Positions 1-43,596 of a DNA stretch of 43,596 nucleotides are shown piece after piece. The DNA is from Candidatus Kaiserbacteria bacterium (lineage in GTDB: Bacteria > Patescibacteriota > Minisyncoccia > Phycocordibacterales > Phycocordibacteraceae), in assembly GCA_026396715.1 (NCBI GenBank), contig JAPLWH010000026.1, positions 1 to 43,596 of the forward strand. Reading direction: 5' to 3'. The translations under genes were made by a program, and so were the position numbers. Within the stretch, counting starts at the first letter, position 1. Every line of letters starts with the position of its first letter. The notes under the pieces were generated by a model. It saw only the letters and a list, made by a program, of their open reading frames with translations, ran no database searches and was not told where the DNA came from.

Positions 1-139
1 ACGCTTCGACTTGAGTACCATCTCTCAGAGACAGCTCGATGGCGTGACGGAACTCATGAACCACACGCCTCGCAAGTCTCTCTCCTGGCGGACGCCCTGC
101 GCGGTATATGGGAAGTGTTGCAATTCAGATTAGAATTCA
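1..139 (+). mobile_element. 3' end of an IS30-family transposase plus right inverted repeat (partial, runs off window)
   Basis: Frame from nt 2 reads RFDLSTISQRQLDGVTELMNHTPRKSLSWRTPCAVY...* (stop 131-133), resembling the IS30 C-terminal 'LNxRPRKxLxxxTP' motif. 115-139 reverse-complements to TGAATTCTAATCTGAATTGCAACAC, matching the IS30-type IR pattern TG...TTGCAACA. Confidence 0.7.
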
Positions 140-161
140 AGGACTATGTTAGAATCAGCAC

Positions 162-1181
162 ATGCGATATCCACGTTCAAAGAAACTCCTATTTGCTAAC
201 AATAAGGGCGGTGTCGGGAAAACAACCCTCGCTTTTAATTGTGCAATGTCGTTTGCAAAAAAAGGATACAAAACAGTACTGATCGATCTTGATCCACAGT
301 GCAATCTCTCTCGACTCGCGCTCGGTGACTTTTTGTACACCGATACGCTATTTTCGCCAACCTACAAAGACATATACGATGTACTGAAGGGCGTCGTAGA
401 AGGTGGATCTGATATTGATATTTCGGTACCCTTTTTGCCGGTCTCGAATAGTGAGGGTAATTTGTTCTTACTCAAAGGCAGCGTGAACCTCTCGCTCTAT
501 GAGAACATTCTTGTAGCTGCGTATGGACAGGCGGCCGCGGGGCAACAACTCGGATATTTTCAGACAAGTGCTATCGATCGTTTTTTGCGCGAGAGAGGAT
601 TACGTGACGAAGTAGATATATTCGTAATTGATACCTCTCCAAGCCTCTCGCTTCTTAATCAGGTTATTTTTCTTGGAGCAGATTATTTTATGGTACCAAT
701 GATGCCTGACGCTTTTAGTGTTCAAGGTATTGAAAACCTTGGTACAGTGTTTGAGAAGTGGAAGCAAAATTGGAAAGTAACCGGTAAGGCTCTTTCTGGA
801 AATACCGAGACAAAATTCGTTCTGGCGGGCGAAGGCTTATTTATTGGATATGTAATAAATGCATACAATGTCTATGGCAAGCAACCTATTAAAGACCATC
901 GCCATTGGATTGAGGAAATTCCTCAGAAAGTGAAAGGTTTCCTTTCTGAAAAACACAGCCGGAATGGTTTGGTTGAGAGAAGTTGGAAAAATCCGCTTGC
1001 AGAAATCCAAGATTATGGAAGAATCCCTGCGAAATGTCAGGAGATTGGAGTTGCAATCTTCGATCTTGATCCGAAGATGATTGATGATATTCACATCGGA
1101 ACAAAAGAAAATATTGAGAAATCCAGAGAAGAATTCGCTCTGCTGGCAGAGAAGATTCTCGAAATACTTCCGAGCTACTAA
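162..1181 (+). CDS. ParA/Soj-family ATPase (orphan, AT-richer than flanks)
   Basis: Deviant Walker A NNKGGVGKTT, LIDLDPQCNLS, and IDTSPSL Walker B region. No parB in the window. Confidence 0.85.
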   Translation: MRYPRSKKLLFANNKGGVGKTTLAFNCAMSFAKKGYKTVLIDLDPQCNLSRLALGDFLYTDTLFSPTYKDIYDVLKGVVEGGSDIDISVPFLPVSNSEGNLFLLKGSVNLSLYENILVAAYGQAAAGQQLGYFQTSAIDRFLRERGLRDEVDIFVIDTSPSLSLLNQVIFLGADYFMVPMMPDAFSVQGIENLGTVFEKWKQNWKVTGKALSGNTETKFVLAGEGLFIGYVINAYNVYGKQPIKDHRHWIEEIPQKVKGFLSEKHSRNGLVERSWKNPLAEIQDYGRIPAKCQEIGVAIFDLDPKMIDDIHIGTKENIEKSREEFALLAEKILEILPSY

Positions 1182-1212
1182 GCATTGTCCCCAAGACTGC
1201 AGAATACAGTAG

Positions 1213-1241
1213 TTGGGCAGGTATCGTAGTCACTGTATAGT
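1213..1241 (+). promoter_or_regulatory. Putative sigma70 promoter of the DGR target gene (leaderless-type)
   Basis: TTGGGC (1213-1218), 17 nt, TATAGT (1236-1241); an ATG lies 6 nt later at 1248. Confidence 0.5.
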
Positions 1242-1258
1242 ATGCGCATGCGTCTCCT

Positions 1259-1267
1259 CCCCCCCCC
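1259..1267 (+). repeat. C9 homopolymer between ATG(1248) and the signal-peptide-encoding frame of the DGR target
   Basis: The ATG 1242/1248 frame stops at TAG 1290-1292. Adding one C (C10) gives MRLLPPPSIFSTIAIVVGFFFFAPLGVQAAYY..., continuous with ORF 1325..4057. Confidence 0.8.
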
Positions 1268-1324
1268 TCAATTTTCTCGACTATCGCGATAGTCGTTGGC
1301 TTTTTTTTCTTCGCGCCGCTCGGG

Positions 1325-4057
1325 GTGCAGGCGGCGTACTATCTCCCCGGCGAAACGCTCAACCCTGCCTGCGCCCCCACGGATTCCGGGTGCGGCATTT
1401 CAAGCATTGTCGCCTCGAGCACTGCCAACAGTATTCCGTACTACGCCGCAAACGGCAGCGTCCTCTCTGCCACCTCGACATTCCAGATACTTTCAAACGG
1501 CACATCCTCGACGACGAATCTCATCGTCGGTAATGCACTCACTATCGGCACGCTCTCGGGTTTTCTGAAAGCAACGGCGGGGGCAGTTGCGACCGCTCTC
1601 GTGAATCTCACTTCAGATGTTACCGGAATTCTTCCAATCATAAACGGCGGCACCGGCCTCTCCGCGCTCTCCGGTAATCAGATTTTGTACACTAATTCCG
1701 CCGGCACCGCTTTCGTGCAAGTCGCCACCTCCTCGCTCTCAATCGGCGGCAACGCCGCCACCGTTACCACCAACGCCAACCTTACTGGCGATGTTACCTC
1801 GACTGGCAACGCCACCGCTATCGGCTCAAACAAAGTGACCATCGGTATGCTCGCCCAAGCGGCCGCCAACACCATCCTCGGAAACTTGACTGGAGCGGTA
1901 GGGAACATTACTGCCTTTGCAACTTCAACCCTCGGTATCGCTCTAGGAGACACTACAGGCACGCTCGCACTCGCTCGAGGCGGTACCGGCGTTATCTCGT
2001 TCACGTCGAATCAAATGCTGTATACGAACGCTGCGGGCGCACTCATCTCCATCGCAACCTCCTCGCTCAACATCGGCGGCACCGCACTTAACATTACTGG
2101 CCTCGCTGCGGTGGCAAACGGCGGCACTGGCTCGACCACGCTCTCGGGCATCTTAAAAGGCAATGGCACCTCGCAAGTCGGCACGCTCGTCGTCGGCACT
2201 GGCCTGATCTATGACGGCACGACGCTTTCCACCAATGGCACAGGCGTTACCTCTCTTGCTGCGCAGTATTCAACTGGACAGACCGGAGGCACCCAAACAT
2301 TTGCAACTTCAACAGCCGACACGAATCTCGGCATGAGTGTCGTTTCAAGCGGCAACATCCACACCTTCACGCCGTACTGGATCGGCACCTTGGCTGACGC
2401 GCGCATAGGAAGCGCGGCAGCGTGGAATGCGAAGCAAGCCGCGCTCTCTTTCATCTATCCGCTCATTAATTCCGCGAATACCATTACTTCCGCCCTCGCC
2501 ACGACCTCGTCCAATACCTGGGGCGGTACCCAAACGTTTACCAACGCTCCCATCCTCGCGGCGCTCTCGGGCATCGTCGGCGTAAATGCCGGCGCGAGCT
2601 ACTCGGTCTCCACGAGCACGCTCAACATCGGCGGCACCGCACTTAACATTACTGGCCTCGCTGCGGTGGCAAACGGCGGCACTGGCGTTGCCGCCATCGC
2701 GCTCGGATTCATTCCATTCGGAAATGGCACGAGTGCGGTCGCGACCTCGTCGAGCTTGTATTGGGACAGCACGAACAGTCGTCTCGGCATCGGAACGACC
2801 TCGCCACTATCGCTGCTCGCGATCGGCGGCGGCGTATCAATCGGCGCGGACTACAACCTCGCGGCACCGACGAACGGTCTCATCGTCGAAGGGAGCGTCG
2901 GTATCGGCACCACGACGCCATGGCGCAATTTCTCCCTCAAGGGCACGGTGTCGTCGCCTCAATTCGCGCTTGCGTACGATGCCACGCGCTACACACAGCT
3001 GCAGACCGACGCGTCGGGCGACCTCTCTATTTTCACTTCCGGCGGCAATACGCGTCTGCCCGACAACAACCTCTTCGTCTGCGCAGGCGGAGCCTGCCCG
3101 ACGCTTTCCATCACCGGCACCGGGAATCTCACGGTCGAGAATAAAATTACCGTCGGTTCGATAGAACAGTTTTGTCCCGCCGGCTACCTCTGGGTGCCAG
3201 GCCTCGCGCAGTACGGCACGCTCCCGGGTTTCTGCACCATGAAATACGAAGCGAAAAACAGCGCCGGCACTGCGGTCTCGGTTCCTGCCGGCGGGCCGTG
3301 GGTTAGCATAGACCAACCCACGGCCCGAGCCGCGTGCGAGGCGCTTGGCACGGGCTATCATCTCATCAATGAGGCGGAATGGATGACCATCGCAACCCAC
3401 ATAGCGACCCTTCCCATCAACGACACTGACACGGATGCCTCTCTGCAGCTTGCTACCGGCCACGGAGACAATGCGCCCGCGAGCGCGCTTGCCGCGGGCA
3501 CGAGCGCGACCGACCCGGTCGTCTCCGGCTGCAATCTTAGCGTTGATATGGAGAATGCCGCAAACGCTTACACGAGCACATGCCAAATCAGAGGCGCGGG
3601 AGCGGGCGGTTCGCTTGATGCCGATAATGGCTATTACGGCACGGGGCAAACGTGGGCAGCCACCGGCTATGTCTCGGGTGCTTCCAATAAGTCGCAGTTG
3701 CGCACCGCCGTCTTGCCGAACGGCACGGTGCTGTGGGATATCGCAGGCAATGTCTGGGAATGGACCGACGCGTATGTGAACGGCACGGCGGAAAAGCCGG
3801 CGGCGGTCACGGACGCTTGGCAGGAATTTAGTGCTATTACCAATTATGCAACTCTTAATTACGCTCGCCCCAAAAATCCTTCATGGACTTCTGCAAACGG
3901 GATTGGTCAATATTATTCCGGTACGGTCGCCGGACAGCGCGCCTTTATCCGCGGCGGGGATTGGGACTACGGTGCGGTTGGCGGCGTATTCACGCTGCAT
4001 CTGTCCGGTGCGCCGTCCAACTCGAGCACGAGCGTCGGGTTCCGCTGTTCCCGGTGA
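1325..4057 (+). CDS. DGR target protein: large Gly/Thr/Ala/Ser-rich surface protein with C-terminal FGE-sulfatase/C-type-lectin-fold domain (true start probably 1248 across the C9 tract)
   Basis: GGTG and GIGTTxP repeats typical of fibre-like surface proteins. The C-terminal domain has CPAGY..FCTMKYEAK, HLINEAEW, DIAGNVWEW, and RGG.W...GFRC at the very end, which is the VR. Confidence 0.9.
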   Translation: MQAAYYLPGETLNPACAPTDSGCGISSIVASSTANSIPYYAANGSVLSATSTFQILSNGTSSTTNLIVGNALTIGTLSGFLKATAGAVATALVNLTSDVTGILPIINGGTGLSALSGNQILYTNSAGTAFVQVATSSLSIGGNAATVTTNANLTGDVTSTGNATAIGSNKVTIGMLAQAAANTILGNLTGAVGNITAFATSTLGIALGDTTGTLALARGGTGVISFTSNQMLYTNAAGALISIATSSLNIGGTALNITGLAAVANGGTGSTTLSGILKGNGTSQVGTLVVGTGLIYDGTTLSTNGTGVTSLAAQYSTGQTGGTQTFATSTADTNLGMSVVSSGNIHTFTPYWIGTLADARIGSAAAWNAKQAALSFIYPLINSANTITSALATTSSNTWGGTQTFTNAPILAALSGIVGVNAGASYSVSTSTLNIGGTALNITGLAAVANGGTGVAAIALGFIPFGNGTSAVATSSSLYWDSTNSRLGIGTTSPLSLLAIGGGVSIGADYNLAAPTNGLIVEGSVGIGTTTPWRNFSLKGTVSSPQFALAYDATRYTQLQTDASGDLSIFTSGGNTRLPDNNLFVCAGGACPTLSITGTGNLTVENKITVGSIEQFCPAGYLWVPGLAQYGTLPGFCTMKYEAKNSAGTAVSVPAGGPWVSIDQPTARAACEALGTGYHLINEAEWMTIATHIATLPINDTDTDASLQLATGHGDNAPASALAAGTSATDPVVSGCNLSVDMENAANAYTSTCQIRGAGAGGSLDADNGYYGTGQTWAATGYVSGASNKSQLRTAVLPNGTVLWDIAGNVWEWTDAYVNGTAEKPAAVTDAWQEFSAITNYATLNYARPKNPSWTSANGIGQYYSGTVAGQRAFIRGGDWDYGAVGGVFTLHLSGAPSNSSTSVGFRCSR
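2064..2131 (+). repeat. Exact 68-bp internal direct repeat, copy 1 (copy 2 at 2619-2686)
   Basis: Identical 68 nt encoding LNIGGTALNITGLAAVANGGTG in both places. Confidence 0.95.
2619..2686 (+). repeat. Exact 68-bp internal direct repeat, copy 2
   Basis: Identical to 2064-2131. Confidence 0.95.
3940..4055 (+). repeat. DGR variable repeat (VR)
   Basis: 116-nt ungapped match to 4605-4720 with 14 mismatches, every one opposite a TR adenine. Encodes the last 38 residues of the target. Confidence 0.97.
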
Positions 4058-4101
4058 TTCCCGTAAGCACTATGAAATGCTTTCTGCCATCGCTCGCTCA
4101 T

Positions 4102-4127
4102 AAAAGAAAAATTCTGATTTTTCTTTT
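4102..4127 (+). other. Hairpin/cruciform downstream of VR (candidate DGR target-recognition element)
   Basis: AAAAGAAAAAT-TCTG-ATTTTTCTTTT: perfect 11-bp stem with 4-nt loop, ~45 nt after the target stop codon. Confidence 0.6.
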
Positions 4128-4219
4128 TGTCGCGCTCGCTCGGCAGTAGAACTTTGGTATGGATACTTTGAAACTTTGGCTTCCGAAAAAAATTATAAAA
4201 ACGCTCACTTCACGCGCCT

Positions 4220-4594
4220 ATGTTCGAACAACTTCCAATATTCGAGAAGACATACCAGATTATCCGCTGGCTCTATCCGACCATCAACAAGTTCCCGAAG
4301 TCCCAGCGCTTCGTGCTCGGACAGCAGATAGAGAACACAGCTCTTTTGATACTGACGGGCATCATTGCCGCCAACGGCGAGCGGGACAAGGTGCCCGCGC
4401 TCAAGCGCGTGAGCACGCTGCTCGACACACTGCGCATCCTCATCCGGCTTTCCAAAGACCTCGGGTTCATAAGCGTGAAGCAGTATGTGTTCGCCGCCGA
4501 GCGCGTAAACGAGATCGGGAAGATGCTCGGCGGATGGATGAAGCAGTCGGCTTCCTCCGCGCCCACGCCGGTCCGTGGGCAGGGCCGCGTCTAG
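4220..4594 (+). CDS. avd: DGR accessory variability determinant (Avd, four-helix bundle)
   Basis: LPIFEKTY...KFPKSQRFVLGQQIE...LRILIRLSKDLGFI...EIGKMLGGW signature; located between target and TR/RT. Confidence 0.92.
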   Translation: MFEQLPIFEKTYQIIRWLYPTINKFPKSQRFVLGQQIENTALLILTGIIAANGERDKVPALKRVSTLLDTLRILIRLSKDLGFISVKQYVFAAERVNEIGKMLGGWMKQSASSAPTPVRGQGRV

Positions 4595-4604
4595 ACACAG
4601 CTCT

Positions 4605-4720
4605 CGCCTTTATCCGCGGCGGGAATTGGAACAACGGTGCGATTGACGGCGTATTCACGCTGAATCTGAACAATGCGCCGTCCAACACGAACACGAACAT
4701 CGGGTTCCGCTGTTCCCGGT
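4605..4720 (+). ncRNA. DGR template repeat (TR)
   Basis: Non-coding copy of VR between avd and RT. It has 26 adenines, including 9 AAC/AAT codons in the VR frame. Confidence 0.97.
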
Positions 4721-4910
4721 ATTCATCAATGAGCACCACCGGTGCTCGCGGCCAGAACAGGACGTTTACGGACATCCCGTCCGCGCCAAGGAAGAATACT
4801 GACGCGACCCTTCTCGCGCGAAAGCGCGGGAGCATATCGGGCCCGTACCTCCGTTCGGCATGCGTCCGCGCATCCCGAGCGGAGCCAATGGGCCCCCGAA
4901 CGCACATACT

Positions 4911-5945
4911 ATGAATCCAACTTTCAATTCAGTGTGTTCATTCGAGAGCCTGTTGCGTGCGTACCGGCGAGCGCGCCGCGCAAGCCCTAAGAGCCACGAC
5001 ACGCTTGCTTTCGGCTGGCATCTTGAAAAAAATCTGCTACAACTTCGCGATGAGCTTATGAATGGCCAGTATCGGCACGGCGCATATCGCGAATTCGTCG
5101 TTGAGGATGCGAAGAAACGGCACATCAAGGCCGCCTCTTTCCGCGATCGCGTGGTGCACCACGCGATATGTAGCGCGCTCGAGCCAATTTTCGAGCGTCG
5201 GTTCATCGGTGACAGCTATGCCTGCCGCGCGGGCAAGGGAACACACGCGGCGCTCCGCCGGCTTGAAGTATGGCTGCGCCGCGGGGACGACCCATATGTG
5301 CTGTCGTGCGATATATCGAAGTATTTCGCCAGCATCAATCATGAGAACCTCATGATGCTCATCGCTTCACGGGTAAGCGATTCACAGCTCGTCAGTCTTT
5401 GCCGGAGCGTGGTGGAGAGCACCGAAGACGCTCCCGGCCGCGGTATCCCGATAGGGAACCTCACGAGTCAGCTCTTCGCGAATGTGTATCTCGACGCGCT
5501 TGACCATCACGCGAAGCGCGTCCTCGGTATCCGACGCTATATCCGTTATATGGACGATTTCCTCATCTTCGGCAAGGACACCGCGTCGCTTCACGAGACG
5601 AAGGCGCGGATTGTGGCGTTTCTCGGGAGTCGGCTCGGTCTCGTGCTCCATCCCAAAAAGGCGAATGTATTTCCGGTGGTCGTTGGCGTGCCGTTTCTCG
5701 GCTACCGTGTGTTCCGCTCTCATCGGCTGCTGCGCAAAAGCACCGTGATGCGGTTCGCCCGAAGGGTTCGGCAGTACAAACTCCTGCTCGCTTCGGGCGA
5801 TATGGAACCCGAAGCGTTTTTCGCAGGAATGCGGTCGTGGTCCGCCTATGCGGACGACGCGGCTTCAAGCGGCCTCAAGCGCTCGCTCGCGGGGCGCCTC
5901 GGCATCTCGTTTGCGCCCTTTATCAGCTTTCAAACAGCACTATGA
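4911..5945 (+). CDS. DGR reverse transcriptase (344 aa)
   Basis: KKRHIKAASFRDRVVHHA, CDISKYF, GIPIGNLTSQLFANVYL (DGR-type SQ motif), and YIRYMDDF catalytic motif. No obvious intron maturase or endonuclease extension. Confidence 0.95.
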   Translation: MNPTFNSVCSFESLLRAYRRARRASPKSHDTLAFGWHLEKNLLQLRDELMNGQYRHGAYREFVVEDAKKRHIKAASFRDRVVHHAICSALEPIFERRFIGDSYACRAGKGTHAALRRLEVWLRRGDDPYVLSCDISKYFASINHENLMMLIASRVSDSQLVSLCRSVVESTEDAPGRGIPIGNLTSQLFANVYLDALDHHAKRVLGIRRYIRYMDDFLIFGKDTASLHETKARIVAFLGSRLGLVLHPKKANVFPVVVGVPFLGYRVFRSHRLLRKSTVMRFARRVRQYKLLLASGDMEPEAFFAGMRSWSAYADDAASSGLKRSLAGRLGISFAPFISFQTAL

Positions 5946-6700
5946 AACGACTCGCAGATATTCTCGCGCATCACAACAGCGTACCCATCACTCTCGGGTT
6001 CTTGTTCCTTGCGAGCGGCACGGCACTCGCCGCCTCTCCTGCCGTCCGTGACGCGGTCATCGGCGGCGTTGTTACGGAGACGGTCAGCGTCGATAATAGC
6101 GCGATTATCAATGTCGACCTTGACCATTTCGACGCGAATATGACGATCATTGCGGTCACCGAGGATGCACAGAACTACTATGTCGCGTACCGCTACCGAA
6201 CCTTCAATGTCGAAGGCACTGCGTGGGAAGAAGTCCAAAAAGACAGCGTGCTTACTGTTGCGAAAGATTCGCTCCAAGACGGAGACCTGAAGACGCATGC
6301 GATCGAGCAGTTGCGGCAAGTAGTCGAGAGCGATCTCACATACCTCACACGCGTGCAAGCCGCAGAAATCGCGAACGGCCGAAGCAAGCCACAGGTCGCG
6401 ACGAGCTATCGCGGACTCGCAGGGTTCGCCATCGAGATGAAAGACATTCTTCTGCCGCCTGCCGCGCCTACGATCGTGCCTTCATTTCCTGTGGCGACAA
6501 CAACTACCCCGGCATCTGCACCCGAAGCCACCACCGCCGCTACAACCACCGCAACGACCACCTCTACTGCGGCAGTTGCTACGACAACCGCTTCGACTGA
6601 AGCCATCACAACAACCACGACAACCGCTCCGACCGCATCTACCGCTACAACAACGGCGCTCGAAGCCACCACCGCCACTACAACGAATTCCTCGTTGTAA
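5942..6700 (+). CDS. Secreted/membrane-anchored protein with Thr/Ala-rich low-complexity tail
   Basis: ATG overlaps the RT stop (ATGA 5942-5945). Hydrophobic N-terminus (ITLGFLFLASGTALAA) and a C-terminal run of TTTA/TTTT repeats. Confidence 0.8.
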   Translation: MKRLADILAHHNSVPITLGFLFLASGTALAASPAVRDAVIGGVVTETVSVDNSAIINVDLDHFDANMTIIAVTEDAQNYYVAYRYRTFNVEGTAWEEVQKDSVLTVAKDSLQDGDLKTHAIEQLRQVVESDLTYLTRVQAAEIANGRSKPQVATSYRGLAGFAIEMKDILLPPAAPTIVPSFPVATTTTPASAPEATTAATTTATTTSTAAVATTTASTEAITTTTTTAPTASTATTTALEATTATTTNSSL

Positions 6701-6771
6701 ATATAATGTCCAAAACACGAATCTTACTCGCGATTTCAAAATCTATGCCAAAGAATGCCTTATCTATAACG

Positions 6772-6806
6772 CCTAACAGAACAAGGTTTAACCTTGTTCT
6801 GTTAGG
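6772..6806. repeat. 35-nt near-perfect palindrome (REP-like or terminator)
   Basis: CCTAACAGAACAAGGTT-T-AACCTTGTTCTGTTAGG, intergenic. Confidence 0.75.
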
Positions 6807-6846
6807 GACACAAATATACTAATTTTGACTTATTATATAAATCACT

Positions 6847-7335
6847 ATGGAAACTACGACAAACCACACGCAAGAACAGCCGACGCGACGACTGCCGTTT
6901 TTGCGCCGCGCGTTCCGATTCTTCCGGCGATCTATCGTATGGATTGTTGTTATTGCAGTCCCCATACTCGCGTTTATGGCCGGGCGCGCGAGCATGTATC
7001 GTGCGTACCCAGAGCTTTCTGGAGCTGGGCAGGGGACCGCGATTCTCGCGGAAGTAGGGAAGCTCATCGAGCTTCCCTCGAATGAAACGCCCACCATAGC
7101 TACCATCAAGGATGCTGCGAGCGCCAAGCAGGGGCAGCCGTTTCTTGCTCCTGCCGAGAACGGCGATGTGCTCATCGTCTATCCGAATGCGCGAGAAGCC
7201 ATTTTGTACCGCCCTTCCTCAAACAAGATCATCGTGGTAGGGCCGGTACACACTACCGCGCCGCCGGCACCAAGCTTTGGGCCGAGTGCCACTTCCTCAA
7301 CCTATGTCGCCACGACAACTAAATCGAAGAAATAA
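6847..7335 (+). CDS. Hypothetical single-pass membrane protein
   Basis: Basic N-terminus, one TM segment (SIVWIVVIAVPILAFMAG), then a globular part (EVGKLIELPSNETPTIATI). Confidence 0.75.
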   Translation: METTTNHTQEQPTRRLPFLRRAFRFFRRSIVWIVVIAVPILAFMAGRASMYRAYPELSGAGQGTAILAEVGKLIELPSNETPTIATIKDAASAKQGQPFLAPAENGDVLIVYPNAREAILYRPSSNKIIVVGPVHTTAPPAPSFGPSATSSTYVATTTKSKK

Positions 7336-8839
7336 TCTCGCGTGCGCGGCGCTCCTGCTCCTCTTTCTTACGAGCGCTTCTTCCGCTCATGCGTCGCAGA
7401 CGAGCGGGACGATAGACTCGACATACAAATACGCATGGAGCAATGTCGCCGGGCATGTGAACTTCGCACCGACGACCGGCGGTCTCACTATTACCGACTC
7501 TGCTATCACTGGCTATGCGTGGAGCGCGAATACCGGCTGGATCAACTTTAATGCCACCCAAAGCCATGTCACGAACGATGGGGCAGGGAACCTCGGTGGC
7601 TATGCGTGGGACTCAGGCGCAGGCTGGGTCTCATTTACCGGTGTCACTATCAATTCATCTGGACGATTTCACGGCACCGCGACCGGCGGTACGGTCAATG
7701 GTGCGAGCTATGCCATCAATTTCAACTGCACGAACTGCGACGTGCGCACCGACTGGCGGCCCGCGTCGGCGAGAACAACGACGACCACAACTACTTCAAC
7801 ACCTGCACCATCCGTATCATCTGGCGGTGGCGGTGGCGGTGGTGGAGGCAGTGCTTCGTTCAGCGGACCCTCCTCTTCGGACAAGCTCCTTCGTCTTACT
7901 ATAGTGCCAAGCACTTCCTCACTACCCATTTCTGGCGGCATGGTTACCTACACCTACCACGTCGCAAATACAGGTGCGAGCTATGGTGCTATAAGCAATA
8001 TAGTCGTCGCTGACACCGTGTGCAGTCCTGTTAAATACATTTCCGGCGATGACAATGGCGATGCTCGCATCGATATCAAAGAAGTGTGGACATATGGCTG
8101 TACGGCGAACCTTTCTCAGACTACCAGAAATATTGCAAATGTGACCGGCTATGCTTCCGCCAGTCTCAATGCGTTCACTATTTCGCAAAACACCACGGTC
8201 ATTGTGGGCGCGCTTGCAGTCGTGATTCCTCCCTTGCGCGCCGCGACTGCTCCGTCTGCATCAGTCCCGTCATCCCAACCATATACTCGCAACCTCGCCT
8301 TAAGGTTTACCGGTAACGACGTGAAGCAGCTCCAACAATTTCTCAATACCCACGGCTTCGTTATTGCGAGTGCGGGCATCGGCTCTCCCGGCAACGAGAC
8401 CAGCTACTTTGGTCCCGCGACGCAAGCCGCTCTCGCAAAGTTCCAAGCGGCAAACGACATCATGCCTGCCGTCGGATACTTCGGTCCAGTTACCAGAGCT
8501 TTTGTCGAGAATATGAACGAAACTGCGAAAGCGGCAGCGACCCCTCCGCAAAAAACAATTCCAGCACCTTCCACCCCGGTTCCTGTTTCAACCACTACAA
8601 TCTTTACGAGAGATTTAGACTGGCACATGACCGGGGCAGATGTTATGGATCTGCAAGCTTTTCTCATCAAACAAAATACCGGCCCCGCAGCGCGAGATTT
8701 GATTGCTATAGAAGAGACTGGTTACTTCGGAACGCTCACTCGGAAAGCGTTGGCAGAGTTCCAGGCGGCAAACGGCATTACCCCGGCTGCCGGCTACTTC
8801 GGGCCAAAGACCAAAGAGTTTATTACACGAGTTCAATAA
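7304..8839 (+). CDS. Secreted cell-surface protein with two C-terminal peptidoglycan-binding (PG_binding_1-like) repeats
   Basis: Signal peptide (ACAALLLLFLTSASSAHA), YAWS..GWINF repeats, poly-Gly linker, Ig-like segment (VTYTYHVANTG), and two copies of G.DV..LQ.FL...GYFG..T..AL..FQAANxI.PA.GYFGP.T. Confidence 0.85.
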   Translation: MSPRQLNRRNNLACAALLLLFLTSASSAHASQTSGTIDSTYKYAWSNVAGHVNFAPTTGGLTITDSAITGYAWSANTGWINFNATQSHVTNDGAGNLGGYAWDSGAGWVSFTGVTINSSGRFHGTATGGTVNGASYAINFNCTNCDVRTDWRPASARTTTTTTTSTPAPSVSSGGGGGGGGGSASFSGPSSSDKLLRLTIVPSTSSLPISGGMVTYTYHVANTGASYGAISNIVVADTVCSPVKYISGDDNGDARIDIKEVWTYGCTANLSQTTRNIANVTGYASASLNAFTISQNTTVIVGALAVVIPPLRAATAPSASVPSSQPYTRNLALRFTGNDVKQLQQFLNTHGFVIASAGIGSPGNETSYFGPATQAALAKFQAANDIMPAVGYFGPVTRAFVENMNETAKAAATPPQKTIPAPSTPVPVSTTTIFTRDLDWHMTGADVMDLQAFLIKQNTGPAARDLIAIEETGYFGTLTRKALAEFQAANGITPAAGYFGPKTKEFITRVQ

Positions 8840-8864
8840 GTGAGCGCACCGCTCCGCTCATGTA

Positions 8865-9404
8865 TCAGATGCCGGTATTTTTTGGTTCGGTTGTGGCGGC
8901 GTATTTCAGGATGAGGTCGCGCATCTGCTCTGGTCGGGGGATACCGCGCATATGGAATTCGTCAGAGGCACCAGCGGTTTGGACGCTAATATCGCCGAGG
9001 CCGAGCATCGAAGCGAGGATACCGGAGATGTTTGTGGTAACGTCTTGCACGCGTGACAGATTTAAACTTGAGACTTCGCGATGAAAGTAACTGCGTTGAT
9101 CGATATCGACAAGGCGCTTGTTGGTTAGTACCCAGGCATTGAGGAAGTAGCGGGTGCAGGCACCCCATGCGCCGGTCCAGGTAATGAGTAGCCACGCGCC
9201 GAGTACGGCGCGTGCGAGCGGCGCCTGATAGTCAAACAGTGCTGTGTAGGGTGCAAGCGATGGTGCAAGCACGAGGAATTTCGGAAGTGCAAAAGGGATG
9301 ATGGCGATGATGGCATAGGGAAGAAGCTCTTCAAGGAAGAGGAACCAATGCTTGCGGGATTCTTTTACGACATGTTCGCCCGGTTCGAGTTCAAATTCTT
9401 TCAT
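8865..9404 (-). CDS. Membrane protein with bacterial PH (bPH_2-like) domain
   Basis: Two TM segments, then WVLTNKRLVDIDQ...LSRVQDVT...LGDISVQTAG. Confidence 0.8.
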   Translation of the reverse strand: MKEFELEPGEHVVKESRKHWFLFLEELLPYAIIAIIPFALPKFLVLAPSLAPYTALFDYQAPLARAVLGAWLLITWTGAWGACTRYFLNAWVLTNKRLVDIDQRSYFHREVSSLNLSRVQDVTTNISGILASMLGLGDISVQTAGASDEFHMRGIPRPEQMRDLILKYAATTEPKNTGI

Positions 9405-9411
9405 AGGACAT

Positions 9412-9681
9412 TTACGGTAAATAAGGAGCGAGGAAGAATCCGTTGCCGGAGAGCGCGTAGGACATCAGGGCGATTGATATGAAAAGATGCGCGGCGATTG
9501 CCGGGAAAGCGAGCCACGATGCATGGGAATATTTAAGCCAGTGATAGATGGCGACAAAGGTGTACACCGCCCAGAAGATAAATATCGCGTAGAGCGCCCA
9601 CGTTAGCAGTGTGCCGCCAGCGGGAATCCCTGACAAATCTAATTGTGCAAACGATAGGGAAGGAAATGCTTGGTCGGTCAT
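9412..9681 (-). CDS. Hypothetical membrane protein (89 aa)
   Basis: Two hydrophobic segments; TATAAT 6 nt upstream of ATG 9681. Confidence 0.7.
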   Translation of the reverse strand: MTDQAFPSLSFAQLDLSGIPAGGTLLTWALYAIFIFWAVYTFVAIYHWLKYSHASWLAFPAIAAHLFISIALMSYALSGNGFFLAPYLP

Positions 9682-9776
9682 GGTGGAATTATACCGCATG
9701 AGATAGCTCCGTTTCGACAACTTCGAACAGCTCCAAAAATGTGCTTGTTCGGATTGACTGCTGCGCTCGAGAGGAT

Positions 9777-10583
9777 TTATCTCACGGGGTGAACTACGAT
9801 AAAGCGCGGCGTGCCGTACTGGTCGGCGCGTATCTCGGCGGAGAGGCCGTGTGCCTCAAAAAGTGCGGCCGCGGTTTTTATGTGTTCGTTGTCGCATTCG
9901 ATCCAGGCGACGCCGCTCAGGGTCAAATGTTTTGGGAGTTCCATCGCGATGCGGCGTATGAGATCGAGACCGTCTTCTCCGGAGAAGAGGGCGACTGTTG
10001 GTTCATAATCAGCAACGCTCGCGTCGAGTGTGCGGACGGAAGGAATGTAGGGCGGATTCGCAGCGATGACGTCGAAGCGCATATCGCCGAATGGCTCGAA
10101 TAAGTCGCCGATGCGGACGTCGGCGCGAGAAGCGTCAAGATTATTTTCGTGGATATTTTTTTGAATCATCGTTTTGTGCGCGGGATCAATTTCGCCAAAA
10201 TACACATGAGCATCGGGTAGCTGCGCAAGCGCCGCGCAGCCGATAGCGCCGGAGCCCGCGCAAAAATCCAGAAATTTTAATGTCGGGACGTACGACGTCC
10301 CGACATTCCCGACATGGGCGAGAAGACGCTCCGTACGTTCCTCAGGCGAGCGTTCCTGGGCATTTCGTACGATTTGAACAAGTTGCTCGGTCCACCACTC
10401 TGTTTCCGGACGCGGGATGAGCGGCTTCGAGTCGAGGTAAATCTTCAATCCGAGAAAGGGCTGCCAGCCGATGACGTAGCTGAGCGGCTCGCCCTTGGCG
10501 AGCCGCTTTTTATCAGTCTCGTATTCCGCAGTCTCGTGGCCGCTGTATTTTTCATTGAGGAGCCATTGTTCATCCTTGGTCAT
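9777..10583 (-). CDS. prmC: Release factor glutamine methyltransferase HemK/PrmC
   Basis: GEPLSYVIG, LIPRPETEWW, LDFCAGSGAIG, and NPPY motif. Confidence 0.92.
   Translation of the reverse strand: MTKDEQWLLNEKYSGHETAEYETDKKRLAKGEPLSYVIGWQPFLGLKIYLDSKPLIPRPETEWWTEQLVQIVRNAQERSPEERTERLLAHVGNVGTSYVPTLKFLDFCAGSGAIGCAALAQLPDAHVYFGEIDPAHKTMIQKNIHENNLDASRADVRIGDLFEPFGDMRFDVIAANPPYIPSVRTLDASVADYEPTVALFSGEDGLDLIRRIAMELPKHLTLSGVAWIECDNEHIKTAAALFEAHGLSAEIRADQYGTPRFIVVHPVR
10279..10307. repeat. 13-bp perfect hairpin inside prmC (apparent in-frame insertion)
   Basis: AATGTCGGGACGT-ACG-ACGTCCCGACATT, encoding NVGTSYVPT just before the SAM-binding motif. Confidence 0.7.
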
Positions 10584-10606
10584 AGAGGGAACGCTAACAT
10601 ATAAGC

Positions 10607-10641
10607 AGAAAGCCCGCCCTCCGAAGGAGGGCGGGCTTTCT
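10607..10641. terminator. Intrinsic terminator of the RRM gene
   Basis: Perfect 16-bp stem AGAAAGCCCGCCCTCC/GGAGGGCGGGCTTTCT with 3-nt loop. Confidence 0.85.
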
Positions 10642-10660
10642 TGCGTTGCGCACTAAGGGA

Positions 10661-11041
10661 TTAGTATCCGCCGCGACTGAAGCCGCCGCCGTTACCACCA
10701 CCAAAACCGCCGCCGCCGTTACCGCCGCGATCACCGCCACCGAAACCGCCTTCGCGGCGTGGGGGACGATCACCCTGCGGGCGAGCAAAGGAAACCGAGA
10801 GCGTACGCCCATCGAGCTCCTTGCCATCCAAACGGTCGATAGCTGCCTGGGCTTCCGCCTCAGTTGCCATCTCGACGAAGCCGAAACCGCGTGAGCGGCC
10901 CGTCATACGATCAGAAATAATGCTTGCGGAAACGACATTACCGGCCTCACCGAAAGCCTTCTTGAGATCGTCTTCCGTCGAACGATACGGGATTCCGCCT
11001 ACGTAAAGCTTGTTCCCCTGCACTGCTGCTGCATTGTCCAT
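10661..11041 (-). CDS. RRM-domain RNA-binding protein with Gly/Arg-rich tail
   Basis: KLYVGGI (RNP2), RGFGFVEM (RNP1), and an RGG-rich C-terminus. Confidence 0.92.
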   Translation of the reverse strand: MDNAAAVQGNKLYVGGIPYRSTEDDLKKAFGEAGNVVSASIISDRMTGRSRGFGFVEMATEAEAQAAIDRLDGKELDGRTLSVSFARPQGDRPPRREGGFGGGDRGGNGGGGFGGGNGGGFSRGGY

Positions 11042-11184
11042 GTGTAGATCTAAACTGGTTAATCTCGCCGAAACTGAAAACTTTGCTTGCTCTTTTGGAG
11101 GGCGAAGCTCGAATACTCTGCGAGTGATGCAAAGTATGCCAGAAATACCCCTCAAACACAAGATAGGTGGGGATAGCGCGAGTT

Positions 11185-11277
11185 TTAGAAGCCGCCGGTA
11201 ACGAGAGCAGGGAAGAACATCCCGATCATACCGAGCGCGAGCAGTGTGACGATAATGATGGCGAGTGCGCGTTTCAT
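11185..11277 (-). CDS. Small 30-aa single-TM peptide
   Basis: ATG AAA...TAA reading MKRALAIIIVTLLALGMIGMFFPALVTGGF fills the intergenic gap. Confidence 0.55.
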   Translation of the reverse strand: MKRALAIIIVTLLALGMIGMFFPALVTGGF

Positions 11278-11326
11278 ATGGTAAAGAATAGCAGATTTTA
11301 TTGAAAAAGTAGATTATACTGCCTGC

Positions 11327-12343
11327 ATGGATTTTCTTGCGCGGTACAAGTATTCGGGGTTTCTGCTTCTCGTGCTCGGTCTCGTGGCCGGGTACGCAGC
11401 CGGACAGTGGGGAGACAAACGGGGACTTTCTATTATTGATCAGTCGCTGGTGCCAATCAGTGAGAAGGGGACTTCATATGCTTTCGTGCATCCGTTACTT
11501 GCTTATCGCGTGCCTGAAGCGACGGTGTTTGGCGATTACGTGTCGTTGAAGAGTTCGTTTCAGTCGATTATTGATTCGGAAGTTTCCGCGCATCGCGTCA
11601 CAAAGGTTGCGCTGTACTTCCGCGATCTCGATGCTGCGCGCTGGGTCGGCATTGCCCAAGACGACGTCTTTTATCCCGCAAGTCTCTTGAAGGTTCCCGT
11701 ACTTATTGCTTATCTAAAAGAGGCTGAGAAAAATTCATCTATCCTCAATAAAAAAATCGCGTATGACCCGGCGGTCATACCGACCGAATCGTTTACGGCG
11801 CCGTCAACACTCGTCACATCGCGCGATTATACAATCAAAACACTTCTTAATCGTATGATTATCGATTCTGATAACGGCGCGACGTTTACGCTTTTGAATG
11901 ACGTCAATCCTGAATTTTTGCGTGCTGTGTATACGGCGATCGGCATTCAGGATCCGGGAAATGGTTCGACAGACTATCAAATTTCAGCACGTTCCTACGG
12001 ACTGTTTTTTAGGGTTCTCTACAATGCAACGTATCTTTCTCAGGCGTATTCGGAGCAAGCGTTACGACTTCTTTCGCAGACGACTTTCGTTGACGGTCTC
12101 GTTGCGGGAGTGCCGAAAGGAATCGTTGTCGCTCATAAATACGGTGAGCATATATTTTCCGAAAATGGTGTCGCGACCAGTCTTGAGCTTTCCGATTGTG
12201 GCATCGTCTATTATCCGGAGCATCCGTATCTTTTGTGTGTCATGACAAGCGCCAAGGGCTTTGCAGAAGCTTCTGCGACCATCGCGAAGATTTCCAGCGC
12301 AGCGTACGACGCCATCCAGCAGCAATACGCTACTGCTAAGTAG
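11327..12343 (+). CDS. Class A beta-lactamase-like serine hydrolase (Beta-lactamase2 family), membrane-anchored
   Basis: SxxK (PASLLKVP), SDN, and HKYG (KTG-like) motifs; N-terminal TM. Confidence 0.85.
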   Translation: MDFLARYKYSGFLLLVLGLVAGYAAGQWGDKRGLSIIDQSLVPISEKGTSYAFVHPLLAYRVPEATVFGDYVSLKSSFQSIIDSEVSAHRVTKVALYFRDLDAARWVGIAQDDVFYPASLLKVPVLIAYLKEAEKNSSILNKKIAYDPAVIPTESFTAPSTLVTSRDYTIKTLLNRMIIDSDNGATFTLLNDVNPEFLRAVYTAIGIQDPGNGSTDYQISARSYGLFFRVLYNATYLSQAYSEQALRLLSQTTFVDGLVAGVPKGIVVAHKYGEHIFSENGVATSLELSDCGIVYYPEHPYLLCVMTSAKGFAEASATIAKISSAAYDAIQQQYATAK

Positions 12344-12363
12344 CCCGATTCTGACAGTACTGC

Positions 12364-14055
12364 TTACGGCATCGAGGTGATGATGTCTCGCTTGATATCG
12401 GCAAAGGTCCCGCCGACTTTCTTTCCGGGATTGAGGATGTTCTGCGGATCAAAGACTTTTTTTGTCGCTTCGAAAAGCGCGACCATTTCCGCGCCGAAAA
12501 GCATCGAGAGGTAGGGTGTGCGGATTATGCCGTCATTGTGTTCACCGGTTGTCGTGCCGCCCTCACGTATCACGAGCTCGTATATCTTTGGCGCGAGGTC
12601 GAGGATGACTTGCCGATTCTCTTCTTTGGAAAGATCCATGAGCGGGATGATATGGAAATTGCCATTGCCGATGTGGCCCGCGATAGTGTAGATGAAATGC
12701 GACTTGTATTCGTCGAGAAGTACATTTAGTTTCGGCAGGAACTCAGGATAGCAGGACGGCGGCACGACAAAGTCGTCGATGAAGGGTGCCGCGTAGAGAC
12801 CGTGGACATTTTTGCGCAGGAGCGCGAAGCTTTCGCGTCGCACGATCCAATATTTTTCGGATTCCTTTTCATCCTTTTCGACTTTCGCTTGTACGTGCAG
12901 TCCAGCGAGCGCCTCTTTCGCTTTCTGCGCTTTCTCGTCCGCCTCCTCTATCGTGTCTTCGGCGAATTCCGCCATGAGGATCATCTTCGGCACGCCGCCC
13001 GTAGCGACCATCGCCGCTTCGGGAATGAAGTCGATGCCGAGGCGCGCGGCCTTGAGGAAGCCCATCTGCGAGAGCATCTGAGGGATGAACTTCACGGCAA
13101 GTGTAAATGTGTGGTCGTCGTAACTTTCGAACGATTCGGGGTTTTCGAGCAGAACGCGCCGCACAACCTCCGGCAGGATGTCGAGGTCATAGAGGAAGAC
13201 GACGAGCATCGCGCGCCGCTCTTTTGGCGTCACGAGAGCGAGCTTCGCTTTTGTCCAGAGTGCGAGCGTTCCTTGGGAGCCGCAGATGAGCTTCGCGAGA
13301 TTAAAGGTGCCGGTCTTCGGATCGCGAATGCTCCAGAGCGCGTAGCCGGCAGAATTTTTTGAGACTTTCGGCCGGTGCGCCTCGATGAGCGCGGCATTTT
13401 TCGAGACGAGCGCGTCCATCGTGCGATAGATTGCCCCTTGAAGCGTTTGAAGCCTCTTCTTCTCCTCCAGTTCCGTAGGCGTGAGCGCTTTGAAAGTGGT
13501 TTGTGAGCCATCGGAGAGAACGACATCGAGCTCTTCAACATAGCGCTCCGTCTGTCCGTATTTGAGCGTACGTTCGCCGCCGGAATTATTCGCGACGATG
13601 CCGCCCATCGCGGCTATCTCGCGGCTCGCGGGGTAGGAGGGAAGCAGTAGATTCTTTTTTAAAGTCTCTTTTTCAAAATCTCTATAAAAAACCCCGGGCT
13701 CTGAAATGGCGTATCCCGCCATTTCATCCCGAGCGGAGTCGAGGGACACTACCTCGCCCATATGATTCATGTGTTTGGTAAAGGAGACGACGACACTGGT
13801 TGTGAGCGGTCCGCCGGTCATGTCGGTTCCCGCCGATCGCCCGGCAAGCGACACAGCCGCGCCCGCGAAGCGGGCGCGGCCTATCTCTTTCACGATTGCG
13901 CTCACATCCTCCGCATCTTTCGGATACACGACGAGCTCTGGCATCCGCATGAAGAGCGATGTGTCGCGGCTCATCTTTGTCAGCGTCGCTGCATCATCCG
14001 CGATCTCTCCTTTCATCACGCCTGCGAGCGCCTTTTTCAAATCTGCAGCAGTCAT
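12364..14055 (-). CDS. FAD-binding oxidoreductase (GlcD/D-lactate dehydrogenase-like)
   Basis: AGRSAGTDMTGG, GGIVANNSGG, GHIGNGNFH, GEHNDG, and FDPQNILNPGK. Confidence 0.88.
   Translation of the reverse strand: MTAADLKKALAGVMKGEIADDAATLTKMSRDTSLFMRMPELVVYPKDAEDVSAIVKEIGRARFAGAAVSLAGRSAGTDMTGGPLTTSVVVSFTKHMNHMGEVVSLDSARDEMAGYAISEPGVFYRDFEKETLKKNLLLPSYPASREIAAMGGIVANNSGGERTLKYGQTERYVEELDVVLSDGSQTTFKALTPTELEEKKRLQTLQGAIYRTMDALVSKNAALIEAHRPKVSKNSAGYALWSIRDPKTGTFNLAKLICGSQGTLALWTKAKLALVTPKERRAMLVVFLYDLDILPEVVRRVLLENPESFESYDDHTFTLAVKFIPQMLSQMGFLKAARLGIDFIPEAAMVATGGVPKMILMAEFAEDTIEEADEKAQKAKEALAGLHVQAKVEKDEKESEKYWIVRRESFALLRKNVHGLYAAPFIDDFVVPPSCYPEFLPKLNVLLDEYKSHFIYTIAGHIGNGNFHIIPLMDLSKEENRQVILDLAPKIYELVIREGGTTTGEHNDGIIRTPYLSMLFGAEMVALFEATKKVFDPQNILNPGKKVGGTFADIKRDIITSMP
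13728..13745 (-). repeat. REP-like motif CCCTCGACTCCGCTCGGG inside the FAD oxidase
   Basis: Same motif as 16144, 19062 and 21051; here read as S-L-D-S-A-R-D-E. Confidence 0.75.
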
Positions 14056-14205
14056 TGGGGATAAGTATACTCGATTTTTTCATCGGTACTCTGGATGAAA
14101 GGGAAACTAGGACATCTGGTGCAGGTGGGAAGTTATGCACTTGGTGCCATTGCGGCAAGCGAGATAGGAGTACTATTAAGTTATTAACCGAATAACATAT
14201 TTGCT

Positions 14206-14478
14206 ATGGAACACCACATTGATCCCGCAAAGACCGCGCTTACCGTCGGGGCATTTCTCGGAGGCTGGCATGTCATCTGGTCGGTTCTCGTCGCACTCGG
14301 AGTGGCGCAAGGAATCGTCGATTTCGTTCTCTGGATGCACATGATTAGCCTGCCGTATGTTGTAAAGGCATTTGACCCTTCAGCCGCAGCGACGCTTATC
14401 GTCATTACTTCGATCGTCGGTTACGTTGGTGGCTACCTCTTCGCGCATATCTGGAATCGGATGCATCGTGCCGCATAG
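14206..14478 (+). CDS. Hypothetical membrane protein
   Basis: 90-aa hydrophobic ORF with 2-3 TM segments. Confidence 0.7.
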   Translation: MEHHIDPAKTALTVGAFLGGWHVIWSVLVALGVAQGIVDFVLWMHMISLPYVVKAFDPSAAATLIVITSIVGYVGGYLFAHIWNRMHRAA

Positions 14479-14510
14479 TGACGAGGCATTGGAAACATTG
14501 CGGTTAGAGT

Positions 14511-14885
14511 ATGAGTGAAAAGCTTCCAGAAAATGAACACGAGAAGTTTCAGAAGTCGGTTGAGGTCGGTTTCGAATTGCAAAGGCAAGACGCCGAAGAT
14601 TCTGAGCGCGGACCTATCGTAAGGCGGATGCGCGCGATAGTTGAAAAGGCGCGTGAGAATTATGAAGACAATGTTGGATTTTTAAATGACCTCGCATCAT
14701 TCCGAGAATCATGGAATGACCATTTTACCGTCGCGGGAGCGCGACGGTATCGTTTGTATCACCTCATGACTGGAAGTTCTCCGTTGGGAAGTGCCATTTT
14801 TTTCGATGCTGAAGGAGAATGGTCCATCGCAAAGAAGGTGCAAGAGTTGGCCGAAAAACACACTATACGCACCGAAGAGGTATAA
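14511..14885 (+). CDS. Hypothetical protein
   Basis: 124-aa ORF filling the gap, directly upstream of the helicase. Confidence 0.65.
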   Translation: MSEKLPENEHEKFQKSVEVGFELQRQDAEDSERGPIVRRMRAIVEKARENYEDNVGFLNDLASFRESWNDHFTVAGARRYRLYHLMTGSSPLGSAIFFDAEGEWSIAKKVQELAEKHTIRTEEV

Positions 14886-14893
14886 TCGGGTCT

Positions 14894-16600
14894 ATGACCC
14901 AAGGCGAGGCGCTCACGATACTGAAGACGGGCGCGAACGTATTCCTTACCGGCGAGCCGGGGAGTGGAAAGACGCATACGGTCAATGCATTCGTCGAGTG
15001 GCTGCGTAATTCCGGCATCGAGCCCTCGGTTACGGCAGCGACCGGCATCGCCGCGACGCATGTCGGCGGCATGACGCTGCACTCTTGGAGCGGTATCGGC
15101 ATCAGTGAGTCGCTCTCGAAAGCCGACGTCGACCGCATCGCGACCAAAGAGCATATCGCGCGGCGCATCCAGAAAGCGAAAGTGCTCATCATAGAGGAGA
15201 TCTCGATGCTCTCGGCCTCGACTTTCGAAATGGCAGACGCCGTGTGCCGCGAGGTGCGCCGAGTCGACAAGCCTTTCGGCGGGCTCACGGTTGTCCTCGT
15301 GGGCGACTTCTTCCAGCTGCCGCCAGTCTCGCGCGGCCGCGAGGTCAAGTTCGCGTATTCGTCGGCAGTGTGGCGCGACCTGAGCCTTTTGACCTGCTAT
15401 CTCACGGAGCAGTACCGGCAGGACGATAGCGATTTCCTCAGTGTGCTCTCGGCGATACGCTCGGGGAATGTCGAAGAGCTGCACTATGAAGAGCTCATGC
15501 GTCGCCATCGCGACCCATCCGAGCTTCCCTTGGACGCGCCGAAGCTCTTTTCGCACAATGCCGATGTCGATCGCATCAATGCCGCTGAGCTCGCGAAGCT
15601 CAAGGGCGTTTCAAGGAAGTTCAGTATGAGCTCGAAAGGGAAAGACACGATGATCGAGGGGTTGAAGCGCGGCTGCCTTTCGCCCGAGACATTGGAATTG
15701 AAAGAAGGCGCGGTGGTCATGTTTACCAAGAATTCGCCGCAAGGGAAGTTCGTAAACGGCACGCTCGGCATCGTTACCGGCTGGGGCGCGGACGGCATGC
15801 CGATAGTGGAGACAAAAGACGGGCTCAGCATAAGCACTGAGCCGATGGAGTGGCAGCTCGAGGAGCAGGGCAAGGTAAAGGCGAGCGTCTCGCAGATACC
15901 GTTGCGGCTCGCGTATGCGATGACCGTGCACAAGAGTCAGGGGATGAGCATGGACGCCGCGATCATGGATCTCTCGAAGGCTTTTGAATACGGACAAGGG
16001 TACGTCGCGCTTTCGCGTGTGCGAAGGCTCTCCGGCGTATTTCTCACGGGCATGAATGCGCGCGCGCTTGAAGTGCATCCAGAGATTCTGGAGAAAGATA
16101 AGGATTTCCGCGCGGCGTCAGACGCCGCGCGGGATGCGTTCGCCCCTCGACCAGACTCGGGGCAAGCAGCAATGTCCGAAACAGAAATTATCGATATGCA
16201 GAAGAAATTCGTAAAGGCAGTAGGCGGCGCCTGGCTCGAAAACGAAGGGCACGAGAAGCAAAAAATATCCCGACAGGTTCGGGGCAAAACGGTCGCAGGC
16301 CTGCCGGGGCGGCTCGCCGAAACGCTGCAATCCGCGCGCGACGGAAAGTCGCTCGTTGAGGTCGCAAAAGTGCGCGGGCTCGCCGTCTCCACCATCGTGA
16401 AGCACTTGGAAGAGCTTGCAGAGATAGGGAAGCTCGCGCGTGCTGACTTCGCGCATCTTCTGCCGGACCATGGCGCGACAGACGAGATCCAGGAAGCGCT
16501 CGCCACCGCCGGCAAAGAGGTCCTCTCTCCCGTTTTTCACTCGCTCGGCGGTCGCTATTCTTTTGAAATAATCCGCCTCGTCAGGCTCGCGCGCGAATAA
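14894..16600 (+). CDS. Pif1/RecD-like helicase with C-terminal HTH domain
   Basis: GEPGSGKT, IIEEISM (Walker B with E in place of D), VGDFFQLPPV, TVHKSQGMS, QGYVALSR, and a C-terminal HTH (VAKVRGLAVSTIVKHL). Confidence 0.88.
   Translation: MTQGEALTILKTGANVFLTGEPGSGKTHTVNAFVEWLRNSGIEPSVTAATGIAATHVGGMTLHSWSGIGISESLSKADVDRIATKEHIARRIQKAKVLIIEEISMLSASTFEMADAVCREVRRVDKPFGGLTVVLVGDFFQLPPVSRGREVKFAYSSAVWRDLSLLTCYLTEQYRQDDSDFLSVLSAIRSGNVEELHYEELMRRHRDPSELPLDAPKLFSHNADVDRINAAELAKLKGVSRKFSMSSKGKDTMIEGLKRGCLSPETLELKEGAVVMFTKNSPQGKFVNGTLGIVTGWGADGMPIVETKDGLSISTEPMEWQLEEQGKVKASVSQIPLRLAYAMTVHKSQGMSMDAAIMDLSKAFEYGQGYVALSRVRRLSGVFLTGMNARALEVHPEILEKDKDFRAASDAARDAFAPRPDSGQAAMSETEIIDMQKKFVKAVGGAWLENEGHEKQKISRQVRGKTVAGLPGRLAETLQSARDGKSLVEVAKVRGLAVSTIVKHLEELAEIGKLARADFAHLLPDHGATDEIQEALATAGKEVLSPVFHSLGGRYSFEIIRLVRLARE
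16144..16161 (+). repeat. REP-like motif variant CCCTCGACCAGACTCGGG inside the helicase
   Basis: Same flanking arms as the other copies; read as P-R-P-D-S-G-Q-A. Confidence 0.65.
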
Positions 16601-16640
16601 TATAGACCATATAAGGGTGGGTGTGCTAAACTCATACCTT

Positions 16641-18044
16641 ATGCCCTTACAGACAAAAAAGACGAAAATAGTTGCTACGATTGGTCCGGCGACAGAGTCG
16701 CCGGAAATGCTTACCGCCCTCGTTGGGGCCGGCATGAATGTCGCACGCCTCAATTTGAGCCACGGCGACCACGCTGAGCACGGTGCTCGGATTATTAATG
16801 TTCGAAAAGTCGCAAAAGAGCTCGGAACGCCGATCGCGATCCTCTTCGACCTCTCCGGTCCGAAGATTCGCACCGGTTCCTACACTACCGACCGCATTAC
16901 GATCGAGGCCGGCCAGGAGCTCATTCTTACAAGCGAGGAGATTGTTGGTGACGCACATCGTTTTTATGTAAATTATCCGAAGCTCCCGCAGGAGGTCAAA
17001 GAAGGTTCCATCATCATGCTCGATGACGGCAAAAAGAAGCTTGTTGTGGAGCGTGTCGAGGGTACGGAGATACACTGCCGTATCGTCGTCGGTGGCGAAC
17101 TCAAGAGCCGTCGCGGCGTGAACGTGCCAGGCGCGTACCTCTCCATCTCGTGCATTACCGAGAAGGACCTGACCGATCTCGCCTTTGCCGTCGAGAATGA
17201 CGTCGACATGATTGCACTTTCCTTCGTCCGCCGAGCAGACGACGTGCTTCAGCTCAAAGCGCTTTTGCAAAAGGCAGGGAAGTCGATTCCAGTCATTGTG
17301 AAAATAGAGACGCAGGAGGCTATCGACAACATGTCGGAGATACTCGCGGTAGCCGATGGCGCGATGGTCGCGCGCGGTGACCTCGCGGTCGAAGTGCCGG
17401 CTGAGCAGGTGCCAGTCCTTCAGAAGCGCATCATCCGCGAAGCGAATGCGCTCGGGAAGCCAGTCATTACAGCAACGCAGATGCTCGAGTCGATGATACA
17501 GAGTCCCGTGCCGACTCGTGCGGAGGTGTCGGACATCGCAAATGCGATCTTCGATGGCACCGATGCGGTCATGCTTTCTGAGGAAAGCACCTTGGGGAAG
17601 TATCCGGTGGAAGCAGTCAAAATGATGACGCGTATCGCTGAGACTGTCGAGGCGAGCCTGCCGAAACCGGCAGTGGTAGTGATGAGTGCGGTCGATACGA
17701 TCAGCACTTCGTGTGTGGAGACAGCGGGGCATATTGGCGCCGCAGCCATCGTCACGCTTACCGAGTCAGGTGTTTCAGCGAAAATGATCGCGCGCTTCCG
17801 TCCGTGTTGCCCGATCATCGCGCTTTCTCCGAATCAGGCTACGGTTGAGCGTCTCACGCTCACTCGCGGTGTGTATCCGTTCCTCGCTGATGCAGGCAAG
17901 ACGACCGACGAGGTCATTGCATTCGTATCGAAATTCCTGTCTGATCAGAAACTCGCGAAATCAGGCGATAGTATCGTCATTACGGCAGGACTCAAGTTCG
18001 GCGTCGCTGGTTCGACGAACATGCTCTGCGTAATCACGCTTTAA
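16641..18044 (+). CDS. pyk: Pyruvate kinase
   Basis: KTKIVATIGP, ARLNLSHG, DLSGPKIR, IVKIE, MVARGDLAVE, TQMLESM, and DAVMLSEES. Confidence 0.97.
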   Translation: MPLQTKKTKIVATIGPATESPEMLTALVGAGMNVARLNLSHGDHAEHGARIINVRKVAKELGTPIAILFDLSGPKIRTGSYTTDRITIEAGQELILTSEEIVGDAHRFYVNYPKLPQEVKEGSIIMLDDGKKKLVVERVEGTEIHCRIVVGGELKSRRGVNVPGAYLSISCITEKDLTDLAFAVENDVDMIALSFVRRADDVLQLKALLQKAGKSIPVIVKIETQEAIDNMSEILAVADGAMVARGDLAVEVPAEQVPVLQKRIIREANALGKPVITATQMLESMIQSPVPTRAEVSDIANAIFDGTDAVMLSEESTLGKYPVEAVKMMTRIAETVEASLPKPAVVVMSAVDTISTSCVETAGHIGAAAIVTLTESGVSAKMIARFRPCCPIIALSPNQATVERLTLTRGVYPFLADAGKTTDEVIAFVSKFLSDQKLAKSGDSIVITAGLKFGVAGSTNMLCVITL

Positions 18045-18799
18045 TCTTTTGTAACGCCAGCCACTAGGGATTCGATGAGTCGCATCGTATCTTCGGGACT
18101 GGACACCGCGTGTGTTTGCGAAGCCGTCTTATAGACGGCTTCGTCGTTTCCACCCGCGCCGAGTTCGTCGCCGACGTAAAGCGCCTCAGACTCTTGGATG
18201 TCGAGGCGTTCGCAGAGTTTTCGGACGCCATAGGCTTTGTCGATACCGCGTTTTGTGACATCGATTGAGGTTGTGCCGCCGATGCTGACCAAAAACCCCG
18301 GTAACCGTTCGGCGATGTATTCGCGGAGCGCAGAGCGTTTCGTATGGGTCGGATCCCACGCTTTCTTTTCGTCGAGTGGTGCGCGCTGCCCGAGCGCGGA
18401 AAGCGTTACCTGTCCGCCGCGGTATTCGATGCGCTCTCCATAAGCGGGAACCGCAAAATCGATGAGTCCTGTTTCGGCGCCAGCCGCGCGCATCGCCGCT
18501 TCAATTGTGTACGCTTCTTTTTCCGATAGGCGTTCCTCGTATATTTTTTTCCAGTCGCCATTGTCATATGCGTAGAGCGCTGCACCGCTCGTCGGAAGAA
18601 GGTAGAGATGTGCGAGGTTTGCTCCGCGCGGGAGTTCCGTGACTGCCTGCGAGAGGAATTGCGGCAAAGCGCCGCCGGAGATAATCGCGACGCGCGTAGC
18701 AGCGAGAAGCTGTGTGAGAAGTGTCGCCATCTCAGTCGTAATCGGCTGCTTGCTTTCAGTAAGCGTACCGTCGAGATCGAACATGATGAGCGTAATCAT
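18041..18799 (-). CDS. HAD-IIB hydrolase, eukaryote-type phosphomannomutase-like
   Basis: FDLDGTL, ISGG, IEYRGGQVT, IGGTTSIDVT..GIDKAYG, and YVGDEL..GGND. Confidence 0.82.
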   Translation of the reverse strand: MITLIMFDLDGTLTESKQPITTEMATLLTQLLAATRVAIISGGALPQFLSQAVTELPRGANLAHLYLLPTSGAALYAYDNGDWKKIYEERLSEKEAYTIEAAMRAAGAETGLIDFAVPAYGERIEYRGGQVTLSALGQRAPLDEKKAWDPTHTKRSALREYIAERLPGFLVSIGGTTSIDVTKRGIDKAYGVRKLCERLDIQESEALYVGDELGAGGNDEAVYKTASQTHAVSSPEDTMRLIESLVAGVTKD

Positions 18800-18808
18800 A
18801 CTGATTAC

Positions 18809-18915
18809 GCGAGCGGCAGTGCAATTTCAGAGTACAGCGTGATTTTCTGCTGAAAATCCGCTTCGCTCTCGCGCCGTCGCGCTGCGAGAGCCTCTGAAAT
18901 TGCACTGCCGCTCGC
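18809..18915. repeat. 107-bp Y-shaped inverted-repeat element (24-bp perfect outer stem, two inner hairpins)
   Basis: 18809-18832 is the exact reverse complement of 18892-18915. Inner stems are GATTTTC/GAAAATC (18841-18858) and GCTCTCGC/GCGAGAGC (18865-18891). Confidence 0.85.
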
Positions 18916-18962
18916 TGCATAGTTTGCGAGAACCTTATATTTTCTTAGTCGTGTGCCTCGAG

Positions 18963-20900
18963 TCATGAAAGAGCTTCAACGATATGCGCGAGTGATGCGG
19001 TCGCGACGCCGATGACCTTGTCGGCTGCGCCATAGTAGAGGAAGAGCGTATCGCCGCCTGTCCCGAGCGGAGTCGAGGGGCGGACGACCGTGCCGCAGGA
19101 GAAGACGACGTTCGCGACCTCGCCTTCTTGCTCATACTTTTCCAACGGTTCGAAGATCGGGTCGGCAGTGCGGGCGAGGACTACGGTGCCGGATGGGTCG
19201 ATGAGCGCGGCGCCGAGGCGGTACTTGCTGTGGCGCGAGACGCCGTGGTAGATCATGAGCCAGTTATCGCCGATTCTGATCGGCGGCGCCGCGACGCCAA
19301 CTTTTGCTCCGTCCCACATGCCGCGGCGTGGCGTCATGATCTCAATGCAGCGACTCGCGCGTTTCCCCGAGATGAGGTCGGGTAAGAGGTCGGCGCAGAT
19401 CTGGTTATTGATGCGATGGTAGAGTAGATAGTTCCCATCAATTTTTTCAGGCAGGAGCGCGAGATCTTTATCATCCACGTTTTCGAGGGTCAACAGAAAG
19501 GGTGTGCTCCAGCGATCGAATCGCCGCGCGAGGAAATCATCGACGCGTATCGATGAGATCGCGCCGGAGGGCGCACGGACGCCGTCGTAGGCCGTGTAGG
19601 TCATGTACAGTGTGTCGCCGATGCGCACGATGCGCGGATCTTCGCAGCCGGAGTTACCGGTGGGAGTGCCGCGCTTCATTTCAAAGCTTTCGCGCGGCGC
19701 ATAGATAGGTTCCGGCAGGCGTTCGTCGATGGATACGCCATCTTTTGAGATAGCGAGGCCGATGGTCGACGTGTTCAGTGCGTCCATCGCGCGATACAGG
19801 ATGTATATCGTTCCTTCGAGCTCGATTGTTGCGGCATTGAAGACACTCTGGCTTTCAAAGCCCGTGCCTCGCGGCGTAAGGATCGGATTCTGTGTCGCGC
19901 GCGTGAAGGTGCGGGCGATTTGTTTTGGGTCGAGTGCGCGCAAGAGGTCGGACCGCTTCACATTTGCTTTGGCGCATACGGTATCCGCCCCACCATACCA
20001 AATCTCAAATTGGTCAGCGTTTACGGTCACACTTGTTGGGAAGACGATGTGTGGCACGAGGCCGTACTCTTCGTAGATCTCTTGGGGCACGAGGATGGAT
20101 TCGGTGCGCGATATGAGTTTCTGCGGATTTTCGAGAGTAAGCAGTGCCGCTTCTACTGAGAAGATACGGTCGCGTTCATGGTAATAGTTCTGGATGTAGG
20201 AATAGACGAGTAGCCAGCCTGCGTCGGTCTTGAGTGGGGTGGCGCCGACCTCGATATGGTCACCGTCGTCACGTCGCAATTCATCGAGTGCGTGGTCGGC
20301 GAGATTATTGTGCCATTCGTGCCAGTATTCGGGATCGAAAAAGTCCTCGACTTGTTTGGCGCGTGCAAGTGCGATTGTCGGGCGCGGATGCTCCGCCGTC
20401 CAATCGGTGTGTGCGGTTAAAAGGAGGACGACATCACCGTTCACGCGTTCAGGGAAGAGTGTTGCGGCTTTCGCATTAAAGGGCGTGATGAGGTGCCGCT
20501 CGGTAAAAGCATCAGGCGCGTCGCCGACGGCGACGGCAACTTTTATATTGTCGGGACCGAACGGCCAGCCGCCGAGCGCGGTATAGAAACAGTACCAGCG
20601 GCCTTCAAAGAGGGTTACTCGTGGATCTTCGCAGCCGAACGTGTCCCAGGACTCTTTCGGCACGATGACCTGGCGCCGCGAGTGGAAATGTATGCCGTCT
20701 TCTGAAAATGCACTGCCGACACTCGAAAGTCCTGCTGTCGGCGTCTGAAGCGCATCCGGGTTTCCGAGTGCGCGATAAAACAGGTGCACGCCGTCTTTGG
20801 TGCGAACAACCGAAGGGTTAAATGTCGCAATCGATTCCCACGGGCGCTCGCGTTGCGGCGAGAGGAGCGGATTATGCGATTCTCGGCGGATGACGAACAT
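18963..20900 (-). CDS. Tandem two-domain GH130-like glycosidase/phosphorylase
   Basis: Two repeats of NP.L.P...WE....FN, GCEDPR, and VVFxxG...YYGxADxV. Confidence 0.85.
   Translation of the reverse strand: MFVIRRESHNPLLSPQRERPWESIATFNPSVVRTKDGVHLFYRALGNPDALQTPTAGLSSVGSAFSEDGIHFHSRRQVIVPKESWDTFGCEDPRVTLFEGRWYCFYTALGGWPFGPDNIKVAVAVGDAPDAFTERHLITPFNAKAATLFPERVNGDVVLLLTAHTDWTAEHPRPTIALARAKQVEDFFDPEYWHEWHNNLADHALDELRRDDGDHIEVGATPLKTDAGWLLVYSYIQNYYHERDRIFSVEAALLTLENPQKLISRTESILVPQEIYEEYGLVPHIVFPTSVTVNADQFEIWYGGADTVCAKANVKRSDLLRALDPKQIARTFTRATQNPILTPRGTGFESQSVFNAATIELEGTIYILYRAMDALNTSTIGLAISKDGVSIDERLPEPIYAPRESFEMKRGTPTGNSGCEDPRIVRIGDTLYMTYTAYDGVRAPSGAISSIRVDDFLARRFDRWSTPFLLTLENVDDKDLALLPEKIDGNYLLYHRINNQICADLLPDLISGKRASRCIEIMTPRRGMWDGAKVGVAAPPIRIGDNWLMIYHGVSRHSKYRLGAALIDPSGTVVLARTADPIFEPLEKYEQEGEVANVVFSCGTVVRPSTPLGTGGDTLFLYYGAADKVIGVATASLAHIVEALS
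19062..19079 (-). repeat. REP-like motif inside tandem GH130 gene
   Basis: CCCTCGACTCCGCTCGGG-ACAGG; peptide VVR-PSTPLGTG-GDTLF. Confidence 0.8.
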
Positions 20901-20903
20901 AGG

Positions 20904-22082
20904 TCAGGTCGTCCGCGTAGGGCTTATCGCGATAAGCGAAGGCTGGCTTCCCTCGACGAGGGCGTCGAGAAATGTTTCAAGCGGCGTGGTCGCGACGCAG
21001 ACGACCTTGTCCGCGCCGCCATAGTAGACGAAAAGCGTGTTATCGCCTGTCCCGAGCGTAGTCGAGGGACGCACGACGGCGCCGCAGGCGTAGACGATGC
21101 CCGGTTTGCCGTGATTCTCATAGCGCTCGTCGGGAGAGAGTACTGGCGCTGCGGCGCGATGAATCACCTTCGTCGGGTCATCGAGATCGAGCAGCATCGC
21201 GCCGAGCTTGTAGCGATTCGGCTCTTCCGGATCCATCGCGTGGTAGAAGACGAGCCAGCCGCGCGGGGTCTTGAGCGGCGGCGGGCCGGCGCTGCGCATC
21301 CGGTGATGCCAGGCGATTTGCGCGTCCGGCATCTGGTGCGGATCAGGGCTCGTGAATTTCATCTGCGCGAGCTCGGCGAGGTCGTCGGCGTATTCGATGC
21401 GCACGCGGGCGGCATCGTCGCCGATGATGCTGTGCAGGATGGCGAACTGCCCGCCAATCTTTTCGGGGAAGAGCACCCAGTTTTTATCTCGCGTACCGTG
21501 CGAGAGTATGATCGGACCTTCCCATCTATCGAAGCGCTTTGCAAGAAAATCTGCTTCGCTCATCGAGATGACGGCGACGCGAAGCATCCAATTCTCGAAC
21601 ATGTTGAAGGTAACGTATACACGCCCGTCGATCGCTACCATACGCGGGTCTTCACAGCCGCCCCAGCTGCCGCCCGAAGGGTACATGACGGGAGAGTAGT
21701 GCCGCAGATGAGCGGCGACCTTTTGCGGATTTCGTGCGACGTAAGCGGGATAGGGGGGTCGCTCATCAAAAACGAGGCCGTCCGGACTGCTCGCGTAGCC
21801 GAGCCGCGAGACGCCGTCCATGCCGATGGCGCGATACACGAGGTGCGTCCGGCCGCCGAGTACGGCGGCCGCCGGATTCAAGACCGCCTCCGCGGTCCAA
21901 GGATGAGTTCCCGGCTGGAGGATAGGGTTGTGTGCGGATTTTGAAAGCAGCAGACGTTCGAGATGCAGAATCTCGATAAGCTTCGTACGAATCGGTTTTG
22001 AAAATGCGGCACCAAGAACCGCTCCGATGACGAAGAAGGAAAAGAGCAGTGCGATGATGTTTACCGCGAAAGGGAAACTCAT
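20904..22082 (-). CDS. GH130-like glycosidase with N-terminal TM anchor
   Basis: N-terminal hydrophobic helix; AVLNPAA, GGCEDPR, KNWVLFPEKI, and YYGGADKV. Confidence 0.85.
   Translation of the reverse strand: MSFPFAVNIIALLFSFFVIGAVLGAAFSKPIRTKLIEILHLERLLLSKSAHNPILQPGTHPWTAEAVLNPAAAVLGGRTHLVYRAIGMDGVSRLGYASSPDGLVFDERPPYPAYVARNPQKVAAHLRHYSPVMYPSGGSWGGCEDPRMVAIDGRVYVTFNMFENWMLRVAVISMSEADFLAKRFDRWEGPIILSHGTRDKNWVLFPEKIGGQFAILHSIIGDDAARVRIEYADDLAELAQMKFTSPDPHQMPDAQIAWHHRMRSAGPPPLKTPRGWLVFYHAMDPEEPNRYKLGAMLLDLDDPTKVIHRAAAPVLSPDERYENHGKPGIVYACGAVVRPSTTLGTGDNTLFVYYGGADKVVCVATTPLETFLDALVEGSQPSLIAISPTRTT
21051..21068 (-). repeat. REP-like motif inside single GH130 gene
   Basis: CCCTCGACTACGCTCGGG-ACAGG; peptide VVR-PSTTLGTG-DNTLF. 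Confidence 0.8.
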
Positions 22083-22162
22083 AAAAATATACTTCTCTAC
22101 AATACCATCTGTGCGCCGCGTATGATGGCGCGCTATCCGCCAGGTGTTGGCAAAGAACTTCG

Positions 22163-23938
22163 TCAGGTGCGCGGGTTCAATGCTGCACGAAGCGCATTCA
22201 GAATGACCGCCACATCGATGCCTTCTTGAAGAATGGCTCCTTCGACTGGCGGTATGAAGCCGAATGCGGCGAAGAGCATGCCAACCGTGGAGAGGCCGAT
22301 GCCCGCATAGACGCTTTCGCCCGCGATGCGCACCGAGCGTTTCGCGAGAGTGAAAAGCTCGTGGATGAGGGCGACATCGTGCCCGAGGATGGCGACGTCT
22401 GCCGCTTCGATTGAGGCGCTGTTCTCGGTTCCGGAGAAGACGATCCCGACGTCCGCTCGTGCGAGCGCAGGCGCATCATTCAGTCCGTCGCCCACCATCG
22501 CGACCGTTTCGCCGCGCTGTCGCGCGGCGTCTACGATGCGGTACTTTTCCTCGGGCGTGCAGTCGGCGCAGATGTCGAGAGCAAGCCCGGCGAAGACGGC
22601 CTCGGCATGTTCCTTCCTATCGCCGGTCAGCACCGCGACTTTGAAGCCGTTGTGCGCGAGATCGGTCAAGAATTTCTTCGCATTCTCTTTGAGCACGTCG
22701 GCGAAGTGAAATGTCGCGACCGGATTTCCGTCTTCTGTGAGAAGAAGCGAGATGCCGCCCTCCTTATGATGCTCCTCGGGTGCTTGCTTGAGGGAGATGA
22801 AATGTCCGTCGACTCTGCCGTCGATACCGCTCCCGAGGACTTCCTTCACGTCGTATGCGGGCGCAGGAGTGAAATTATGCTTTTGTGCTGCATTGATGAC
22901 GGCGCGCGCGAGCGGATGGATGGAGTGGAACTCGAGCGCGGCCGCGAGTGAGAGCGCTTGAATCTCATGCATATTCGTAGCTAGCATCGTGATGCTGGTG
23001 AGCTCCGGCGCTCCGAGAGTCAGGGTGCCGGTCTTGTCGAAGAATATGGTCGTTACTCGGGCGATCGTCTCGAGCGCCGTCGGCGTCTTCACGATGATGT
23101 TCCGACCCGCCGCGCGCGAAAGACCGCCGATGAAGGCGACGGGCGCCGCGATGATGAGCGGGCAGGGCGTCGCGATGACGAGCACGGCGAGTACGCGCCC
23201 AACGTCGCCGGTCAGAAGGTATGCGGCGCCCGAGATGCCGAGCGTGAGAAACGTGAACGGCAGATTTGCCGCGGCCGTGAGGCGCACGAAGGGTGCTTGG
23301 TCGAGTTCGGCATTCCGTACGAGGTCGATAATTTTCGCATAGGTCGAGGTCGCGAGCGTTCCCGAAACGACAATTTCGAATGCTTCGCCGGCATTCACGC
23401 TCCCGCTTTTGACGACCGCCCCTTCCGCGATTGTTTCGGGGAGCGGTTCCCCGGTAAGGTTTGCGAGATTGAGCACTGCGCGCATTGAGGAGAGGATTCC
23501 GTCGAGTGGCACCAGTTCGCCGCCACGCACGACGATTATCGCGCCGGTCGGGACGGCGGTAAGCGGCATCTCCTCAGTGTCTGATCCATGCTTCACGAGC
23601 GCCGTTTTCGGGATGCGGGCAAGGAGTGCTGCGAGCGAAGCTTCCGCACGACGCGACGCATAGGCTTCGAGAGCTTCGCCACCGGCGTACATGAGCGCAA
23701 TGACGGCTCCGGCGAGGTATTCGTGAGTGAAAGCCGCAAGTGCCATCGCGAGAAAGGCGATGTAGTCGAGCGAGCCGCTACCGGTCCGGATCCGGTGATA
23801 AGTCGCGATACCTACTTCAAGGATACCGATGCCTATCGCGAGAAGGTAGAAGGTAGGAATCGAGCTCAGGAGGGCTACAATGAGCAAAAGGGCGATCGTG
23901 CCCGGACGTATGAGAATCGTGACGTCTAAATAGCGCAT
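22163..23938 (-). CDS. Heavy-metal P1B-type ATPase, P1B-5-like
   Basis: TGE, IATPCPLIIA (PCP), DKTGTLT, HP, GDGLNDAPALA, and C-terminal QEGID. Confidence 0.88.
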   Translation of the reverse strand: MRYLDVTILIRPGTIALLLIVALLSSIPTFYLLAIGIGILEVGIATYHRIRTGSGSLDYIAFLAMALAAFTHEYLAGAVIALMYAGGEALEAYASRRAEASLAALLARIPKTALVKHGSDTEEMPLTAVPTGAIIVVRGGELVPLDGILSSMRAVLNLANLTGEPLPETIAEGAVVKSGSVNAGEAFEIVVSGTLATSTYAKIIDLVRNAELDQAPFVRLTAAANLPFTFLTLGISGAAYLLTGDVGRVLAVLVIATPCPLIIAAPVAFIGGLSRAAGRNIIVKTPTALETIARVTTIFFDKTGTLTLGAPELTSITMLATNMHEIQALSLAAALEFHSIHPLARAVINAAQKHNFTPAPAYDVKEVLGSGIDGRVDGHFISLKQAPEEHHKEGGISLLLTEDGNPVATFHFADVLKENAKKFLTDLAHNGFKVAVLTGDRKEHAEAVFAGLALDICADCTPEEKYRIVDAARQRGETVAMVGDGLNDAPALARADVGIVFSGTENSASIEAADVAILGHDVALIHELFTLAKRSVRIAGESVYAGIGLSTVGMLFAAFGFIPPVEGAILQEGIDVAVILNALRAALNPRT

Positions 23939-23980
23939 GAATCTTGGTTCTTTCCATGGTAGCACAGGCTCATAAGACCT

Positions 23981-24010
23981 ATTGACAGGATATTGTCAAT
24001 GTGCTAGTAT
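23981..24010. promoter_or_regulatory. Palindrome ATTGACA-N6-TGTCAAT overlapping a -35 box between divergent genes
   Basis: Arms 23981-23987 and 23994-24000; TTGACA, 17 nt, TAGTAT (24005-24010) on the + strand. Confidence 0.55.
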
Positions 24011-24055
24011 AGACCTTAACGAGGCAGTTAAACGCTGTTTCGGTAACTAAACCAA

Positions 24056-24622
24056 ATGATCACATTAGGAGCCCTTATGGGCTTTTTGCTTTTATCTGGG
24101 GGAGCGTACGTATCCGTACCGATGTCTGCACACCTGCAGGAAGCGGTATCGGTACCGAGCTATATCGTTACCCTTACTGCCTACAATGCAGTGCCTGAGC
24201 AGACCGACGCCGATCCGTTTACGACCGCTTCTGGCGCGTACTCGAATCCCGAGGTTGTTGCGGCACGTTCCGGAAATCTTGCTGATGAGTTGCCATTCGG
24301 CACCATTATCGAGCTTGATGGTTCAAATCTTACGTCGGACGGTACGTGCGGCTACAGCGTCGTCGCGCATCGCATCGGGTATCGCGTCATCGCGGATACC
24401 ATGAATGCGCGCTTCACTGACCGTATCGACGTGTTGTTCGATACGACAGCGAGCTACTCGACGACCGACAAAGGTATGAAAAATGCGGCCGAGATACTTG
24501 GCATCTGCAAAGGCATCTCCGTCCGCGTCGTGGGGCATGTCGCTCAGAATCATATTCCGAAGACGCAGCTCGAACTCGCGAGACTCGTTAAGGGCGGCAC
24601 CAGCGCTCTCGCGCTCAAATAA
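24056..24622 (+). CDS. 3D-domain (MltA-like) secreted protein
   Basis: VTLTAYNAVPEQTDADPFTTASG, VVAARS, and ADTMNARFTDRIDVL. Confidence 0.8.
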   Translation: MITLGALMGFLLLSGGAYVSVPMSAHLQEAVSVPSYIVTLTAYNAVPEQTDADPFTTASGAYSNPEVVAARSGNLADELPFGTIIELDGSNLTSDGTCGYSVVAHRIGYRVIADTMNARFTDRIDVLFDTTASYSTTDKGMKNAAEILGICKGISVRVVGHVAQNHIPKTQLELARLVKGGTSALALK

Positions 24623-24643
24623 GCCCGTAGGAACGGGCTTATT
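24618..24643 (+). terminator. Terminator hairpin after the 3D-domain gene
   Basis: AATAAGCCCGT-AGGA-ACGGGCTTATT, 11-bp perfect stem at the stop codon. Confidence 0.65.
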
Positions 24644-24670
24644 CTCAGCGCTCGTTCGGTAGTAACTCCA

Positions 24671-24710
24671 CAGAAAAACGCGCGCCGCTTTTGCGGCGCG
24701 CGTTTTTCTG
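24671..24710. terminator. 18-bp perfect hairpin (terminator/REP-like)
   Basis: CAGAAAAACGCGCGCCGC-TTTT-GCGGCGCGCGTTTTTCTG. Confidence 0.7.
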
Positions 24711-24728
24711 TACTGTATCCTTATATAT

Positions 24729-25388
24729 ATGTATGCAAAACGACTTTCTCGCACGACATCAGGACTGACGACGGCTGAGTATCGCGTGCTCACGCAGCTT
24801 ACGACCCCGATCAAGATTCAAGATTTCCTCGATGCTGTTCCGTTTAATTTTGAAAAAAAGGGTGACACGCACATGTCCCCGCGTCGCGTACTTCGTGAGA
24901 ACAAAGCGCATTGTATCGAGGGAGCGCTTTTTGCTGCTACCGCACTCTGGCTCGTGGGGGAGCCGCCGCTCATCATGAATGTCTCAGCACGGATGGGAAA
25001 GGGGGATGTCGATCACGTTATTGCACTCTATAAGCGCGGCGGGTACTGGGGCGCCACGAGCAAGACGAATCACTCGACTATTCGTTTCCGTGACCCGATC
25101 TACCGTACGCCGCGCGAGCTCGCGCTTTCGTATTTTCACGAATGGTTCCTGAACGAGACCGGAGAGAAAACACTCGAATGTTACTCAAAGCCGCTCGATA
25201 TGCGACGGTTCGGCACTGAGTGGGTCACGGCAGAAAAGGACTTGTGGCATATCGCTGATGCGCTCAGCGTCTTGCCGCATTACCAGCTCGTGCCGAAGGG
25301 GAATCTGCGGTACGTGCGCAAAGCCGATGCGATGGAACTTAAAGCCGGGAAGCTCATCGAGTGGCAAAAAACTGACCCACGGACGTAA
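24729..25388 (+). CDS. Conserved hypothetical protein, transglutaminase/papain-like Cys-His-Asp fold suspected
   Basis: KAHCIEGALFAA...GDVDHVIALY...WGATSKTNH. Confidence 0.7.
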   Translation: MYAKRLSRTTSGLTTAEYRVLTQLTTPIKIQDFLDAVPFNFEKKGDTHMSPRRVLRENKAHCIEGALFAATALWLVGEPPLIMNVSARMGKGDVDHVIALYKRGGYWGATSKTNHSTIRFRDPIYRTPRELALSYFHEWFLNETGEKTLECYSKPLDMRRFGTEWVTAEKDLWHIADALSVLPHYQLVPKGNLRYVRKADAMELKAGKLIEWQKTDPRT

Positions 25389-25831
25389 TGTTTAGCGCGG
25401 GATTGGAAGTCATGGTATACAAACATGACGATATACTTATGGAAAAAAGTAAGCTTGGGGAAGGGGTTCGGGTAGGTAGATCGAGCGCCGGGCTCGGTCT
25501 TTTTGCTACGCGTCCCTTCAAGAAAGGTGAGCGCATCATCGAGTACGTCGGGCGGACGATTTCAGCTGCCGAAGCGTATACGAGCCGCAGTAAGTACCTC
25601 TTCGAGGTCAATGCGCGCCGGACGATTGACGGCACGGTGCGTACGAATGTCGCGCGATACATCAATCACTCCTGCCGCCCGAACTGTGAGCCGGAGATAG
25701 AGCGTGGGCGTATTTTTATCGATGCGCGCAAGGGTATCAAAGTGGGCGAAGAGCTTTCGTATGATTATGGCGAGGAGTATTTTAACGAACATATCCGGCC
25801 GTTCGGTTGTCGGTGCGCGAAGAAGCACTAA
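25388..25831 (+). CDS. SET-domain protein
   Basis: GLGLFA, IIEYVG, ARYINHSCRPN, ELSYDYG, and post-SET CRC. Confidence 0.9.
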   Translation: MFSAGLEVMVYKHDDILMEKSKLGEGVRVGRSSAGLGLFATRPFKKGERIIEYVGRTISAAEAYTSRSKYLFEVNARRTIDGTVRTNVARYINHSCRPNCEPEIERGRIFIDARKGIKVGEELSYDYGEEYFNEHIRPFGCRCAKKH

Positions 25832-25838
25832 AGGGGTG

Positions 25839-25883
25839 CGCAACAAAAAACGCCCGGGCAAAGCCCGGGCGTTTTTTGTTGCG
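25839..25883. terminator. Bidirectional terminator between SET and cold-shock genes
   Basis: Perfect 21-bp stem with A/T tracts on both sides. Confidence 0.85.
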
Positions 25884-25894
25884 TGATCTAAGTA

Positions 25895-26104
25895 TTAGAT
25901 CTTGCTGACGTTGAGGGCGTTCGGGCCTTTTGGGCTGTCGCCGATCTCAAACGAGACCTTGTCTCCCTCCTGGAGCTCATCGAACGAAACGTTCCTGAGC
26001 TCGTTGGAATGGAAGAAAAGATCCTTTGCGCCTGCCTGTGTGCCGTCGACTTTGATAAAGCCGAAGCCCTTCTCGTTCTTCTTGATTACTGTGCCGTTTT
26101 GCAT
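25895..26104 (-). CDS. Cold-shock protein (CSD)
   Basis: KGFGFI, DLFFH, and V.FEI..SPKGPNA.NV. Confidence 0.93.
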   Translation of the reverse strand: MQNGTVIKKNEKGFGFIKVDGTQAGAKDLFFHSNELRNVSFDELQEGDKVSFEIGDSPKGPNALNVSKI

Positions 26105-26349
26105 ACTGTAGATAAGATAGATTGTGTGATTAAGGTATCAAATCAGTAGCCGAAGATAGAAGCTCGATCCCACTTCTTTGGATCCAGCTCTGGTTGATGA
26201 AGACAGGATAGCAGACCTGCGGTTTTCTGTCAATGCCTTGTGGGCAGAGCCACCTCTTTGCATAGAGGGCGTTTTAAAAACATGCTTATAGAAAAGTCGG
26301 GTGTTCGTAGTATACTTCGCGTCATAGAAGCCGATAATCAATACAACAT

Positions 26350-26661
26350 ATGGAAACCAAAAACATGCAGGGACATGCGGAGTGCGGTGGTTGCGGCGCC
26401 GGTGGACACGGGATGTGCGGTCGCGGACATTGGGGTCATCGGATCGCAAAGATTCTCGTCGTGCTCTTCATCTTCTGGCTCGGCGTACAGTACGGTGAGC
26501 TGAAGGGTATGTTGCGCGCTACCTATTCGAACGGCGGGTATGGATACGGCATGATGGGCTCCTCAAGGTGGGGTCAGGGAGATGAGCAATTTCCAGTGGG
26601 CGGTATGATGAGCGGATGGTTCCGCGGAGCATCTTCGCAATCGACGACGACACCGAAGTAG
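26350..26661 (+). CDS. Hypothetical membrane protein with Gly/Met-rich (GMMG) segments
   Basis: Cys/His/Gly-rich N-terminus, one TM segment, and GYGMMG/GGMMSG motifs. Confidence 0.7.
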   Translation: METKNMQGHAECGGCGAGGHGMCGRGHWGHRIAKILVVLFIFWLGVQYGELKGMLRATYSNGGYGYGMMGSSRWGQGDEQFPVGGMMSGWFRGASSQSTTTPK

Positions 26662-26676
26662 TCCGGACAGTCTTCA

Positions 26677-26717
26677 GAAAACAAAACAGTCCCGCAGTGC
26701 GGGACTGTTTTGTTTTC
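26677..26717. terminator. Bidirectional terminator
   Basis: Perfect 19-bp stem GAAAACAAAACAGTCCCGC/GCGGGACTGTTTTGTTTTC. Confidence 0.85.
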
Positions 26718-26729
26718 AAAGCATGCCTC

Positions 26730-26978
26730 TTAGTTATGTAGCAGTCCCGCTTTCGCAAGTGCCGCGGCGACTTCCTCGACGCCAGCATCCGGTACGATGA
26801 CGCCATTGATATCGAGCGTCGGGCTTTTACTCTGTCCGCTCTTATCCTCGACTTCTTTTCGATACTCAGGATTCTTGAGAATATCCCGTTCTTCGAAAGG
26901 GACGTTGTGGACTTTCAAGTATTCCAGGACCTCGATAGCCCAAGGACATCCTGTTTTTGTGTAGACGATGATAGGCAT
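26730..26978 (-). CDS. Glutaredoxin-like protein (monothiol CPW motif)
   Basis: YTKTGCPWA...SGQSKSPTLDING. Confidence 0.85.
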   Translation of the reverse strand: MPIIVYTKTGCPWAIEVLEYLKVHNVPFEERDILKNPEYRKEVEDKSGQSKSPTLDINGVIVPDAGVEEVAAALAKAGLLHN

Positions 26979-26989
26979 AGGGATAGGGG

Positions 26990-27640
26990 TTAGGGTGTCG
27001 ACTTTGCGCTCGGCATTCTTTTTACGACCGCGACGCCGATGAGGAGCCAGAGTCCGCCAAGCAGGTAGCCAGCGAGCACATCACTTGGGAAGTGTACCCC
27101 AAGATACAAGCGGCTGAAGCCGATGACTCCTATGAGTAGTACCGCCGCGGTCAGTACCGCCGCTTTTCTTTCGGGGAAAAGTGCGCACAAGAGATACGCC
27201 AGAAAACCATAGAGAGCCATCGCTGCGGTCGCATGTCCGCTCGGAAAGGAGAATGATGTTTCGGCAATAGAAGAGATGAGACCGCTCGGTCGTGCGCGGC
27301 CGACAAGTATTTTCATGAAGTATCCCGTCGTCGCAGCGCCAAGAAGGGTAACGACAAGTCCCGCAATATACGCTCGGTAGGCGGTCGCATACCATAAGAA
27401 GATTCCGACAATTCCCGCCACCCCAATTACGAAAGGAACGCTCCCGAGGATGGTAATCACATTGAAGATCTGCAGGAGAAGAGGTGTGCGAATGTTTGCA
27501 AGTAGATTCTCGAATCCTAGATCGGCGGTAATGATAAAGTTGGGTGCGGTCAGTACGGCGTAGGTAAGAAAAGAAAGACAGAAAAAGAGCATGATCCAAA
27601 GAAGGAGTCTGCGCGCGTCGGATTGCCGGAGGTGCATCAT
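26990..27640 (-). CDS. PAP2-family phosphatase (undecaprenyl-PP phosphatase-like)
   Basis: KILVGRARP, SFPSGHA, and SRLYLGVHFPSDV. Confidence 0.92.
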   Translation of the reverse strand: MMHLRQSDARRLLLWIMLFFCLSFLTYAVLTAPNFIITADLGFENLLANIRTPLLLQIFNVITILGSVPFVIGVAGIVGIFLWYATAYRAYIAGLVVTLLGAATTGYFMKILVGRARPSGLISSIAETSFSFPSGHATAAMALYGFLAYLLCALFPERKAAVLTAAVLLIGVIGFSRLYLGVHFPSDVLAGYLLGGLWLLIGVAVVKRMPSAKSTP

Positions 27641-27984
27641 AGGTGGGAGATGGTGAGTACCGTTCCGACACCGAGAGCACCGATTGCCGTAATGAGTACT
27701 GCTGCCGCTGAGAGATCTTTTATTCGTTTGATGTGCGGATCATGCGTCGGTTGAAATTTGTCGCATAATTCTTCGAGTGCCGTATTGAAAGTCTCGGCGG
27801 CAAGAACTAGACTAATGGTCAGAAGGAGGATCATGAATTCCACTGGGGAAAAATGAAGCCGCCAGGCACCTACGAGTACGATGAAGGCACTGAGCGTTTG
27901 AATCTTGAAATTAATTCCCTTCGTCCAGGCCAGAGCGAGACCCGCAAAAGCATAGCGAAATCCGTTTTTAAACACGCGCAGCAT
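27637..27984 (-). CDS. dgkA: Diacylglycerol/undecaprenol kinase (DgkA family)
   Basis: F.YAFAGL, AETFNTALEELCD, and IKDLSAAAV. Confidence 0.85.
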   Translation of the reverse strand: MLRVFKNGFRYAFAGLALAWTKGINFKIQTLSAFIVLVGAWRLHFSPVEFMILLLTISLVLAAETFNTALEELCDKFQPTHDPHIKRIKDLSAAAVLITAIGALGVGTVLTISHL

Positions 27985-28348
27985 CGGTAGAGTATAACTC
28001 TTGTGGATAGGCATAGGTAGCCAGAGCCGCTGACATCAAGGCGATAGACACGTCGCGGAAAACAATCTGGAAATCCTGCAGGTTGAGCAACGTGATCGCC
28101 GCGAGCATGAGCGTAGCCACGGTTGAGGGCCAGAATATTTTCTTACCGGAAAGGATCCAGAGCGCGAGCACTACTTCCACCGCTCCGAAGCTGTGCAGCA
28201 GTACCGCGTCGGGAAGGATGCCATGCATGAATTTCGGAAAATAGCCGAGCCACGAGTAGGGATCGAAGAAGGCATCAATCGCCGGATAGAGAAAAGCGAA
28301 CGCGACGCCGCCGCGCAATAGCAGATGAGCAAAGCGATCCTGCAGCAT
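27968..28348 (-). CDS. DoxX-family membrane protein
   Basis: LLLRGGVAFAFLY...GAVEVVLALWIL...FRDVSIA. Confidence 0.78.
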   Translation of the reverse strand: MLQDRFAHLLLRGGVAFAFLYPAIDAFFDPYSWLGYFPKFMHGILPDAVLLHSFGAVEVVLALWILSGKKIFWPSTVATLMLAAITLLNLQDFQIVFRDVSIALMSAALATYAYPQELYSTDAARV

Positions 28349-28349
28349 T

Positions 28350-28841
28350 TTATTTTACGATGACGATACCCTTATCGCTCGCATTGCCGTGATTGTGATA
28401 ACCCCAAGTACCGGTCTTTTGGAATGTGAAGGAGTAGGTCGTACCGACGGAACACTGATCAAACGCTACTCCGGCAGTATCCGGGCAGTGCTGGCTCTTC
28501 GTCGTACCGCTGTACCCTTCATGCGTCGGGTGAGGGCCGGAGGCTACCCACATCTCGTCGCCGCCCTGATTCAGGAAGGTTACCGTGTCTCCTTTTTTGA
28601 TGGTTATTGTTGCGGGAGAGAAGCCATTCGGGCCGTAGATGACGGTCGTAGTCGTTGGCGCGAGTGATTCCATTTGCGCCGAGGTACCTGCGGAAGGTGT
28701 CGTCATTGATTCGGAGTTTTGTATGGTGTCGGCGGATAGATCTGGGTCGAGGTGTCGGGCAGGCGTGCTGCGAGAGACATACCATCCACTTCCTAAAAGT
28801 GTGAGAATGATGATAATCCAAACAATAGTTGCTATTTTCAT
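28350..28841 (-). CDS. Membrane-anchored cupredoxin/plastocyanin-like protein
   Basis: GFSPATITIKKGDTVTF, WVASGPHPTH, and YSFTF..TGTWGYHNH. Confidence 0.8.
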   Translation of the reverse strand: MKIATIVWIIIILTLLGSGWYVSRSTPARHLDPDLSADTIQNSESMTTPSAGTSAQMESLAPTTTTVIYGPNGFSPATITIKKGDTVTFLNQGGDEMWVASGPHPTHEGYSGTTKSQHCPDTAGVAFDQCSVGTTYSFTFQKTGTWGYHNHGNASDKGIVIVK

Positions 28842-28914
28842 ACAAATTTTTTAATGGGTTACTACCGAAATCGTAGCATAGTTTTTATTGTTCTTGGGTG
28901 TACACTTACAGCAT

Positions 28915-30888
28915 ATGGACCATTCCTCGCACGGGCACAGAGAGCACGACAAGCACGCCGGGCACCACACGGAGGATTTTCTCAAGAAGTTCTGGGTCGT
29001 ACTCGCTCTGACCATCCCGCTCATCCTATATTCGGATCTCTTCGCGTGGTCGCCTCCCGCATTTGTCGGCTCGCACTATCTCCAGCTCATACTGGGCAGC
29101 ATCGTCTTTTTCTATGGCGGCATGGTGTTCCTCAAGGGAGCGGCAGATGAGATACAGGACCGTCTGCCGGGGATGATGACGCTCATCGCGCTCGCGATCA
29201 TCGCGGCGTATCTCTACAGCGTCGGAGTCGTCCTATCTGGTACCGGCATGACGCTTTTCTGGGAGCTCTCGACGCTTATCGCAGTCATGCTCATCGGGCA
29301 TTGGGTGGAGATGAAAGCGGTTAAAAGCGCGAAGGGCGCGCTACAGGAGCTTGCGAAGCTTTTGCCCGACCAAGCGGAGGTGCTGCTTGATGGGAACATT
29401 GTTTCAGTTTCTCTCGATGAGCTGCGCGAGGGCGATATCGTACTCGTGCGGCCGGGAGGGAAGATTCCCGCTGACGGTGTCGTGATCGAAGGAAGCTCTG
29501 AGATTGATGAGTCGCTCATTACGGGCGAATCACGTCCGGTCGAAAAGAGTATTGGGGACGGGGTCATCGCGGGTTCGACGAACGGCGATGGTAGCGTGCA
29601 AGTCCGCATCGAGAAGACGGGAGAGCACACTTTTCTCGCGGGCGTGATGCGGCTCGTCGCGGAAGCCGAGTCCTCGAAGTCGCGCTTGCAGCTTCTGTCC
29701 GATCGCGCGGCATTCTATCTGACCGTGCTTGCCGTAACTGCGGGCGGCGTTACTTTCTTCGCGTGGCTCGCTGCCGGAGAGGGTTTCGGTTTCGCCATCG
29801 AGCGCTTGGTCGCGGTGCTGGTCATCGCGTGCCCGCATGCGCTCGGGCTCGCGATCCCGCTCGTGGCATCCATCTCCACGACGATGGCGGCGAGAAACGG
29901 TTTCTTCGTCAAACGCCGCATCGCGCTTGAGGCGGCTCGGAACATCACGACCGTTCTATTCGACAAGACCGGGACGCTGACGAAAGGCTCCTTTGGCGTC
30001 GTTGCGGTTATCGGCCCCGAAGCAGAGACGCTCTCGCTCGCGGCAGCGGCAAACGGGAGCTCGGAGCACCCGCTTGCGCGCGCCACCGTCCGCGCCGCAC
30101 AAGAGAGACGTATCTCCGTCTCGTCCGCATCCGCATTTGCGCGTCTGCCCGGCAAGGGCGTGCGCGCATCGGTCGCAGGAAACGAGATCACCGTCGGGAG
30201 CCCGGCCCTTCTCTCTGAAATGAAAGCGGAATTGCATGCGGACTATGCGGCAGACATACAGAAACATGAGCGAGAAGGGAAGACCGTCGTACACGTTTTC
30301 AAAGGAACAGAGTTAGTGGGAAGTATTGCGTTCGCCGATGTGATACGCGAAGAGTCGCGCGAGGCGGTCGCGGCGCTCAAGCGGATGGGCATCAAAGTTG
30401 CGATGATTACTGGCGATGCCGAAGACGTCGCCGCGTGGGTGGCGAAAGAATTGTCGATCGATGAATACTTCGCGCATGTCCTGCCGGGGGAGAAGGCTGT
30501 CGCGGTACAGAAACTCCAGAGTCGGGGTGAGCGCGTCGCGATGGTCGGCGACGGCGTGAATGATGCCCCGGCGCTTACGCAGGCTGATCTCGGCATCGCT
30601 ATCGGCGCTGGTACAAATGTCGCGATCGAGTCGGCGGGGATCATCCTGGTAAAGAACGATCCGCGCGATATCCCGAAGATAATTAGACTCTCGCGGCTTA
30701 CCTACGCGAAGATGATCCAGAACCTATTCTGGGCGACGGGCTACAACGTGGTCGCGCTGCCGATAGCTGCAGGGGCGCTCAGTGCGTACGGCATCATGCT
30801 ACAGCCTGCGGTGGCCGCGGTGTTCATGTCGCTCTCAACGGTTATTGTCGCTATAAACGCTTCGCTTCTCAGACGCGCCGCTTTGTAA
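28915..30888 (+). CDS. copB: Copper-exporting P1B ATPase (CPH, His-rich N-terminus; CopB-like)
   Basis: MDHSSHGHREHDKHAGHH, TGES, ACPHALGLA, DKTGTLT, SEHP, GDGVNDAPAL, YNV, and MSLST. Confidence 0.88.
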   Translation: MDHSSHGHREHDKHAGHHTEDFLKKFWVVLALTIPLILYSDLFAWSPPAFVGSHYLQLILGSIVFFYGGMVFLKGAADEIQDRLPGMMTLIALAIIAAYLYSVGVVLSGTGMTLFWELSTLIAVMLIGHWVEMKAVKSAKGALQELAKLLPDQAEVLLDGNIVSVSLDELREGDIVLVRPGGKIPADGVVIEGSSEIDESLITGESRPVEKSIGDGVIAGSTNGDGSVQVRIEKTGEHTFLAGVMRLVAEAESSKSRLQLLSDRAAFYLTVLAVTAGGVTFFAWLAAGEGFGFAIERLVAVLVIACPHALGLAIPLVASISTTMAARNGFFVKRRIALEAARNITTVLFDKTGTLTKGSFGVVAVIGPEAETLSLAAAANGSSEHPLARATVRAAQERRISVSSASAFARLPGKGVRASVAGNEITVGSPALLSEMKAELHADYAADIQKHEREGKTVVHVFKGTELVGSIAFADVIREESREAVAALKRMGIKVAMITGDAEDVAAWVAKELSIDEYFAHVLPGEKAVAVQKLQSRGERVAMVGDGVNDAPALTQADLGIAIGAGTNVAIESAGIILVKNDPRDIPKIIRLSRLTYAKMIQNLFWATGYNVVALPIAAGALSAYGIMLQPAVAAVFMSLSTVIVAINASLLRRAAL

Positions 30889-30889
30889 T

Positions 30890-31534
30890 ATGTGTTTTTC
30901 AGCAACTGCGAGTTTTGTGGCTGGGGGAGCGCTTAGCGCGGTCGGAGTATCGTTGCTAGTCAAAACAAAAACGAAGCGGGAGTTGCCGCTCGCCAGCATC
31001 CCGCTTCTGTTCGGGATACAGCAGCTCATCGAAGGTATCGTCTGGCTTTCGTTCGGGACGCCCGCGCTTAACGCGGCTGCGACGTATGCGTACTCTCTCT
31101 TTTCTCATGTGTTGTGGCCGATACTCGTTCCGTTCGCGGTTCTCGCAATAGAAACCGATCCTGCTCGGAAAAATATCTTACGCATGACCTTTCTGGCTGG
31201 CGCGTCGGTGGGACTGTATTTCCTGCACTCCATCCTTACGGACTCGCTCACGGCTCATATCGTGCATGACAGCATCGCGTACCGTTCGCCGCACCTGTAT
31301 CCGTTCACGATGATAGTCTTGTATCTCGTCGCGACTTGCGGGAGCTGTCTCGTGTCGAGTCACAAGTTCATCAATTTCTTCGGAGTGGTTCTGGGCGTAT
31401 CTTTCGCCATAGCTGCATGGTTTTTTATCGAGACATTCTTTTCCGTATGGTGTTTTTTCGCCTCAATCCTGAGCGTCATCATATATTGGCATTTCAGATC
31501 CGGAGCGCATTCTAAGAGAGCCGCAACACGCTAG
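30890..31534 (+). CDS. Polytopic membrane protein (MCFSA.ASF... family)
   Basis: MCFSATASF, GIQQLIEG, and SVWCFFA; starts 1 nt after the ATPase stop. Confidence 0.75.
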   Translation: MCFSATASFVAGGALSAVGVSLLVKTKTKRELPLASIPLLFGIQQLIEGIVWLSFGTPALNAAATYAYSLFSHVLWPILVPFAVLAIETDPARKNILRMTFLAGASVGLYFLHSILTDSLTAHIVHDSIAYRSPHLYPFTMIVLYLVATCGSCLVSSHKFINFFGVVLGVSFAIAAWFFIETFFSVWCFFASILSVIIYWHFRSGAHSKRAATR

Positions 31535-31591
31535 TCCTGAAAAGGAAAAGGGCGCACCTGTGTAGGTACGCCCTTCGTTCGCTTCACAACA

Positions 31592-31870
31592 TTACTGCGG
31601 ATGCCAATAATTGAGAGCCAGAGCCGAAAAGAAGGCAACCGTCAGAATCAACATAAGCGTCCGTAGCAAAATAGAGTTTCTCCTGCCGCGCGGACTTTCT
31701 TTGTGTCCAGGAAGAGGACGCGAGATATTTTTTACCGGAGTACTCGGACGGCTTCCGGTTTCAATCGAGGGAACTCTTCCAAACCAGGATCGCCTTTCGT
31801 CGGGTATCTTCCGTTTTATCTCTGGCCTGTTGTTTAAACAATTCAGGCCGGCTTTCTTGCTTCGACCCAT
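31592..31870 (-). CDS. Small basic hypothetical protein with C-terminal TM
   Basis: GGAGGT Shine-Dalgarno (31877-31882); promoter TTGACA-17-TACTGT (31946-31918). Confidence 0.6.
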   Translation of the reverse strand: MGRSKKAGLNCLNNRPEIKRKIPDERRSWFGRVPSIETGSRPSTPVKNISRPLPGHKESPRGRRNSILLRTLMLILTVAFFSALALNYWHPQ

Positions 31871-31968
31871 GAACGCACCTCCTGGAAAAAAGTGAATTGA
31901 TAAGCAAATCTTTTTCTACAGTAGCTTGTGTCAAGCACTCTGTCAATGTCTACACATCGTACGTCTGC

Positions 31969-32967
31969 TTAGACCACTGGGTGCTGATGCCTCTCGGAAT
32001 AGTTTTCAAGATAGTTGACGATGACGGGAATGCTTGCGGCTACTGGAAGGGCGAGAAAGGCTCCCACGATCCCGAAGAGACTAGCCCCGACGAGCACGGC
32101 GAGGAATCCGAGAGCCGGGTACAGATTGAGGGCTTTATTATAGATCGCGGGGCAAATGATCGTGTTCTCTATCTGTTGGTAGGCAAGGTGCAGCACGAGC
32201 ACGGAAAAACCTAGTGCGGGCGAGAGGCTGAAAGCAACCAAGAGGGCGGGGATTGATCCCAGAGTAGAGCCCACCAGAGGAAGGAGGTCTAAGATGCCGG
32301 CGAAAAGAGCGAGCGGCAGGGCAAAGGGGACCTTAAGGGCCAGGAGGCCGATAAAGATAATGAAAAAAGTGATGCAGGAGATGAGCAGGTTGCCTCGGAT
32401 GTAGAGGCCCATGACCTTCGCGACCTCTTCGAGAAATCCTCGCAATTTCGCTTTTTCTTTGTAGGGAAAGATGCTTAAGAAGAGCTTGAACAGGCGTTCA
32501 TAGTCGTACACGAAATAAAACGTAAGCACCAGTATCGAGATGACGGAGAAAGCGATCATGATGATGTTCCCCGAAGAGGCGAGGATATCGCCAGAATGAG
32601 ATTCTATATACTGGACGATGCTGAAATTTTCGAATGCATGTCCGACGAGCGGCAGCTGGCTTACGGTAGAATCGATGCTGGCCAGCAATTGGGGAAGCTG
32701 ATCGCTTACGTTCGGTGCGATGGTAAAGCCGATGAAAAGGAAGGGGATGAGAGAAATAAGAAAAACTATGAATGTGGAGAGCAGCATCGGCAGCCTCAGC
32801 TTAGTGTGCAGCGCGTGCACGAGCGGATACAGAGAGGCGGCTAACACCAATGCGATGACGATATCGACGACAGCCCCGAGAGCCTGCCAGACTAAAAGAA
32901 GGACGATGCTGACAAGGACGATCCGGCTTATTGCCTCCCAGCTGAGCGGATGTTCGCGAGTCTCCAT
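31969..32967 (-). CDS. AI-2E family transporter (PerM-like)
   Basis: Multi-TM; YIRGNLL, LLPLVGSTLG, QQIENTII.P, and LFGIVGAFLALPVAA. Confidence 0.87.
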   Translation of the reverse strand: METREHPLSWEAISRIVLVSIVLLLVWQALGAVVDIVIALVLAASLYPLVHALHTKLRLPMLLSTFIVFLISLIPFLFIGFTIAPNVSDQLPQLLASIDSTVSQLPLVGHAFENFSIVQYIESHSGDILASSGNIIMIAFSVISILVLTFYFVYDYERLFKLFLSIFPYKEKAKLRGFLEEVAKVMGLYIRGNLLISCITFFIIFIGLLALKVPFALPLALFAGILDLLPLVGSTLGSIPALLVAFSLSPALGFSVLVLHLAYQQIENTIICPAIYNKALNLYPALGFLAVLVGASLFGIVGAFLALPVAASIPVIVNYLENYSERHQHPVV

Positions 32968-32987
32968 TGGTGGAACTGTAGCATGGA

Positions 32988-33677
32988 TCATTTTTTGGGG
33001 GAGTATTCGGGGTAGTACTCGATCTTGATATCGTCGACCCATTCGGTGCCCGGGATGATGCTGAGGACTTTGCCGAAGATCTTGGAATCTTCCTGGCCGA
33101 CGATGATGGGGTGGTAGCCGCCGTCTTTGTTTTCCGGATTGAGAAAGACGACCCCGTCCGCTTTCTTGTATTGCTTGATGACCGCCATGTTGCCGATGAT
33201 AGCGACGACGCGGTCCCCGTCCTCGACCGCCTCGGTTACCTCGACGATGACGTAGTCGCCGTTGCGGATGCCTGCGTCTTGCATGCTGTCACCGACCGCT
33301 CTGATGGCTGCGATATTGGTGTGCATGCTGAGGAGATTCTTGTCGACGAGGATGTACTCACCGAACTCGTCTTGCGCGTAGACTTCCATTGCGTCGCAGC
33401 CTGCTGAAGCGATGACGGGTACTTGAATGGTGCCTGAAGTGATTCCTGATCCGTCGCCCTTCAGAATCTGGATGCTTCGATGCTGGAAGCGGTCTCGCTT
33501 GATGAGGCCTTTGCGCTCGAGGCTTTCGAGTCGTTGTGTGACGCTACGGAGCGAACGCAACTTGAATTCCTTGCAGAGCTCGAGCATCGTCGGCGCCTGG
33601 CCGTTCGTGCCGATGTAGCTCTTCAAGAATGAAAAAGTCTTTTCTTGTGCGGGGGTGAACGTCGTCTGGCGGGGCAT
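32988..33677 (-). CDS. lexA: LexA-family repressor (S24 peptidase)
   Basis: N-terminal wHTH (LT..QE..F.FLK.Y....G.APT..EL), A-G cleavage site in VIASAGC, GDSM serine, and VIK lysine. Confidence 0.85.
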   Translation of the reverse strand: MPRQTTFTPAQEKTFSFLKSYIGTNGQAPTMLELCKEFKLRSLRSVTQRLESLERKGLIKRDRFQHRSIQILKGDGSGITSGTIQVPVIASAGCDAMEVYAQDEFGEYILVDKNLLSMHTNIAAIRAVGDSMQDAGIRNGDYVIVEVTEAVEDGDRVVAIIGNMAVIKQYKKADGVVFLNPENKDGGYHPIIVGQEDSKIFGKVLSIIPGTEWVDDIKIEYYPEYSPKK

Positions 33678-33707
33678 AGATGCAGGATAGCATCGCGGCT
33701 TTTGAAA

Positions 33708-33725
33708 TGTGGGTAGTTATCCACA
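33708..33725. promoter_or_regulatory. DnaA-box pair upstream of lexA
   Basis: Perfect TTATCCACA (33717-33725) abutting an inverted 7/9 match TGTGGGTAG (33708-33716). Confidence 0.5.
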
Positions 33726-33793
33726 ACTATGTACACAACATACACAACTTTTTATGCCAGATAATGTTCAGGTACGTTTGCTATACTTGTGTC

Positions 33794-34006
33794 ATGAATG
33801 AATCATTTCCACAGCGGCAGACTGTGCAGAGCGCAATGCTTGAAATTGGGATGTATGCGCAGCAGATGCAGCAGGAGGGTTCGGTCGACACCGAGCTTTT
33901 TTCGCTTAACCAGATCAACGCAGAGCTCAAAGAGGGAAAGATAGCGCCGGAAGAAGCGGTGCTTCGTGCAAGACGTATTGCCTCGGAAAGACAGAGCTAT
34001 CATTAG
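33794..34006 (+). CDS. Hypothetical protein (70 aa)
   Basis: ORF divergent from lexA, TATACT shortly upstream, followed by a hairpin. Confidence 0.65.
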   Translation: MNESFPQRQTVQSAMLEIGMYAQQMQQEGSVDTELFSLNQINAELKEGKIAPEEAVLRARRIASERQSYH

Positions 34007-34025
34007 TCGATTATTAAAAAGATAG

Positions 34026-34054
34026 CGCCGCCATGCGCAAAGCGCATGGCGGCG
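34026..34054. terminator. Terminator between convergent genes
   Basis: Perfect 13-bp stem CGCCGCCATGCGC-AAA-GCGCATGGCGGCG. Confidence 0.75.
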
Positions 34055-34058
34055 GATT

Positions 34059-34430
34059 TCAGACTTCAGTCGGAACGAGTCGTTCGATGGCGTAATCCAT
34101 CTTGATTTCCCGAAGGACGGGCGCATCGTCTCTTCCGAAAATGAAGACCTCGGAGATATCCGTTGCAGAAATGAAGAGGTATCTGATGCCGTCTATCGTC
34201 TCCAGCCAGGGGAGCACCGTCTTGATGTCTGGGGGAAGGAAGACGGCTGCGAGGCTATACGTTTTGCAGTTGTCGGCATGTTCCTCCTGAGTACGTGGGT
34301 GGGTTTCCACGTACTCAATTTCCTCCTCTTTCTTATCAAAGAGTTTGGCAAGAATCTTCTGTTGACCGGGAAGGATTTCCTTTTGTGTCTGGCCCACCAG
34401 TAAAATGCGAATGCGAGCCGGCTTCAGCAT
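34059..34430 (-). CDS. Hypothetical protein (ORFan-like)
   Basis: AAGGAGG SD (34437-34443); promoter TTGACA-17-TATGGT (34505-34477). Confidence 0.7.
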   Translation of the reverse strand: MLKPARIRILLVGQTQKEILPGQQKILAKLFDKKEEEIEYVETHPRTQEEHADNCKTYSLAAVFLPPDIKTVLPWLETIDGIRYLFISATDISEVFIFGRDDAPVLREIKMDYAIERLVPTEV

Positions 34431-34653
34431 CTTCGTCCTCCTTGGTTATGACGTGGAAATACAGTGTTCTCCCGACACCATAGATACCCAGAGTACATTT
34501 GTCAACTTTCGGCGTACGGAAAAAGAAAAGGAGCTGTTAGTGCAGTGTTGCAGTAACAGCTCCTCTTTCTACGGTTCTTCTTGATCGCGGCGTCATAAGA
34601 ACAGGACCTTTCTTCGAGTGTTCAGTATGTGTGGGGAATGTTGGAGAGTTTCC

Positions 34654-34839
34654 TTATGCGTGTGCGCCTCCTTCATTTCCGGGAAGTTCGAATGTTGAAT
34701 TTGGTTTCCCGGATAAAAAACTCCAACAGACCACATGATAGTTGCAGTTTCCGACTATCAGGTGGTCTCCTTTTGTCAGAATCACTTTTGTGAGGCATTG
34801 AGAATAATCGCAAAAGATGGCTTCTTTTGTTCTCATCAT
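34654..34839 (-). CDS. Small Cys-containing hypothetical protein
   Basis: AAGGAGGT SD overlapping the stop of the upstream 37-aa ORF. Confidence 0.55.
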   Translation of the reverse strand: MMRTKEAIFCDYSQCLTKVILTKGDHLIVGNCNYHVVCWSFLSGKPNSTFELPGNEGGAHA

Positions 34840-34847
34840 CACCTCCT

Positions 34848-34961
34848 TTACAGCAGGTTTGATTGTACGGCGACTATTTCTTCGACCACGTCATTTGTTT
34901 CGAAATACCAGATATCGGAAACGGCACGCTTCCGTATCTTCTTCTTGCGTTTTTTCCGCAT
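34848..34961 (-). CDS. 37-aa peptide with poly-basic N-terminus (MRKKRKKKIRKRAVSDIWYF...)
   Basis: Below the ORF-track cutoff; GAAAGGAGGT SD upstream of ATG 34961; TAA at 34848-34850. Confidence 0.55.
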   Translation of the reverse strand: MRKKRKKKIRKRAVSDIWYFETNDVVEEIVAVQSNLL

Positions 34962-35009
34962 ACAGCACACCTCCTTTCTTCAGGGTAACTTTTCGTGTTG
35001 ATCTGAAAC

Positions 35010-35252
35010 TTACGATTGTACAGCGTGTTCTTTCCTGTCTCGGTCTGCAATCTGTGGCGGCGGAAGAATCGTTCTGAGCCACTTCGGATCAAACTCGGTC
35101 GAATCGTGCTCTTTTCCGATCAATGTTCCGCAGGAGCATCGTCGCAATTCGAGGAAAAAATTCCTCCAGAAGCGGTGATAGCCGAGCGTCTCAAGTGCCG
35201 AGAATCTTTCTCGATCAAACTTTCTTTCGCAGACGAAACATTGTTTGTACAT
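35010..35252 (-). CDS. Small CxxC...CxC (possible Zn-ribbon) hypothetical protein, 80 aa
   Basis: MYKQCFVCE...RRCSCG; GGAGGT SD at 35258-35263; TGGACA-17-TATAAG promoter. Confidence 0.6.
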   Translation of the reverse strand: MYKQCFVCERKFDRERFSALETLGYHRFWRNFFLELRRCSCGTLIGKEHDSTEFDPKWLRTILPPPQIADRDRKEHAVQS

Positions 35253-35415
35253 GGAGCACCTCCTTCGTTCAAATAATGACAAAGAATCCTTCTTGCTTAT
35301 ATACCCGCGCGCAGGGTATGTCCACCCGTCGAAAGTGGATGACCCAAACGATGCTTCGATGGGGAAGGAGGGCCGTATTTTTCCCAAACTCTCTTTTCTG
35401 GCATATGATTGCCCG

Positions 35416-36132
35416 ATGCCGCGCGACTCCAGAACTCCGCACCATCTGACGGACCCCGTACATATCGTTTTCGGCGAAATGGCCGGCTTATGGATATTCG
35501 CCAACATCGGCTACTTCTTCATATTTCCCGCGCTCGGCCTCGGGTTCAGCTACAATACGGCGCCGGTAGCAATCGCCGTCTATTTTTTCGTATGGGCGGG
35601 AGTCACACTTTTTTATTTTTGGGACCTGTTCGCGTTGTGGCTTTCGGGCGCTACTAAGATCTGGCTCTATGTCGCACTGAGTCTTGGGTGCGGGGCGCTC
35701 ATCTGGGGCCTGCTCTACGCTTTTTCATTCCTGCCGGTGCTGAACGGGCTCTCTCTCGCGCCTTCGACGGACATACTCTTCGCGAGTCCGTGGTATTTCC
35801 TTCCGAAATCCGCCGAAGTGCTCATGCAGCAGCTGCTCATCACAGTCCTCGTGCTCGAGCTTTCTTTCCGCCTGCATTCTTTCAAAAAAGTAATTATCGG
35901 CTTCGCGATCTGTTTCGGCGGTGCGCACGTGCTGCTCTTTTTAGCCGAAGATGCGATAACTGCCTACGCCGTGATCCTGACTGCAGGCTCGCTCCTCTCG
36001 GCGCTCGTCTTTCCCTATCTCATCACTCGGGTGCGGGGAGGCTTCGTGTATTCCTATACGATCCATCTGCTTTTCTACATTTTCCTAGCGATGCTCCTGC
36101 ACGCGTGGCCGCCGCTAAATTACATCGCGTAA
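35416..36132 (+). CDS. Polytopic membrane protein
   Basis: Six to eight hydrophobic segments; start chosen just after TATGAT (35404-35409). Confidence 0.7.
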   Translation: MPRDSRTPHHLTDPVHIVFGEMAGLWIFANIGYFFIFPALGLGFSYNTAPVAIAVYFFVWAGVTLFYFWDLFALWLSGATKIWLYVALSLGCGALIWGLLYAFSFLPVLNGLSLAPSTDILFASPWYFLPKSAEVLMQQLLITVLVLELSFRLHSFKKVIIGFAICFGGAHVLLFLAEDAITAYAVILTAGSLLSALVFPYLITRVRGGFVYSYTIHLLFYIFLAMLLHAWPPLNYIA

Positions 36133-36213
36133 GTGTCGTGTCAGAAGTTGTGAAATAAAAGAACTGGCTGTGTCCCAAGTGTTCGGGGCACAGCCAGTTT
36201 TAGCACTCCGCTT

Positions 36214-36429
36214 CTAGACGTCACTATCGGGACTACTCATGCCTAGTATGGTGCAGCCGTATGTCGCGCCGTTGCCGTTACAGGCGGCAGCGACGAGAAT
36301 AGCGTCCAACACCTCGTCGGTCTCTTTGCAATGGTAGGATCCGCTTGGTCCTCGTGTGTATGTGCGGCCGTTGCGCCGGATCTCTTTAGGTTTAAGACGG
36401 ACCGACGTTTGGGGGAGTGACTGCTTCAT
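36214..36429 (-). CDS. Small hypothetical protein (71 aa)
   Basis: GGAGGT SD before ATG 36429; near-consensus promoter TTGACA-16-TATAAT (36516-36489). Confidence 0.6.
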   Translation of the reverse strand: MKQSLPQTSVRLKPKEIRRNGRTYTRGPSGSYHCKETDEVLDAILVAAACNGNGATYGCTILGMSSPDSDV

Positions 36430-36609
36430 TGGCACCTCCGTTTGTGAGATATTTTCTATCGCCTTCGTAGGCACGCTGGTCTGAAGAGATTATACGCATA
36501 AACATACGCATGTCAATTTACCAAATTTACCCATACGGGGGTTTACGAAACCCCCGCATGGGTAAGTATGTCCATACGATACGCGCACGAACGGTCTAGG
36601 CGCGTTGCT

Positions 36610-36975
36610 TTATTGACCGAACCACGCCGTGCGCCATCCGTTCATCATCTGTATTTCCTGTGTCTGCGCCGTGATGATGTCGTTGCCGAGCTTCTGAAGT
36701 TCCGGCCGCTTCGTGCTCTGAAGAAGCGTCTGCGCCATCTCTATCGCCCCTTCATGATGAACGATCATCTCATTGAGAAATGCTTTATCGAGCGCATCTC
36801 CCGTCTTTCCCGCGAGACTCGACGTCATTCCGTCCATAGCTTCATGCATGCTGGGTACTGTCGGTGGCACTTGGGTCCCAGGGCGTCCGGTACCTACGAA
36901 ATAGCCGATAACAAGACCGAGTGCGAGCGTCACGAGAGCGATGCTGAAAATGTTATTTTTTGTTTTTGTTTCCAT
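36610..36975 (-). CDS. DUF305/CopM-like metal-binding protein
   Basis: DKAFLNEMIVHHEGAIEMA...IITAQTQEIQMM..W; N-terminal TM. Confidence 0.85.
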   Translation of the reverse strand: METKTKNNIFSIALVTLALGLVIGYFVGTGRPGTQVPPTVPSMHEAMDGMTSSLAGKTGDALDKAFLNEMIVHHEGAIEMAQTLLQSTKRPELQKLGNDIITAQTQEIQMMNGWRTAWFGQ

Positions 36976-37045
36976 GTTTTTAGTTACTAGTTCATGCCAA
37001 TGGTACTATACCTCTAGTAGTTTTTAAAAAGTAATATTCATTAGA

Positions 37046-37861
37046 ATGAATACATCAACAGCATTTACCGGTTCAATTCCTGAGAATTACGACAAGTATC
37101 TCGGCCCGCTCCTTTTTAATTTTCCGTCAAAGGATTTTGCGGATAGAGTGCGTAAAATAGTTGGTGACAAGGGCGAAGTGCTTGAAGTGGCTGCTGGCAC
37201 GGGCATTTCAACTGAATTTTTGCGAAACGCTTTACCGAAGGAAGTTTCTATTCTCGCAACGGATATTAGTGAAGACATGCTCAAGTTTGCGCGGTCTAAG
37301 CGAGGAGACCTTCCAAACGTTTCCTATGCAGTCGCGGACGCGCTGGCATTGCCGTTTGAAGATAACCGGTTCGATGTCGTGGCGTGTCAATTCGGCGTTA
37401 TGTTTTTCCCTGACAAAAAGAAGGGGCTCGAAGAGATGCTGCGAGTATGCATGCCAGGAGGAACGGTGCTGTTCAATGTGTGGGACACTCTTGAGCATAA
37501 TCCAATCATTAAGCTGGCAGGGAATGTAGCTGCAGGATTTTTTGAATCAGATCCGCCAAAATTTTTGCAAATTCCGTTTGGTTATAACAACATCGCAGAG
37601 ATTACGGAACTTATGCAAAGTATCGGTCTTATCGAGGTTAGTTCTGAAGTAGTATCTGCTGTCATAGACGGCAATACTTCAGAAAGCATCGCCCGCGGTG
37701 TCATCACGGGAAATCCTATGATCGTTGAGATTCAGGCACGCGGCACGGCGTCTCCTGAGATTGTCGTAGAAAAAGTTAAAGAGGCGATAGAACATGAGTA
37801 CGGATCCGAGCCAAAGGTTCCTCTTCAAAAAATAGTTTTCTGGGGTACGAAGCCTGAATAA
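37046..37861 (+). CDS. Class I SAM-dependent methyltransferase (UbiE-like), AT-richer
   Basis: VLEVAAGTG, TDISEDML, ADALALPFED..FDVVACQFGVMFFPD. Confidence 0.88.
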   Translation: MNTSTAFTGSIPENYDKYLGPLLFNFPSKDFADRVRKIVGDKGEVLEVAAGTGISTEFLRNALPKEVSILATDISEDMLKFARSKRGDLPNVSYAVADALALPFEDNRFDVVACQFGVMFFPDKKKGLEEMLRVCMPGGTVLFNVWDTLEHNPIIKLAGNVAAGFFESDPPKFLQIPFGYNNIAEITELMQSIGLIEVSSEVVSAVIDGNTSESIARGVITGNPMIVEIQARGTASPEIVVEKVKEAIEHEYGSEPKVPLQKIVFWGTKPE

Positions 37862-37887
37862 TCTTCGGTGCTCATCTCGGGTATTCG

Positions 37888-37924
37888 AAAATGAAACCCG
37901 CCCGAGAGGGCGGGTTTCATTTTT
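37888..37924. terminator. Bidirectional terminator between methyltransferase and tRNA
   Basis: AAAATGAAACCCGCCC-GAGA-GGGCGGGTTTCATTTT. Confidence 0.85.
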
Positions 37925-37929
37925 GTGTG

Positions 37930-38001
37930 CTCCGCGGGTAGGATTCGAACCTACGACCAACTCGTTAACAGCGAGCCGCTCTACCACTGAGCTACCGCGG
38001 A
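37930..38001 (-). tRNA. tRNA-Asn (GTT), CCA not encoded
   Basis: Acceptor stem TCCGCGG/CCGCGGA, D-loop AGCTCAGTGGTAGAGC, anticodon loop CTGTTAA, and T-loop GGTTCGAATCC. Confidence 0.96.
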
Positions 38002-38081
38002 ATGTAAATAGCCAATTAAATTGGCCGCGGTCATTGTACACTAATTCTCAAAGCCCCACCAACCTAACTTAGGGTGTTATA

Positions 38082-38432
38082 ATGGTAACAATGATGAAGG
38101 TCTGTACGAAACATGGTCAGACAAAACATTTTCCGCGGCCCGATAGTGCTTTCCGGTGTGGAAAGTGTGCCTCGGAATGGGTTATGGACCATAGGCGCCG
38201 CAAGAAAGAAAAGCTCGTTGAAATGTTTGGAGGGAAATGTGCCGTATGCGGATACAAAAAATATGTGGGCGCGTTAGATTTCCACCATACGGACCCAAAA
38301 ACAAAGGCTTTCGCTTTGAGTGTAAAGGGGCTGTCGTATGCGTGGGACTCTCTTTTGCAAGAAGCAAAGAAATGCGTTTTAGTCTGCAAGAACTGTCATA
38401 CCGAGATTGAGTCCGGTATTACAACGCTCTAG
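38082..38432 (+). CDS. HNH-endonuclease-like Zn-finger protein next to tRNA
   Basis: CxxH/CxxC, GGKCAVCGY...ALDFHH.DP...KCVLVCKNCHTEI. Confidence 0.8.
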   Translation: MVTMMKVCTKHGQTKHFPRPDSAFRCGKCASEWVMDHRRRKKEKLVEMFGGKCAVCGYKKYVGALDFHHTDPKTKAFALSVKGLSYAWDSLLQEAKKCVLVCKNCHTEIESGITTL

Positions 38433-38450
38433 AGGTGCTACGCTACTAGT

Positions 38451-38687
38451 GTGTATATAAAAGTATTTGTTACGCCCGGCGCGCGGAAGGAAAAGGTCGA
38501 GAAGAAAGGGGAAATATTCCTGATCGCGGTCAAGGAACCTGCTCTTGGGAACCACGCGAATGACCGCGTGCGGGAGATCATTGCTGAGCGGCTTGAAGTT
38601 GCCGTGGGGAAGGTGTGCATCCTGACCGGGCACCGCTCGCGTGGTAAAATGCTCAGTGTTACTATCAAGCGAGCGAGCGAAGAATGA
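38451..38687 (+). CDS. DUF167/YggU family protein
   Basis: IKVFVTPGARKE...VKEPA.GNHAN...I..GHRSR.K. Confidence 0.85.
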   Translation: MYIKVFVTPGARKEKVEKKGEIFLIAVKEPALGNHANDRVREIIAERLEVAVGKVCILTGHRSRGKMLSVTIKRASEE

Positions 38688-38754
38688 GATTCCTATCTTA
38701 TTCTTCCGAGCGAGCGCAGAGAGAAAGCTTTGCTTAACAGCTGACCGGACCATC

Positions 38755-39117
38755 ATGAATATCACCATTAAAGCGACGAAGTACCGCCTCACGCCTGAGA
38801 CTGAGGTGATTATTGAGGAGAAGCTTTCGGCGCCGCTGCGCCTGCTTGGGAAGGAAGGTGATCGCGCATTGCTCGAGATTGAGATTGAAAATGCACCGCC
38901 TGAAGGCCGTTCGTCAGAGCCGTGCCGCCTGGTCGCACGGCTCAGCATTAATGACAATGTCTTTCATGCGGAAGCGGTAAAGCCGAATCCGGAGAGCGCC
39001 GCAGACAAGGTCCGCAGTGAGCTCGAGGCCGAGATACGTCACTCGCGCGGCCGCACGCGACGCCTCATGAAGCGCGGCGGAGCCGCGCTCAAGCGGATGT
39101 TGCGTTTCGGGAATTAA
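38755..39117 (+). CDS. hpf: Ribosome hibernation factor HPF/RaiA (S30EA)
   Basis: MNITIKAT.Y.LTPE....IEEKL...; 'A.DKVRSELE.EI' pattern. Confidence 0.8.
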   Translation: MNITIKATKYRLTPETEVIIEEKLSAPLRLLGKEGDRALLEIEIENAPPEGRSSEPCRLVARLSINDNVFHAEAVKPNPESAADKVRSELEAEIRHSRGRTRRLMKRGGAALKRMLRFGN

Positions 39118-39122
39118 GGAGA

Positions 39123-39171
39123 GGAAGAAAGGAAAAGCGCGCCGCTTTGCGGCGCGCTTTTCCTTTCTTCC
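39123..39171. terminator. Bidirectional terminator between hpf and def-fmt
   Basis: Perfect 23-bp stem with TTT loop. Confidence 0.88.
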
Positions 39172-39174
39172 TGA

Positions 39175-40539
39175 TCATTTCGAAAAATCCGCGTATGCCA
39201 TCTCGCGCTTGCCCTCGGGGATGACGCGCTCGATGGTGAATTGACCGTTTGCGAGTGACGCTTTGACTATCTTCATGCGTTTTCCTCCGCCAGCTGGCGG
39301 ATCGAAAAAATACGTACCGATGGTGTCGGCGTACGCGCGATACTTGTACCAATTCTCTTCGGCAGGCGCATCGAGCGAGAGCAGGCCGTCTTCTTTTTTG
39401 AGTTTCCCAGCGCGTGTTGCGTGCGCGTGTTCTTGTGGGACGGGAATGATGTCGCCCGAGAGGTAGGCAGGAAGTGTTTCGACAAGCAGTGCTGCGCCGA
39501 TCTCTATGAGTCGCGGGCGCAGTTCGCGCGCAGTTTCGCCGGGTGCGATCTCTGTTGCTTCTTGTGCGAGGACGTCGCCCGCATCAAGCTCTTTGACCAT
39601 TTTCTGCAGGCTCACGCCGGTCATCGTGTCGCCTGAAAGCAGTGCCGTCTCAAGTGGTGTCGCGCCGCGGTATTTTGGCAGCAGGGAATAATGCACGTTG
39701 ATGACGCCTTTCGGAAAGGCGCGTATTAGTGTTTCGGGAAATATTTTTCCATACGCGACGACGACTGCGTATTCGCATTCGTAGGCGGTGATCGCCTCGA
39801 TTGCCGCCGCATCGAGTTTTTCGGGAGTCATGACTGGAATGTCATGCGCAAGTGCGAGCGCTTTCGTCTCAGAAGGCGTGAGTACGAGGCCGCGACCCCG
39901 CGGCGCGTCGGGAGACGTCACGACAACAGCGGGCACGAAGCCGCTCTCTATGAGTGCGGCAAGCGTTTCGCTTGCGACGCCCGGCGTACCGAAATACGCG
40001 AAGCGATGCTCTGACCGGTGGGAGACGCGCGTGAGGTGCTCGGCATGATCGATGAAGAGAATGCCGTTCAAGTGATCCATCTCATGTTCGAATATCTGCG
40101 CCATGAGGCCGCCGGCACCGCGCTCAAAGGGCGTGCCGGTAACGTGTCGTGCTTTGATCGTGACGCGCTCGTGACGGCTCGTCGTGCCGTAGATGCCGCG
40201 CACCGAGAGGCAGCCCTCGTCCACGAATGCGCGCTTGCGGGAAGTTTTCAGGATTTCGGGATTGAGGTAGACATCGACTTCCGGCGGAGGCGGCGGAGGA
40301 AGTGTCTCGCCCGCTACTTTTCTCTGAAGGGGGAGTGTGCGGTCCTTCCGTACGATGAAGATGCGATAGGACATGCCAATTTGCGGCGCAGCGAGCGCGA
40401 CGCCTTCGGGCTGCTCTTCAAGCGCTTCGGACATGTCTTTGATGATCTGCGCGAGCTTGGGCGTGTCGAAAAGCCCGTCGGGTACGGGCTGAGCGATTTC
40501 GCGCAGTACTGGCGCGCCGTCTTGCACGATCTCTTTCAT
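39175..40539 (-). CDS. def-fmt: Peptide deformylase / methionyl-tRNA formyltransferase fusion (454 aa)
   Basis: N-half has GVALAAPQIG, EGCLSV and HEMDHLNG (PDF). C-half has FGTP, VVTSPDAPRGRG and NVHYSLLPKYRGATP (Fmt). No stop between the halves. Confidence 0.92.
   Translation of the reverse strand: MKEIVQDGAPVLREIAQPVPDGLFDTPKLAQIIKDMSEALEEQPEGVALAAPQIGMSYRIFIVRKDRTLPLQRKVAGETLPPPPPPEVDVYLNPEILKTSRKRAFVDEGCLSVRGIYGTTSRHERVTIKARHVTGTPFERGAGGLMAQIFEHEMDHLNGILFIDHAEHLTRVSHRSEHRFAYFGTPGVASETLAALIESGFVPAVVVTSPDAPRGRGLVLTPSETKALALAHDIPVMTPEKLDAAAIEAITAYECEYAVVVAYGKIFPETLIRAFPKGVINVHYSLLPKYRGATPLETALLSGDTMTGVSLQKMVKELDAGDVLAQEATEIAPGETARELRPRLIEIGAALLVETLPAYLSGDIIPVPQEHAHATRAGKLKKEDGLLSLDAPAEENWYKYRAYADTIGTYFFDPPAGGGKRMKIVKASLANGQFTIERVIPEGKREMAYADFSK
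39286..39301. repeat. 16-bp perfect palindrome inside the fmt domain
   Basis: TCCGCCAGCTGGCGGA, encoding D-PPAGG-G. Confidence 0.65.
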
Positions 40540-40652
40540 CCCGTTAGAAATAGGACGCGGACGCGCAGGCAAAGCCGCCGCCGAACCCTATTTGATTAGA
40601 GTTGATAATTGAACCCGTCTCTCGGTTGAGGCGTCCGCGATTTCTAACGGGA
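40539..40652. mobile_element. MITE-like element copy 1 (114 bp) at the def-fmt start codon
   Basis: 13-bp perfect TIRs TCCCGTTAGAAAT/ATTTCTAACGGGA, inner 9-bp IR, and TTCA direct repeats at 40535-40538 and 40653-40656. Confidence 0.75.
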
Positions 40653-40690
40653 TTCATGTGGCGAACTATACCAAAAAATTAGCGCGGTGT

Positions 40691-40828
40691 GTGCTTGGTC
40701 GGGTCCAGTTCCCACCCCGTGAGATAGCCGCAGACGGCATCTCACGGGGCGAGACTCATTGCAAAAGTATCCGCACAGTTATTGGAAATTTTATCTGGCT
40801 TCGTGCTTGGTCGGGTCCAGTTCCCACC
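40691..40828. repeat. 26-bp direct repeat (40691-40716 and 40803-40828) with an intervening hairpin (40715-40749)
   Basis: GTGCTTGGTCGGGTCCAGTTCCCACC occurs twice; the hairpin is CCCCGTGAGAT...ATCTCACGGGG. Confidence 0.85.
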
Positions 40829-41084
40829 AGAATTTTTTGCCGAAGTTTTTTGCCTGGCTGCAGATGCTCTTCAGATAGTAGAGGTCCTGCGTCGGTATTT
40901 TTTCGAGGACGCTGCCGAGGTGCGCCATAGTCATGGGCGCGAGCCCGTCTTTGGTGCGCGAGTGATTCAGGTGGCGCAGGAAGAAGCGCATCATCTCGCC
41001 ACGCTCGGTCTGGCGCTTCCTTCCTTTGGGTGCCGCCGCCGCTTTTCGTTCGAACTCGGGAAGCATCTCGCCGATTGATTTCAT
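40791..41084 (-). CDS. Hypothetical protein (97 aa)
   Basis: MKSIGEMLPEF...DLYYLKSICSQAKNFGKKFWWEL; co-oriented between murA and def-fmt. Confidence 0.75.
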   Translation of the reverse strand: MKSIGEMLPEFERKAAAAPKGRKRQTERGEMMRFFLRHLNHSRTKDGLAPMTMAHLGSVLEKIPTQDLYYLKSICSQAKNFGKKFWWELDPTKHEAR

Positions 41085-41203
41085 CCCGTTAGAAATAGGA
41101 CGCGGACGCGCAGGCAATGATGCGTCCGAACCCTATCCGATTATGGCTGGTAAGCGAACTCGTCTCACGATTTTCACAGAAGCGTCCGCGATTTCTAACG
41201 GGA
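41084..41203. mobile_element. MITE-like element copy 2 (120 bp) at the start codon of the 97-aa gene
   Basis: Same TIRs and TTCA flanks (41080-41083, 41204-41207). 39 nt at the left and 27 nt at the right (counting flanks) are identical to copy 1. Confidence 0.75.
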
Positions 41204-41212
41204 TTCATAGCA

Positions 41213-42523
41213 TTAACCAGTGTGCGCTTCGATCGAGGCGCCGAGTTGTTGCAGGCGATGCACGATGTCTTCGTAGCCGCGGTTGATGCTGTAGACATTG
41301 CGCAGCATCGAGCGGCCCTTCGCGCCGAGCATTGCGACGAGAATGATAGTCGCGGGTCGCAGTGCTGGCGGACAGATGAGTTGAGCCGCTTTGAGTCTTG
41401 TCGGGCCTTCGATCGAGATGCGGTGTGGGTCGTGCAAGCTGGTATGCGCGCCGAGACGATCGAGGTCGGTGTAGTAGATCGCGCGCTTTTCGTAGACCCA
41501 ATCGTGAATGAGGGTCGTGCCTTTCGCTTGCGTCGCGATGACGGCGAAGAACGGGAGATTGTCGATATTGAGGCCGGGGTACGGACGCGCATGGATCTTT
41601 TCTGGAAATGCGACGAGAGTTGAGGGCTTGATCGAGATGTCAGCGAGCTTCGTGATGCCGTTTTCTGACATGCGGGATTTTGAGAGCTTGAACTGCAAGC
41701 CCATTTTCTCAAGGATGAGCAGCTCAACTTCGAGGAATTCGATCGGCGCAGCAAGGATGGTAAGTGGGGAATGAGTTACCGCTGCAGTCGCGATGAAGAA
41801 CATCGCGTCGGTCGGGTCCTCTGCGACGCTGTAGGAAATATCTTTCTTGATGCTAGCGACACCCGTGACCGTGAGTGTCGTCGAGCCGATGCCTTCGACC
41901 GAGACGCCGAGCGCGCGCAAGAAGCCGCAAACTTCCTGCACTTGGTAATTCGCCGAGGCGTACTTAATGACGCTCGTGCCGCGTATGCGCGCGGCGGCAT
42001 AAAGCGCATTGATGGTCGCGGTGTCGCTCGATTCGTACAAAATGACTTCTGCTGGCACGAGCGTCTCGTGTGTGATGCGGTAGCTGTCGGAATGCGCTTC
42101 GATGTTGACGCCGAATTTCTCGAGCGCCATGAGGTGCGGGCGCGCGGAGCGGAGTCCGAGCGTGCAGCCGCCGGACTGCGGCAGCTCGAAGCTCTTGAAG
42201 AGGTGGAGCAGGGGGCCGATGAACATCAGGATGCTGCGGGTCCGCGCCGCTGCGGCGCGGTCGATCGTTTTGAGCGAAATCTTTTCGGGCGGAGTTATGA
42301 CGACGCTTGCGCCCTGCCACTCGACCGAGACCTTGAGCGAGCGCAGCACTTCGATGAGGCGATTGACCTCTTCGATCTTCGGCATGTGCTCGAGCGTCGT
42401 CGTCCCGCGGTTGAGGAGCGAGGCGGCGAGGAGTGCGACCGCGCCGTTTTTCGAGCGGCTCGTTTCGACTTTCCCGGAAAGCTTTTTACCGCCCTCGATG
42501 ATGAAATTCATTTCGCCTTGCAT
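41213..42523 (-). CDS. murA: UDP-N-acetylglucosamine 1-carboxyvinyltransferase
   Basis: SKNGAVALLAASLL, GGCTLG.R (catalytic-Cys loop), YPGLNIDN.P, and RGYEDI. Confidence 0.88.
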   Translation of the reverse strand: MQGEMNFIIEGGKKLSGKVETSRSKNGAVALLAASLLNRGTTTLEHMPKIEEVNRLIEVLRSLKVSVEWQGASVVITPPEKISLKTIDRAAAARTRSILMFIGPLLHLFKSFELPQSGGCTLGLRSARPHLMALEKFGVNIEAHSDSYRITHETLVPAEVILYESSDTATINALYAAARIRGTSVIKYASANYQVQEVCGFLRALGVSVEGIGSTTLTVTGVASIKKDISYSVAEDPTDAMFFIATAAVTHSPLTILAAPIEFLEVELLILEKMGLQFKLSKSRMSENGITKLADISIKPSTLVAFPEKIHARPYPGLNIDNLPFFAVIATQAKGTTLIHDWVYEKRAIYYTDLDRLGAHTSLHDPHRISIEGPTRLKAAQLICPPALRPATIILVAMLGAKGRSMLRNVYSINRGYEDIVHRLQQLGASIEAHTG

Positions 42524-42588
42524 GCGGAGTATCCTACCATTTCGTTCGGTTTTTGCCCTGGGTACAAGGACGCGCTATCATGCGGGCA

Positions 42589-43596
42589 ATGTCCTTCTTC
42601 TCCCCAAAGCTTGGTATCGACCTCGGAACGACTAATGTGCTCGTCTTCGTGCCTGGGAAAGGGGTTGTCATCAATGAGCCGTCGGTGGTCGCGGTGGGGA
42701 AATCGCACGGGAAACGAGGTAATAACAAGATTCTCGCAATCGGCATGGAAGCGAAGAAGATGATCGGTCGCACGCCGGACGACATCATTGCGTATCGTCC
42801 GATGAAAGATGGCGTTATCGCGAATTACCGCGTAACCGAAGCGATGCTTCGGTACTTCATGCGGAAAGCGCTCGGTCGGAATCCTTTCAAGCCGACGGTG
42901 CTCGTCTCGGTCCCCGCGGGCGTCTCGTCGACCGAGAAACGCGCGGTCATCGAAGCAGCTCTCAAAGCGGGAGCAAAAAATGCGTATGTCGTGAAAGAGC
43001 CGATCCTCGCGGCCATCGGTGCGGGCATCCCTATCCACGAGCCGATGGGACGCATGGTCGTAGACATCGGCGGCGGCACAATCGACGTCGCCGTGATTTC
43101 GCTCGGCGGCATCGTTGCATCGACCTCGGTAAAGTGTGCGGGCGACCGGCTCGATCGCGCGGTCATCGACTACGTCAAGAAGCAGCACAATCTCGCGATT
43201 GGCGACAAGACCGCCGAAGAAGTAAAGATAAAGATCGGTGCGGCGGTACCGATGAACGAGGAGCTTTCGATGTCGATCAAAGGACGCGACCTCGTGACCG
43301 GGCTGCCACGTACGGTCGAGCTCTCGACCAATGACATGGTGCAGGCGATGGCGCGGGAACTGCGCGAAATGACGCAAGCGATACGCAAAGTGCTCCAGGA
43401 GACGCCGCCCGAGCTCGCCGCCGACATCATCGACAACGGCATCATCCTCACAGGCGGCTCGTCGCAGCTCCGGCAGATGCCCGAGCTCGTTTACCGTCGC
43501 ACGGGCGTCGTGGCGAAACTCGCGTCAGACCCGTACTACTGCGTCGCGCGCGGCACCGGCATTGCACTGAAGCATTTGGATACGTATCAGAAAAGC
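42589..43596 (+). CDS. mreB: Rod shape-determining actin homolog MreB (3' end beyond window)
   Basis: MSFFSPKLGIDLGTTNVLV..GKGVVINEPSVVA, RPMKDGVIA, VDIGGGTIDVAVISLGG, and ILTGGSSQL. Missing from the ORF track because no stop falls in the window. Confidence 0.95.
   Translation, partial: MSFFSPKLGIDLGTTNVLVFVPGKGVVINEPSVVAVGKSHGKRGNNKILAIGMEAKKMIGRTPDDIIAYRPMKDGVIANYRVTEAMLRYFMRKALGRNPFKPTVLVSVPAGVSSTEKRAVIEAALKAGAKNAYVVKEPILAAIGAGIPIHEPMGRMVVDIGGGTIDVAVISLGGIVASTSVKCAGDRLDRAVIDYVKKQHNLAIGDKTAEEVKIKIGAAVPMNEELSMSIKGRDLVTGLPRTVELSTNDMVQAMARELREMTQAIRKVLQETPPELAADIIDNGIILTGGSSQLRQMPELVYRRTGVVAKLASDPYYCVARGTGIALKHLDTYQKS

Follow-up and report, generated by a model that had tools for sequence, protein, structure and literature searches.

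Phase variation by repeat tracts counts as a hallmark of host-adapted pathogens; besides it, DGRs are the second main route to targeted hypermutation in bacteria. In the Opa adhesins of Neisseria, (CTCTT)n repeats are located inside the signal-peptide coding region, the Neisseria PilC protein has a poly-G tract in its signal-peptide codons, and C-tracts are present in the promoter spacer of Bordetella fim. Known DGR targets include Mtd of a Bordetella phage, TvpA of Treponema and the abundant targets of CPR and DPANN organisms; to our knowledge, no report describes a repeat-based frameshift switch in the signal peptide of these proteins, and our searches found none. Homopolymeric tracts within the coding sequence have been described for meningococcal NalP/MspA (PMC3723659), meningococcal porA carries a poly-G tract in its promoter spacer (PMC3639595), and 29 poly-G/C contingency loci with tracts of at least 7 nt are given for Campylobacter jejuni NCTC11168 (PMC4965091).

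We analysed a window of 43.6 kb (the whole stretch of DNA under study) in which a DGR target carries a C9 homopolymer at its 5' end. From its sequence and that of its relatives, this target is likely to be a simple-sequence-repeat contingency locus, with a slipped-strand phase-variation switch assembled in the OFF state. The presence of a DGR, already proposed in the initial annotation, was confirmed by a VR/TR pair in which 14 of 14 mismatches fall at TR adenines, together with genes for Avd and a reverse transcriptase (RT). The target resembles Mtd, TvpA and the CPR/DPANN targets in having a C-terminal VR rewritten from the TR in an adenine-specific manner and an Avd-TR-RT cassette, its VR may likewise be placed in a C-type-lectin/FGE-like domain, and it differs from them by the candidate repeat switch in its signal peptide. 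PF03781 matched residues 791-908 of the target with E = 6e-4 and 19.9 bits, below its 23.3-bit cut-off, and is present in several homologues. The DGR and C-type-lectin-like context suggests that the target may bind a ligand. An exact-product look-up of the 910-aa ORF returned no record, and a scan of viral contigs with the N-terminal module of the target gave no relatives. The host is a Paceibacteria-like, groundwater-type CPR/Patescibacteria bacterium and the DGR target is chromosomal. The features of the locus are collected in Table 1.

Table 1. Features of the DGR target locus, with positions in the window (↓, predicted cleavage site).
Feature	Position	Strand	Remarks
Promoter-like site TGGGCA, 16-nt spacer, TATAGT	1214..1241	+	-10 box at 1236-1241; 1 site versus 0.2 expected
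Start codon of the DGR target, leaderless mRNA	1248..1250	+	probable; ATG 1242 is a same-frame alternative
C9 homopolymer, proposed slipped-strand switch	1259..1267	+	OFF at C9; C10, C7 or C13 predicted ON
Rest of the signal peptide, target frame, SIFSTIAIVVGFFFFAPLGVQA	1268..1333	+	homologous to ..FLSTIALTVSLFLLTPLAAQA↓ALY of P0002 and other orthologues
Perfect 18-nt palindrome CGACTATCGCGATAGTCG	1278..1295	+	10 nt beyond the C tract, with the T8 run downstream; terminator-like or frameshift-stimulator-like
TAG closing the OFF-frame peptide	1290..1292	+	14 codons from ATG 1248, 16 from ATG 1242
T8 run, encoding FFF(F) in the signal-peptide hydrophobic core	1301..1308	+	not conserved in L002
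Mature DGR target	1334..4057	+	conserved N-terminal module (YLPGETLNPACAPTD..), repeat-rich middle, putative C-terminal FGE-sulfatase/C-type-lectin-like domain
Variable repeat (VR), 3' end of target	3940..4055	+	88% identity to TR
DGR accessory protein Avd	4220..4594	+	NF033474, E = 6e-34, 116 bits versus cut-off 80
Template repeat (TR)	4605..4720	+	VR/TR alignment
DGR reverse transcriptase	4860..5945	+	RVT_1, E = 1.7e-19

The frame opened by ATG 1248 crosses the C9 tract, which starts 11 nt after this ATG within the 5' coding region, and ends at TAG 1290-1292. The remaining part of the signal peptide and the 910-codon DGR target are found in the -1 frame relative to ATG 1248. This target frame is open from position 1241; GTG 1325 is the earliest canonical start in it and opens an ORF of 910 aa (1325-4057). 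The initial annotation had placed the TATAGT box 6 nt before ATG 1248, the stop of that frame at TAG 1290, and the C9 and T8 runs at the positions listed here, all of which proved correct; it had also rightly described a signal segment in the target's own frame, with no ATG upstream. Addition of one C (C10) joins both frames and produces M(RM)RLLPPPSIFSTIAIVVGFFFFAPLGVQAAYY... fused to the ORF, an intact preprotein of 938 aa, a single repeat unit being enough to bring the start codon into the reading frame of the target. It had been proposed that C7 would fuse the ATG to the ORF just as C10 does. This holds for the frame, but not for the sequence given, since the C7 product begins with MRLLPPS and thus has two prolines rather than PPP. 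The T8 run was considered as a compensating second switch and rejected: TAG 1290 precedes it, so that the OFF frame cannot be rescued there.

A TAnnnT box with a spacer of 5-9 nt before the start was found at 9 of the 30 genes in the window, against a background of 4.1%, and a Shine-Dalgarno site at only two of the 30. The -10 spacing typical of this genome occurs at ATG 1248 and neither at GTG 1325 nor at ATG 1242, a second ATG in the same frame that directly adjoins the -10 box. With TATAGT 6 nt upstream, ATG 1248 fits the usual leaderless layout of this genome; it is the probable true start of the DGR target, whose mRNA would be leaderless. The N-terminus encoded by the C10 form, MRMRLLPPPSIFSTIA, aligns without gaps to MPIRSPSPPRFLSTIA of the L002 orthologue.

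The orthologues P0002, P0003 and P0004 all begin with a homologous signal peptide ending in ..AQA↓ALYLPGETL. By inspection, the C10 signal peptide of the window gene consists of MRLLPPP, SIFSTIAIVVGFFFFAPLG and VQA↓A, that is a charged start, a hydrophobic core and small residues at -3 and -1, and cleavage by signal peptidase I is predicted from the AXA rule at VQA↓AYY, after position 1333. Conservation of this signal peptide indicates that the segment 1268-1333 is genuine coding sequence. GTG 1325 encodes the V of ..GVQA and falls within this conserved signal peptide, which rules it out as the true start. A mechanical ORF call does open at this GTG, and one could imagine that translation begins there, or at ATT 1271 or another non-canonical codon of the target frame, the upstream ATG being irrelevant. 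Such a downstream start is scarcely credible. The product from GTG 1325 would lose the conserved signal peptide, this codon lacks both a -10 box at leaderless spacing and a Shine-Dalgarno site, a signal peptide initiated at ATT 1271 would have no charged start, and every orthologue initiates upstream of the repeat. Translation from GTG 1325 with normal export, which the initial annotation had kept as a counter-hypothesis, is at odds with the position that the orthologues assign to this codon.

The C9 tract is the sole run of at least 7 Cs or Gs in the whole window, a length taken as sufficient for hypermutability following the working threshold for C. jejuni (PMC4965091). C9 alone is not rare (0.15 expected by chance per window, and at least one in 13 of 100 dinucleotide shuffles), and its significance rests on its position and on its recurrence in orthologues, not on the run itself. 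In the closest clade, made up of the window gene, L002, L003, L004, L006 and L007/L008/L022, a perfect simple-sequence repeat was present in 6/6 distinct genes, ending 59-79 nt before the codon that begins the mature protein; the motif varies (C, CT, AG) while the position is constant. Both ON and OFF alleles were encountered, with the repeat held at the same site. An in-frame tract in an orthologue, for which the initial annotation had suggested looking, is found in the syntenic L002, where C9 occupies the homologous place and the gene is ON. L003, with (CT)10, L004, with (AG)12, and L023, with (TC)7, are also ON. Besides the window gene (C9), the OFF alleles comprise (CT)13 in L006 and (CT)9 in both L007, which equals L008, and L022. 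L024 has an out-of-frame C10 and is scored OFF, a state which depends on the start chosen, an alternative in-frame ATG being located far upstream. L023 and L024 were picked after their repeat-like N-termini had been seen and stand outside the unbiased sample, in which a long repeat was present in 7 of 18 distinct loci. Over 159 kb of compared DNA, runs of at least 9 identical bases or at least 6 dinucleotide units were restricted to these 5' ends, plus two in L017 that are also in the first codons of ORFs. TGA recoding (code 25) was considered as a means to rescue the 'ATG TGA' frame of L007 and discarded, as the target and all its orthologues end with ..FRCSR at a TGA.

The (CT)9 allele was shared by L022 and L008 despite their different samples and different VRs, and this OFF state is thus independent of the assembler. 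Since at least two samples have it as their consensus, that locus at least does not flip fast enough to look mixed in every sample. Persistence of (CT)9 OFF alleles across samples in a relative, the out-of-frame start codon and the lack of any canonical start in the target frame before GTG 1325 would also be expected if the frameshift were an ordinary loss-of-function mutation and the target were becoming a pseudogene. We regard such decay as very improbable, because the 939-codon frame is intact apart from the frameshift, VR, TR, Avd and RT are all intact and the VR departs from the TR at adenines only. In addition, the same type of lesion affects a perfect repeat in four separate orthologous loci, with no other lesions there, and the VRs still differ between OFF populations.

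Since a single base decides between the two states and homopolymers are the classic place for indel errors, we looked at whether C9 is real. A consensus or assembly error, in which a true C10 tract was miscalled and the frameshift of a gene that is ON is only apparent, would agree with the gap-free alignment of the C10 N-terminus to L002. The Logan contig L001 corresponds to window positions 113-1267 and stops exactly on the ninth C, its other end coinciding with the boundary of an IS30-like fragment, and another Logan contig from the same population extends over 37.9 kb and is broken only at a true internal repeat. The end of L001 on the ninth C is consistent with the shape expected of a C9/C10 branch in an assembly graph; PCR or sequencing stutter, or a gap in local coverage, could also explain the break. 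This independent assembly also has nine Cs and then ends, with no read-through into C10. Among the other homopolymer runs of at least 6 nt in the contig, 52 in number, most are inside intact long ORFs and none splits one, from which it follows that the contig is not prone to homopolymer errors. Several independent assemblies moreover contain OFF alleles at dinucleotide repeats, a type of repeat at which such errors are unusual. An exact-flank DNA pattern with a variable gap gave no match to the 5' region in JGI metagenome contigs, which leaves the error hypothesis without an exact copy there for comparison, and a protein search with the first 206 residues returned only short, more distant proteins, with no near-identical fragments from the Logan samples and no contig beginning at the C tract. 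On this evidence we infer that C9 is the real majority allele and judge a miscall unlikely; the tract would stay a candidate switch even if the miscall were true.

The C tract is followed by a palindrome, one of two such in the window, and recoding of a fixed C9 was weighed as a different explanation. Here, programmed -1 ribosomal frameshifting on C CCC CCC, or RNA polymerase stuttering, would produce a set ratio of the 14-aa peptide to the full-length target. The shift from frame 0 to the target frame is exactly -1, Pro-tRNAs can re-pair perfectly throughout C9, and the palindrome located 10 nt past the tract resembles the layout of a slippery site, a spacer and a hairpin. The heptamer in 1259-1265 is a formal match only to the slippery pattern X XXY YYZ in the zero frame, and the palindrome lies 9-12 nt downstream of it, varying with the heptamer chosen, against a norm of 5-9 nt for stimulators. 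The hairpin is weak, with a 7-bp stem of about -7 kcal/mol and a fold z-score of -0.5 for the region, and is missing in L002, L024 and the other orthologues; a search of Rfam over positions 1100-1450 gave no match. Neither the signal nor the requirement for a frameshift is conserved in orthologues, the C9 of L002 being in frame and the (CT)n and (AG)n orthologues having no slippery heptamer. Recoding at a fixed tract appears improbable in light of these data, and the palindrome is probably incidental. Some leaky expression from C9 through transcriptional or ribosomal slippage may nevertheless occur. The palindrome and the T8 run were also considered as an intrinsic terminator or attenuator, which was rejected as a main explanation: the stem is weak, TTGGC separates it from the T run, and the arrangement is not conserved.

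The ON/OFF switch put forward in the initial annotation gains support from the conserved signal peptide, the ON and OFF repeats of the orthologues, the leaderless spacing and a G9 versus G10 pair of relatives presented below; the switching itself is what we infer from them. In the proposed mechanism, transcription would start about 6 nt past TATAGT, AUG 1248 would form the 5' end of a leaderless mRNA, and the first codons, MRLLPPP.., would cross the C9 tract in the region encoding the start of a Sec signal peptide. Slipped-strand mispairing at replication would add or remove Cs, presumably at high frequency in this organism. With C10 (or C7 or C13), the ATG would share its reading frame with the hydrophobic core, the VQA↓A site and the mature protein of 900 aa, which would be synthesised and exported (ON). 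At C9, the assembled length, translation would end at TAG 1290 after 14 codons, and no exported target would result (OFF). The DGR, through Avd, TR and RT, would rewrite the C-terminal VR independently of the tract, and the population could then vary both the display of the protein and the binding surface that it carries.

Such a switch would be close to that of Opa, in which a pyrimidine-rich coding repeat in the leader peptide of a surface adhesin sets the frame by its number of units, and codes for hydrophobic or Ser/Leu residues tolerated by the signal peptide, as does SLSLSL here. The Opa repeat is a pentamer, whereas mono- and dinucleotide repeats which differ among orthologues are found here, and Opa belongs to a mucosal pathogen while the present gene, also a DGR target, is that of an uncultured environmental CPR bacterium. 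In PilC and NalP/MspA, as proposed for this locus, the ON/OFF switch works by frameshift at a G/C homopolymer of some 9 nt close to the 5' end of a gene for a secreted protein; the locus differs from them by its phylum and by the coupling to a DGR. The C. jejuni loci are similar in type of tract and range of length, and their consensus genomes likewise mix ON and OFF states. However, they are numerous in each genome and mostly concern surface glycan modification, in contrast to a single G/C tract in 43.6 kb located on a proteinaceous DGR target.

The more distant relatives L013 and L014 are 99.7% identical over 6183 nt and their sole indel is G9 versus G10. This tract is placed between a -35-like and a -10-like box, where it sets a spacer of 16 versus 17 nt, an arrangement reminiscent of porA and fim within what is a predicted promoter only; it belongs to L013/L014 and not to the gene of the window. 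Taking these relatives into account, we lean slightly towards a broader proposal, in which the secreted tail-fibre-like surface proteins of Paceibacteria-type CPR, including DGR targets, are governed by repeat-tract switches at one fixed spot of the signal peptide, and the turnover of motifs between lineages (C, CT, AG, promoter G tract) implies selection for mutability itself.

If the switch is real, two layers of bet-hedging would act on one gene, one displaying or hiding the protein and the other changing what it binds, and changes in the VR could build up silently during the OFF state. The literature on DGRs, CPR or Patescibacteria was searched for phase variation or simple-sequence repeats and gave incidental co-mentions only, with no description found in CPR or in DGR targets; the locus would then be the first to provide evidence of classical phase variation among CPR, and the first to do so for a DGR target. 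DGR and repeat-tract variation would be combined on one gene of an ultra-small, probably episymbiotic environmental bacterium, which suggests that CPR cells may handle host attachment or phage exposure in the way that Neisseria or Campylobacter handle immune pressure. Without any need for cultivation, the ON/OFF dynamics of CPR populations could be followed through the ratios of tract lengths in metagenomic reads.

Gene callers truncate or mis-start genes of this kind: the call for P0001 opens at GTG 1325, those for P0033 and P0034 at an internal Met, and that for P0013 at a spurious ATG further upstream. As a consequence, catalogues of DGR targets will miss signal peptides and mis-assign localisation.

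The C9 tract near the 5' end of the target gene is probably a repeat-tract ON/OFF switch, assembled here in its OFF state, that is with the upstream ATG out of frame with the target ORF. TATAGT, ATG 1248, TAG 1290, the C9 and T8 runs and the frame layout were all found where the initial annotation had placed them. The frame of ATG 1248, shared by a second ATG at 1242, reads CGT CTC CTC CCC CCC CCT CAA and continues to the stop TAG 1290. The target frame is -1 relative to these ATGs and open from 1241, and its earliest canonical start, GTG 1325, gives the 910-aa ORF (1325-4057). In silico insertion of one C into C9 generated MRMRLLPPPSIFSTIAIVVGFFFFAPLGVQAAYYLPGE... joined to the entire target ORF, the fusion that had been proposed for a C10 allele. 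Among C or G runs of at least 7, C9 is the only one in the window, and no further long mono- or dinucleotide repeat was detected when the whole window was scanned; a bare C9 is not rare by chance (0.15 per window in shuffles).

To place the tract among its relatives, loci were retrieved through the conserved mature N-terminal module and not through the repeat. All distinct loci of the closest clade were seen to carry a perfect repeat at the homologous position, its end lying 59-79 nt ahead of the first mature codon, and a long repeat was found at the 5' site in 7 of the 18 distinct loci of this unbiased set. The comparison called for by the initial annotation thus returned in-frame tracts (L002, with a C9, L003 and L004) as well as OFF alleles, and this independent evidence supports its phase-variation reading. 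L023 and L024 were picked after repeat-like N-termini had been seen and stand outside the unbiased set; both are non-DGR paralogues, and the repeat is therefore a property of the N-terminal export module and not of the DGR. Locus L022, from another groundwater sample than L008, carries an identical (CT)9 OFF allele, and the 16 positions at which their proteins differ all fall in the C-terminal ~95 residues, in keeping with VR diversification. In three (CT)n orthologues (L003 6001-6040, L006 2894-2947, L023 98-138), ATGs occur in two frames upstream of the repeat; two thirds of the repeat phases, instead of the usual one third, would therefore yield a signal peptide, each from an N-terminal start of its own. 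Elsewhere in all 159 kb fetched, only two long repeats were noticed, both in L017 and both in the first codons of ORFs, so that repeats in N-terminal codons may be a wider habit of these genomes.

Features of the window and of related loci (ON/OFF, upstream ATG in/out of frame as assembled)
Sequence	Feature	Position	Strand	State	Remark
Window	-10 box TATAGT	1236-1241	+		sequence inspection
Window	C9 run	1259-1267	+		sequence inspection
Window	T8 run	1301-1308	+		sequence inspection
Window	palindrome, 18 nt	1278-1295			just past C tract, within signal-peptide codons
Window	VR	3940-4055	+		88% identical to TR
Window	Avd	4220-4594	+		score exceeds NCBIfam cut-off
Window	TR	4605-4720	+		pairs with VR
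Window	RT	4860-5945	+		RVT_1 match
Window	palindrome, 18 nt	5148-5165			CGCGTGGTGCACCACGCG; inside RT gene
L002	C5-T-C9			ON	in frame; syntenic (ParA-target-Avd)
L003	(CT)10			ON	in frame
L004	(AG)12			ON	in frame
L006	(CT)13			OFF	target frame without start; ATGs in both other frames
L007 and L008	(CT)9			OFF	homologous ATG (MRNHVINSLSLS..) one unit out of frame
L023	(TC)7			ON	
L024	ATG-CTA-C10			OFF	out of frame; same layout as window
L017	(CT)7	1120-1133	-		first codons of predicted gene MTPLPHFVSLSLF..
L017	(AG)10	2043-2062	-		first codons of predicted gene MMAIRERERERRNIDPALFKVLLAAII..
L013	G9	2890-2898			between -35-like TTGCTA and -10-like TACAAT
L014	G10	2889-2898			between -35-like TTGCTA and -10-like TACAAT

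Translation from GTG 1325, which the initial annotation had named as the alternative, conflicts with the conserved signal peptide. The closest orthologues, P0002 (84% identity), P0003 and P0004, all start with a signal peptide ending ..PLAAQA/ALYLPGETL (the slash marks its end), and ahead of GTG 1325 the target frame of the window encodes the equivalent segment, ..APLGVQA/AYYLPGETL. Since the conserved signal peptide spans it, GTG 1325 is a valine within the cleavage region, and a product begun there would be predicted to lose its export signal. The C10 version of the N-terminus aligned with P0002 without gaps. Shine-Dalgarno sites were seen at only 2 of 30 gene starts in the window, the genome being nearly devoid of them, while a TAnnnT box lies 5-9 nt upstream of the start codon in 9 of the 30 genes (background 4.1%), which suggests that leaderless mRNAs are widespread in this genome. 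ATG 1248 has TATAGT at a spacer of 6, matching the adjoining ParA-like gene (TAGAAT, 6), and no such box was found at this 5-9 nt spacing for ATG 1242 or GTG 1325; we infer that the target mRNA is leaderless and begins at AUG 1248. Public gene calls of the family are systematically mis-started owing to the repeats, at an internal Met in P0033/P0034 (L022/L008), at a spurious far-upstream ATG in P0013 (L024) and at the GTG within the signal peptide in P0001 (window), and signal peptides are therefore absent from its database entries.

Apart from C9, the window holds 52 homopolymers of at least 6, most of them within intact long ORFs and none splitting one; the contig is therefore not generally error-prone at such runs. 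Logan contig L001, an independent assembly, corresponds to window 113-1267 and terminates exactly at the ninth C. For a de Bruijn contig, ending at the last shared k-mer before a T-or-C base is the shape expected of a C9/C10 mixture, of which it is at most suggestive: a uniform C9 or C10 should have let the assembly continue past the tract, but the break could also stem from stutter errors or from a gap in local coverage. The opposite end of L001 falls on the edge of an IS30-like transposase fragment. Judged by its motif, window 1-112 is a putative IS30-type transposase ORF truncated to its 3' end (..MNHTPRKSLSWRTPCAVYG). The window contig opens inside this ORF and L001 begins just after it, so that the element is probably repeated and interrupts assemblies. 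The same population is also represented by a 37.9-kb Logan contig, broken only at a 100-nt direct repeat inside the target gene (2032-2131 and 2587-2686; 86% identical, 66-nt exact core), within which L025 starts, at 2657. This repeat reflects a duplicated protein module.

The DGR assignment made initially is confirmed: all 14 VR/TR mismatches fall at TR adenines, Avd and an RVT_1 RT are present, and the gene is a genuine chromosomal DGR target. Decay into a pseudogene is unlikely, as both the 939-codon frame and the DGR are intact. Programmed -1 frameshifting on C9 is formally possible, given C CCC CCC followed 10 nt downstream by a perfect 18-nt palindrome. The palindrome, however, forms a weak hairpin and is absent from the orthologues, folding of the region does not exceed that of shuffled sequence, Rfam gave no match, and L002 requires no frameshift. 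Some leaky expression of the target through slippage may nevertheless occur.

The sequence features that define a contingency locus are present at the target, and a repeat switch there would resemble known systems. Its mechanism would be like that of Neisseria Opa, where the coding repeats lie within the leader peptide, and like that of PilC, NalP or MspA, with their G/C homopolymers in 5' coding sequence. In the journals that it covered, our literature search recovered no account of phase variation through repeat tracts in Patescibacteria/CPR or for DGR targets; the combination of a repeat tract and a DGR on one gene is new and biologically suggestive. Between L013 and L014, two more distant relatives sharing 99.7% identity over 6183 nt, the sole indel is G9 versus G10, which looks like a candidate promoter-spacer phase-variation tract and matches porA-type switches. 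Named homologues of the target come from Patescibacteria/Paceibacterota.

The two palindromes listed are the only perfect 18-nt ones in the window. The remaining genes are housekeeping, including pyruvate kinase, a MurA-type enzyme, P-type ATPases and an apparent def-fmt fusion (39175-40572, minus strand), a 465-aa ORF with peptide deformylase and methionyl-tRNA formyltransferase domains.

Follow-up and report, generated by a model that had tools for sequence, protein, structure and literature searches.

A chromosomal diversity-generating retroelement (DGR) that very probably diversifies a long secreted fibre protein at its tip, with a putative repeat-tract switch

The stretch of DNA analysed here (43.6 kb, hereafter the window), from a bacterium that is small and uncultured, carries, all on the + strand, the gene of a large target protein that ends in a variable region (VR), a hairpin, avd, a template region (TR) and the gene of a reverse transcriptase (RT), followed by three further genes, designated X, Y and Z. 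The order from target to RT given in a preliminary description of the locus was reproduced, and its identification of the element as a complete DGR is borne out by the TR/VR pair and by the matches of Avd, RT and target. The anatomy of the locus and the family memberships of its parts are directly observed. The setting is chromosomal, as had also been stated, with pyruvate kinase, LexA, Def-Fmt, MurA and tRNA-Asn as neighbours and no phage structural genes in the 43.6-kb window.

The VR (3940..4055, +) makes up the final 39 codons of the target, ending 2 nt short of its stop codon; the TR (4605..4720, +) is non-coding and starts 10 nt after the avd stop codon. The ungapped alignment of the two covers 116 nt; its 14 mismatches (9 A>G, 3 A>T, 2 A>C) all lie at adenines of the TR, of which there are 26, a pattern with a chance probability of 2.4e-11 (hypergeometric). 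Read in the target frame, the TR holds 9 AAY codons, 7 non-silent single-A codons and 1 silent single-A codon (GTA), with no reachable stop, and recomputation yields 15^9 x 4^7 = 6.3e14 possible protein variants. The coordinates, the ungapped alignment, the mismatches and adenine count, the AAY and non-silent codons and the number of variants had already been recorded in the preliminary description. The 3' end of the VR is an A-free, GC-rich segment of 21 nt (TCGGGTTCCGCTGTTCCCGGT, 4035..4055, +), identical to TR 4700-4720, which constitutes an IMH-like homology segment. No difference of the IMH versus IMH* kind is visible between the 3' ends of VR and TR, and no determinant of directionality is evident there. 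An A-free 18-mer from this end of the repeat is confined, within the 43.6-kb window, to its VR and TR copies (0.04 expected by chance), and the proposed search for remote VRs therefore found no second VR in the window.

The RT (344 aa, 4911..5945, +) has an alternative ATG at 4860, independent gene calls favouring 4911. Its best match among solved structures is 8ub7 (E=6e-58, 200 bits), which is the bRT of Bordetella phage BPP-1, with 100% identity to BPP-1 brt. The protein contains IGNLTSQ, corresponding to the DGR signature [I/V/L]GxxxSQ, together with YMDD and an Arg equivalent to bRT R74, and scores 408 bits against PHROG 1423; among the 80 genomic RT loci closest to it, 51 hold an adenine-biased TR/VR pair of their own. 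Generic RT models match the enzyme as well (group II at 151 bits, PADLOC RT, UG families), which could suggest an RT from another retroelement, be it a group II intron, a retron or a defence-associated RT, next to a 116-nt repeat arising by coincidence. However, the scores of the group II, retron and DRT models all lie below their curated cutoffs, the corresponding enzymes reach at most 85 bits against 200 for BPP-1 bRT, and the motif is the DGR-specific IGNLTSQ rather than QGxxxSP. Furthermore, Avd adjoins, the mismatches are restricted to adenines (P=2e-11), and an Rfam search gave no group II intron or retron RNA. An origin from another retroelement is thus already effectively refuted and scarcely conceivable, and the RT groups with DGR RTs and not with those of group II introns or retrons.

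The accessory variability determinant Avd (124 aa, 4220..4594, +) is assigned by profile matches, reaching 116.5 bits against the NCBIfam equivalog NF033474 'DGR protein Avd' (cutoff 80), 84 bits against Pfam bAvd, and also matching PHROG 3206 'Avd protein of DGR'. A consensus scan places a putative promoter (TTGAAA-17 nt-AATTAT, 4168..4196, +) upstream of avd, in a region conserved in the relatives L163, L166, L170 and L167. The 190-nt spacer between TR and RT contains a structured RNA (4750..4895, +), as indicated by the consensus fold of seven relatives, with five helices (4750-4758/4779-4787, 4762-4767/4770-4776, 4811-4815/4828-4832, 4839-4843/4891-4895 and 4849-4862/4871-4884). The fold comprises 36 pairs, 22 of them with compensatory changes, and pairing holds in 91.9% of cells versus 78.6% in shuffles and 29-55% when the partners are slid; none of 500 shuffles equalled the observed values.

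The hairpin after the VR is an imperfect 63-nt structure (4084..4146, +) whose inner 11-bp A/T stem (4102-4127) is capped by a TCTG loop. Its fold is real, with a minimum free energy of -18.7 kcal/mol (z=-3.72) that none of 200 shuffles attained, but its place among the parts of the DGR does not stand as that of a conserved element, since it sits in a lineage-specific insertion of ~85 nt that the closest relatives with a DGR (L163, L166, L170) lack. The hairpin may simply be a terminator. Given this lack of conservation and that of an IMH/IMH* asymmetry, target-recognition elements of the BPP-1 type are not clearly present.

The target was initially described as starting at GTG 1325, which gives an ORF of 910 aa (1325..4057, +) and agrees with the 910-aa product of the NCBI record. 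This start must be revised, as translation most likely begins at ATG 1242, in a frame that is broken at a C9 homopolymer (1259..1267, +) positioned after the start codon and before the hydrophobic core of the signal peptide. The full gene (1242..4057, +) would comprise ATG 1242 (and 1248), the C9 tract, the signal peptide, the stalk and a C-type-lectin (CLec) fold domain, and a putative promoter from the consensus scan (TGGGCA-16 nt-TATAGT, 1214..1241, +) immediately precedes ATG 1242. A tract of C10 or C7 gives the N-terminus MRMRLLPPPSIFSTIAIVVGFFFFAPLGVQA|AYYLPGE, and the L163 and L171 orthologues have the same mature N-terminus with the signal peptide in frame. The target is accordingly predicted as a protein of roughly 937 aa with a Sec-type signal peptide and a 600-residue stalk of low charge and rich in repeats; residues 1-480 of the 910-aa ORF, which include four NGGTG repeat modules, are rich in Thr, Ala, Ser, Gly and Asn, and 2-3% of them are charged. 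The signal peptide and the long stalk make extracellular display of the variable domain most likely. The secreted or surface location first proposed is thus supported, but with the signal peptide out of frame in the present assembly. Such a protein may serve the attachment of an episymbiont to its host.

The C-terminal part of the target (~residues 618-910; 3176..4054, +) is predicted to adopt an FGE-type CLec fold, which sustains the earlier fold claim. A profile of 15 homologous domains matches the variable protein TaqVP (PDB 5vf4) with E=7e-23 over profile positions 21-252, and FGE/SUMF structures with E=4e-9 to 1e-3; Pfam FGE-sulfatase matched 11 of the 15 members, the best at 1.3e-15. Taken by itself, the target sequence scores 20.8 bits against this Pfam family, below the cutoff of 23.3, and is too divergent for a direct phmmer match to TaqVP. 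The fold call rests on profile homology, since the single-sequence AlphaFold model (pLDDT 32) is unusable.

Three predicted envelope genes travel with the target. X (252 aa, 5942..6700, +), membrane-anchored or secreted, consists of a conserved domain of ~170 aa and a Thr/Ala-rich tail; it lies directly 3' of the RT in 10 of 133 loci and directly 3' of the target in the cassette-less loci L167 and L169. Its family comprises 499 clusters at E<=1e-10, with no match in Pfam, NCBIfam, PHROG or PDB. Y (162 aa, 6847..7335, +), with one predicted membrane segment and no family match in profile searches, is conserved after X in L163, L166, L167, L168, L169 and L171. By synteny it is followed by Z (511 aa, 7304..8839, +), a secreted protein with two peptidoglycan-binding domains (Pfam PG_binding_1, E=3e-20). 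Through these domains Z matches endolysin PHROGs, and a PHROG of unknown function matches target residues 635-691; together with the fibre-like composition of the stalk and its NGGTG repeats, this could suggest that the target is not a cellular surface protein but, like its counterpart in BPP-1, a tail fibre, belonging to a cryptic prophage or to a phage-tail-like particle. We regard such an origin as very improbable. Genes for capsid, terminase, portal, tail and integrase are absent from the 43.6 kb, there is no IMG/VR match, and the module lies amid housekeeping genes, in chromosomal contexts that differ among relatives. A cellular protein is also consistent with the CPR-restricted clade of cellular DGRs, DGR clade 2 (Roux et al. 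2021, PMC8144416).

Natural alleles provide evidence for the activity of the element. Compared with the window, L169, a near-identical contig obtained in a different sequencing run, shows 14 differences in 777 nt of the target. Every one of them falls within the VR at a site facing a TR adenine (P=3e-23), and the 661 nt of target that flank the VR are the same in both. Natural variation is thus confined, as the preliminary description expected, to VR sites opposite TR adenines, and this adenine-specific variation is itself an observation; from it we conclude that the VR diversified recently in nature. Of the 25 VR differences within a related population (L085/86/87), 24 correspond to adenines of the TR. 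L169 is without avd-TR-RT, and its deletion junction lies inside a 12-nt direct repeat whose first copy is located at 4066..4077 (+; AGCACTATGAAA) and whose second copy (5936..5947, +) covers the ATGA in which the RT stop codon and the ATG of X overlap. As the diversifier is absent there, the VR of L169 is frozen. This loss in a near-identical strain, which indicates that the diversifier is dispensable, and the out-of-frame target would both fit a relic whose TR/VR differences are historical and which no longer works in this lineage. That seems improbable to us, as avd and RT are intact with all catalytic motifs kept, neither VR allele has a single non-adenine mismatch to the TR and hence no decay is visible, and 14 adenine-site differences against 661 identical flanking nt point to very recent diversification. 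Taken as sequences, the two alleles prove past, not ongoing, diversification.

We consider it highly probable that the region is a complete chromosomal DGR, recently active, which varies a long secreted fibre protein at its tip. The biochemical steps can be inferred as follows. The avd-TR-spacer-RT unit would be transcribed, and its structured spacer RNA would be bound by Avd and RT, which would copy the TR into cDNA, faithfully at every base except adenine. By analogy with BPP-1, the mutagenised cDNA would replace the VR, that is the end of the upstream target, through the A-free, GC-rich 3' homology, and up to 16 codons would be rewritten in the ligand-binding face of the C-terminal domain. 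A second, coarser layer of variation may be superimposed, since slipped-strand change of C9 to C10 or C7 would turn the fibre gene on.

This second layer concerns the C9 tract, a putative contingency (phase-variation) tract. As assembled, it puts the target out of frame, and the gain of one C or the loss of two restores the frame. Orthologues carry other repeats at the same position, namely (CT)10 in L163, (TC)14 in L171 and (AG)14 in L001, and occur in both in-frame and out-of-frame states. Repeat tracts are enriched and variable in length in the DGR cassettes of CPR/DPANN relatives, which also carry promoter-spacer tracts; 9 of 11 tracts lie at target 5' ends, which make up 4.1% of the sequence (P=1.7e-11), a pattern first noticed and tested in the same loci, and the enrichment was replicated in an independent set (P=2.7e-4). 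Length polymorphism is seen directly, L095 and L096 being identical over 4,561 nt but for G10 versus G12, and L085, L086 and L087 having G9, G10 and G8, respectively. It can be surmised from these sequence comparisons that the C9 tract probably switches the fibre gene off and on.

The frameshift might instead be a homopolymer error of assembly or sequencing in a gene that is constitutively in frame, the tract having no switching role. There is one consensus assembly, homopolymers are error-prone, and the NCBI annotation has the gene intact from GTG 1325; an independent assembly (L082) terminates precisely on the last C of C9, but loss of coverage could also explain this stop. We find an error rather unlikely, because long and differing orthologue repeats at the exact position of C9 are unexpected for one, C9 is the only G/C run of at least 8 in the 43.6-kb window, and comparable tracts in relatives differ in length between otherwise identical contigs; the tract would be hypermutable even if its true modal length were C10. 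In reduced genomes, genes that are out of frame are rescued when the polymerase slips on long homopolymers, and the window appears to come from a small-genome lineage. Transcriptional slippage or programmed frameshifting could compensate for the frameshift and give steady low expression without heritable switching. This is more doubtful still, since the dinucleotide tracts of orthologues and the promoter-spacer tracts of relatives are typical of slipped-strand switching at the DNA level and poor substrates for transcriptional slippage, and DNA-level length polymorphism is seen in relatives. With switching by the C9 tract as the preferred reading, the fibre is probably switched off and on as well as changed at its tip in the same cell line.

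Among known systems, the BPP-1 DGR (mtd-avd-TR-brt) shares the order of target with 3' VR, avd, TR, spacer and RT, an Avd-family accessory protein, the adenine-only substitution pattern, a structured TR-RT spacer (190 nt here, 144 nt in BPP-1) and an RT that is the best structural-database match, with IGxLTSQ, YMDD and the R74 equivalent in common. It differs in being carried by a phage, whereas the present DGR is chromosomal and cellular, and in its target, the Mtd tail-fibre tip, as opposed to a secreted fibre with a CLec domain and a frameshifting repeat tract; moreover, no IMH/IMH* asymmetry is visible here, and the hairpin is A/T-rich, 28 nt after the VR and lineage-specific. TaqVP of Thermus aquaticus is likewise a DGR variable protein of CLec fold with a C-terminal VR ending in a GxRC/GxR-like motif, and the best match of the target-domain profile, but has 385 aa, no 600-residue stalk, and another organism and context. 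TvpA of Treponema denticola, like other FGE-type CLec targets, resembles the present target in being cellular and either secreted or at the surface, and in having an FGE-like CLec domain and its VR at the C-terminus. FGE/SUMF structures match the target-domain profile, but the structure of TvpA itself (2y3c) gives no significant match to that profile (E=1.5), and TvpA is a lipoprotein without a long stalk.

The closest relatives of RT, Avd and target are labelled Saccharibacteria, those of the RT also Patescibacteria, Woesearchaeota and Pacearchaeota, and from these labels we infer a CPR affiliation. Cellular DGRs of Patescibacteria (CPR) and DPANN archaea were reportedly described by Paul and colleagues in 2017. 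On the basis of sequence affinities, the present element belongs to this CPR/DPANN clade, DGR clade 2 of Roux et al. 2021, with which it shares the labels of the RT relatives, the chromosomal context and FGE-type CLec targets. The DGR core is thus an ordinary member of a known clade and a kind of system already known. The X-Y-Z module and the deletion allele are not described in Roux et al. 2021 (PMC8144416), which makes no mention of homopolymers, frameshifts or phase variation, and no description of a DGR paired with simple-sequence repeats or phase variation was found in the literature searched. The novel layer over this core is the putative repeat-tract switch on the fibre gene. It resembles the contingency loci of Neisseria, Haemophilus, Campylobacter and Bordetella fim in that the gene of a surface protein bears, within its 5' coding region or its promoter spacer, a tract made of a G/C homopolymer or of dinucleotides, in that orthologues occur both in and out of frame, and in that tract length is polymorphic among sequences that are otherwise identical. 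It differs from them in that the putatively switched gene is the DGR target itself, and in that relatives bear tracts in the avd-RT operon and within the coding sequence of the RT as well.

The window holds a true DGR, complete and located on the chromosome, that was active in the recent past and belongs to a known CPR clade, the assignment to CPR being drawn from the Saccharibacteria labels carried by the closest relatives of RT, Avd and target and not from marker genes. The DGR interpretation of the preliminary description therefore stands, and all of its figures for the repeat pair were reproduced. VR (3940-4055) and TR (4605-4720) align over 116 nt without gaps, and the mismatches (9 A>G, 3 A>T, 2 A>C) fall in 14 of 14 cases on TR adenines, of which there are 26 (chance probability 2.4e-11). 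The target is protein-coding up to its 3' end, its last 39 codons being the VR; in its frame the TR holds 9 AAY codons, 7 non-silent single-A codons and 1 silent one, giving a variant space of 15^9 x 4^7 = 6.3e14 with no reachable stop codon. Both copies end in the same GC-rich 21-nt stretch devoid of adenine, located where a DGR would have its IMH (VR) and a distinct IMH* (TR), and they diverge directly beyond it. Even with 3 mismatches allowed, an 18-mer of this stretch has no further site in the window (0.04 expected by chance), and the VR is therefore single within the window. No VR variants were matched in JGI metagenomes or IMG/VR by an adenine-to-N query of the TR 3' half. Several related loci combine one TR with multiple VRs, in separate or tandem target genes: two VRs in L023 (2892-3008 and 6642-6758), three in L068 (at 3095-5043) and two in L128.

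The RT (4911-5945, 344 aa, with two independent gene calls in agreement) has as its best PDB match, over nearly its full length (E=6e-58, 200 bits), entry 8ub7, which shares 100% sequence identity with brt from the founding DGR, that of Bordetella phage BPP-1. Among other RTs of solved structure, group II intron enzymes come next with no more than 85 bits, and DRT and Abi-type RTs reach at most 32 bits. The window motif IGNLTSQ fits the DGR signature [I/V/L]GxxxSQ, as distinct from the QGxxxSP of group II and retroviral RTs, and the enzyme has YMDD as well as an arginine aligned with bRT Arg74; the signature-motif position and Arg74 are two sites shown to promote adenine mutagenesis (PMC7826257). 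Among GTDB genomes, the 80 nearest RT loci include 51 that have an adenine-biased TR/VR pair of their own. By similarity rather than by a formal tree, the signature motif, the bRT match and the neighbours' repeat pairs place the RT in the DGR clade. A group II intron RT/maturase was rejected on the IGxxxSQ motif and on a TIGR04416 score of 151 bits against a cutoff of 300, with only the RT part covered; a retron RT (Retron St85 model, 39.5 against 235) and a DRT (Drt3a, 60.8 against 200; Drt2, 46 against 390) were likewise discarded; the scores on NCBIfam models for group II, retron and DRT enzymes all lie far under the curated cutoffs. The top PADLOC match of the RT is a generic RT model, and an Rfam scan of the window returned one tRNA only, with no group II intron or retron RNA. 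A reading of the RT from ATG 4860 had no match in an exact-protein look-up, and the protein clusters containing target and RT are singletons. The avd gene (4220-4594) adjoins TR and RT, as expected of a DGR accessory protein, and its product matches the NCBIfam equivalog NF033474 'diversity-generating retroelement protein Avd' (116.5 bits, cutoff 80), Pfam bAvd (84 bits, cutoff 40) and the PHROG 'Avd protein of DGR'. The window makes up an entire NCBI contig, and no phage structural genes were found in it; its genes include those for pyruvate kinase, LexA, MurA, P-type ATPases, GH130 enzymes, tRNA-Asn and a Def-Fmt fusion, the last being one 465-aa ORF (39175-40572, - strand) with peptide deformylase and methionyl-tRNA formyltransferase domains.

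By itself, this DGR core is another member of a known CPR clade and of little weight. What would go beyond the known is a putative contingency tract of nine C in the target, an apparently clade-wide association of such tracts with DGRs, a candidate allele from which the diversifier (avd-TR-RT) has been deleted, and the seemingly co-inherited envelope genes X, Y and Z.

That variation would be limited to those VR positions that face TR adenines had been predicted for the locus, and this is borne out at the level of assembled alleles rather than of reads. The related contig L169 (2,643 nt, run SRR25046534), which matches window 5936-7813 at 99.6%, differs from window 3301-4077 (777 nt) by 14 mismatches, all within the VR (3947-4032) and all 14 opposite TR adenines (P=3e-23); its VR also differs from the TR at 14 positions, each of them a TR adenine. 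At 7 of the 26 adenine sites neither allele has changed, and at 10 just one has; at the remaining sites both have changed, to the same base in 5 cases and to different bases in 4. A comparable pattern is seen among the related loci L085, L086 and L087, in which 25 of 38 differences are inside the VR, 24 of these 25 at TR adenines. L169 joins window 4077 to 5948 within the 12-nt direct repeat AGCACTATGAAA, a sequence that takes in both the stop codon of the RT and the start ATG of X; it occurs in the window at 4066-4077 and 5936-5947, bracketing the 1,870-nt hairpin-avd-TR-RT segment that is missing from L169. Since a 12-nt repeat alone cannot cause a false join at k=31, we read L169 as a true haplotype that lost the diversifier. 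At this locus the diversifier would thus be lost cleanly between direct repeats, leaving the VR allele frozen, and the pair formed by the window and L169, one with and one without the diversifier and each with a different VR, offers a handle on the costs and benefits of DGR carriage.

The proposal that the target has a CLec fold is borne out through profile matches. A direct phmmer search of the PDB with the 910-aa target gave no match; a profile built from the C-terminal 300 residues of the window protein and 14 homologous VR-bearing domains of related loci matched 5vf4 (E=7e-23, profile positions 21-252), which is TaqVP, the Thermus aquaticus DGR variable protein of CLec fold, and several formylglycine-generating enzymes (4e-9 to 1e-3). 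Pfam FGE-sulfatase is matched by 11 of the 15 profile members, with the window sequence alone just below the cutoff. The CLec fold of the target C-terminus is assigned by this homology; a single-sequence AlphaFold model of the domain (pLDDT 32) was discarded. The N-terminal 480 residues, forming the predicted stalk, are rich in Thr, Ala, Ser, Gly and Asn, 2-3% charged, and contain four NGGTG repeat modules, a composition compatible with an extended fibre; a homologue search with the mature N-terminus gave no match. The stalk-coding region holds a 100-nt internal direct repeat (2032-2131 and 2587-2686, 86% identity), which encodes …SSLNIGGTALNITGLAAVANGGTG… and may be a route to changes in stalk length. 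The Logan contig L081 starts at 2657, within the second copy, and is identical to the window, so it is silent on variation. In two Saccharibacteria loci, L008 (3864-5201) and L015 (~3230-4671), the target begins like a type IV pilin (GFTLIELLIVIG / AFTLVELLIVIG) and ends in a CLec VR, and the promoter region holds a G8 or G10 tract; there the variable domain would be carried on a pilus-like appendage.

The 5' end of the window target is interrupted by a repeat tract. GTG 1325, the annotated start, lies inside the apparent end of a signal peptide (…IFSTIAIVVGFFFFAPLGVQA|AYY), read in the same frame and without a start codon. ATG 1242 is in a different frame and is followed by the C9 run (1259-1267), located between this ATG and the signal-peptide core. 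A run of C10 or C7 restores the frame and yields MRMRLLPPPSIFSTIAIVVGFFFFAPLGVQA|AYYLPGE, with a charged n-region, a hydrophobic core and a predicted AxA-like cleavage site. Reading the target from ATG 1242 with such a predicted signal peptide is confirmed by orthologous sequences: L163, with ~80% nucleotide identity across the cassette, reads MKNHASYSLSLSLSVALALGSIFLLGAPPAAQA|ALYLPGETLDPACAPTDS and has an in-frame (CT)10 at the C9 site; contig L171 begins within a (TC)14 and continues …SVALALGSFLFLAPQATQA|AYYLPGETLNPACAPTD; and L001, a Saccharibacteria locus with a 60% identical RT, has (AG)14 directly after the ATG. As C9 is out of frame, the window target is OFF as assembled. The alternative is that C9 is a homopolymer miscount and not a true frameshift. 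L082, an independent assembly from another run, ends exactly at the last C of the tract, which fits an assembly-graph branch without being proof of one. Read as a contingency tract, C9 is placed as in phase-variable loci, where a long homopolymer or short-unit repeat in the 5' coding region or promoter spacer alters the frame or the promoter spacing as its length changes, and it is the sole G/C run of at least 8 nt in the 43.6-kb window. In L163 (6046-6090) two ATGs in different frames precede the (CT)10, one giving MKNHASY… in frame and the other MRLTLSLSLSR* out of frame; as in some Haemophilus contingency genes, which are expressed from several tract lengths, this arrangement could allow expression from more than one tract-length class.

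The 13 CPR/DPANN loci that have a detectable VR and in which the target 5' end is complete were searched for G/C homopolymers of at least 8 nt and dinucleotide repeats of at least 6 units. Nine of the 11 tracts lie within 250 nt of the 5' boundary of the target ORF, a zone that makes up 4.1% of the sequence (P=1.7e-11), and such a tract is present in 8 of the 13 loci versus 0 of 20 loci of other phyla. Because the pattern was noticed in these same data, 80 further metagenome loci were fetched as a replication set, in which 4 of 8 tracts fall in the same 5' zone (P=2.7e-4). Coding-region tracts between ATG and membrane segment are in frame in L020 and L030 and out of frame in L022, while promoter-spacer tracts are found in L008 (TTGACA-N10-G8-TAATTT), in L018 (G9 directly 5' of TATAAT) and in L028 ((TC)18 directly 5' of TGGTATAAT). 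A second hotspot consists of ten G8-G12 tracts located 23-194 nt 5' of the avd start (L085 2775-2783, L086 664-673, L087 692-699, L088 118-126, L090 4404-4412, L095 242-251, L096 22-33, L097 620-631, L113 6216-6227 and L020 2154-2164), a placement suggesting that the avd-TR-RT operon is turned on and off stochastically; in the window, no G tract of this kind precedes avd. In a third, six dinucleotide or G tracts encode (RE)n or GGGG inserts in one RT loop just 5' of the CDISKYF motif (window RT residues ~126-130): L002 6376-6413, L007 1564-1599, L024 6364-6375, L084 1318-1329, L103 3084-3117 and L118 791-814. A G8 near the RT C-terminus of L054 (6654-6661) breaks the RT frame. Directly before its tract, the RT of L118 has an in-frame TGA, which would fit either gene disruption or a non-standard genetic code.

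Tracts in related DGR cassettes are demonstrably unstable in length. L095 and L096 share 4,561 nt with zero mismatches, the sole difference being G10 versus G12, and the >99% identical L085, L086 and L087 carry G9, G10 and G8, respectively, 48 nt upstream of avd; in near-identical locus pairs totalling 105 kb, the tracts hold a disproportionate share of the indels (P=9e-9). We lean, if only slightly, towards the hypothesis that in this DGR clade of ultra-small bacteria and archaea (CPR/DPANN) phase variation is coupled to hypervariation, such that stochastic on/off switching would govern the mutagenesis machinery as well as the presentation of the variable protein. In the proposed mechanism, slippery tracts would act at the target 5' end or promoter (as in the window), 23-194 nt upstream of avd and in one surface loop of the RT. 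For the regulation of DGR activity and of target display, the tracts suggest a simple stochastic answer; if true, coupled switching would constitute a two-tier bet-hedging system and a first regulatory principle for DGR activity. A literature search, with Paul et al. 2017 beyond its reach, found no paper tying DGRs to such repeat tracts, and Roux 2021 (PMC8144416) makes no mention of homopolymers, frameshifts or phase variation.

Three genes follow the RT on the + strand: X (5942-6700), overlapping the RT stop codon and assigned to a family of ~500 clusters that has yet to be characterised; Y (6847-7335), encoding a small membrane protein; and Z (7304-8839), encoding a peptidoglycan-binding protein. 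The X protein of the conserved trio has a membrane anchor and a Thr/Pro-rich tail. X lies 3' of the RT in 10 of 133 loci, and the synteny of the trio (window 5942-8839; L163 10001-12865; L166 3285-6134; L167 696-3283; L168 3048-5052) extends over L163 and L166-L171, with differing outer flanks. X is directly 3' of the target in L167 and L169, and an unrelated ORF takes the place of avd-TR-RT in L171; the trio therefore belongs with the target, with the diversifier in between, and is inherited with it whether the diversifier is present or absent. The idea that X is an RT accessory factor was abandoned, since X remains with the target in loci without avd-TR-RT. X had no match in Pfam, NCBIfam, PHROG or PDB sequences, and no fold was assigned from its AlphaFold model (pLDDT 56; best Foldseek E 0.14). 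Together the three genes suggest a surface apparatus, so far uncharacterised, in organisms whose presumed way of life is attachment to other cells. Between X and Y (6772-6806), two perfectly complementary 17-nt arms enclose a single-nucleotide loop (CCTAACAGAACAAGGTT A AACCTTGTTCTGTTAGG); this inverted repeat is probably a terminator or attenuator.

The 190-nt spacer between TR and RT has a fold of five helices kept in seven relatives, with compensatory changes in 22 of its 36 pairs. Pairing is preserved in 91.9% of cells versus 78.6% in shuffles (0 of 500 reaching the observed value) and 29-55% with slid partners. In BPP-1 nearly the entire spacer is required, and the 2'-OH of its residue A56 primes cDNA synthesis (PMC6182149). 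We infer that the window spacer would have the same role in self-primed cDNA synthesis; a priming site is not recognisable from its sequence. A (CG)7 in the spacer of L001, considered as a slippage tract, turned out to be the stem of a conserved spacer hairpin. As for the hairpin 3' of the VR (4084-4146), which the preliminary description had counted among the parts of the cassette, it is real (z=-3.7) and is not a conserved DGR element or conserved DGR cruciform, since it lies, together with the first copy of the 12-nt repeat, within a lineage-specific insertion of ~85 nt that is missing from L163, L166 and L170, where the target stop codon is followed by the conserved avd promoter region, and since, of 9 relatives, no more than 2 have a significant post-VR hairpin. 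Its role may be that of a terminator. After the target stop, many relatives have tandem copies of the motif (A/T)ATCT(G/A) with a period of ~8-9 nt (…GTAG.AATCT..AATCT…), as in L001 (5183-5215), L008 (5202-5225), L014 (5255-5290), L017 (5196-5220), L018 (5190-5220), L028 (5198-5222), L013 (4656-4685) and L085 (2205-2232); the motif is weakly recognisable in the window, and the repeats may be a clade-specific target-recognition element replacing the BPP-1 hairpin.

Follow-up and report, generated by a model that had tools for sequence, protein, structure and literature searches.

How the same short sequence came to lie, in frame, in four protein-coding genes of one 43,596-nt stretch of DNA from a Candidatus Kaiserbacteria bacterium (the window) is the question raised by this locus. 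In an earlier note, four copies of an 18-mer had been read as REP-like, active units of about 24 nt that add about 8 amino acids (aa) to an FAD oxidase, a helicase and two GH130 genes without breaking any open reading frame. All four copies of this core, CCCTCGAC-N4-CTCGGG, were found in the window, compared with none expected from 100 dinucleotide shuffles, and the naming of the host genes agrees with Pfam (Table 1). The copies are stop-free and occupy three reading frames, giving the peptides listed in the table. We propose, with a probability of about 0.6, that the sequence is a discrete 24-nt interspersed repeat, an atypical relative of the REP- and Ssn-type hairpin repeats, which is still spreading and has a candidate GIY-YIG partner.

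Table 1. Copies of the repeat unit in the window and the genes that carry them.
Feature	Positions	Strand	18-nt core	Remarks
FAD-linked oxidase (FAD_binding_4 + FAD-oxidase_C)	12364..14055	(-)		Pfam
Unit copy in FAD-linked oxidase gene	13723..13746	(-)	13728-13745	Exact core match; frame S-L-D-S-A-R-D-E
PIF1-like helicase, C-terminal HTH_40 domain	14819..16600	(+)		Pfam
Unit copy CCCCTCGACCAGACTCGGGGCAAG in PIF1-type helicase gene	16143..16166	(+)	16144-16161	Frame P-R-P-D-S-G-Q-A
GH130 phosphorylase-like protein, two GH130 domains (paralogue B)	18963..20900	(-)		Pfam, domain matches
Unit copy CCCCTCGACTCCGCTCGGGACAGG, last propeller blade, two-domain GH130 gene (paralogue B)	19057..19080	(-)	19062-19079	P-S-T-P-L-G-T-G
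GH130 phosphorylase-like protein (paralogue A)	20904..22082	(-)		Pfam, PDB relatives
Unit copy TCCCTCGACTACGCTCGGGACAGG in single-domain GH130 gene (paralogue A)	21046..21069	(-)	21051-21068	P-S-T-T-L-G-T-G

The conserved unit is 24 nt long rather than 18. It reads YCCCTCGAC-N4-CTCGGG-R-CARG, with a pyrimidine at position -1 and R-C-A-R-G at positions 19-23, and its edges are sharp: across 87 to 131 cross-phylum copies, information content is at background level outside positions -1 to 24 and the flanks are unrelated. The copy in the FAD oxidase gene has TCCG as N4, T at position -1, A at position 19 and the 3' tail ATGAA in place of ACARG. In the 705-kb genome, exact copies of the core exceed either class of near-copies (11 exact, 4 with one mismatch and 9 with two); none was expected, which contradicts a chance frequency, and a reversed-pattern control gave no match in 41 relatives or in 401 genomes of the phylum. 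Using a looser pattern, about 23 copies were obtained, 21 of them genic and distributed across 18 genes, the hosts being about 18 housekeeping genes of an ultra-small bacterium. The spacer TCCG is present in 3 of the 11 exact copies of this genome compared with 5 of the 87 tallied cross-phylum copies, an excess that suggests copying within the lineage. Genic copies use three frames and both strands, and 14 of the 21 lie on the sense strand in the frame that begins Pro-Ser-Thr (PST). The claim that all copies are in sense holds for the four in the window and fails genome-wide, where two antisense copies lie in the DnaJ gene and one each in the SerRS and MurE genes; a head-to-head dimer of units is found in MurE. 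In other phyla, non-coding DNA and terminator loops hold copies.

When the window was scanned with Rfam, a tRNA was the sole match, and no near-copies that would point to an rRNA or tRNA origin of the unit were found elsewhere in the genome. The unit was also considered as half of a longer inverted-repeat element, which was rejected: partners are rare within 8 kb and, where present, mostly stand in direct tandem. In sequence, the window's start-codon hairpin elements (40535-41208) bear no relation to the unit. A literature search for the DNA and peptide strings of the unit found no paper, and its peptides are missing from the supplementary lists of intragenic REPs (Di Nocera et al. 2013, PMC3733652).

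Alignments with orthologues revealed a clean gain of 24 nt (8 aa) in 11 genes, including GH130 A, GH130 B, PIF1, UvrD, class II aaRS, ScpA, RseP, DnaX, MurC (site a) and a TrpRS-like gene, and orthologues without the unit are shorter by 8 aa in the aligned genes, as expected for in-frame insertions of the proposed size. An example of the predicted peptide spanning an insert is VVRPSTPLGTGGDTLF. The PIF1 insertion is missing in the nearest relative (G013; 95% identical protein) and in eight other orthologues, and the FAD oxidase copy, which corresponds to a gain of about 9 aa inside a length-variable loop, is missing in G013 and three other genomes. At least five sites (PIF1, FAD oxidase, UvrD, class II aaRS and RseP) are filled in this genome and empty in G013 and the outgroups. 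Since the proteins of G013 are 92-97% identical to those of this genome, these insertions are recent; judged from the alignments, they show that copies were added to this lineage recently as exact 24-nt blocks, and the claim of activity is borne out to that extent. Some junctions are unclean, with a gain of 18 nt and three replaced bases at DnaJ site 2, a net gain of 6 nt at DnaJ site 1 and a gain of 18 nt in HK, and the junctions of DnaJ site 2 and UvrD are fuzzy, with 1-3 nt of microhomology. The earlier note had also looked to a target site and its duplication, and neither a consensus among the reconstructed empty sites nor a duplication at any reconstructed junction was found. In the contigs of four public runs from two separate studies, all four window copies were recovered without a gap or skip, and no empty-site variant was seen in these contigs, which hide rare variants. 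The genome is present in freshwater samples.

The shared insertion site of the two GH130 genes had been explained either by inheritance from before their duplication or by site-targeted insertion. The former is refuted, as both paralogues occur insert-free in about 18 other genomes and the 8-aa insertion is confined to this genome and G013, and the latter is unlikely because the empty sites share no consensus. Copy A of G013 is identical to copy B of this genome over about 35 nt, including the B-type codons downstream, which is best explained by a putative short-patch gene conversion between the adjacent paralogues. Between the orthologous copies of the two genomes, the spacer differs and the 20 conserved positions are fixed. 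In alignment with a solved GH130 structure (9fj8_A), the insert of GH130 A falls on a gap in a beta-hairpin turn.

The element also occurs outside this lineage: the same 24-mer was found at no fewer than 120 loci in more than 15 phyla. Its spacer varies freely, whereas 20 of the 24 positions do not change across a range that reaches from Acidobacteriota to CPR bacteria and includes a Nanoarchaeota bin. Among related genomes, G008 carries six copies.

As for its structure, a simple palindrome was rejected: the unit is a poor Watson-Crick palindrome, and under standard DNA energy rules its folding does not surpass that of shuffled sequence, for either strand and whether the unit is taken alone or with flanks. 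Two covariations nevertheless support an imperfect hairpin. Positions -1 and 19 covary (C/G 63, T/A 23, T/G 6, C/A 34; Fisher p = 3e-5), and a sister variant has both an additional T in one arm and an additional A in the opposite one (4/4 copies compared with 0/18). In the hairpin model, the complementary strand, 5'-CYTG-Y-CCCGAG-N4-GTCGAGGG-R, could form a stem of 7 pairs, two adjacent ones being G.A mismatches instead of Watson-Crick pairs, closed by a mini-loop of the C-GNA-G type and preceded by a TGYC tag, and a stable fold is predicted for the strand 5'-CCTGTCCCGAGCGGAGTCGAGGGG-3' only, not for its complement. The description as REP-like can therefore be kept only in part, since the covariations favour it, whereas the folding and the failure to match either the SRM string or the stem rules of CGTC-tagged REPs, both given below, do not.

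The earlier note had suggested looking for a cognate mobiliser, GIY-YIG proteins included, and a candidate exists on contig C4 (1563-1826). It encodes an 88-aa protein from a clade of single-domain GIY-YIG proteins of about 90 aa with one member in this genome; a paralogue is encoded on contig C28 (15191-15421). For 15 of the 17 close relatives of this protein and 6 of 60 distant ones, the 150 nt upstream of the gene contain a hairpin that shares the arms of the unit, always in one orientation, compared with a control rate of 0.0025 per 150 nt, and the same arrangement is found for its orthologues in G012 and G031, the latter from another family. At one Spirochaete locus, a GIY-YIG gene is followed downstream by a tandem array of the unit. 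The clade's nuclease is the likely partner enzyme, and a repeat that adjoins a small single-domain GIY-YIG gene is a feature of the Ssn system. Because the hairpin is seen only on the upstream side of genes of this clade, it could also be a regulatory element of the nuclease gene. Dispersed copies lie near GIY-YIG genes at 1 of 80 cross-phylum loci, and among the GIY-YIG genes of the genus the unit is near only the C4/G012 locus (1 of about 30); the link emerged only when the search began from this specific nuclease clade. In G008, the best match to the candidate is 39% identical, and there is no close orthologue.

Several known systems are close to the unit, hairpin repeats with small nucleases among them. 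SsnA and its homologues act as nucleases on single-stranded DNA with specificity for hairpins, and their own repeats flank their genes (Chenal et al. 2025, PMC11893778). As in that Ssn/SRM (NTS) system, the candidate partner here has about 90 aa and GIY-YIG as its single domain; beside its gene, in fixed orientation, there is a short hairpin repeat whose predicted 5' tag resembles (C/T)GTC; more copies are dispersed in the genome, and the distribution across phyla is patchy. However, none of the 11 exact copies matches the SRM string HGTCWYN(0-2)YYVSBRHN(0-5)WNVSBRGN(0-2)RNCYNB on either strand (3 matches in the whole genome compared with 3-8 in shuffles), the stem base has no A/T pairs, the stem has two mismatches, the hairpin is upstream only, and there are about 20 copies, most of them inside genes and in frame, instead of hundreds. 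The CGTC/TGTC-tagged REPs (PMC3733652) are likewise short stem-loops with a 4-nt loop and no known transposase that occur in several phyla, occasionally in frame within replication and repair genes and occasionally as head-to-head dimers, here seen in MurE. Their stems are perfect, 8-9 bp long and start with A/T pairs, and they end in a CCA tail (PMC3733652), whereas the unit has at most 7 pairs including two mismatches, no basal A/T pairs and random flanks, and genic copies, which are found among those REPs as well, are here the rule rather than the exception. Those REPs have an unpaired CGTC or TGTC tag at one end; in the unit, the start of the complementary strand, ..YTG-Y-CCCGAG, gives TGTC or TGCC, the last base or two of which fall within the stem.

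Rickettsia palindromic elements (RPE), reportedly described by Ogata et al. in 2000, are selfish repeats. The resemblance noted earlier holds, as an analogy, for the effect on proteins: in both cases the genome is reduced, its housekeeping genes receive in-frame insertions, and surface peptides are added with function kept (summarised in PMC10969869), and the loop insertion that leaves the reading frame open is seen here in the clean gains of 8 aa in 11 genes and at the GH130 beta-hairpin turn. The resemblance fails for size and host range, since, compared by description, RPE-1 type elements are about 100-150 bp long and confined to Rickettsia, whereas the unit is 24 nt (8 aa) long and occurs in more than 15 phyla. 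Compared with MITEs, which have terminal inverted repeats and a target-site duplication, the unit has arms that form only an imperfect inverted repeat, and no duplication.

Several other explanations have to be weighed. The most serious, though unlikely, is that there is no dedicated enzyme and that the unit spreads passively by template switching or microhomology-mediated repair, gene conversion and horizontal transfer, the copy upstream of the GIY-YIG genes being simply a further insertion or serving to regulate them. The fuzzy junctions with 1-3 nt of microhomology, the resemblance of the GH130 pair to gene conversion, the copies in genomes without the candidate nuclease and the dispersed copies unlinked to GIY-YIG genes are all in its favour, but it leaves unexplained the 20 of 24 identical positions from Acidobacteriota to CPR and the Nanoarchaeota bin with a free spacer, the sharp edges, and, for 15 of the 17 members of one nuclease clade, an upstream hairpin of specific position and orientation. 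Movement by RAYT-like Y1 (HUH) transposases, as proposed for GTAG REPs/REPINs, would account for hairpin repeats without target duplication, as such insertion by an enzyme acting on single-stranded DNA is established for IS200/IS605 and a trans enzyme of this kind is proposed for REPs, and three Y1_Tnp-like proteins of 230-247 aa with an HxHLL motif (one above the Pfam cut-off) are encoded here. However, the 1.5 kb around each of the three genes is free of units, and the palindromes that flank each gene are its own and unrelated to the unit. The unit also lacks a GTAG head, is mostly single rather than in inverted pairs and shows no short conserved target sequence, which makes this explanation very improbable.

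It is improbable, too, that selection maintains the motif for some role that it plays itself, as a DNA uptake or recognition sequence or as a peptide module PSTxLGxG serving as a modification or cleavage site. The strong excess of the sense strand and PST frame (14/21) and the drift of the spacer around 20 fixed positions between the G000 (this genome) and G013 orthologous copies are points in its favour, and the Ssn repeats of Neisseria modulate transformation (PMC11893778). Against the peptide stand the use of three frames, both strands and, elsewhere, non-coding DNA and terminator loops, and the invariant synonymous positions in the unit, which place the constraint on the DNA rather than on the peptide. 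Known uptake sequences (DUS/USS) occur at about 1 per kb; the 11 to about 23 copies in the 705-kb genome amount to about 1 per 30-60 kb, far below this, and most related genomes have zero. That the repeat is an artefact of assembly or contamination is hardly credible: nearly all carriers are metagenome-assembled genomes, but the four runs of the two studies reproduce all four copies with identical sequence, the G013 orthologous copies differ in spacer, and the isolates Blastomonas AAP53 and Aequorivita antarctica as well as one single-cell genome carry the unit.

For the spreading hairpin repeat with a GIY-YIG partner, which we prefer, a mechanism can be suggested. By analogy with N. meningitidis SsnA, the clade's nuclease would recognise the hairpin in single-stranded DNA, and our best guess is that new copies arise by a single-strand process begun by the nuclease, in which the hairpin-bearing strand is copied or annealed at replication or repair gaps. 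GIY-YIG enzymes cut DNA, and joining is not known among them. Gene conversion may then pass copies on among sequences that resemble each other, the two GH130 genes being an example. Because the length of the unit is divisible by three and all six of its frames are free of stop codons, its insertion would never truncate a protein. With almost the whole genome coding, the surviving copies would be those in tolerant surface loops. Most copies are in sense and are read in the Pro-Ser-Thr-x-Leu-Gly-x-Gly frame, which gives a flexible turn.

A bolder version, which we hold only tentatively, is that the 24-nt hairpin is itself the mobile unit, moved in trans via single-stranded DNA by the Ssn-type GIY-YIG nuclease of about 90 aa, and that the nuclease gene with its upstream hairpin is the autonomous form of a cross-phylum 'micro-transposon' that writes 8-residue loops. 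If this were true, it would be the smallest propagating DNA element known, its autonomous form would hop between phyla, and it would be a natural generator of Pro-Ser-Thr-x-Leu-Gly-x-Gly loop insertions in essential proteins of streamlined genomes.

In conclusion, a 24-nt block that is near-identical across more than 15 phyla, and that essential genes of a 0.7-Mb genome are still gaining, stands at the lower size limit of mobile-like DNA. The in-frame insertions of REPs and RPEs and the Ssn hairpin nucleases, which were described separately, may now be connected, and a testable candidate enzyme can be named for repeats long said to lack a transposase. Where PSTxLGxG, LDxARx or RLRSGQA turns up as a stray peptide in a database protein, it is probably translated repeat. 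In addition, the repeat shows a route by which loops can be added to conserved enzymes in candidate-phyla (CPR) bacteria.

The motif CCCTCGAC-N4-CTCGGG, where N4 is a spacer, has exactly four matches in the window, versus none expected from 100 dinucleotide-preserving shuffles, and all four are open and lie on the sense strand of their genes, in three frames between them, as the earlier note had described. The 7.8-kb stretch holding the four copies is matched without gap or skip by contigs of four public runs from two studies. At 14644, upstream of the helicase start, one base is missing in three of the four runs, a difference due either to strain polymorphism or to an error in a homopolymer. 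The window is contig C21 of genome G000 (705 kb, 98% complete, relatives 0.4-1 Mb). Across this genome, exact copies of the 18-mer number 11, with 4 further sites at one mismatch and 9 at two, and this predominance of exact over near-copies is the pattern given by a propagating or constrained sequence. Using a looser pattern (TCGAC-N3-5-CTCRGG), 25 sites were found in G000, against 1 and 4 when two control patterns were run. They include a sister form, CCCTTCGAC-N3-CTCAGGG, and about 23 sites look genuine, 21 within 18 genes and 2 intergenic.

The unit is not confined to this lineage. When one genome per prokaryote species was scanned with CCCTCGACNNNNCTCGGGRCARGC, at least 120 loci carried it, and the matches listed include Acidobacteriota, Planctomycetota, Chloroflexota, Alpha-, Gamma- and Deltaproteobacteria, Verrucomicrobiota, Gemmatimonadota, Omnitrophota, Spirochaetes, Nitrospinota, Zixibacteria, numerous CPR lineages, one Nanoarchaeota bin and two isolates (Blastomonas sp. 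AAP53 and Aequorivita antarctica). These copies have unrelated flanks, and information content is at background beyond the unit except at position -1, which is a pyrimidine (C 75%, T 23%); position 24 varies among G000 copies. The conserved block is therefore 24 nt (-1 to 23) rather than the 18-mer first noticed, with the consensus Y-CCCTCGAC-N4-CTCGGG-R-CARG and a spacer that is mostly T-[T/G]-C-G, ending in G in 93% of copies. Among Patescibacteria, the 23-mer is present in 18 of 401 genomes (18 of 320 genera; reversed control 0), G000 being the richest sampled with 8 copies, and the 18-mer is found in 12 of 25 genomes of its genus at 1-11 copies each. Some loci of other phyla (L079, L094, L107 and L147; Gemmatimonadales, Vicinamibacterales, Acidobacteria) have two or three 24-nt units in direct tandem, and these arrays are not simple slippage duplicates because spacers can differ inside one array (e.g. 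AGAA then AGGG). At non-coding loci L080, L113, L132, L148 and L079, the unit sits inside the loop of a pre-existing terminator-like inverted repeat, for example GCGGACCtgac-(unit)-aaGGTCCGC, a hint that the unit may land preferentially in single-stranded loop DNA.

Alignment with orthologues revealed clean insertions of 8 aa (24 nt), as the earlier note had anticipated, in both GH130 genes (A, single-domain; B, two-domain), PIF1 and seven other genes or sites (UvrD/PcrA, class II aminoacyl-tRNA synthetase, ScpA, RseP-like protease, DnaX, MurC site a and a TrpRS-like gene), and the orthologue reading was restored by removing 24 nt in most cases. Other sites are less regular (see table). In UvrD and the TrpRS-like gene, the unit is 23 nt with a 3-nt spacer, and one extra base 4-6 nt downstream restores the frame; this base may have come in with the unit, or may be a compensating mutation acquired afterwards. 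Aligned to the solved structure 9fj8_A, the GH130 insert falls opposite a gap in the turn that joins two beta strands. G013, the nearest relative (proteins 92-97% identical), shares three filled sites with G000 (GH130 A, GH130 B and the TrpRS-like gene), five sites (PIF1, FAD oxidase, UvrD, aminoacyl-tRNA synthetase and RseP) are filled in G000 only, and every tested site is empty in more distant species; copies were thus gained before and after these two species separated. The proposal of a recently active micro-element, resembling Rickettsia palindromic elements (RPE) and adding 8-aa loops, is supported by these comparisons. The TCCG spacer, found in 3 of 11 exact G000 copies versus 5 of 87 cross-phylum copies tallied, suggests that new copies may be made from resident ones. 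The target site and duplication that the earlier note had hoped to define did not emerge, the reconstructed empty sites having neither a consensus nor a target-site duplication.

Coordinates and properties of unit copies, irregular insertion sites and candidate mobiliser genes (C, contigs of G000)
Feature	Location	Strand	Size	Remark
FAD-linked oxidase, unit core copy	window 13728	-	~+9 aa	SLDSARDE; loop of different length in every species
PIF1-type helicase, unit core copy	window 16144	+		PRPDSGQA
GH130 B, unit core copy	window 19062	-		PSTPLGTG
GH130 A, unit core copy	window 21051	-		PSTTLGTG
UvrD	C7:117335			23-nt unit
TrpRS-like gene	C16:25696			23-nt unit
MurC site b			+7 aa	orthologue alignment
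Histidine kinase (HK)			+6 aa	orthologue alignment
DnaJ site 2			+6 aa	three bases replaced, Arg kept as Arg
DnaJ site 1			net +2 aa	Gly/Arg linker, already motif-like, overwritten
MurE	C8 ~9075-9140		~+17 aa vs G009 orthologue	head-to-head pair: antisense sister copy GCTCTGAGCTTATCGAAGGA (LSLSKD), 8 nt, sense standard copy (PLDSARGAG)
Small GIY-YIG gene	C28:15206-15421
Small GIY-YIG gene	C29:12080-12286			appears within or beside a region resembling structured RNA, with CCAGCCCCAGTTT repeats at its borders
Small GIY-YIG gene	C20:1581-1781
Small GIY-YIG gene	C4:143-307
Small GIY-YIG gene	C4:1563-1826
RAYT-like Y1 gene	C25:11756-12499		230-247 aa (all three)	IS200-type HUH
RAYT-like Y1 gene	C20:27074-27766			IS200-type HUH
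RAYT-like Y1 gene	C20:19767-20486			IS200-type HUH

The adjacent GH130 genes, which are ~37% identical, carry the unit at the same place, and inheritance from before their duplication had been offered as one explanation. Both genes are insert-free in ~18 genomes of the order, so the insert does not predate the duplication. Copy A of G013 and copy B of G000 share ~35 identical nt, unit included, extending into downstream codons (GGC GAT AC) that are typical of B and not of A. Short-patch gene conversion between the neighbouring genes is the simplest explanation, and is favoured because the sites have no target consensus, yet the paralogue flanks are ~80% identical; a second, separate insertion at the shared site is conceivable. 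GH130 B itself (18963-20900) is a 645-aa ORF with two tandem GH130 domains, an architecture shared by relatives, in several of which one stop codon interrupts the frame at the domain junction.

With a length of 24 nt and no stop codon in any of six frames, the unit causes neither frameshift nor translation stop when inserted. The sense orientation seen throughout the window does not extend to the whole genome: among 21 genic copies in G000, 14 are sense in the P-S-T-x-L-G-x-G frame, 2 read L-D-x-A-R, 1 reads P-R-x-x-S-G-Q-A and 4 are antisense. Finding 14 of 21 in one frame of six is far from random, and a mechanistic strand bias could possibly account for it. The synonymous positions are invariant, which places the constraint on DNA, and our interpretation is therefore that the bias reflects which insertions are tolerated, with a flexible Pro/Gly-bounded turn and hairpin-free mRNA being favoured.

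The palindromic character first attributed to the motif was borne out in part. Folding by standard DNA energy rules was no better than for shuffled sequence, but two covariations favour a helix. Positions -1 and 19, which would pair, covary (C/G 63, T/A 23, T/G 6, C/A 34; Fisher p = 3e-5), and in the sister form the left arm is longer by one T and the right arm, jointly, by one A (4 of 4 copies versus 0 of 18). On the complementary strand, the arms CCCGAG and CGAGGG oppose C-G, C-G, C-G, G.A, A.G and G-C, and the commonest spacers are exactly C-G-N-A. Adjacent G.A mismatches are stable in the 5'-YGAR-3' context, and DNA mini-hairpins closed by C-GNA-G are very stable. Judged from these arms, the complementary strand alone would fold into a compact hairpin, with a TGYC tag ahead of it. 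In sense-oriented copies, the mismatch positions become U.C and C.U in mRNA, so that no strong hairpin faces the ribosome.

RAYT/Y1 and GIY-YIG proteins had both been named as possible mobilisers. The three RAYT-like Y1 genes of G000 are each flanked by their own perfect palindromes (e.g. AATGTGGACTTCGTAAGTCCACATT), unrelated to the 24-mer, and no unit lies within 1.5 kb of any of them, which argues against this partner. The GIY-YIG suggestion fared better. Besides uvrC-like matches, G000 has five GIY-YIG genes (88-121 aa) in two sequence groups, and one standard copy and one inverted sister copy lie upstream of C4:1563-1826. Its orthologues in the related genomes G012 (59% identical) and G031 (66%, another family) have copies 29-60 nt upstream of the start codon in the same orientation. 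An alignment of this clade was used to scan metagenomes, and a hairpin sharing these arms and this orientation, in some cases with a longer loop, was found at most 150 nt upstream in 15 of 17 relatives at 50% identity or more and in 6 of 60 more distant ones (control elsewhere in the same loci, 0.0025 per 150 nt). Downstream of a Spirochaete GIY-YIG relative there are tandem copies of CCCCTCGACTACGCTCGGGGTGACA. At metagenome loci L246-L262, the nuclease gene often follows a tRNA gene and a conserved segment, CTCGTGGYAAVCCACC, and the inner stem of the upstream hairpin is frequently enlarged (CCCTGAGCGAGCGAAGCGAGTCGAAxGGGC); integration of the cassette may take place at tRNA genes. Dispersed unit copies at the loci examined are not near GIY-YIG genes, and the related genome G008, with six copies, has no close orthologue of the C4:1563 nuclease. 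Ssn nucleases, GIY-YIG enzymes of ~94 aa, have hairpin repeats on the flanks of their genes; they bind such a repeat on one of its strands and cleave single-stranded DNA a few nucleotides upstream (PMC11893778). A small GIY-YIG gene beside a hairpin repeat resembles this picture; however, none of 11 unit copies fits the published SRM search string, and the hairpin lies on a single side of the gene here. The unit also does not satisfy the stem rules of CGTC-tagged REPs (PMC3733652). From gene neighbourhoods, we regard this specific clade as a candidate partner of the unit.

In conclusion, the element is of a kind already known, that of REP/Ssn-type repeats and in-frame repeat insertions, and our literature search found no published description of the 24-nt unit. 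What is new is the delimitation of the unit at 24 nt, its nearly identical sequence in different phyla and the evidence for an imperfect hairpin, as well as gene conversion as the likely explanation of the GH130 pair and a GIY-YIG clade as candidate partner.

Follow-up and report, generated by a model that had tools for sequence, protein, structure and literature searches.

Start-codon repeat units in a Kaiserbacteria genome as probable MITE-like derivatives of a small GIY-YIG nuclease element

Two short units were found on the start codons of def-fmt and of a gene for a 97-aa protein in a stretch of 43,596 nucleotides (the window) from a Candidatus Kaiserbacteria bacterium. The units are probably ORF-less MITE derivatives of a GIY-YIG element of about 280 bp that lies on start codons, with the host genes translated by termination-reinitiation. 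The larger element appears to be widespread in Patescibacteria, to form a very large family and to be undescribed. The anatomy of the units, their insertion relative to empty sites, the distribution over the start codons of many genes, the autonomous partner, the conservation of the hairpin and the open frame are established by sequence comparison. No published description of the element was found in full-text literature searches, which did not cover subscription-only papers; the sequence-only reading had recognised no described family of this design.

The units measured 114 and 120 nt end to end, and both possessed perfect 13-bp terminal inverted repeats and a flanking TGAA duplication (Table 1). 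In copy 1, the final A of ATTTCTAACGGGA is the A of the rebuilt ATG. The sequence-only reading had described two loci with such repeats and a terminal A that rebuilds ATG, an upstream ATG 7 nt after a -10 box (copy 1) or 4 nt after the murA stop (copy 2), and open frames of 37 and 39 aa that end in TAA 4 nt before the rebuilt ATG. The repeats were correct to the base, and the upstream starts and the coordinates of the frames were confirmed. It had also noted diverged interiors with a net 6-nt difference, and the alignment showed a single 6-nt indel, with a mean column identity of 84% over the aligned stretch including flanks. The homology of the two copies begins exactly at ATGAA and stops at ATGAAA, and the flanks are unrelated.

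Table 1. Positions in the window of the two units, their host genes and the neighbouring signals.
Feature	Position	Strand	Remark
def-fmt fusion (peptide deformylase + Met-tRNA formyltransferase), host of copy 1	39175..40539	-	PF01327, PF00551 on homologues
97-aa gene, host of copy 2	40791..41084	-	
murA stop TAA	41213..41215	-	Followed by TGCT, then the original ATG of the 97-aa gene
Extended -10 box TGGTATAGT, putative def-fmt promoter	40665..40673	-	Inferred, not mapped; 7 nt before the original ATG
Copy 1, original ATG + left TGAA (ATGAA)	40653..40657	-	ATG 40657-40655, TGAA 40656-40653; sequence
Copy 1, left terminal inverted repeat TCCCGTTAGAAAT	40640..40652	-	Sequence
Copy 1, inner-stem 5' arm CGCGGACGC	40631..40639	-	Folding; compensatory changes among relatives
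Copy 1, conserved interior motif AATAGGGTTCGG	40581..40592	-	Subfamily comparison
Copy 1, inner-stem 3' arm GCGTCCGCG, then 4-nt bulge TCCT	40552..40564	-	Folding
Copy 1, right terminal inverted repeat ATTTCTAACGGGA	40539..40551	-	Holds the leader stop TAA; sequence
Copy 1, right TGAA	40535..40538	-	Rebuilt ATG 40539-40537 = def-fmt start; sequence
Copy 1, leader ORF, 37 aa	40544..40657	-	Original ATG to TAA 4 nt 5' of rebuilt ATG
Copy 2, original ATG + left TGAA	41204..41208	-	ATG 41208-41206; sequence
Copy 2, left terminal inverted repeat	41191..41203	-	Sequence
Copy 2, inner-stem 5' arm CGCGGACGC	41182..41190	-	Folding
Copy 2, interior motif GATAGGGTTCGG	41126..41137	-	Subfamily comparison
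Copy 2, inner-stem 3' arm + TCCT bulge	41097..41109	-	Folding
Copy 2, right terminal inverted repeat	41084..41096	-	Sequence
Copy 2, right TGAA	41080..41083	-	Rebuilt ATG 41084-41082 = start of 97-aa gene; sequence
Copy 2, leader ORF, 39 aa	41089..41208	-	Ends TAA-CGGG-ATG as in copy 1

The 13-mer of the inverted end occurred four times in the window, always at the two units. With at most two mismatches allowed, five matches were obtained compared with 0.87 expected, and none of 100 shuffles reached five; the fifth match, at 16039, has two mismatches, lies within coding sequence and looks like chance. The leader ORFs were the sole ORFs of the units and had no family match, and tblastn of the nuclease consensus revealed no GIY-YIG gene in the window. 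The Rfam search of the whole window at the gathering score returned a tRNA-Asn only, and the search of 40300-41500 at permissive thresholds gave chance-level matches only (E >= 1.5). The GGGTTCGG motif was considered as possibly tRNA-like and this idea was abandoned; ARAGORN found tRNA-Asn at 37929-38001 only.

Nearly all of 120 Def-Fmt orthologues have the N-terminus MKEIVQDG, which identifies the downstream ATG as the true def-fmt start. The 97-aa gene had no match in Pfam or NCBIfam, and its position between murA and def-fmt is kept in relatives. Four of these relatives (L003, L204, L205 and L206, with Def-Fmt identities of 75-86%) possessed clean empty sites, ATGAAAGAG and ATGAAATCA, with a single ATGAAA at each. 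The empty def-fmt site consists of the -10 box, 7 nt and ATGAAAGAG, and the extended -10 box with equal spacing is present in L003, L205 and L206. At the empty 97-aa site, the murA stop is followed by ATGAAATC, which in L003 reads TAA-TGCT-ATGAAATC; the identity of murA is supported by its orthologues in all four relatives, which carry PF00275 (EPSP_synthase, the family of the MurA domain). As read from the sequence, the murA TAA-TGCT-ATG junction is the geometry of native translational coupling. In L002, a relative with 94% identity, both sites were filled. Empty sites in relatives, the check that had been proposed for an insertion, were thus found at both genes.

The more distant relative L001 carried a unit of about 280 bp with near-identical ends, TCCCGTTAGAGAT and ATCTCTAACGGGA, at the same def-fmt site. 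Its ORF encodes an 86-aa GIY-YIG (UPF0213/SLX1-like) nuclease (PF01541, E 5.1e-18, 65.6 bits compared with the cut-off of 22.6), the sole gene of full-length members. The termini of this protein, MNPVRD... and ...RFLSLTG, are encoded by the inverted ends themselves, and the TGA stop overlaps the rebuilt host ATG (ATGA) at L001 def-fmt. Clustered at 90% identity, the homologues fell into more than 3,400 groups; since nearly all of them end in ...RFLSLTG and the forms of 93-95 aa begin with M[NSGI]PVRD, both nuclease termini are encoded by the inverted ends. At least 537 tblastn-confirmed places were obtained in the species-representative genome collection. In addition to L001, about 50 other full-length units were collected; these units measure about 280 bp, have TCCCGTTAGAGAy at their ends and contain a GIY-YIG ORF. 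The ends table comprised 80 genome loci. Such GIY-YIG ORFs are often mis-named 'excinuclease ABC subunit C' in source records.

In an alignment of 31-32 nuclease sequences, Y3, Y5, Y16-T17-G18, R24/R26 and E62 were invariant and N76 was at least 90% conserved. The Tyr, Arg, Glu and Asn positions are presumably catalytic, by analogy with I-TevI and UvrC. The AlphaFold2 model had a pLDDT of 87.9, and its top Foldseek matches were UPF0213 1zg2, Slx1 6sei/7cq3/4xm5 (TM-score about 0.6) and I-TevI 1ln0, with weak E-values of 1.5e-3 and above. The best sequence and fold matches belonged to the UPF0213/SLX1 branch (1zg2, 1ywl, 7wme, 6sei, 7cq3 and 4xm5). According to PDB entry titles, Slx1 cuts branched DNA. 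Such an activity would suit the hairpin- or cruciform-forming ends of the element by analogy, and structure-specific cutting by its nuclease is untested. The mobility of the elements and the role of the GIY-YIG protein as the mobility nuclease are inferred. To our knowledge, none of the insertion-sequence families uses a GIY-YIG nuclease, and we know of no mobile-element role for UPF0213 proteins. Furthermore, an 86-aa catalytic domain without a DNA-binding domain is an odd transposase, which counts against the mobility reading.

The sequence-only reading had suggested a search for an autonomous transposase with the same ends. A partner exists; it encodes a GIY-YIG nuclease, not a classical transposase, and its ends are one nucleotide off. 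The inverted ends in the window read AGAAAT, while all full-length T...A copies found read AGAGAT or AGAGAC, and the exact autonomous partner of the window copies was therefore not found. Action of the nuclease in trans is assumed because the window contains no GIY-YIG gene. No relatives were confirmed in viral contigs, which were considered as a possible vector for cross-phylum spread. The units have the structure and distribution of MITEs, with mobilisation inferred: they are small, have no transposase ORF, possess terminal inverted repeats, show a duplication with empty sites, occur at many loci and share ends, to within one nucleotide, with a partner. The claim of a non-autonomous element is supported by the empty sites, the many loci and the autonomous partner. 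An IS200/IS605 derivative was rejected: the repeats are terminal, duplications other than TGAA match on both sides, the sole ORF is GIY-YIG, and there was no Rfam match (TnpB-associated RNA included).

The distribution was investigated by a pattern scan that yielded at least 120 metagenome stretches. The scan required intact ends and may thereby be enriched in copies maintained by selection. Of the 118 collected T...A units, 107 (91%, ORF-less units included) adjoined a start codon with an ORF behind it. Under a strict start criterion, the proportion was 53%, compared with 3.9% of 13,383 control TGAA sites (binomial p about 5e-56). The units lay at the starts of 88 target-gene clusters, including pyrG-, topA-, ychF- and rplB-like genes. 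The matching duplications other than TGAA were TGGA, TGAG, TGCG and TGG. At L044, L038 and L042, the left copy is GTG or TTG and the right copy is ATG, which indicates that the A of the rebuilt ATG comes from the element. Random insertion positions, which would have refuted the proposed preference, are not what was observed. Local duplication of an ordinary 5' UTR was rejected as well, given the unrelated flanks, the empty sites and the 88 unrelated target genes.

Preferential location does not by itself mean targeting. It remains a substantial possibility, though one we would lean against, that the element recognises only about 4 nt (TGAA) and that copies last where the terminal A rebuilds the gene and host selection freezes the element, with insertions away from starts being lethal or quickly decayed. 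The target logo showed nothing beyond ATGAA, the sister type with C...G ends shares the core of the ends and yet lies mostly in intergenic spacers (with TAAA, TCAA or TGAA duplications), and the search demanded intact ends, all of which agree with survivorship. It is harder to reconcile with the 91% of copies at starts, ORF-less ones included, with the orientation bias (34 forward to 2 reverse), and with the rough estimate that neutral intergenic TGAA should outnumber ATGAA gene starts. Moreover, intact-ended C...G copies persist off starts, so intactness alone fails to explain the start bias. For the claim that the element inserts at start codons, even those of essential genes, the location (107 of 118 units, 88 genes) therefore stood, and targeting could not be told apart from TGAA specificity plus survival; active targeting and survival at the sole tolerable TGAA sites cannot yet be separated.

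The leader frame was free of stops in 28 of 53 ORF-less copies, compared with 46 of 265 control frames (about 9/53 each, p 2e-7). In the subfamily of the window, it was open in 22 of 25 copies compared with 26 of 125 control frames (p 2e-10). Among subfamily copies with an ATG-to-ATG distance of 3n+1 or 3n+2, in which the frame can end beside the host ATG, all 21 of 21 were open; the distances in the window copies were 118 and 124 nt (3n+1). Because of the relatedness of the copies, these statistics are not fully independent. In L002, a nested insertion of 162 nt left the frame open, with an ORF of 93 aa and the same TAA. The conservation of the frame that had been predicted thus held in the window's subfamily (21/21), and about half of the ORF-less copies elsewhere stop early. 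These early stops (25/53 copies, mostly of other, AT-rich subfamilies) indicate that coupling is not the only rescue route. In-frame fusion to the host gene was seen in 1 of 53 ORF-less copies. An insert of the type of Rickettsia palindromic elements (RPE), in frame with the host protein, was rejected on this fraction, the 3n+1 distances and the end of the leader before the host ATG.

In an orthologous pair, the leader had 9 non-synonymous substitutions and 1 synonymous substitution. The frame is kept open without a conserved peptide, as the shell of the nuclease reading frame, and the suggested portable leader peptide did not hold up. A leader peptide or attenuator was rejected on these substitutions (9/10 non-synonymous) and on the absence of the unit from four close relatives. 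The broader idea of a domesticated regulatory leader (leader peptide, attenuator or structured 5' UTR), or of a local 5' UTR duplication, is very improbable and largely refuted. The hairpin buries the host AUG, so that host output could depend on leader translation; such a leader would still have to account for the clean empty sites in relatives with 75-86% Def-Fmt identity, the 88 unrelated genes that bear the unit, the unconserved peptide, the lack of an Rfam match and the unrelated flanks of the two copies.

Long hairpins were predicted for copies 1 and 2, with energies of -53.2 and -51.6 kcal/mol and z-scores of -5.2 and -4.5, respectively. The stem comprises a 14-bp helix and a helix of 6-9 bp. 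In the consensus hairpin, the A of the left TGAA pairs with the U of the rebuilt AUG, and compensatory changes were found at five pairs. No conserved structure was detected in the interior, and Alifold supported the two terminal helices only. The def-fmt transcript is inferred to be leaderless from the position of the -10 box, 7 nt before the original ATG. A very stable hairpin that begins only 5 nt downstream of an AUG at the 5' end would be expected to impede leaderless initiation, barring co-transcriptional ribosome loading, and this counts against the favoured reading. Among occupied starts, 43 of 89 had a -10-like hexamer 5-9 nt upstream, compared with 9% of random ATGs, and just 6 of 89 had a Shine-Dalgarno-like sequence.

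A stem of 14-bp and 6-9-bp helices with about -50 kcal/mol could also be cut by RNase III or a similar enzyme, leaving a near-leaderless host mRNA and making translation of the leader incidental. RNase III-type removal is the usual fate of non-intron insertions in rRNA genes. Half of the ORF-less copies stop early, yet their host genes look functional. In the nearest literature, the GIY-YIG ORFs of CPR rRNA genes sit within insertions that are neither introns nor homing-like (PMC11270868), which also speaks for processing. We nevertheless consider this explanation unlikely, as it does not account for the finding that 21/21 frames are open, for lengths of 118, 121 and 124 nt, for the nested insertion that is open as well, or for the avoidance of in-frame fusions. 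In addition, a few nucleotides would remain ahead of the AUG after a cut in the stem, and leaderless initiation works poorly on such an end.

Still less likely is an outward promoter inside the ORF-less copy that re-transcribes the host gene, as Correia elements can. Copy 2 contains a promoter-like sequence, GTGAGA-17-CATAAT (41168-41140), and, as we read the alignment, the conserved AATAGGG motif is directly preceded by a -10-like yTAAT. In 18 of 25 subfamily members, TAGG is located 41-51 nt (about 45 nt) 5' of the host ATG; in both window copies it is out of the leader frame (ATA GGG). The copy 2 promoter is a consensus match only and copy 1 falls under the scan threshold; the resulting 5' UTR would lack a Shine-Dalgarno sequence, and the conservation of the frame would have no explanation. 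The sigma-70 scan flagged only this weak site inside copy 2; the extended -10 box upstream of def-fmt was passed over for want of a -35 match.

In the favoured model of termination-reinitiation, insertion would duplicate 4 nt, usually TGAA, that is the TG of the start codon and the next two bases, and the 3'-terminal A of the element would recreate the host ATG. The host promoter and original start codon would then feed ribosomes into the element. In full-length copies, the host-fed frame or an internal ATG may yield the nuclease, whose TGA overlaps the rebuilt start. In the ORF-less window copies, the frame would be open merely as a conduit, with TAA in the right inverted end. A translating ribosome would melt the hairpin of about -50 kcal/mol that otherwise buries the host AUG, terminate beside this AUG and re-initiate, so that def-fmt and the 97-aa gene could be expressed without a Shine-Dalgarno sequence of their own. 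This rescue of the host genes is inferred, without experiment, transcript or ribosome data. A wider proposal, for which our confidence falls somewhat short of even, is that the units of about 280 bp represent an unrecognised class of prokaryotic transposable element, mobilised by a structure-specific, SLX1-like minimal nuclease acting on the hairpin or cruciform ends of the element; such an element would lack a promoter and ribosome-binding site because it lives on host starts, where it would use the initiation signal of the host, rebuild the ATG and return the ribosome by termination-reinitiation, and the window copies would be ORF-less members selected for ribosome read-through.

Several known systems share features with these units. 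Correia elements (CREE/NEMIS, MITEs of Neisseria) have a similar size (about 100-150 bp), inverted repeats, a short duplication, many copies, hairpin-forming transcripts and positions beside genes with effects on expression. They are intergenic, with a TA duplication and 26-bp ends, and no autonomous partner is known to us. The present unit, in contrast, duplicates TGAA on a start codon, rebuilds ATG with its end base, is traversed by an open frame and has an autonomous partner that encodes a GIY-YIG nuclease. RPEs are likewise palindromic selfish DNA within genes that is tolerated through translation. They are inserted in frame and translated as part of the host protein, whereas the present unit precedes the protein, with a frame whose stop lies 4 nt 5' of the host ATG or overlaps it.

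The I-TevI/Seg homing endonucleases also place a GIY-YIG catalytic domain in a selfish element, and the fold of I-TevI is one of the closest matches. Homing enzymes, however, contain DNA-binding domains and act on a long site within a single cognate gene; they spread through repair that uses homologous flanks, and no duplication results. The present 86-aa protein is the catalytic domain alone, and a homing endonuclease gene was rejected on the 88 target genes, the shared target of about 5 nt and the 4-nt duplication. SLX1 differs in that it serves in repair and acts together with a partner protein. In coupled gene pairs (ATGA, termination-reinitiation), the upstream stop either overlaps with the following ATG or precedes it by 4 nt, and the native murA/97-aa junction shares the TAA-4 nt-ATG geometry with the unit. 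The difference is that the upstream frame of the unit comes from an inserted parasite, whereas in an operon it belongs to a partner that has co-evolved. Self-splicing introns and inteins likewise are selfish DNA inserted into essential genes, and they undo the harm that they cause. Introns are removed from RNA and inteins from protein, while the present element stays in place and occupies the one place where a 3-nt rebuild and a ribosome hand-over suffice.

If this reading is true, it would assign both a function and a way of life to one of the commonest tiny GIY-YIG ORFs in Patescibacteria, and would add a nuclease type absent from known insertion-sequence families. For annotation, it would mean that gene callers produce false N-terminal extensions (MPARPRPISNG-MK...) or nuclease-host fusions. 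With the occupied genes, leaderless initiation and 70S re-initiation could be studied on natural examples in hard-to-culture bacteria. Moreover, it would reveal a new strategy of selfish DNA in very compact genomes, in which start codons of essential genes (def-fmt and the pyrG-, topA- and rplB-like genes among them) are occupied and payment is made by translational relay. Under the wider proposal, the element would add to introns and inteins a third means by which selfish DNA can reside in essential genes without harm.

The minus strand was re-read from 40300 to 41500 with coordinates checked base by base, and every detail in the sequence-only reading was confirmed: two units with perfect inverted ends, a TGAA repeat, an open leader frame and a rebuilt ATG. 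Copy 1, on the start of def-fmt, reads ...TGGTATAGT-TCGCCAC-ATGAA-[TCCCGTTAGAAAT ... ATTTCTAACGGGA]-TGAA-AGAGATCGTG on this strand, and copy 2, on the start of the gene for a 97-aa protein, reads murA...TAA-TGCT-ATGAA-[TCCCGTTAGAAAT ... ATTTCTAACGGGA]-TGAA-ATCAATCGG. The two copies aligned from ATGAA to ATGAAA and nowhere beyond, with a mean column identity of 84% (flanks included) and a single 6-nt indel accounting for the difference in length. The 13-mer inverted end occurred four times in the 43.6 kb window, always as an element end. In both copies, the TAA of the leader frame, which is entered at the original ATG of the host gene, lies 4 nt upstream of the rebuilt ATG. Moreover, each unit folded into one long hairpin, at -53.2 kcal/mol (z-score -5.2) in one and -51.6 kcal/mol (z-score -4.5) in the other. 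Its terminal helix of 13-14 bp is followed by a 4-nt bulge on the 3' side (TCCT) and an inner helix of 9 bp (CGCGGACGC/GCGTCCGCG), and its interior is variable. No Rfam family matched either unit. The consensus hairpin showed compensatory changes at 5 pairs, and in it the U of the rebuilt AUG was paired with the final A in the left TGAA; therefore, the host start is buried at the hairpin base.

The host gene of copy 1 encodes a peptide deformylase/Met-tRNA formyltransferase fusion, with homologues named Patescibacteria, Paceibacterota or Candidatus Kaiserbacteria. Of the 120 best Def-Fmt homologues, nearly all begin with MKEIVQDG, which identifies the rebuilt ATG, the downstream one, as the true def-fmt start. 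One homologue, P0016, had a false N-terminal extension ending in ...FPISNG-MKEIV; this corresponds to the right inverted repeat translated in the host frame, and it was a pointer to a related insertion. From a TTG, the 3' part of each window unit could also be read in the host frame as MPARPRPISNG-MK..., so that gene callers can add a false 11-aa N-terminal extension to both host genes; that of P0016 was a 34-aa version.

The murA/97-aa gene/def-fmt locus was compared in six relatives. Both sites were empty in L003 (75% Def-Fmt identity), L205 and L206 (81%), and L204 (86%). The empty def-fmt site was TGATTTTTTGGTATAGTT(C/T)GCC(A/G)C-ATGAAAGAG in L003, L205 and L206; in L204 the def-fmt ATG was likewise empty, but an unrelated insertion occupied the -10 box. 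The empty site of the 97-aa gene consisted, in all four, of the murA stop, 1-24 nt and ATGAAATC. In L002 (94% Def-Fmt identity), orthologous copies filled both sites, and the insertions of the window lineage are therefore derived and recent. They were clean, consisting of the element and 4 nt of duplicated target. L002 also had a second element nested in its copy 2 orthologue, and the leader frame there remained open (93 aa) with its TAA stop unchanged. In every relative, an extended -10 box lay 7 nt upstream of the def-fmt ATG, from which it is inferred that the def-fmt transcript is leaderless. For the 97-aa gene, the native arrangement is coupling to the murA stop.

The def-fmt promoter region was also an insertion hot spot for further small palindromic units, each rebuilding the signal that it splits, as observed in L001 (a relative with 72% Def-Fmt identity; GCA_023267775.1) and L204. 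The CCCCGTGAGAT end of the L001 units is similar to the CCCCGTTAGAGAT end seen in the C...G type, one of two end types of the element. In addition, the 3' end of the 97-aa gene carried a 112-nt insertion in the window and L002, absent from L003, L204, L205 and L206, which brings a replacement C-terminus (...HEAR-stop), the old one (...HTPR-stop) being a downstream relic. Elsewhere in the window, a 107-nt unit is probably another small palindromic mobile element, and a 116-aa ORF adjoining the only tRNA gene may be another small nuclease-type selfish gene. The long direct repeats D1-D3 look like repeated domains within large ORFs.

Coordinates of the features in the window and in the loci of its relatives
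Feature	Location	Strand	Details
Leader frame, copy 1	window 40657-40544	-	37 codons, upstream ATG to TAA in far inverted repeat
Leader frame, copy 2	window 41208-41089	-	39 codons, upstream ATG to TAA in far inverted repeat
Interior motif, copy 1	window 40581-40592	-	(A/G)ATAGGGTTCGG
Interior motif, copy 2	window 41126-41137	-	(A/G)ATAGGGTTCGG
TTG-opened host frames	window 39175-40572, 40791-41117	-	
Nested element	L002 246-412		162 nt; TAAAA duplication
Two tandem units	L001 952-1082		~65 nt each, CCCCGTGAGAT...ATCTCACGGGG; ends CCCCGTGAGAT...ATCTCA(C/T)GGGG; in -10 box between GGTATA and GT; TATA duplication each, rebuilding TATAGT
-10-box unit	L204 2155-2243		~80 nt; ends CTCAGCACTAACCGA and TCGGTTAGTGCTGGG; same -10 box position; unrelated to L001 units; TATA duplication, TATAGT rebuilt
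112-nt insertion	window 40691-40828	-	at 3' end of 97-aa gene
112-nt insertion	L002 about 750-905		at 3' end of 97-aa gene
26-nt direct repeat	window 40828-40803, 40716-40691	-	GGTGGGAACTGGACCCGACCAAGCAC, exact; flanks the 112-nt insertion; first copy = last codons, WWELDPTKH
Perfect 11-bp hairpin	window 40749-40715	-	CCCCGTGAGAT-N13-ATCTCACGGGG, between the 26-nt repeats
107-nt unit	window 18809-18915		perfect 24-bp terminal inverted repeats GCGAGCGGCAGTGCAATTTCAGAG / CTCTGAAATTGCACTGCCGCTCGC, 59 nt between
116-aa ORF	window 38082-38432	+	CxxC pairs; weak HNH match (PF01844, E 4e-4)
tRNA-Asn	window 37929-38001	-	only tRNA gene in window
Long direct repeats D1-D3	window 1600-2760, 3940-4720, 18996-21100		100-116 nt, 84-88% identity, 555-1989 nt apart

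At the same def-fmt ATGAA, L001 carried a unit of ~280 bp with the ends TCCCGTTAGAGAT and ATCTCTAACGGGA and an 86-aa ORF matching Pfam GIY-YIG (E 5e-18), whose TGA stop is the TGA within the rebuilt ATGA. More than 3,400 homologues of this nuclease were found in the protein collection, the great majority of Patescibacteria lineages, and the motif residues were invariant. Nearly all homologues end in ...KNRLKRFLSLTG; here the right inverted repeat is read as CGT TTC CTA TCT CTA ACG GGA TGA. The 93-95-aa forms start with M[N/S/G/I]PVRD, encoded by the host ATG, two bases of the target and the left inverted repeat. These conserved termini indicate that the inverted repeats double as the coding ends of the nuclease and that its ORF can start on the host start codon. 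Accordingly placed ORFs, in frame from the host start, were present in 21 of 39 full-length copies, and 16 had an internal ATG start. By an AlphaFold2 model (pLDDT 88) and the sequence profile, the protein is closest to UPF0213 proteins (1zg2, 1ywl), followed by Slx1 and, third, the catalytic domain of I-TevI. Among 1.84 billion representative proteins, a profile search detected 3,200 matches at E <=1e-10 and 16,469 at E <=1e-3. No nuclease gene was found in the window, nor was any autonomous partner, meaning a nuclease-encoding unit, found with the exact AGAAAT ends of the window copies.

Nuclease relatives of 60-70% identity with the same core ends also occurred in non-Patescibacteria metagenome-assembled genomes (L013, L027, L029, L033-L036, L039, L047, L049, L051, L060, L062, L072, L078, L079 and L082), labelled Thermodesulfobacteriota, Omnitrophota, Planctomycetes, Clostridia, Nitrospirota, Gammaproteobacteria and, in one case, Woesearchaeota. 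Wide horizontal spread is suggested, or else some binning errors. The viral contig collection yielded no nuclease relative.

Elements were gathered in two ways, both ignoring the flanks: 80 genome loci were obtained via the nuclease protein, and at least 120 metagenome loci via the 12-nt core of both ends 80-110 nt apart. The stretches retrieved from a single 594,792-bp Patescibacteria contig, CAVXAH010000001.1, contained four full-length matches, one with a disrupted frame, and several ORF-less copies. Two end types were recognized, T...A (TCCCG...CGGGA) and C...G (CCCCG...CGGGG). Among the matches listed, the T...A set comprised 118 units, about 50 full-length and 68 without the nuclease ORF. 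The proposal that the element resides at start codons, made from two copies, held for this wider set, since a start codon and an ORF of >=60 aa directly followed 107 of the 118 listed units (91%) and other copies were thus not at random positions; three of the 11 exceptions were the first member of a tandem pair or at a contig end. A strict test required the left copy to be a start codon without a preceding one in frame; 63 of the 118 listed units passed it, versus 3.9% of the 13,383 TGAA sites from the same DNA that served as controls (p about 5e-56). The occupied genes formed 88 clusters among the matches listed, including pyrG-, topA-, ychF-, rplB- and atpA-like genes, as judged by N-terminal sequences. 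Copies were almost always nuclease-sense relative to the host gene (34 versus 2 in the opposite orientation). The C...G type was mainly outside Patescibacteria, in intergenic spacers, often a few nt upstream of a ribosome-binding site or ATG, with TAAA, TCAA or TGAA duplications.

The target logo was A81 T86 G78 A80 A87 before the element and T G A84 A88 after it, with no signal further out. ATGAA starts only 26% of long ORFs in the element loci, so the preference for TGAA is real and adds to the start-codon context. It remains unresolved whether insertion is directed to start codons or whether these are merely the only TGAA sites at which an insertion is survivable. The target duplication is genuine, and non-TGAA duplications with both sides matching were also found (TGGA, TGAG, TGCG and TGG). 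In three loci (L044, L038 and L042) the left copy was GTGAA or TTGAA and the right copy ATGAA; the A of the rebuilt ATG thus comes from the element. Tandem copies (L017, L035, L056 and L133) are expected if insertion recreates its target. Furthermore, a -10-like hexamer lay 5-9 nt upstream of 43 of 89 occupied starts versus 9% of random ATGs, and a Shine-Dalgarno-like sequence was present at 6/89; the host genes are predicted to be mostly leaderless or translationally coupled.

The leader frame was analyzed in 53 distinct ORF-less copies of the T...A type located at gene starts, among the matches listed. It was stop-free across the interior in 28, compared with 6-12 for each of five control frames (pooled 46/265; p = 2e-7). 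Nineteen of these open frames ended at a TAA 4 nt before the ATG, 8 at an ATGA overlap, and 1 was fused to the host gene. The subfamily of the window, defined by an inner helix of the CGCGGACGC type, had 25 copies among the matches listed, with an interior identity of about 60% and lengths clustering at 118, 121 and 124 nt. The frame was open in 22/25 copies of this subfamily (versus 26/125 control frames; p = 2e-10); in the other subfamilies, half of the ORF-less copies had early stops. In all 21 subfamily copies with an ATG-to-ATG distance of 3n+1 or 3n+2, the frame ran without interruption to a stop adjacent to the host ATG, and early stops were present in 3 of the 4 copies of 3n distance, which would fuse to the host protein. 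Since the right inverted repeat has stops in two of three frames, TAA (...TTC TAA CGG G) and TGA (ATGA), a ribosome outside the host frame terminates <=4 nt from the AUG. Copy 1 differed from its L002 orthologue at 10 nt, 9 of them non-synonymous. The leader peptide, as predicted from these sequences, is not conserved, and selection therefore appears to act on ribosome passage and not on the product.

An interior motif was also conserved, with its TAGG core 41-51 nt upstream of the host ATG in 18 of the 25 subfamily members and a -10-like yTAAT just upstream of the motif in many. Because the leader frame reads ATA GGG, the TAG is out of frame in both window copies. The function of the motif is unknown; it could be a binding site for the nuclease or a host factor, or part of a promoter.

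As far as sequence comparison can demonstrate, the family is a multi-copy element with inverted repeats that was inserted with a 4-nt duplication and has an autonomous GIY-YIG partner. It resides at start codons, rebuilds the ATG with its terminal A, and has conserved a hairpin and an open frame without a conserved peptide. In the proposed mechanism, the host promoter and start codon would load ribosomes onto the element frame, on the leaderless def-fmt mRNA or, for the 97-aa gene, by coupling to murA. On full-length copies these ribosomes would make the nuclease. The translating ribosome would open the hairpin, stop at TAA-CGGG-AUG or AUGA, and re-initiate on the host AUG. This hand-over is inferred, without experimental data, and initiation at a 5'-terminal AUG should be hampered by a stable hairpin 5 nt away, unless ribosomes load during transcription. 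In view of the early stops in the other subfamilies, stem processing or an internal promoter may also operate besides the hand-over. That the nuclease moves the element is assumed, and structure-specific cutting, as suggested by the SLX1-like fold of the model and the hairpin ends, is speculation.

The window units met every sequence-level criterion of a MITE. They failed those of a homing endonuclease gene, an IS200/IS605 derivative, an RPE-like in-frame insert and a leader-peptide regulator. Full-text literature searches turned up no report of a GIY-YIG element occupying start codons. GIY-YIG ORFs in CPR rRNA genes have been reported within non-intron insertions, with behaviour unlike that of homing elements (PMC11270868), and those insertions may belong to the same family as the present elements. 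The feature in the window is rated here as a MITE that combines a new niche with a new, inferred rescue trick and a partner nuclease of a new type, and the autonomous family may deserve the status of a new class once its mobility is shown.
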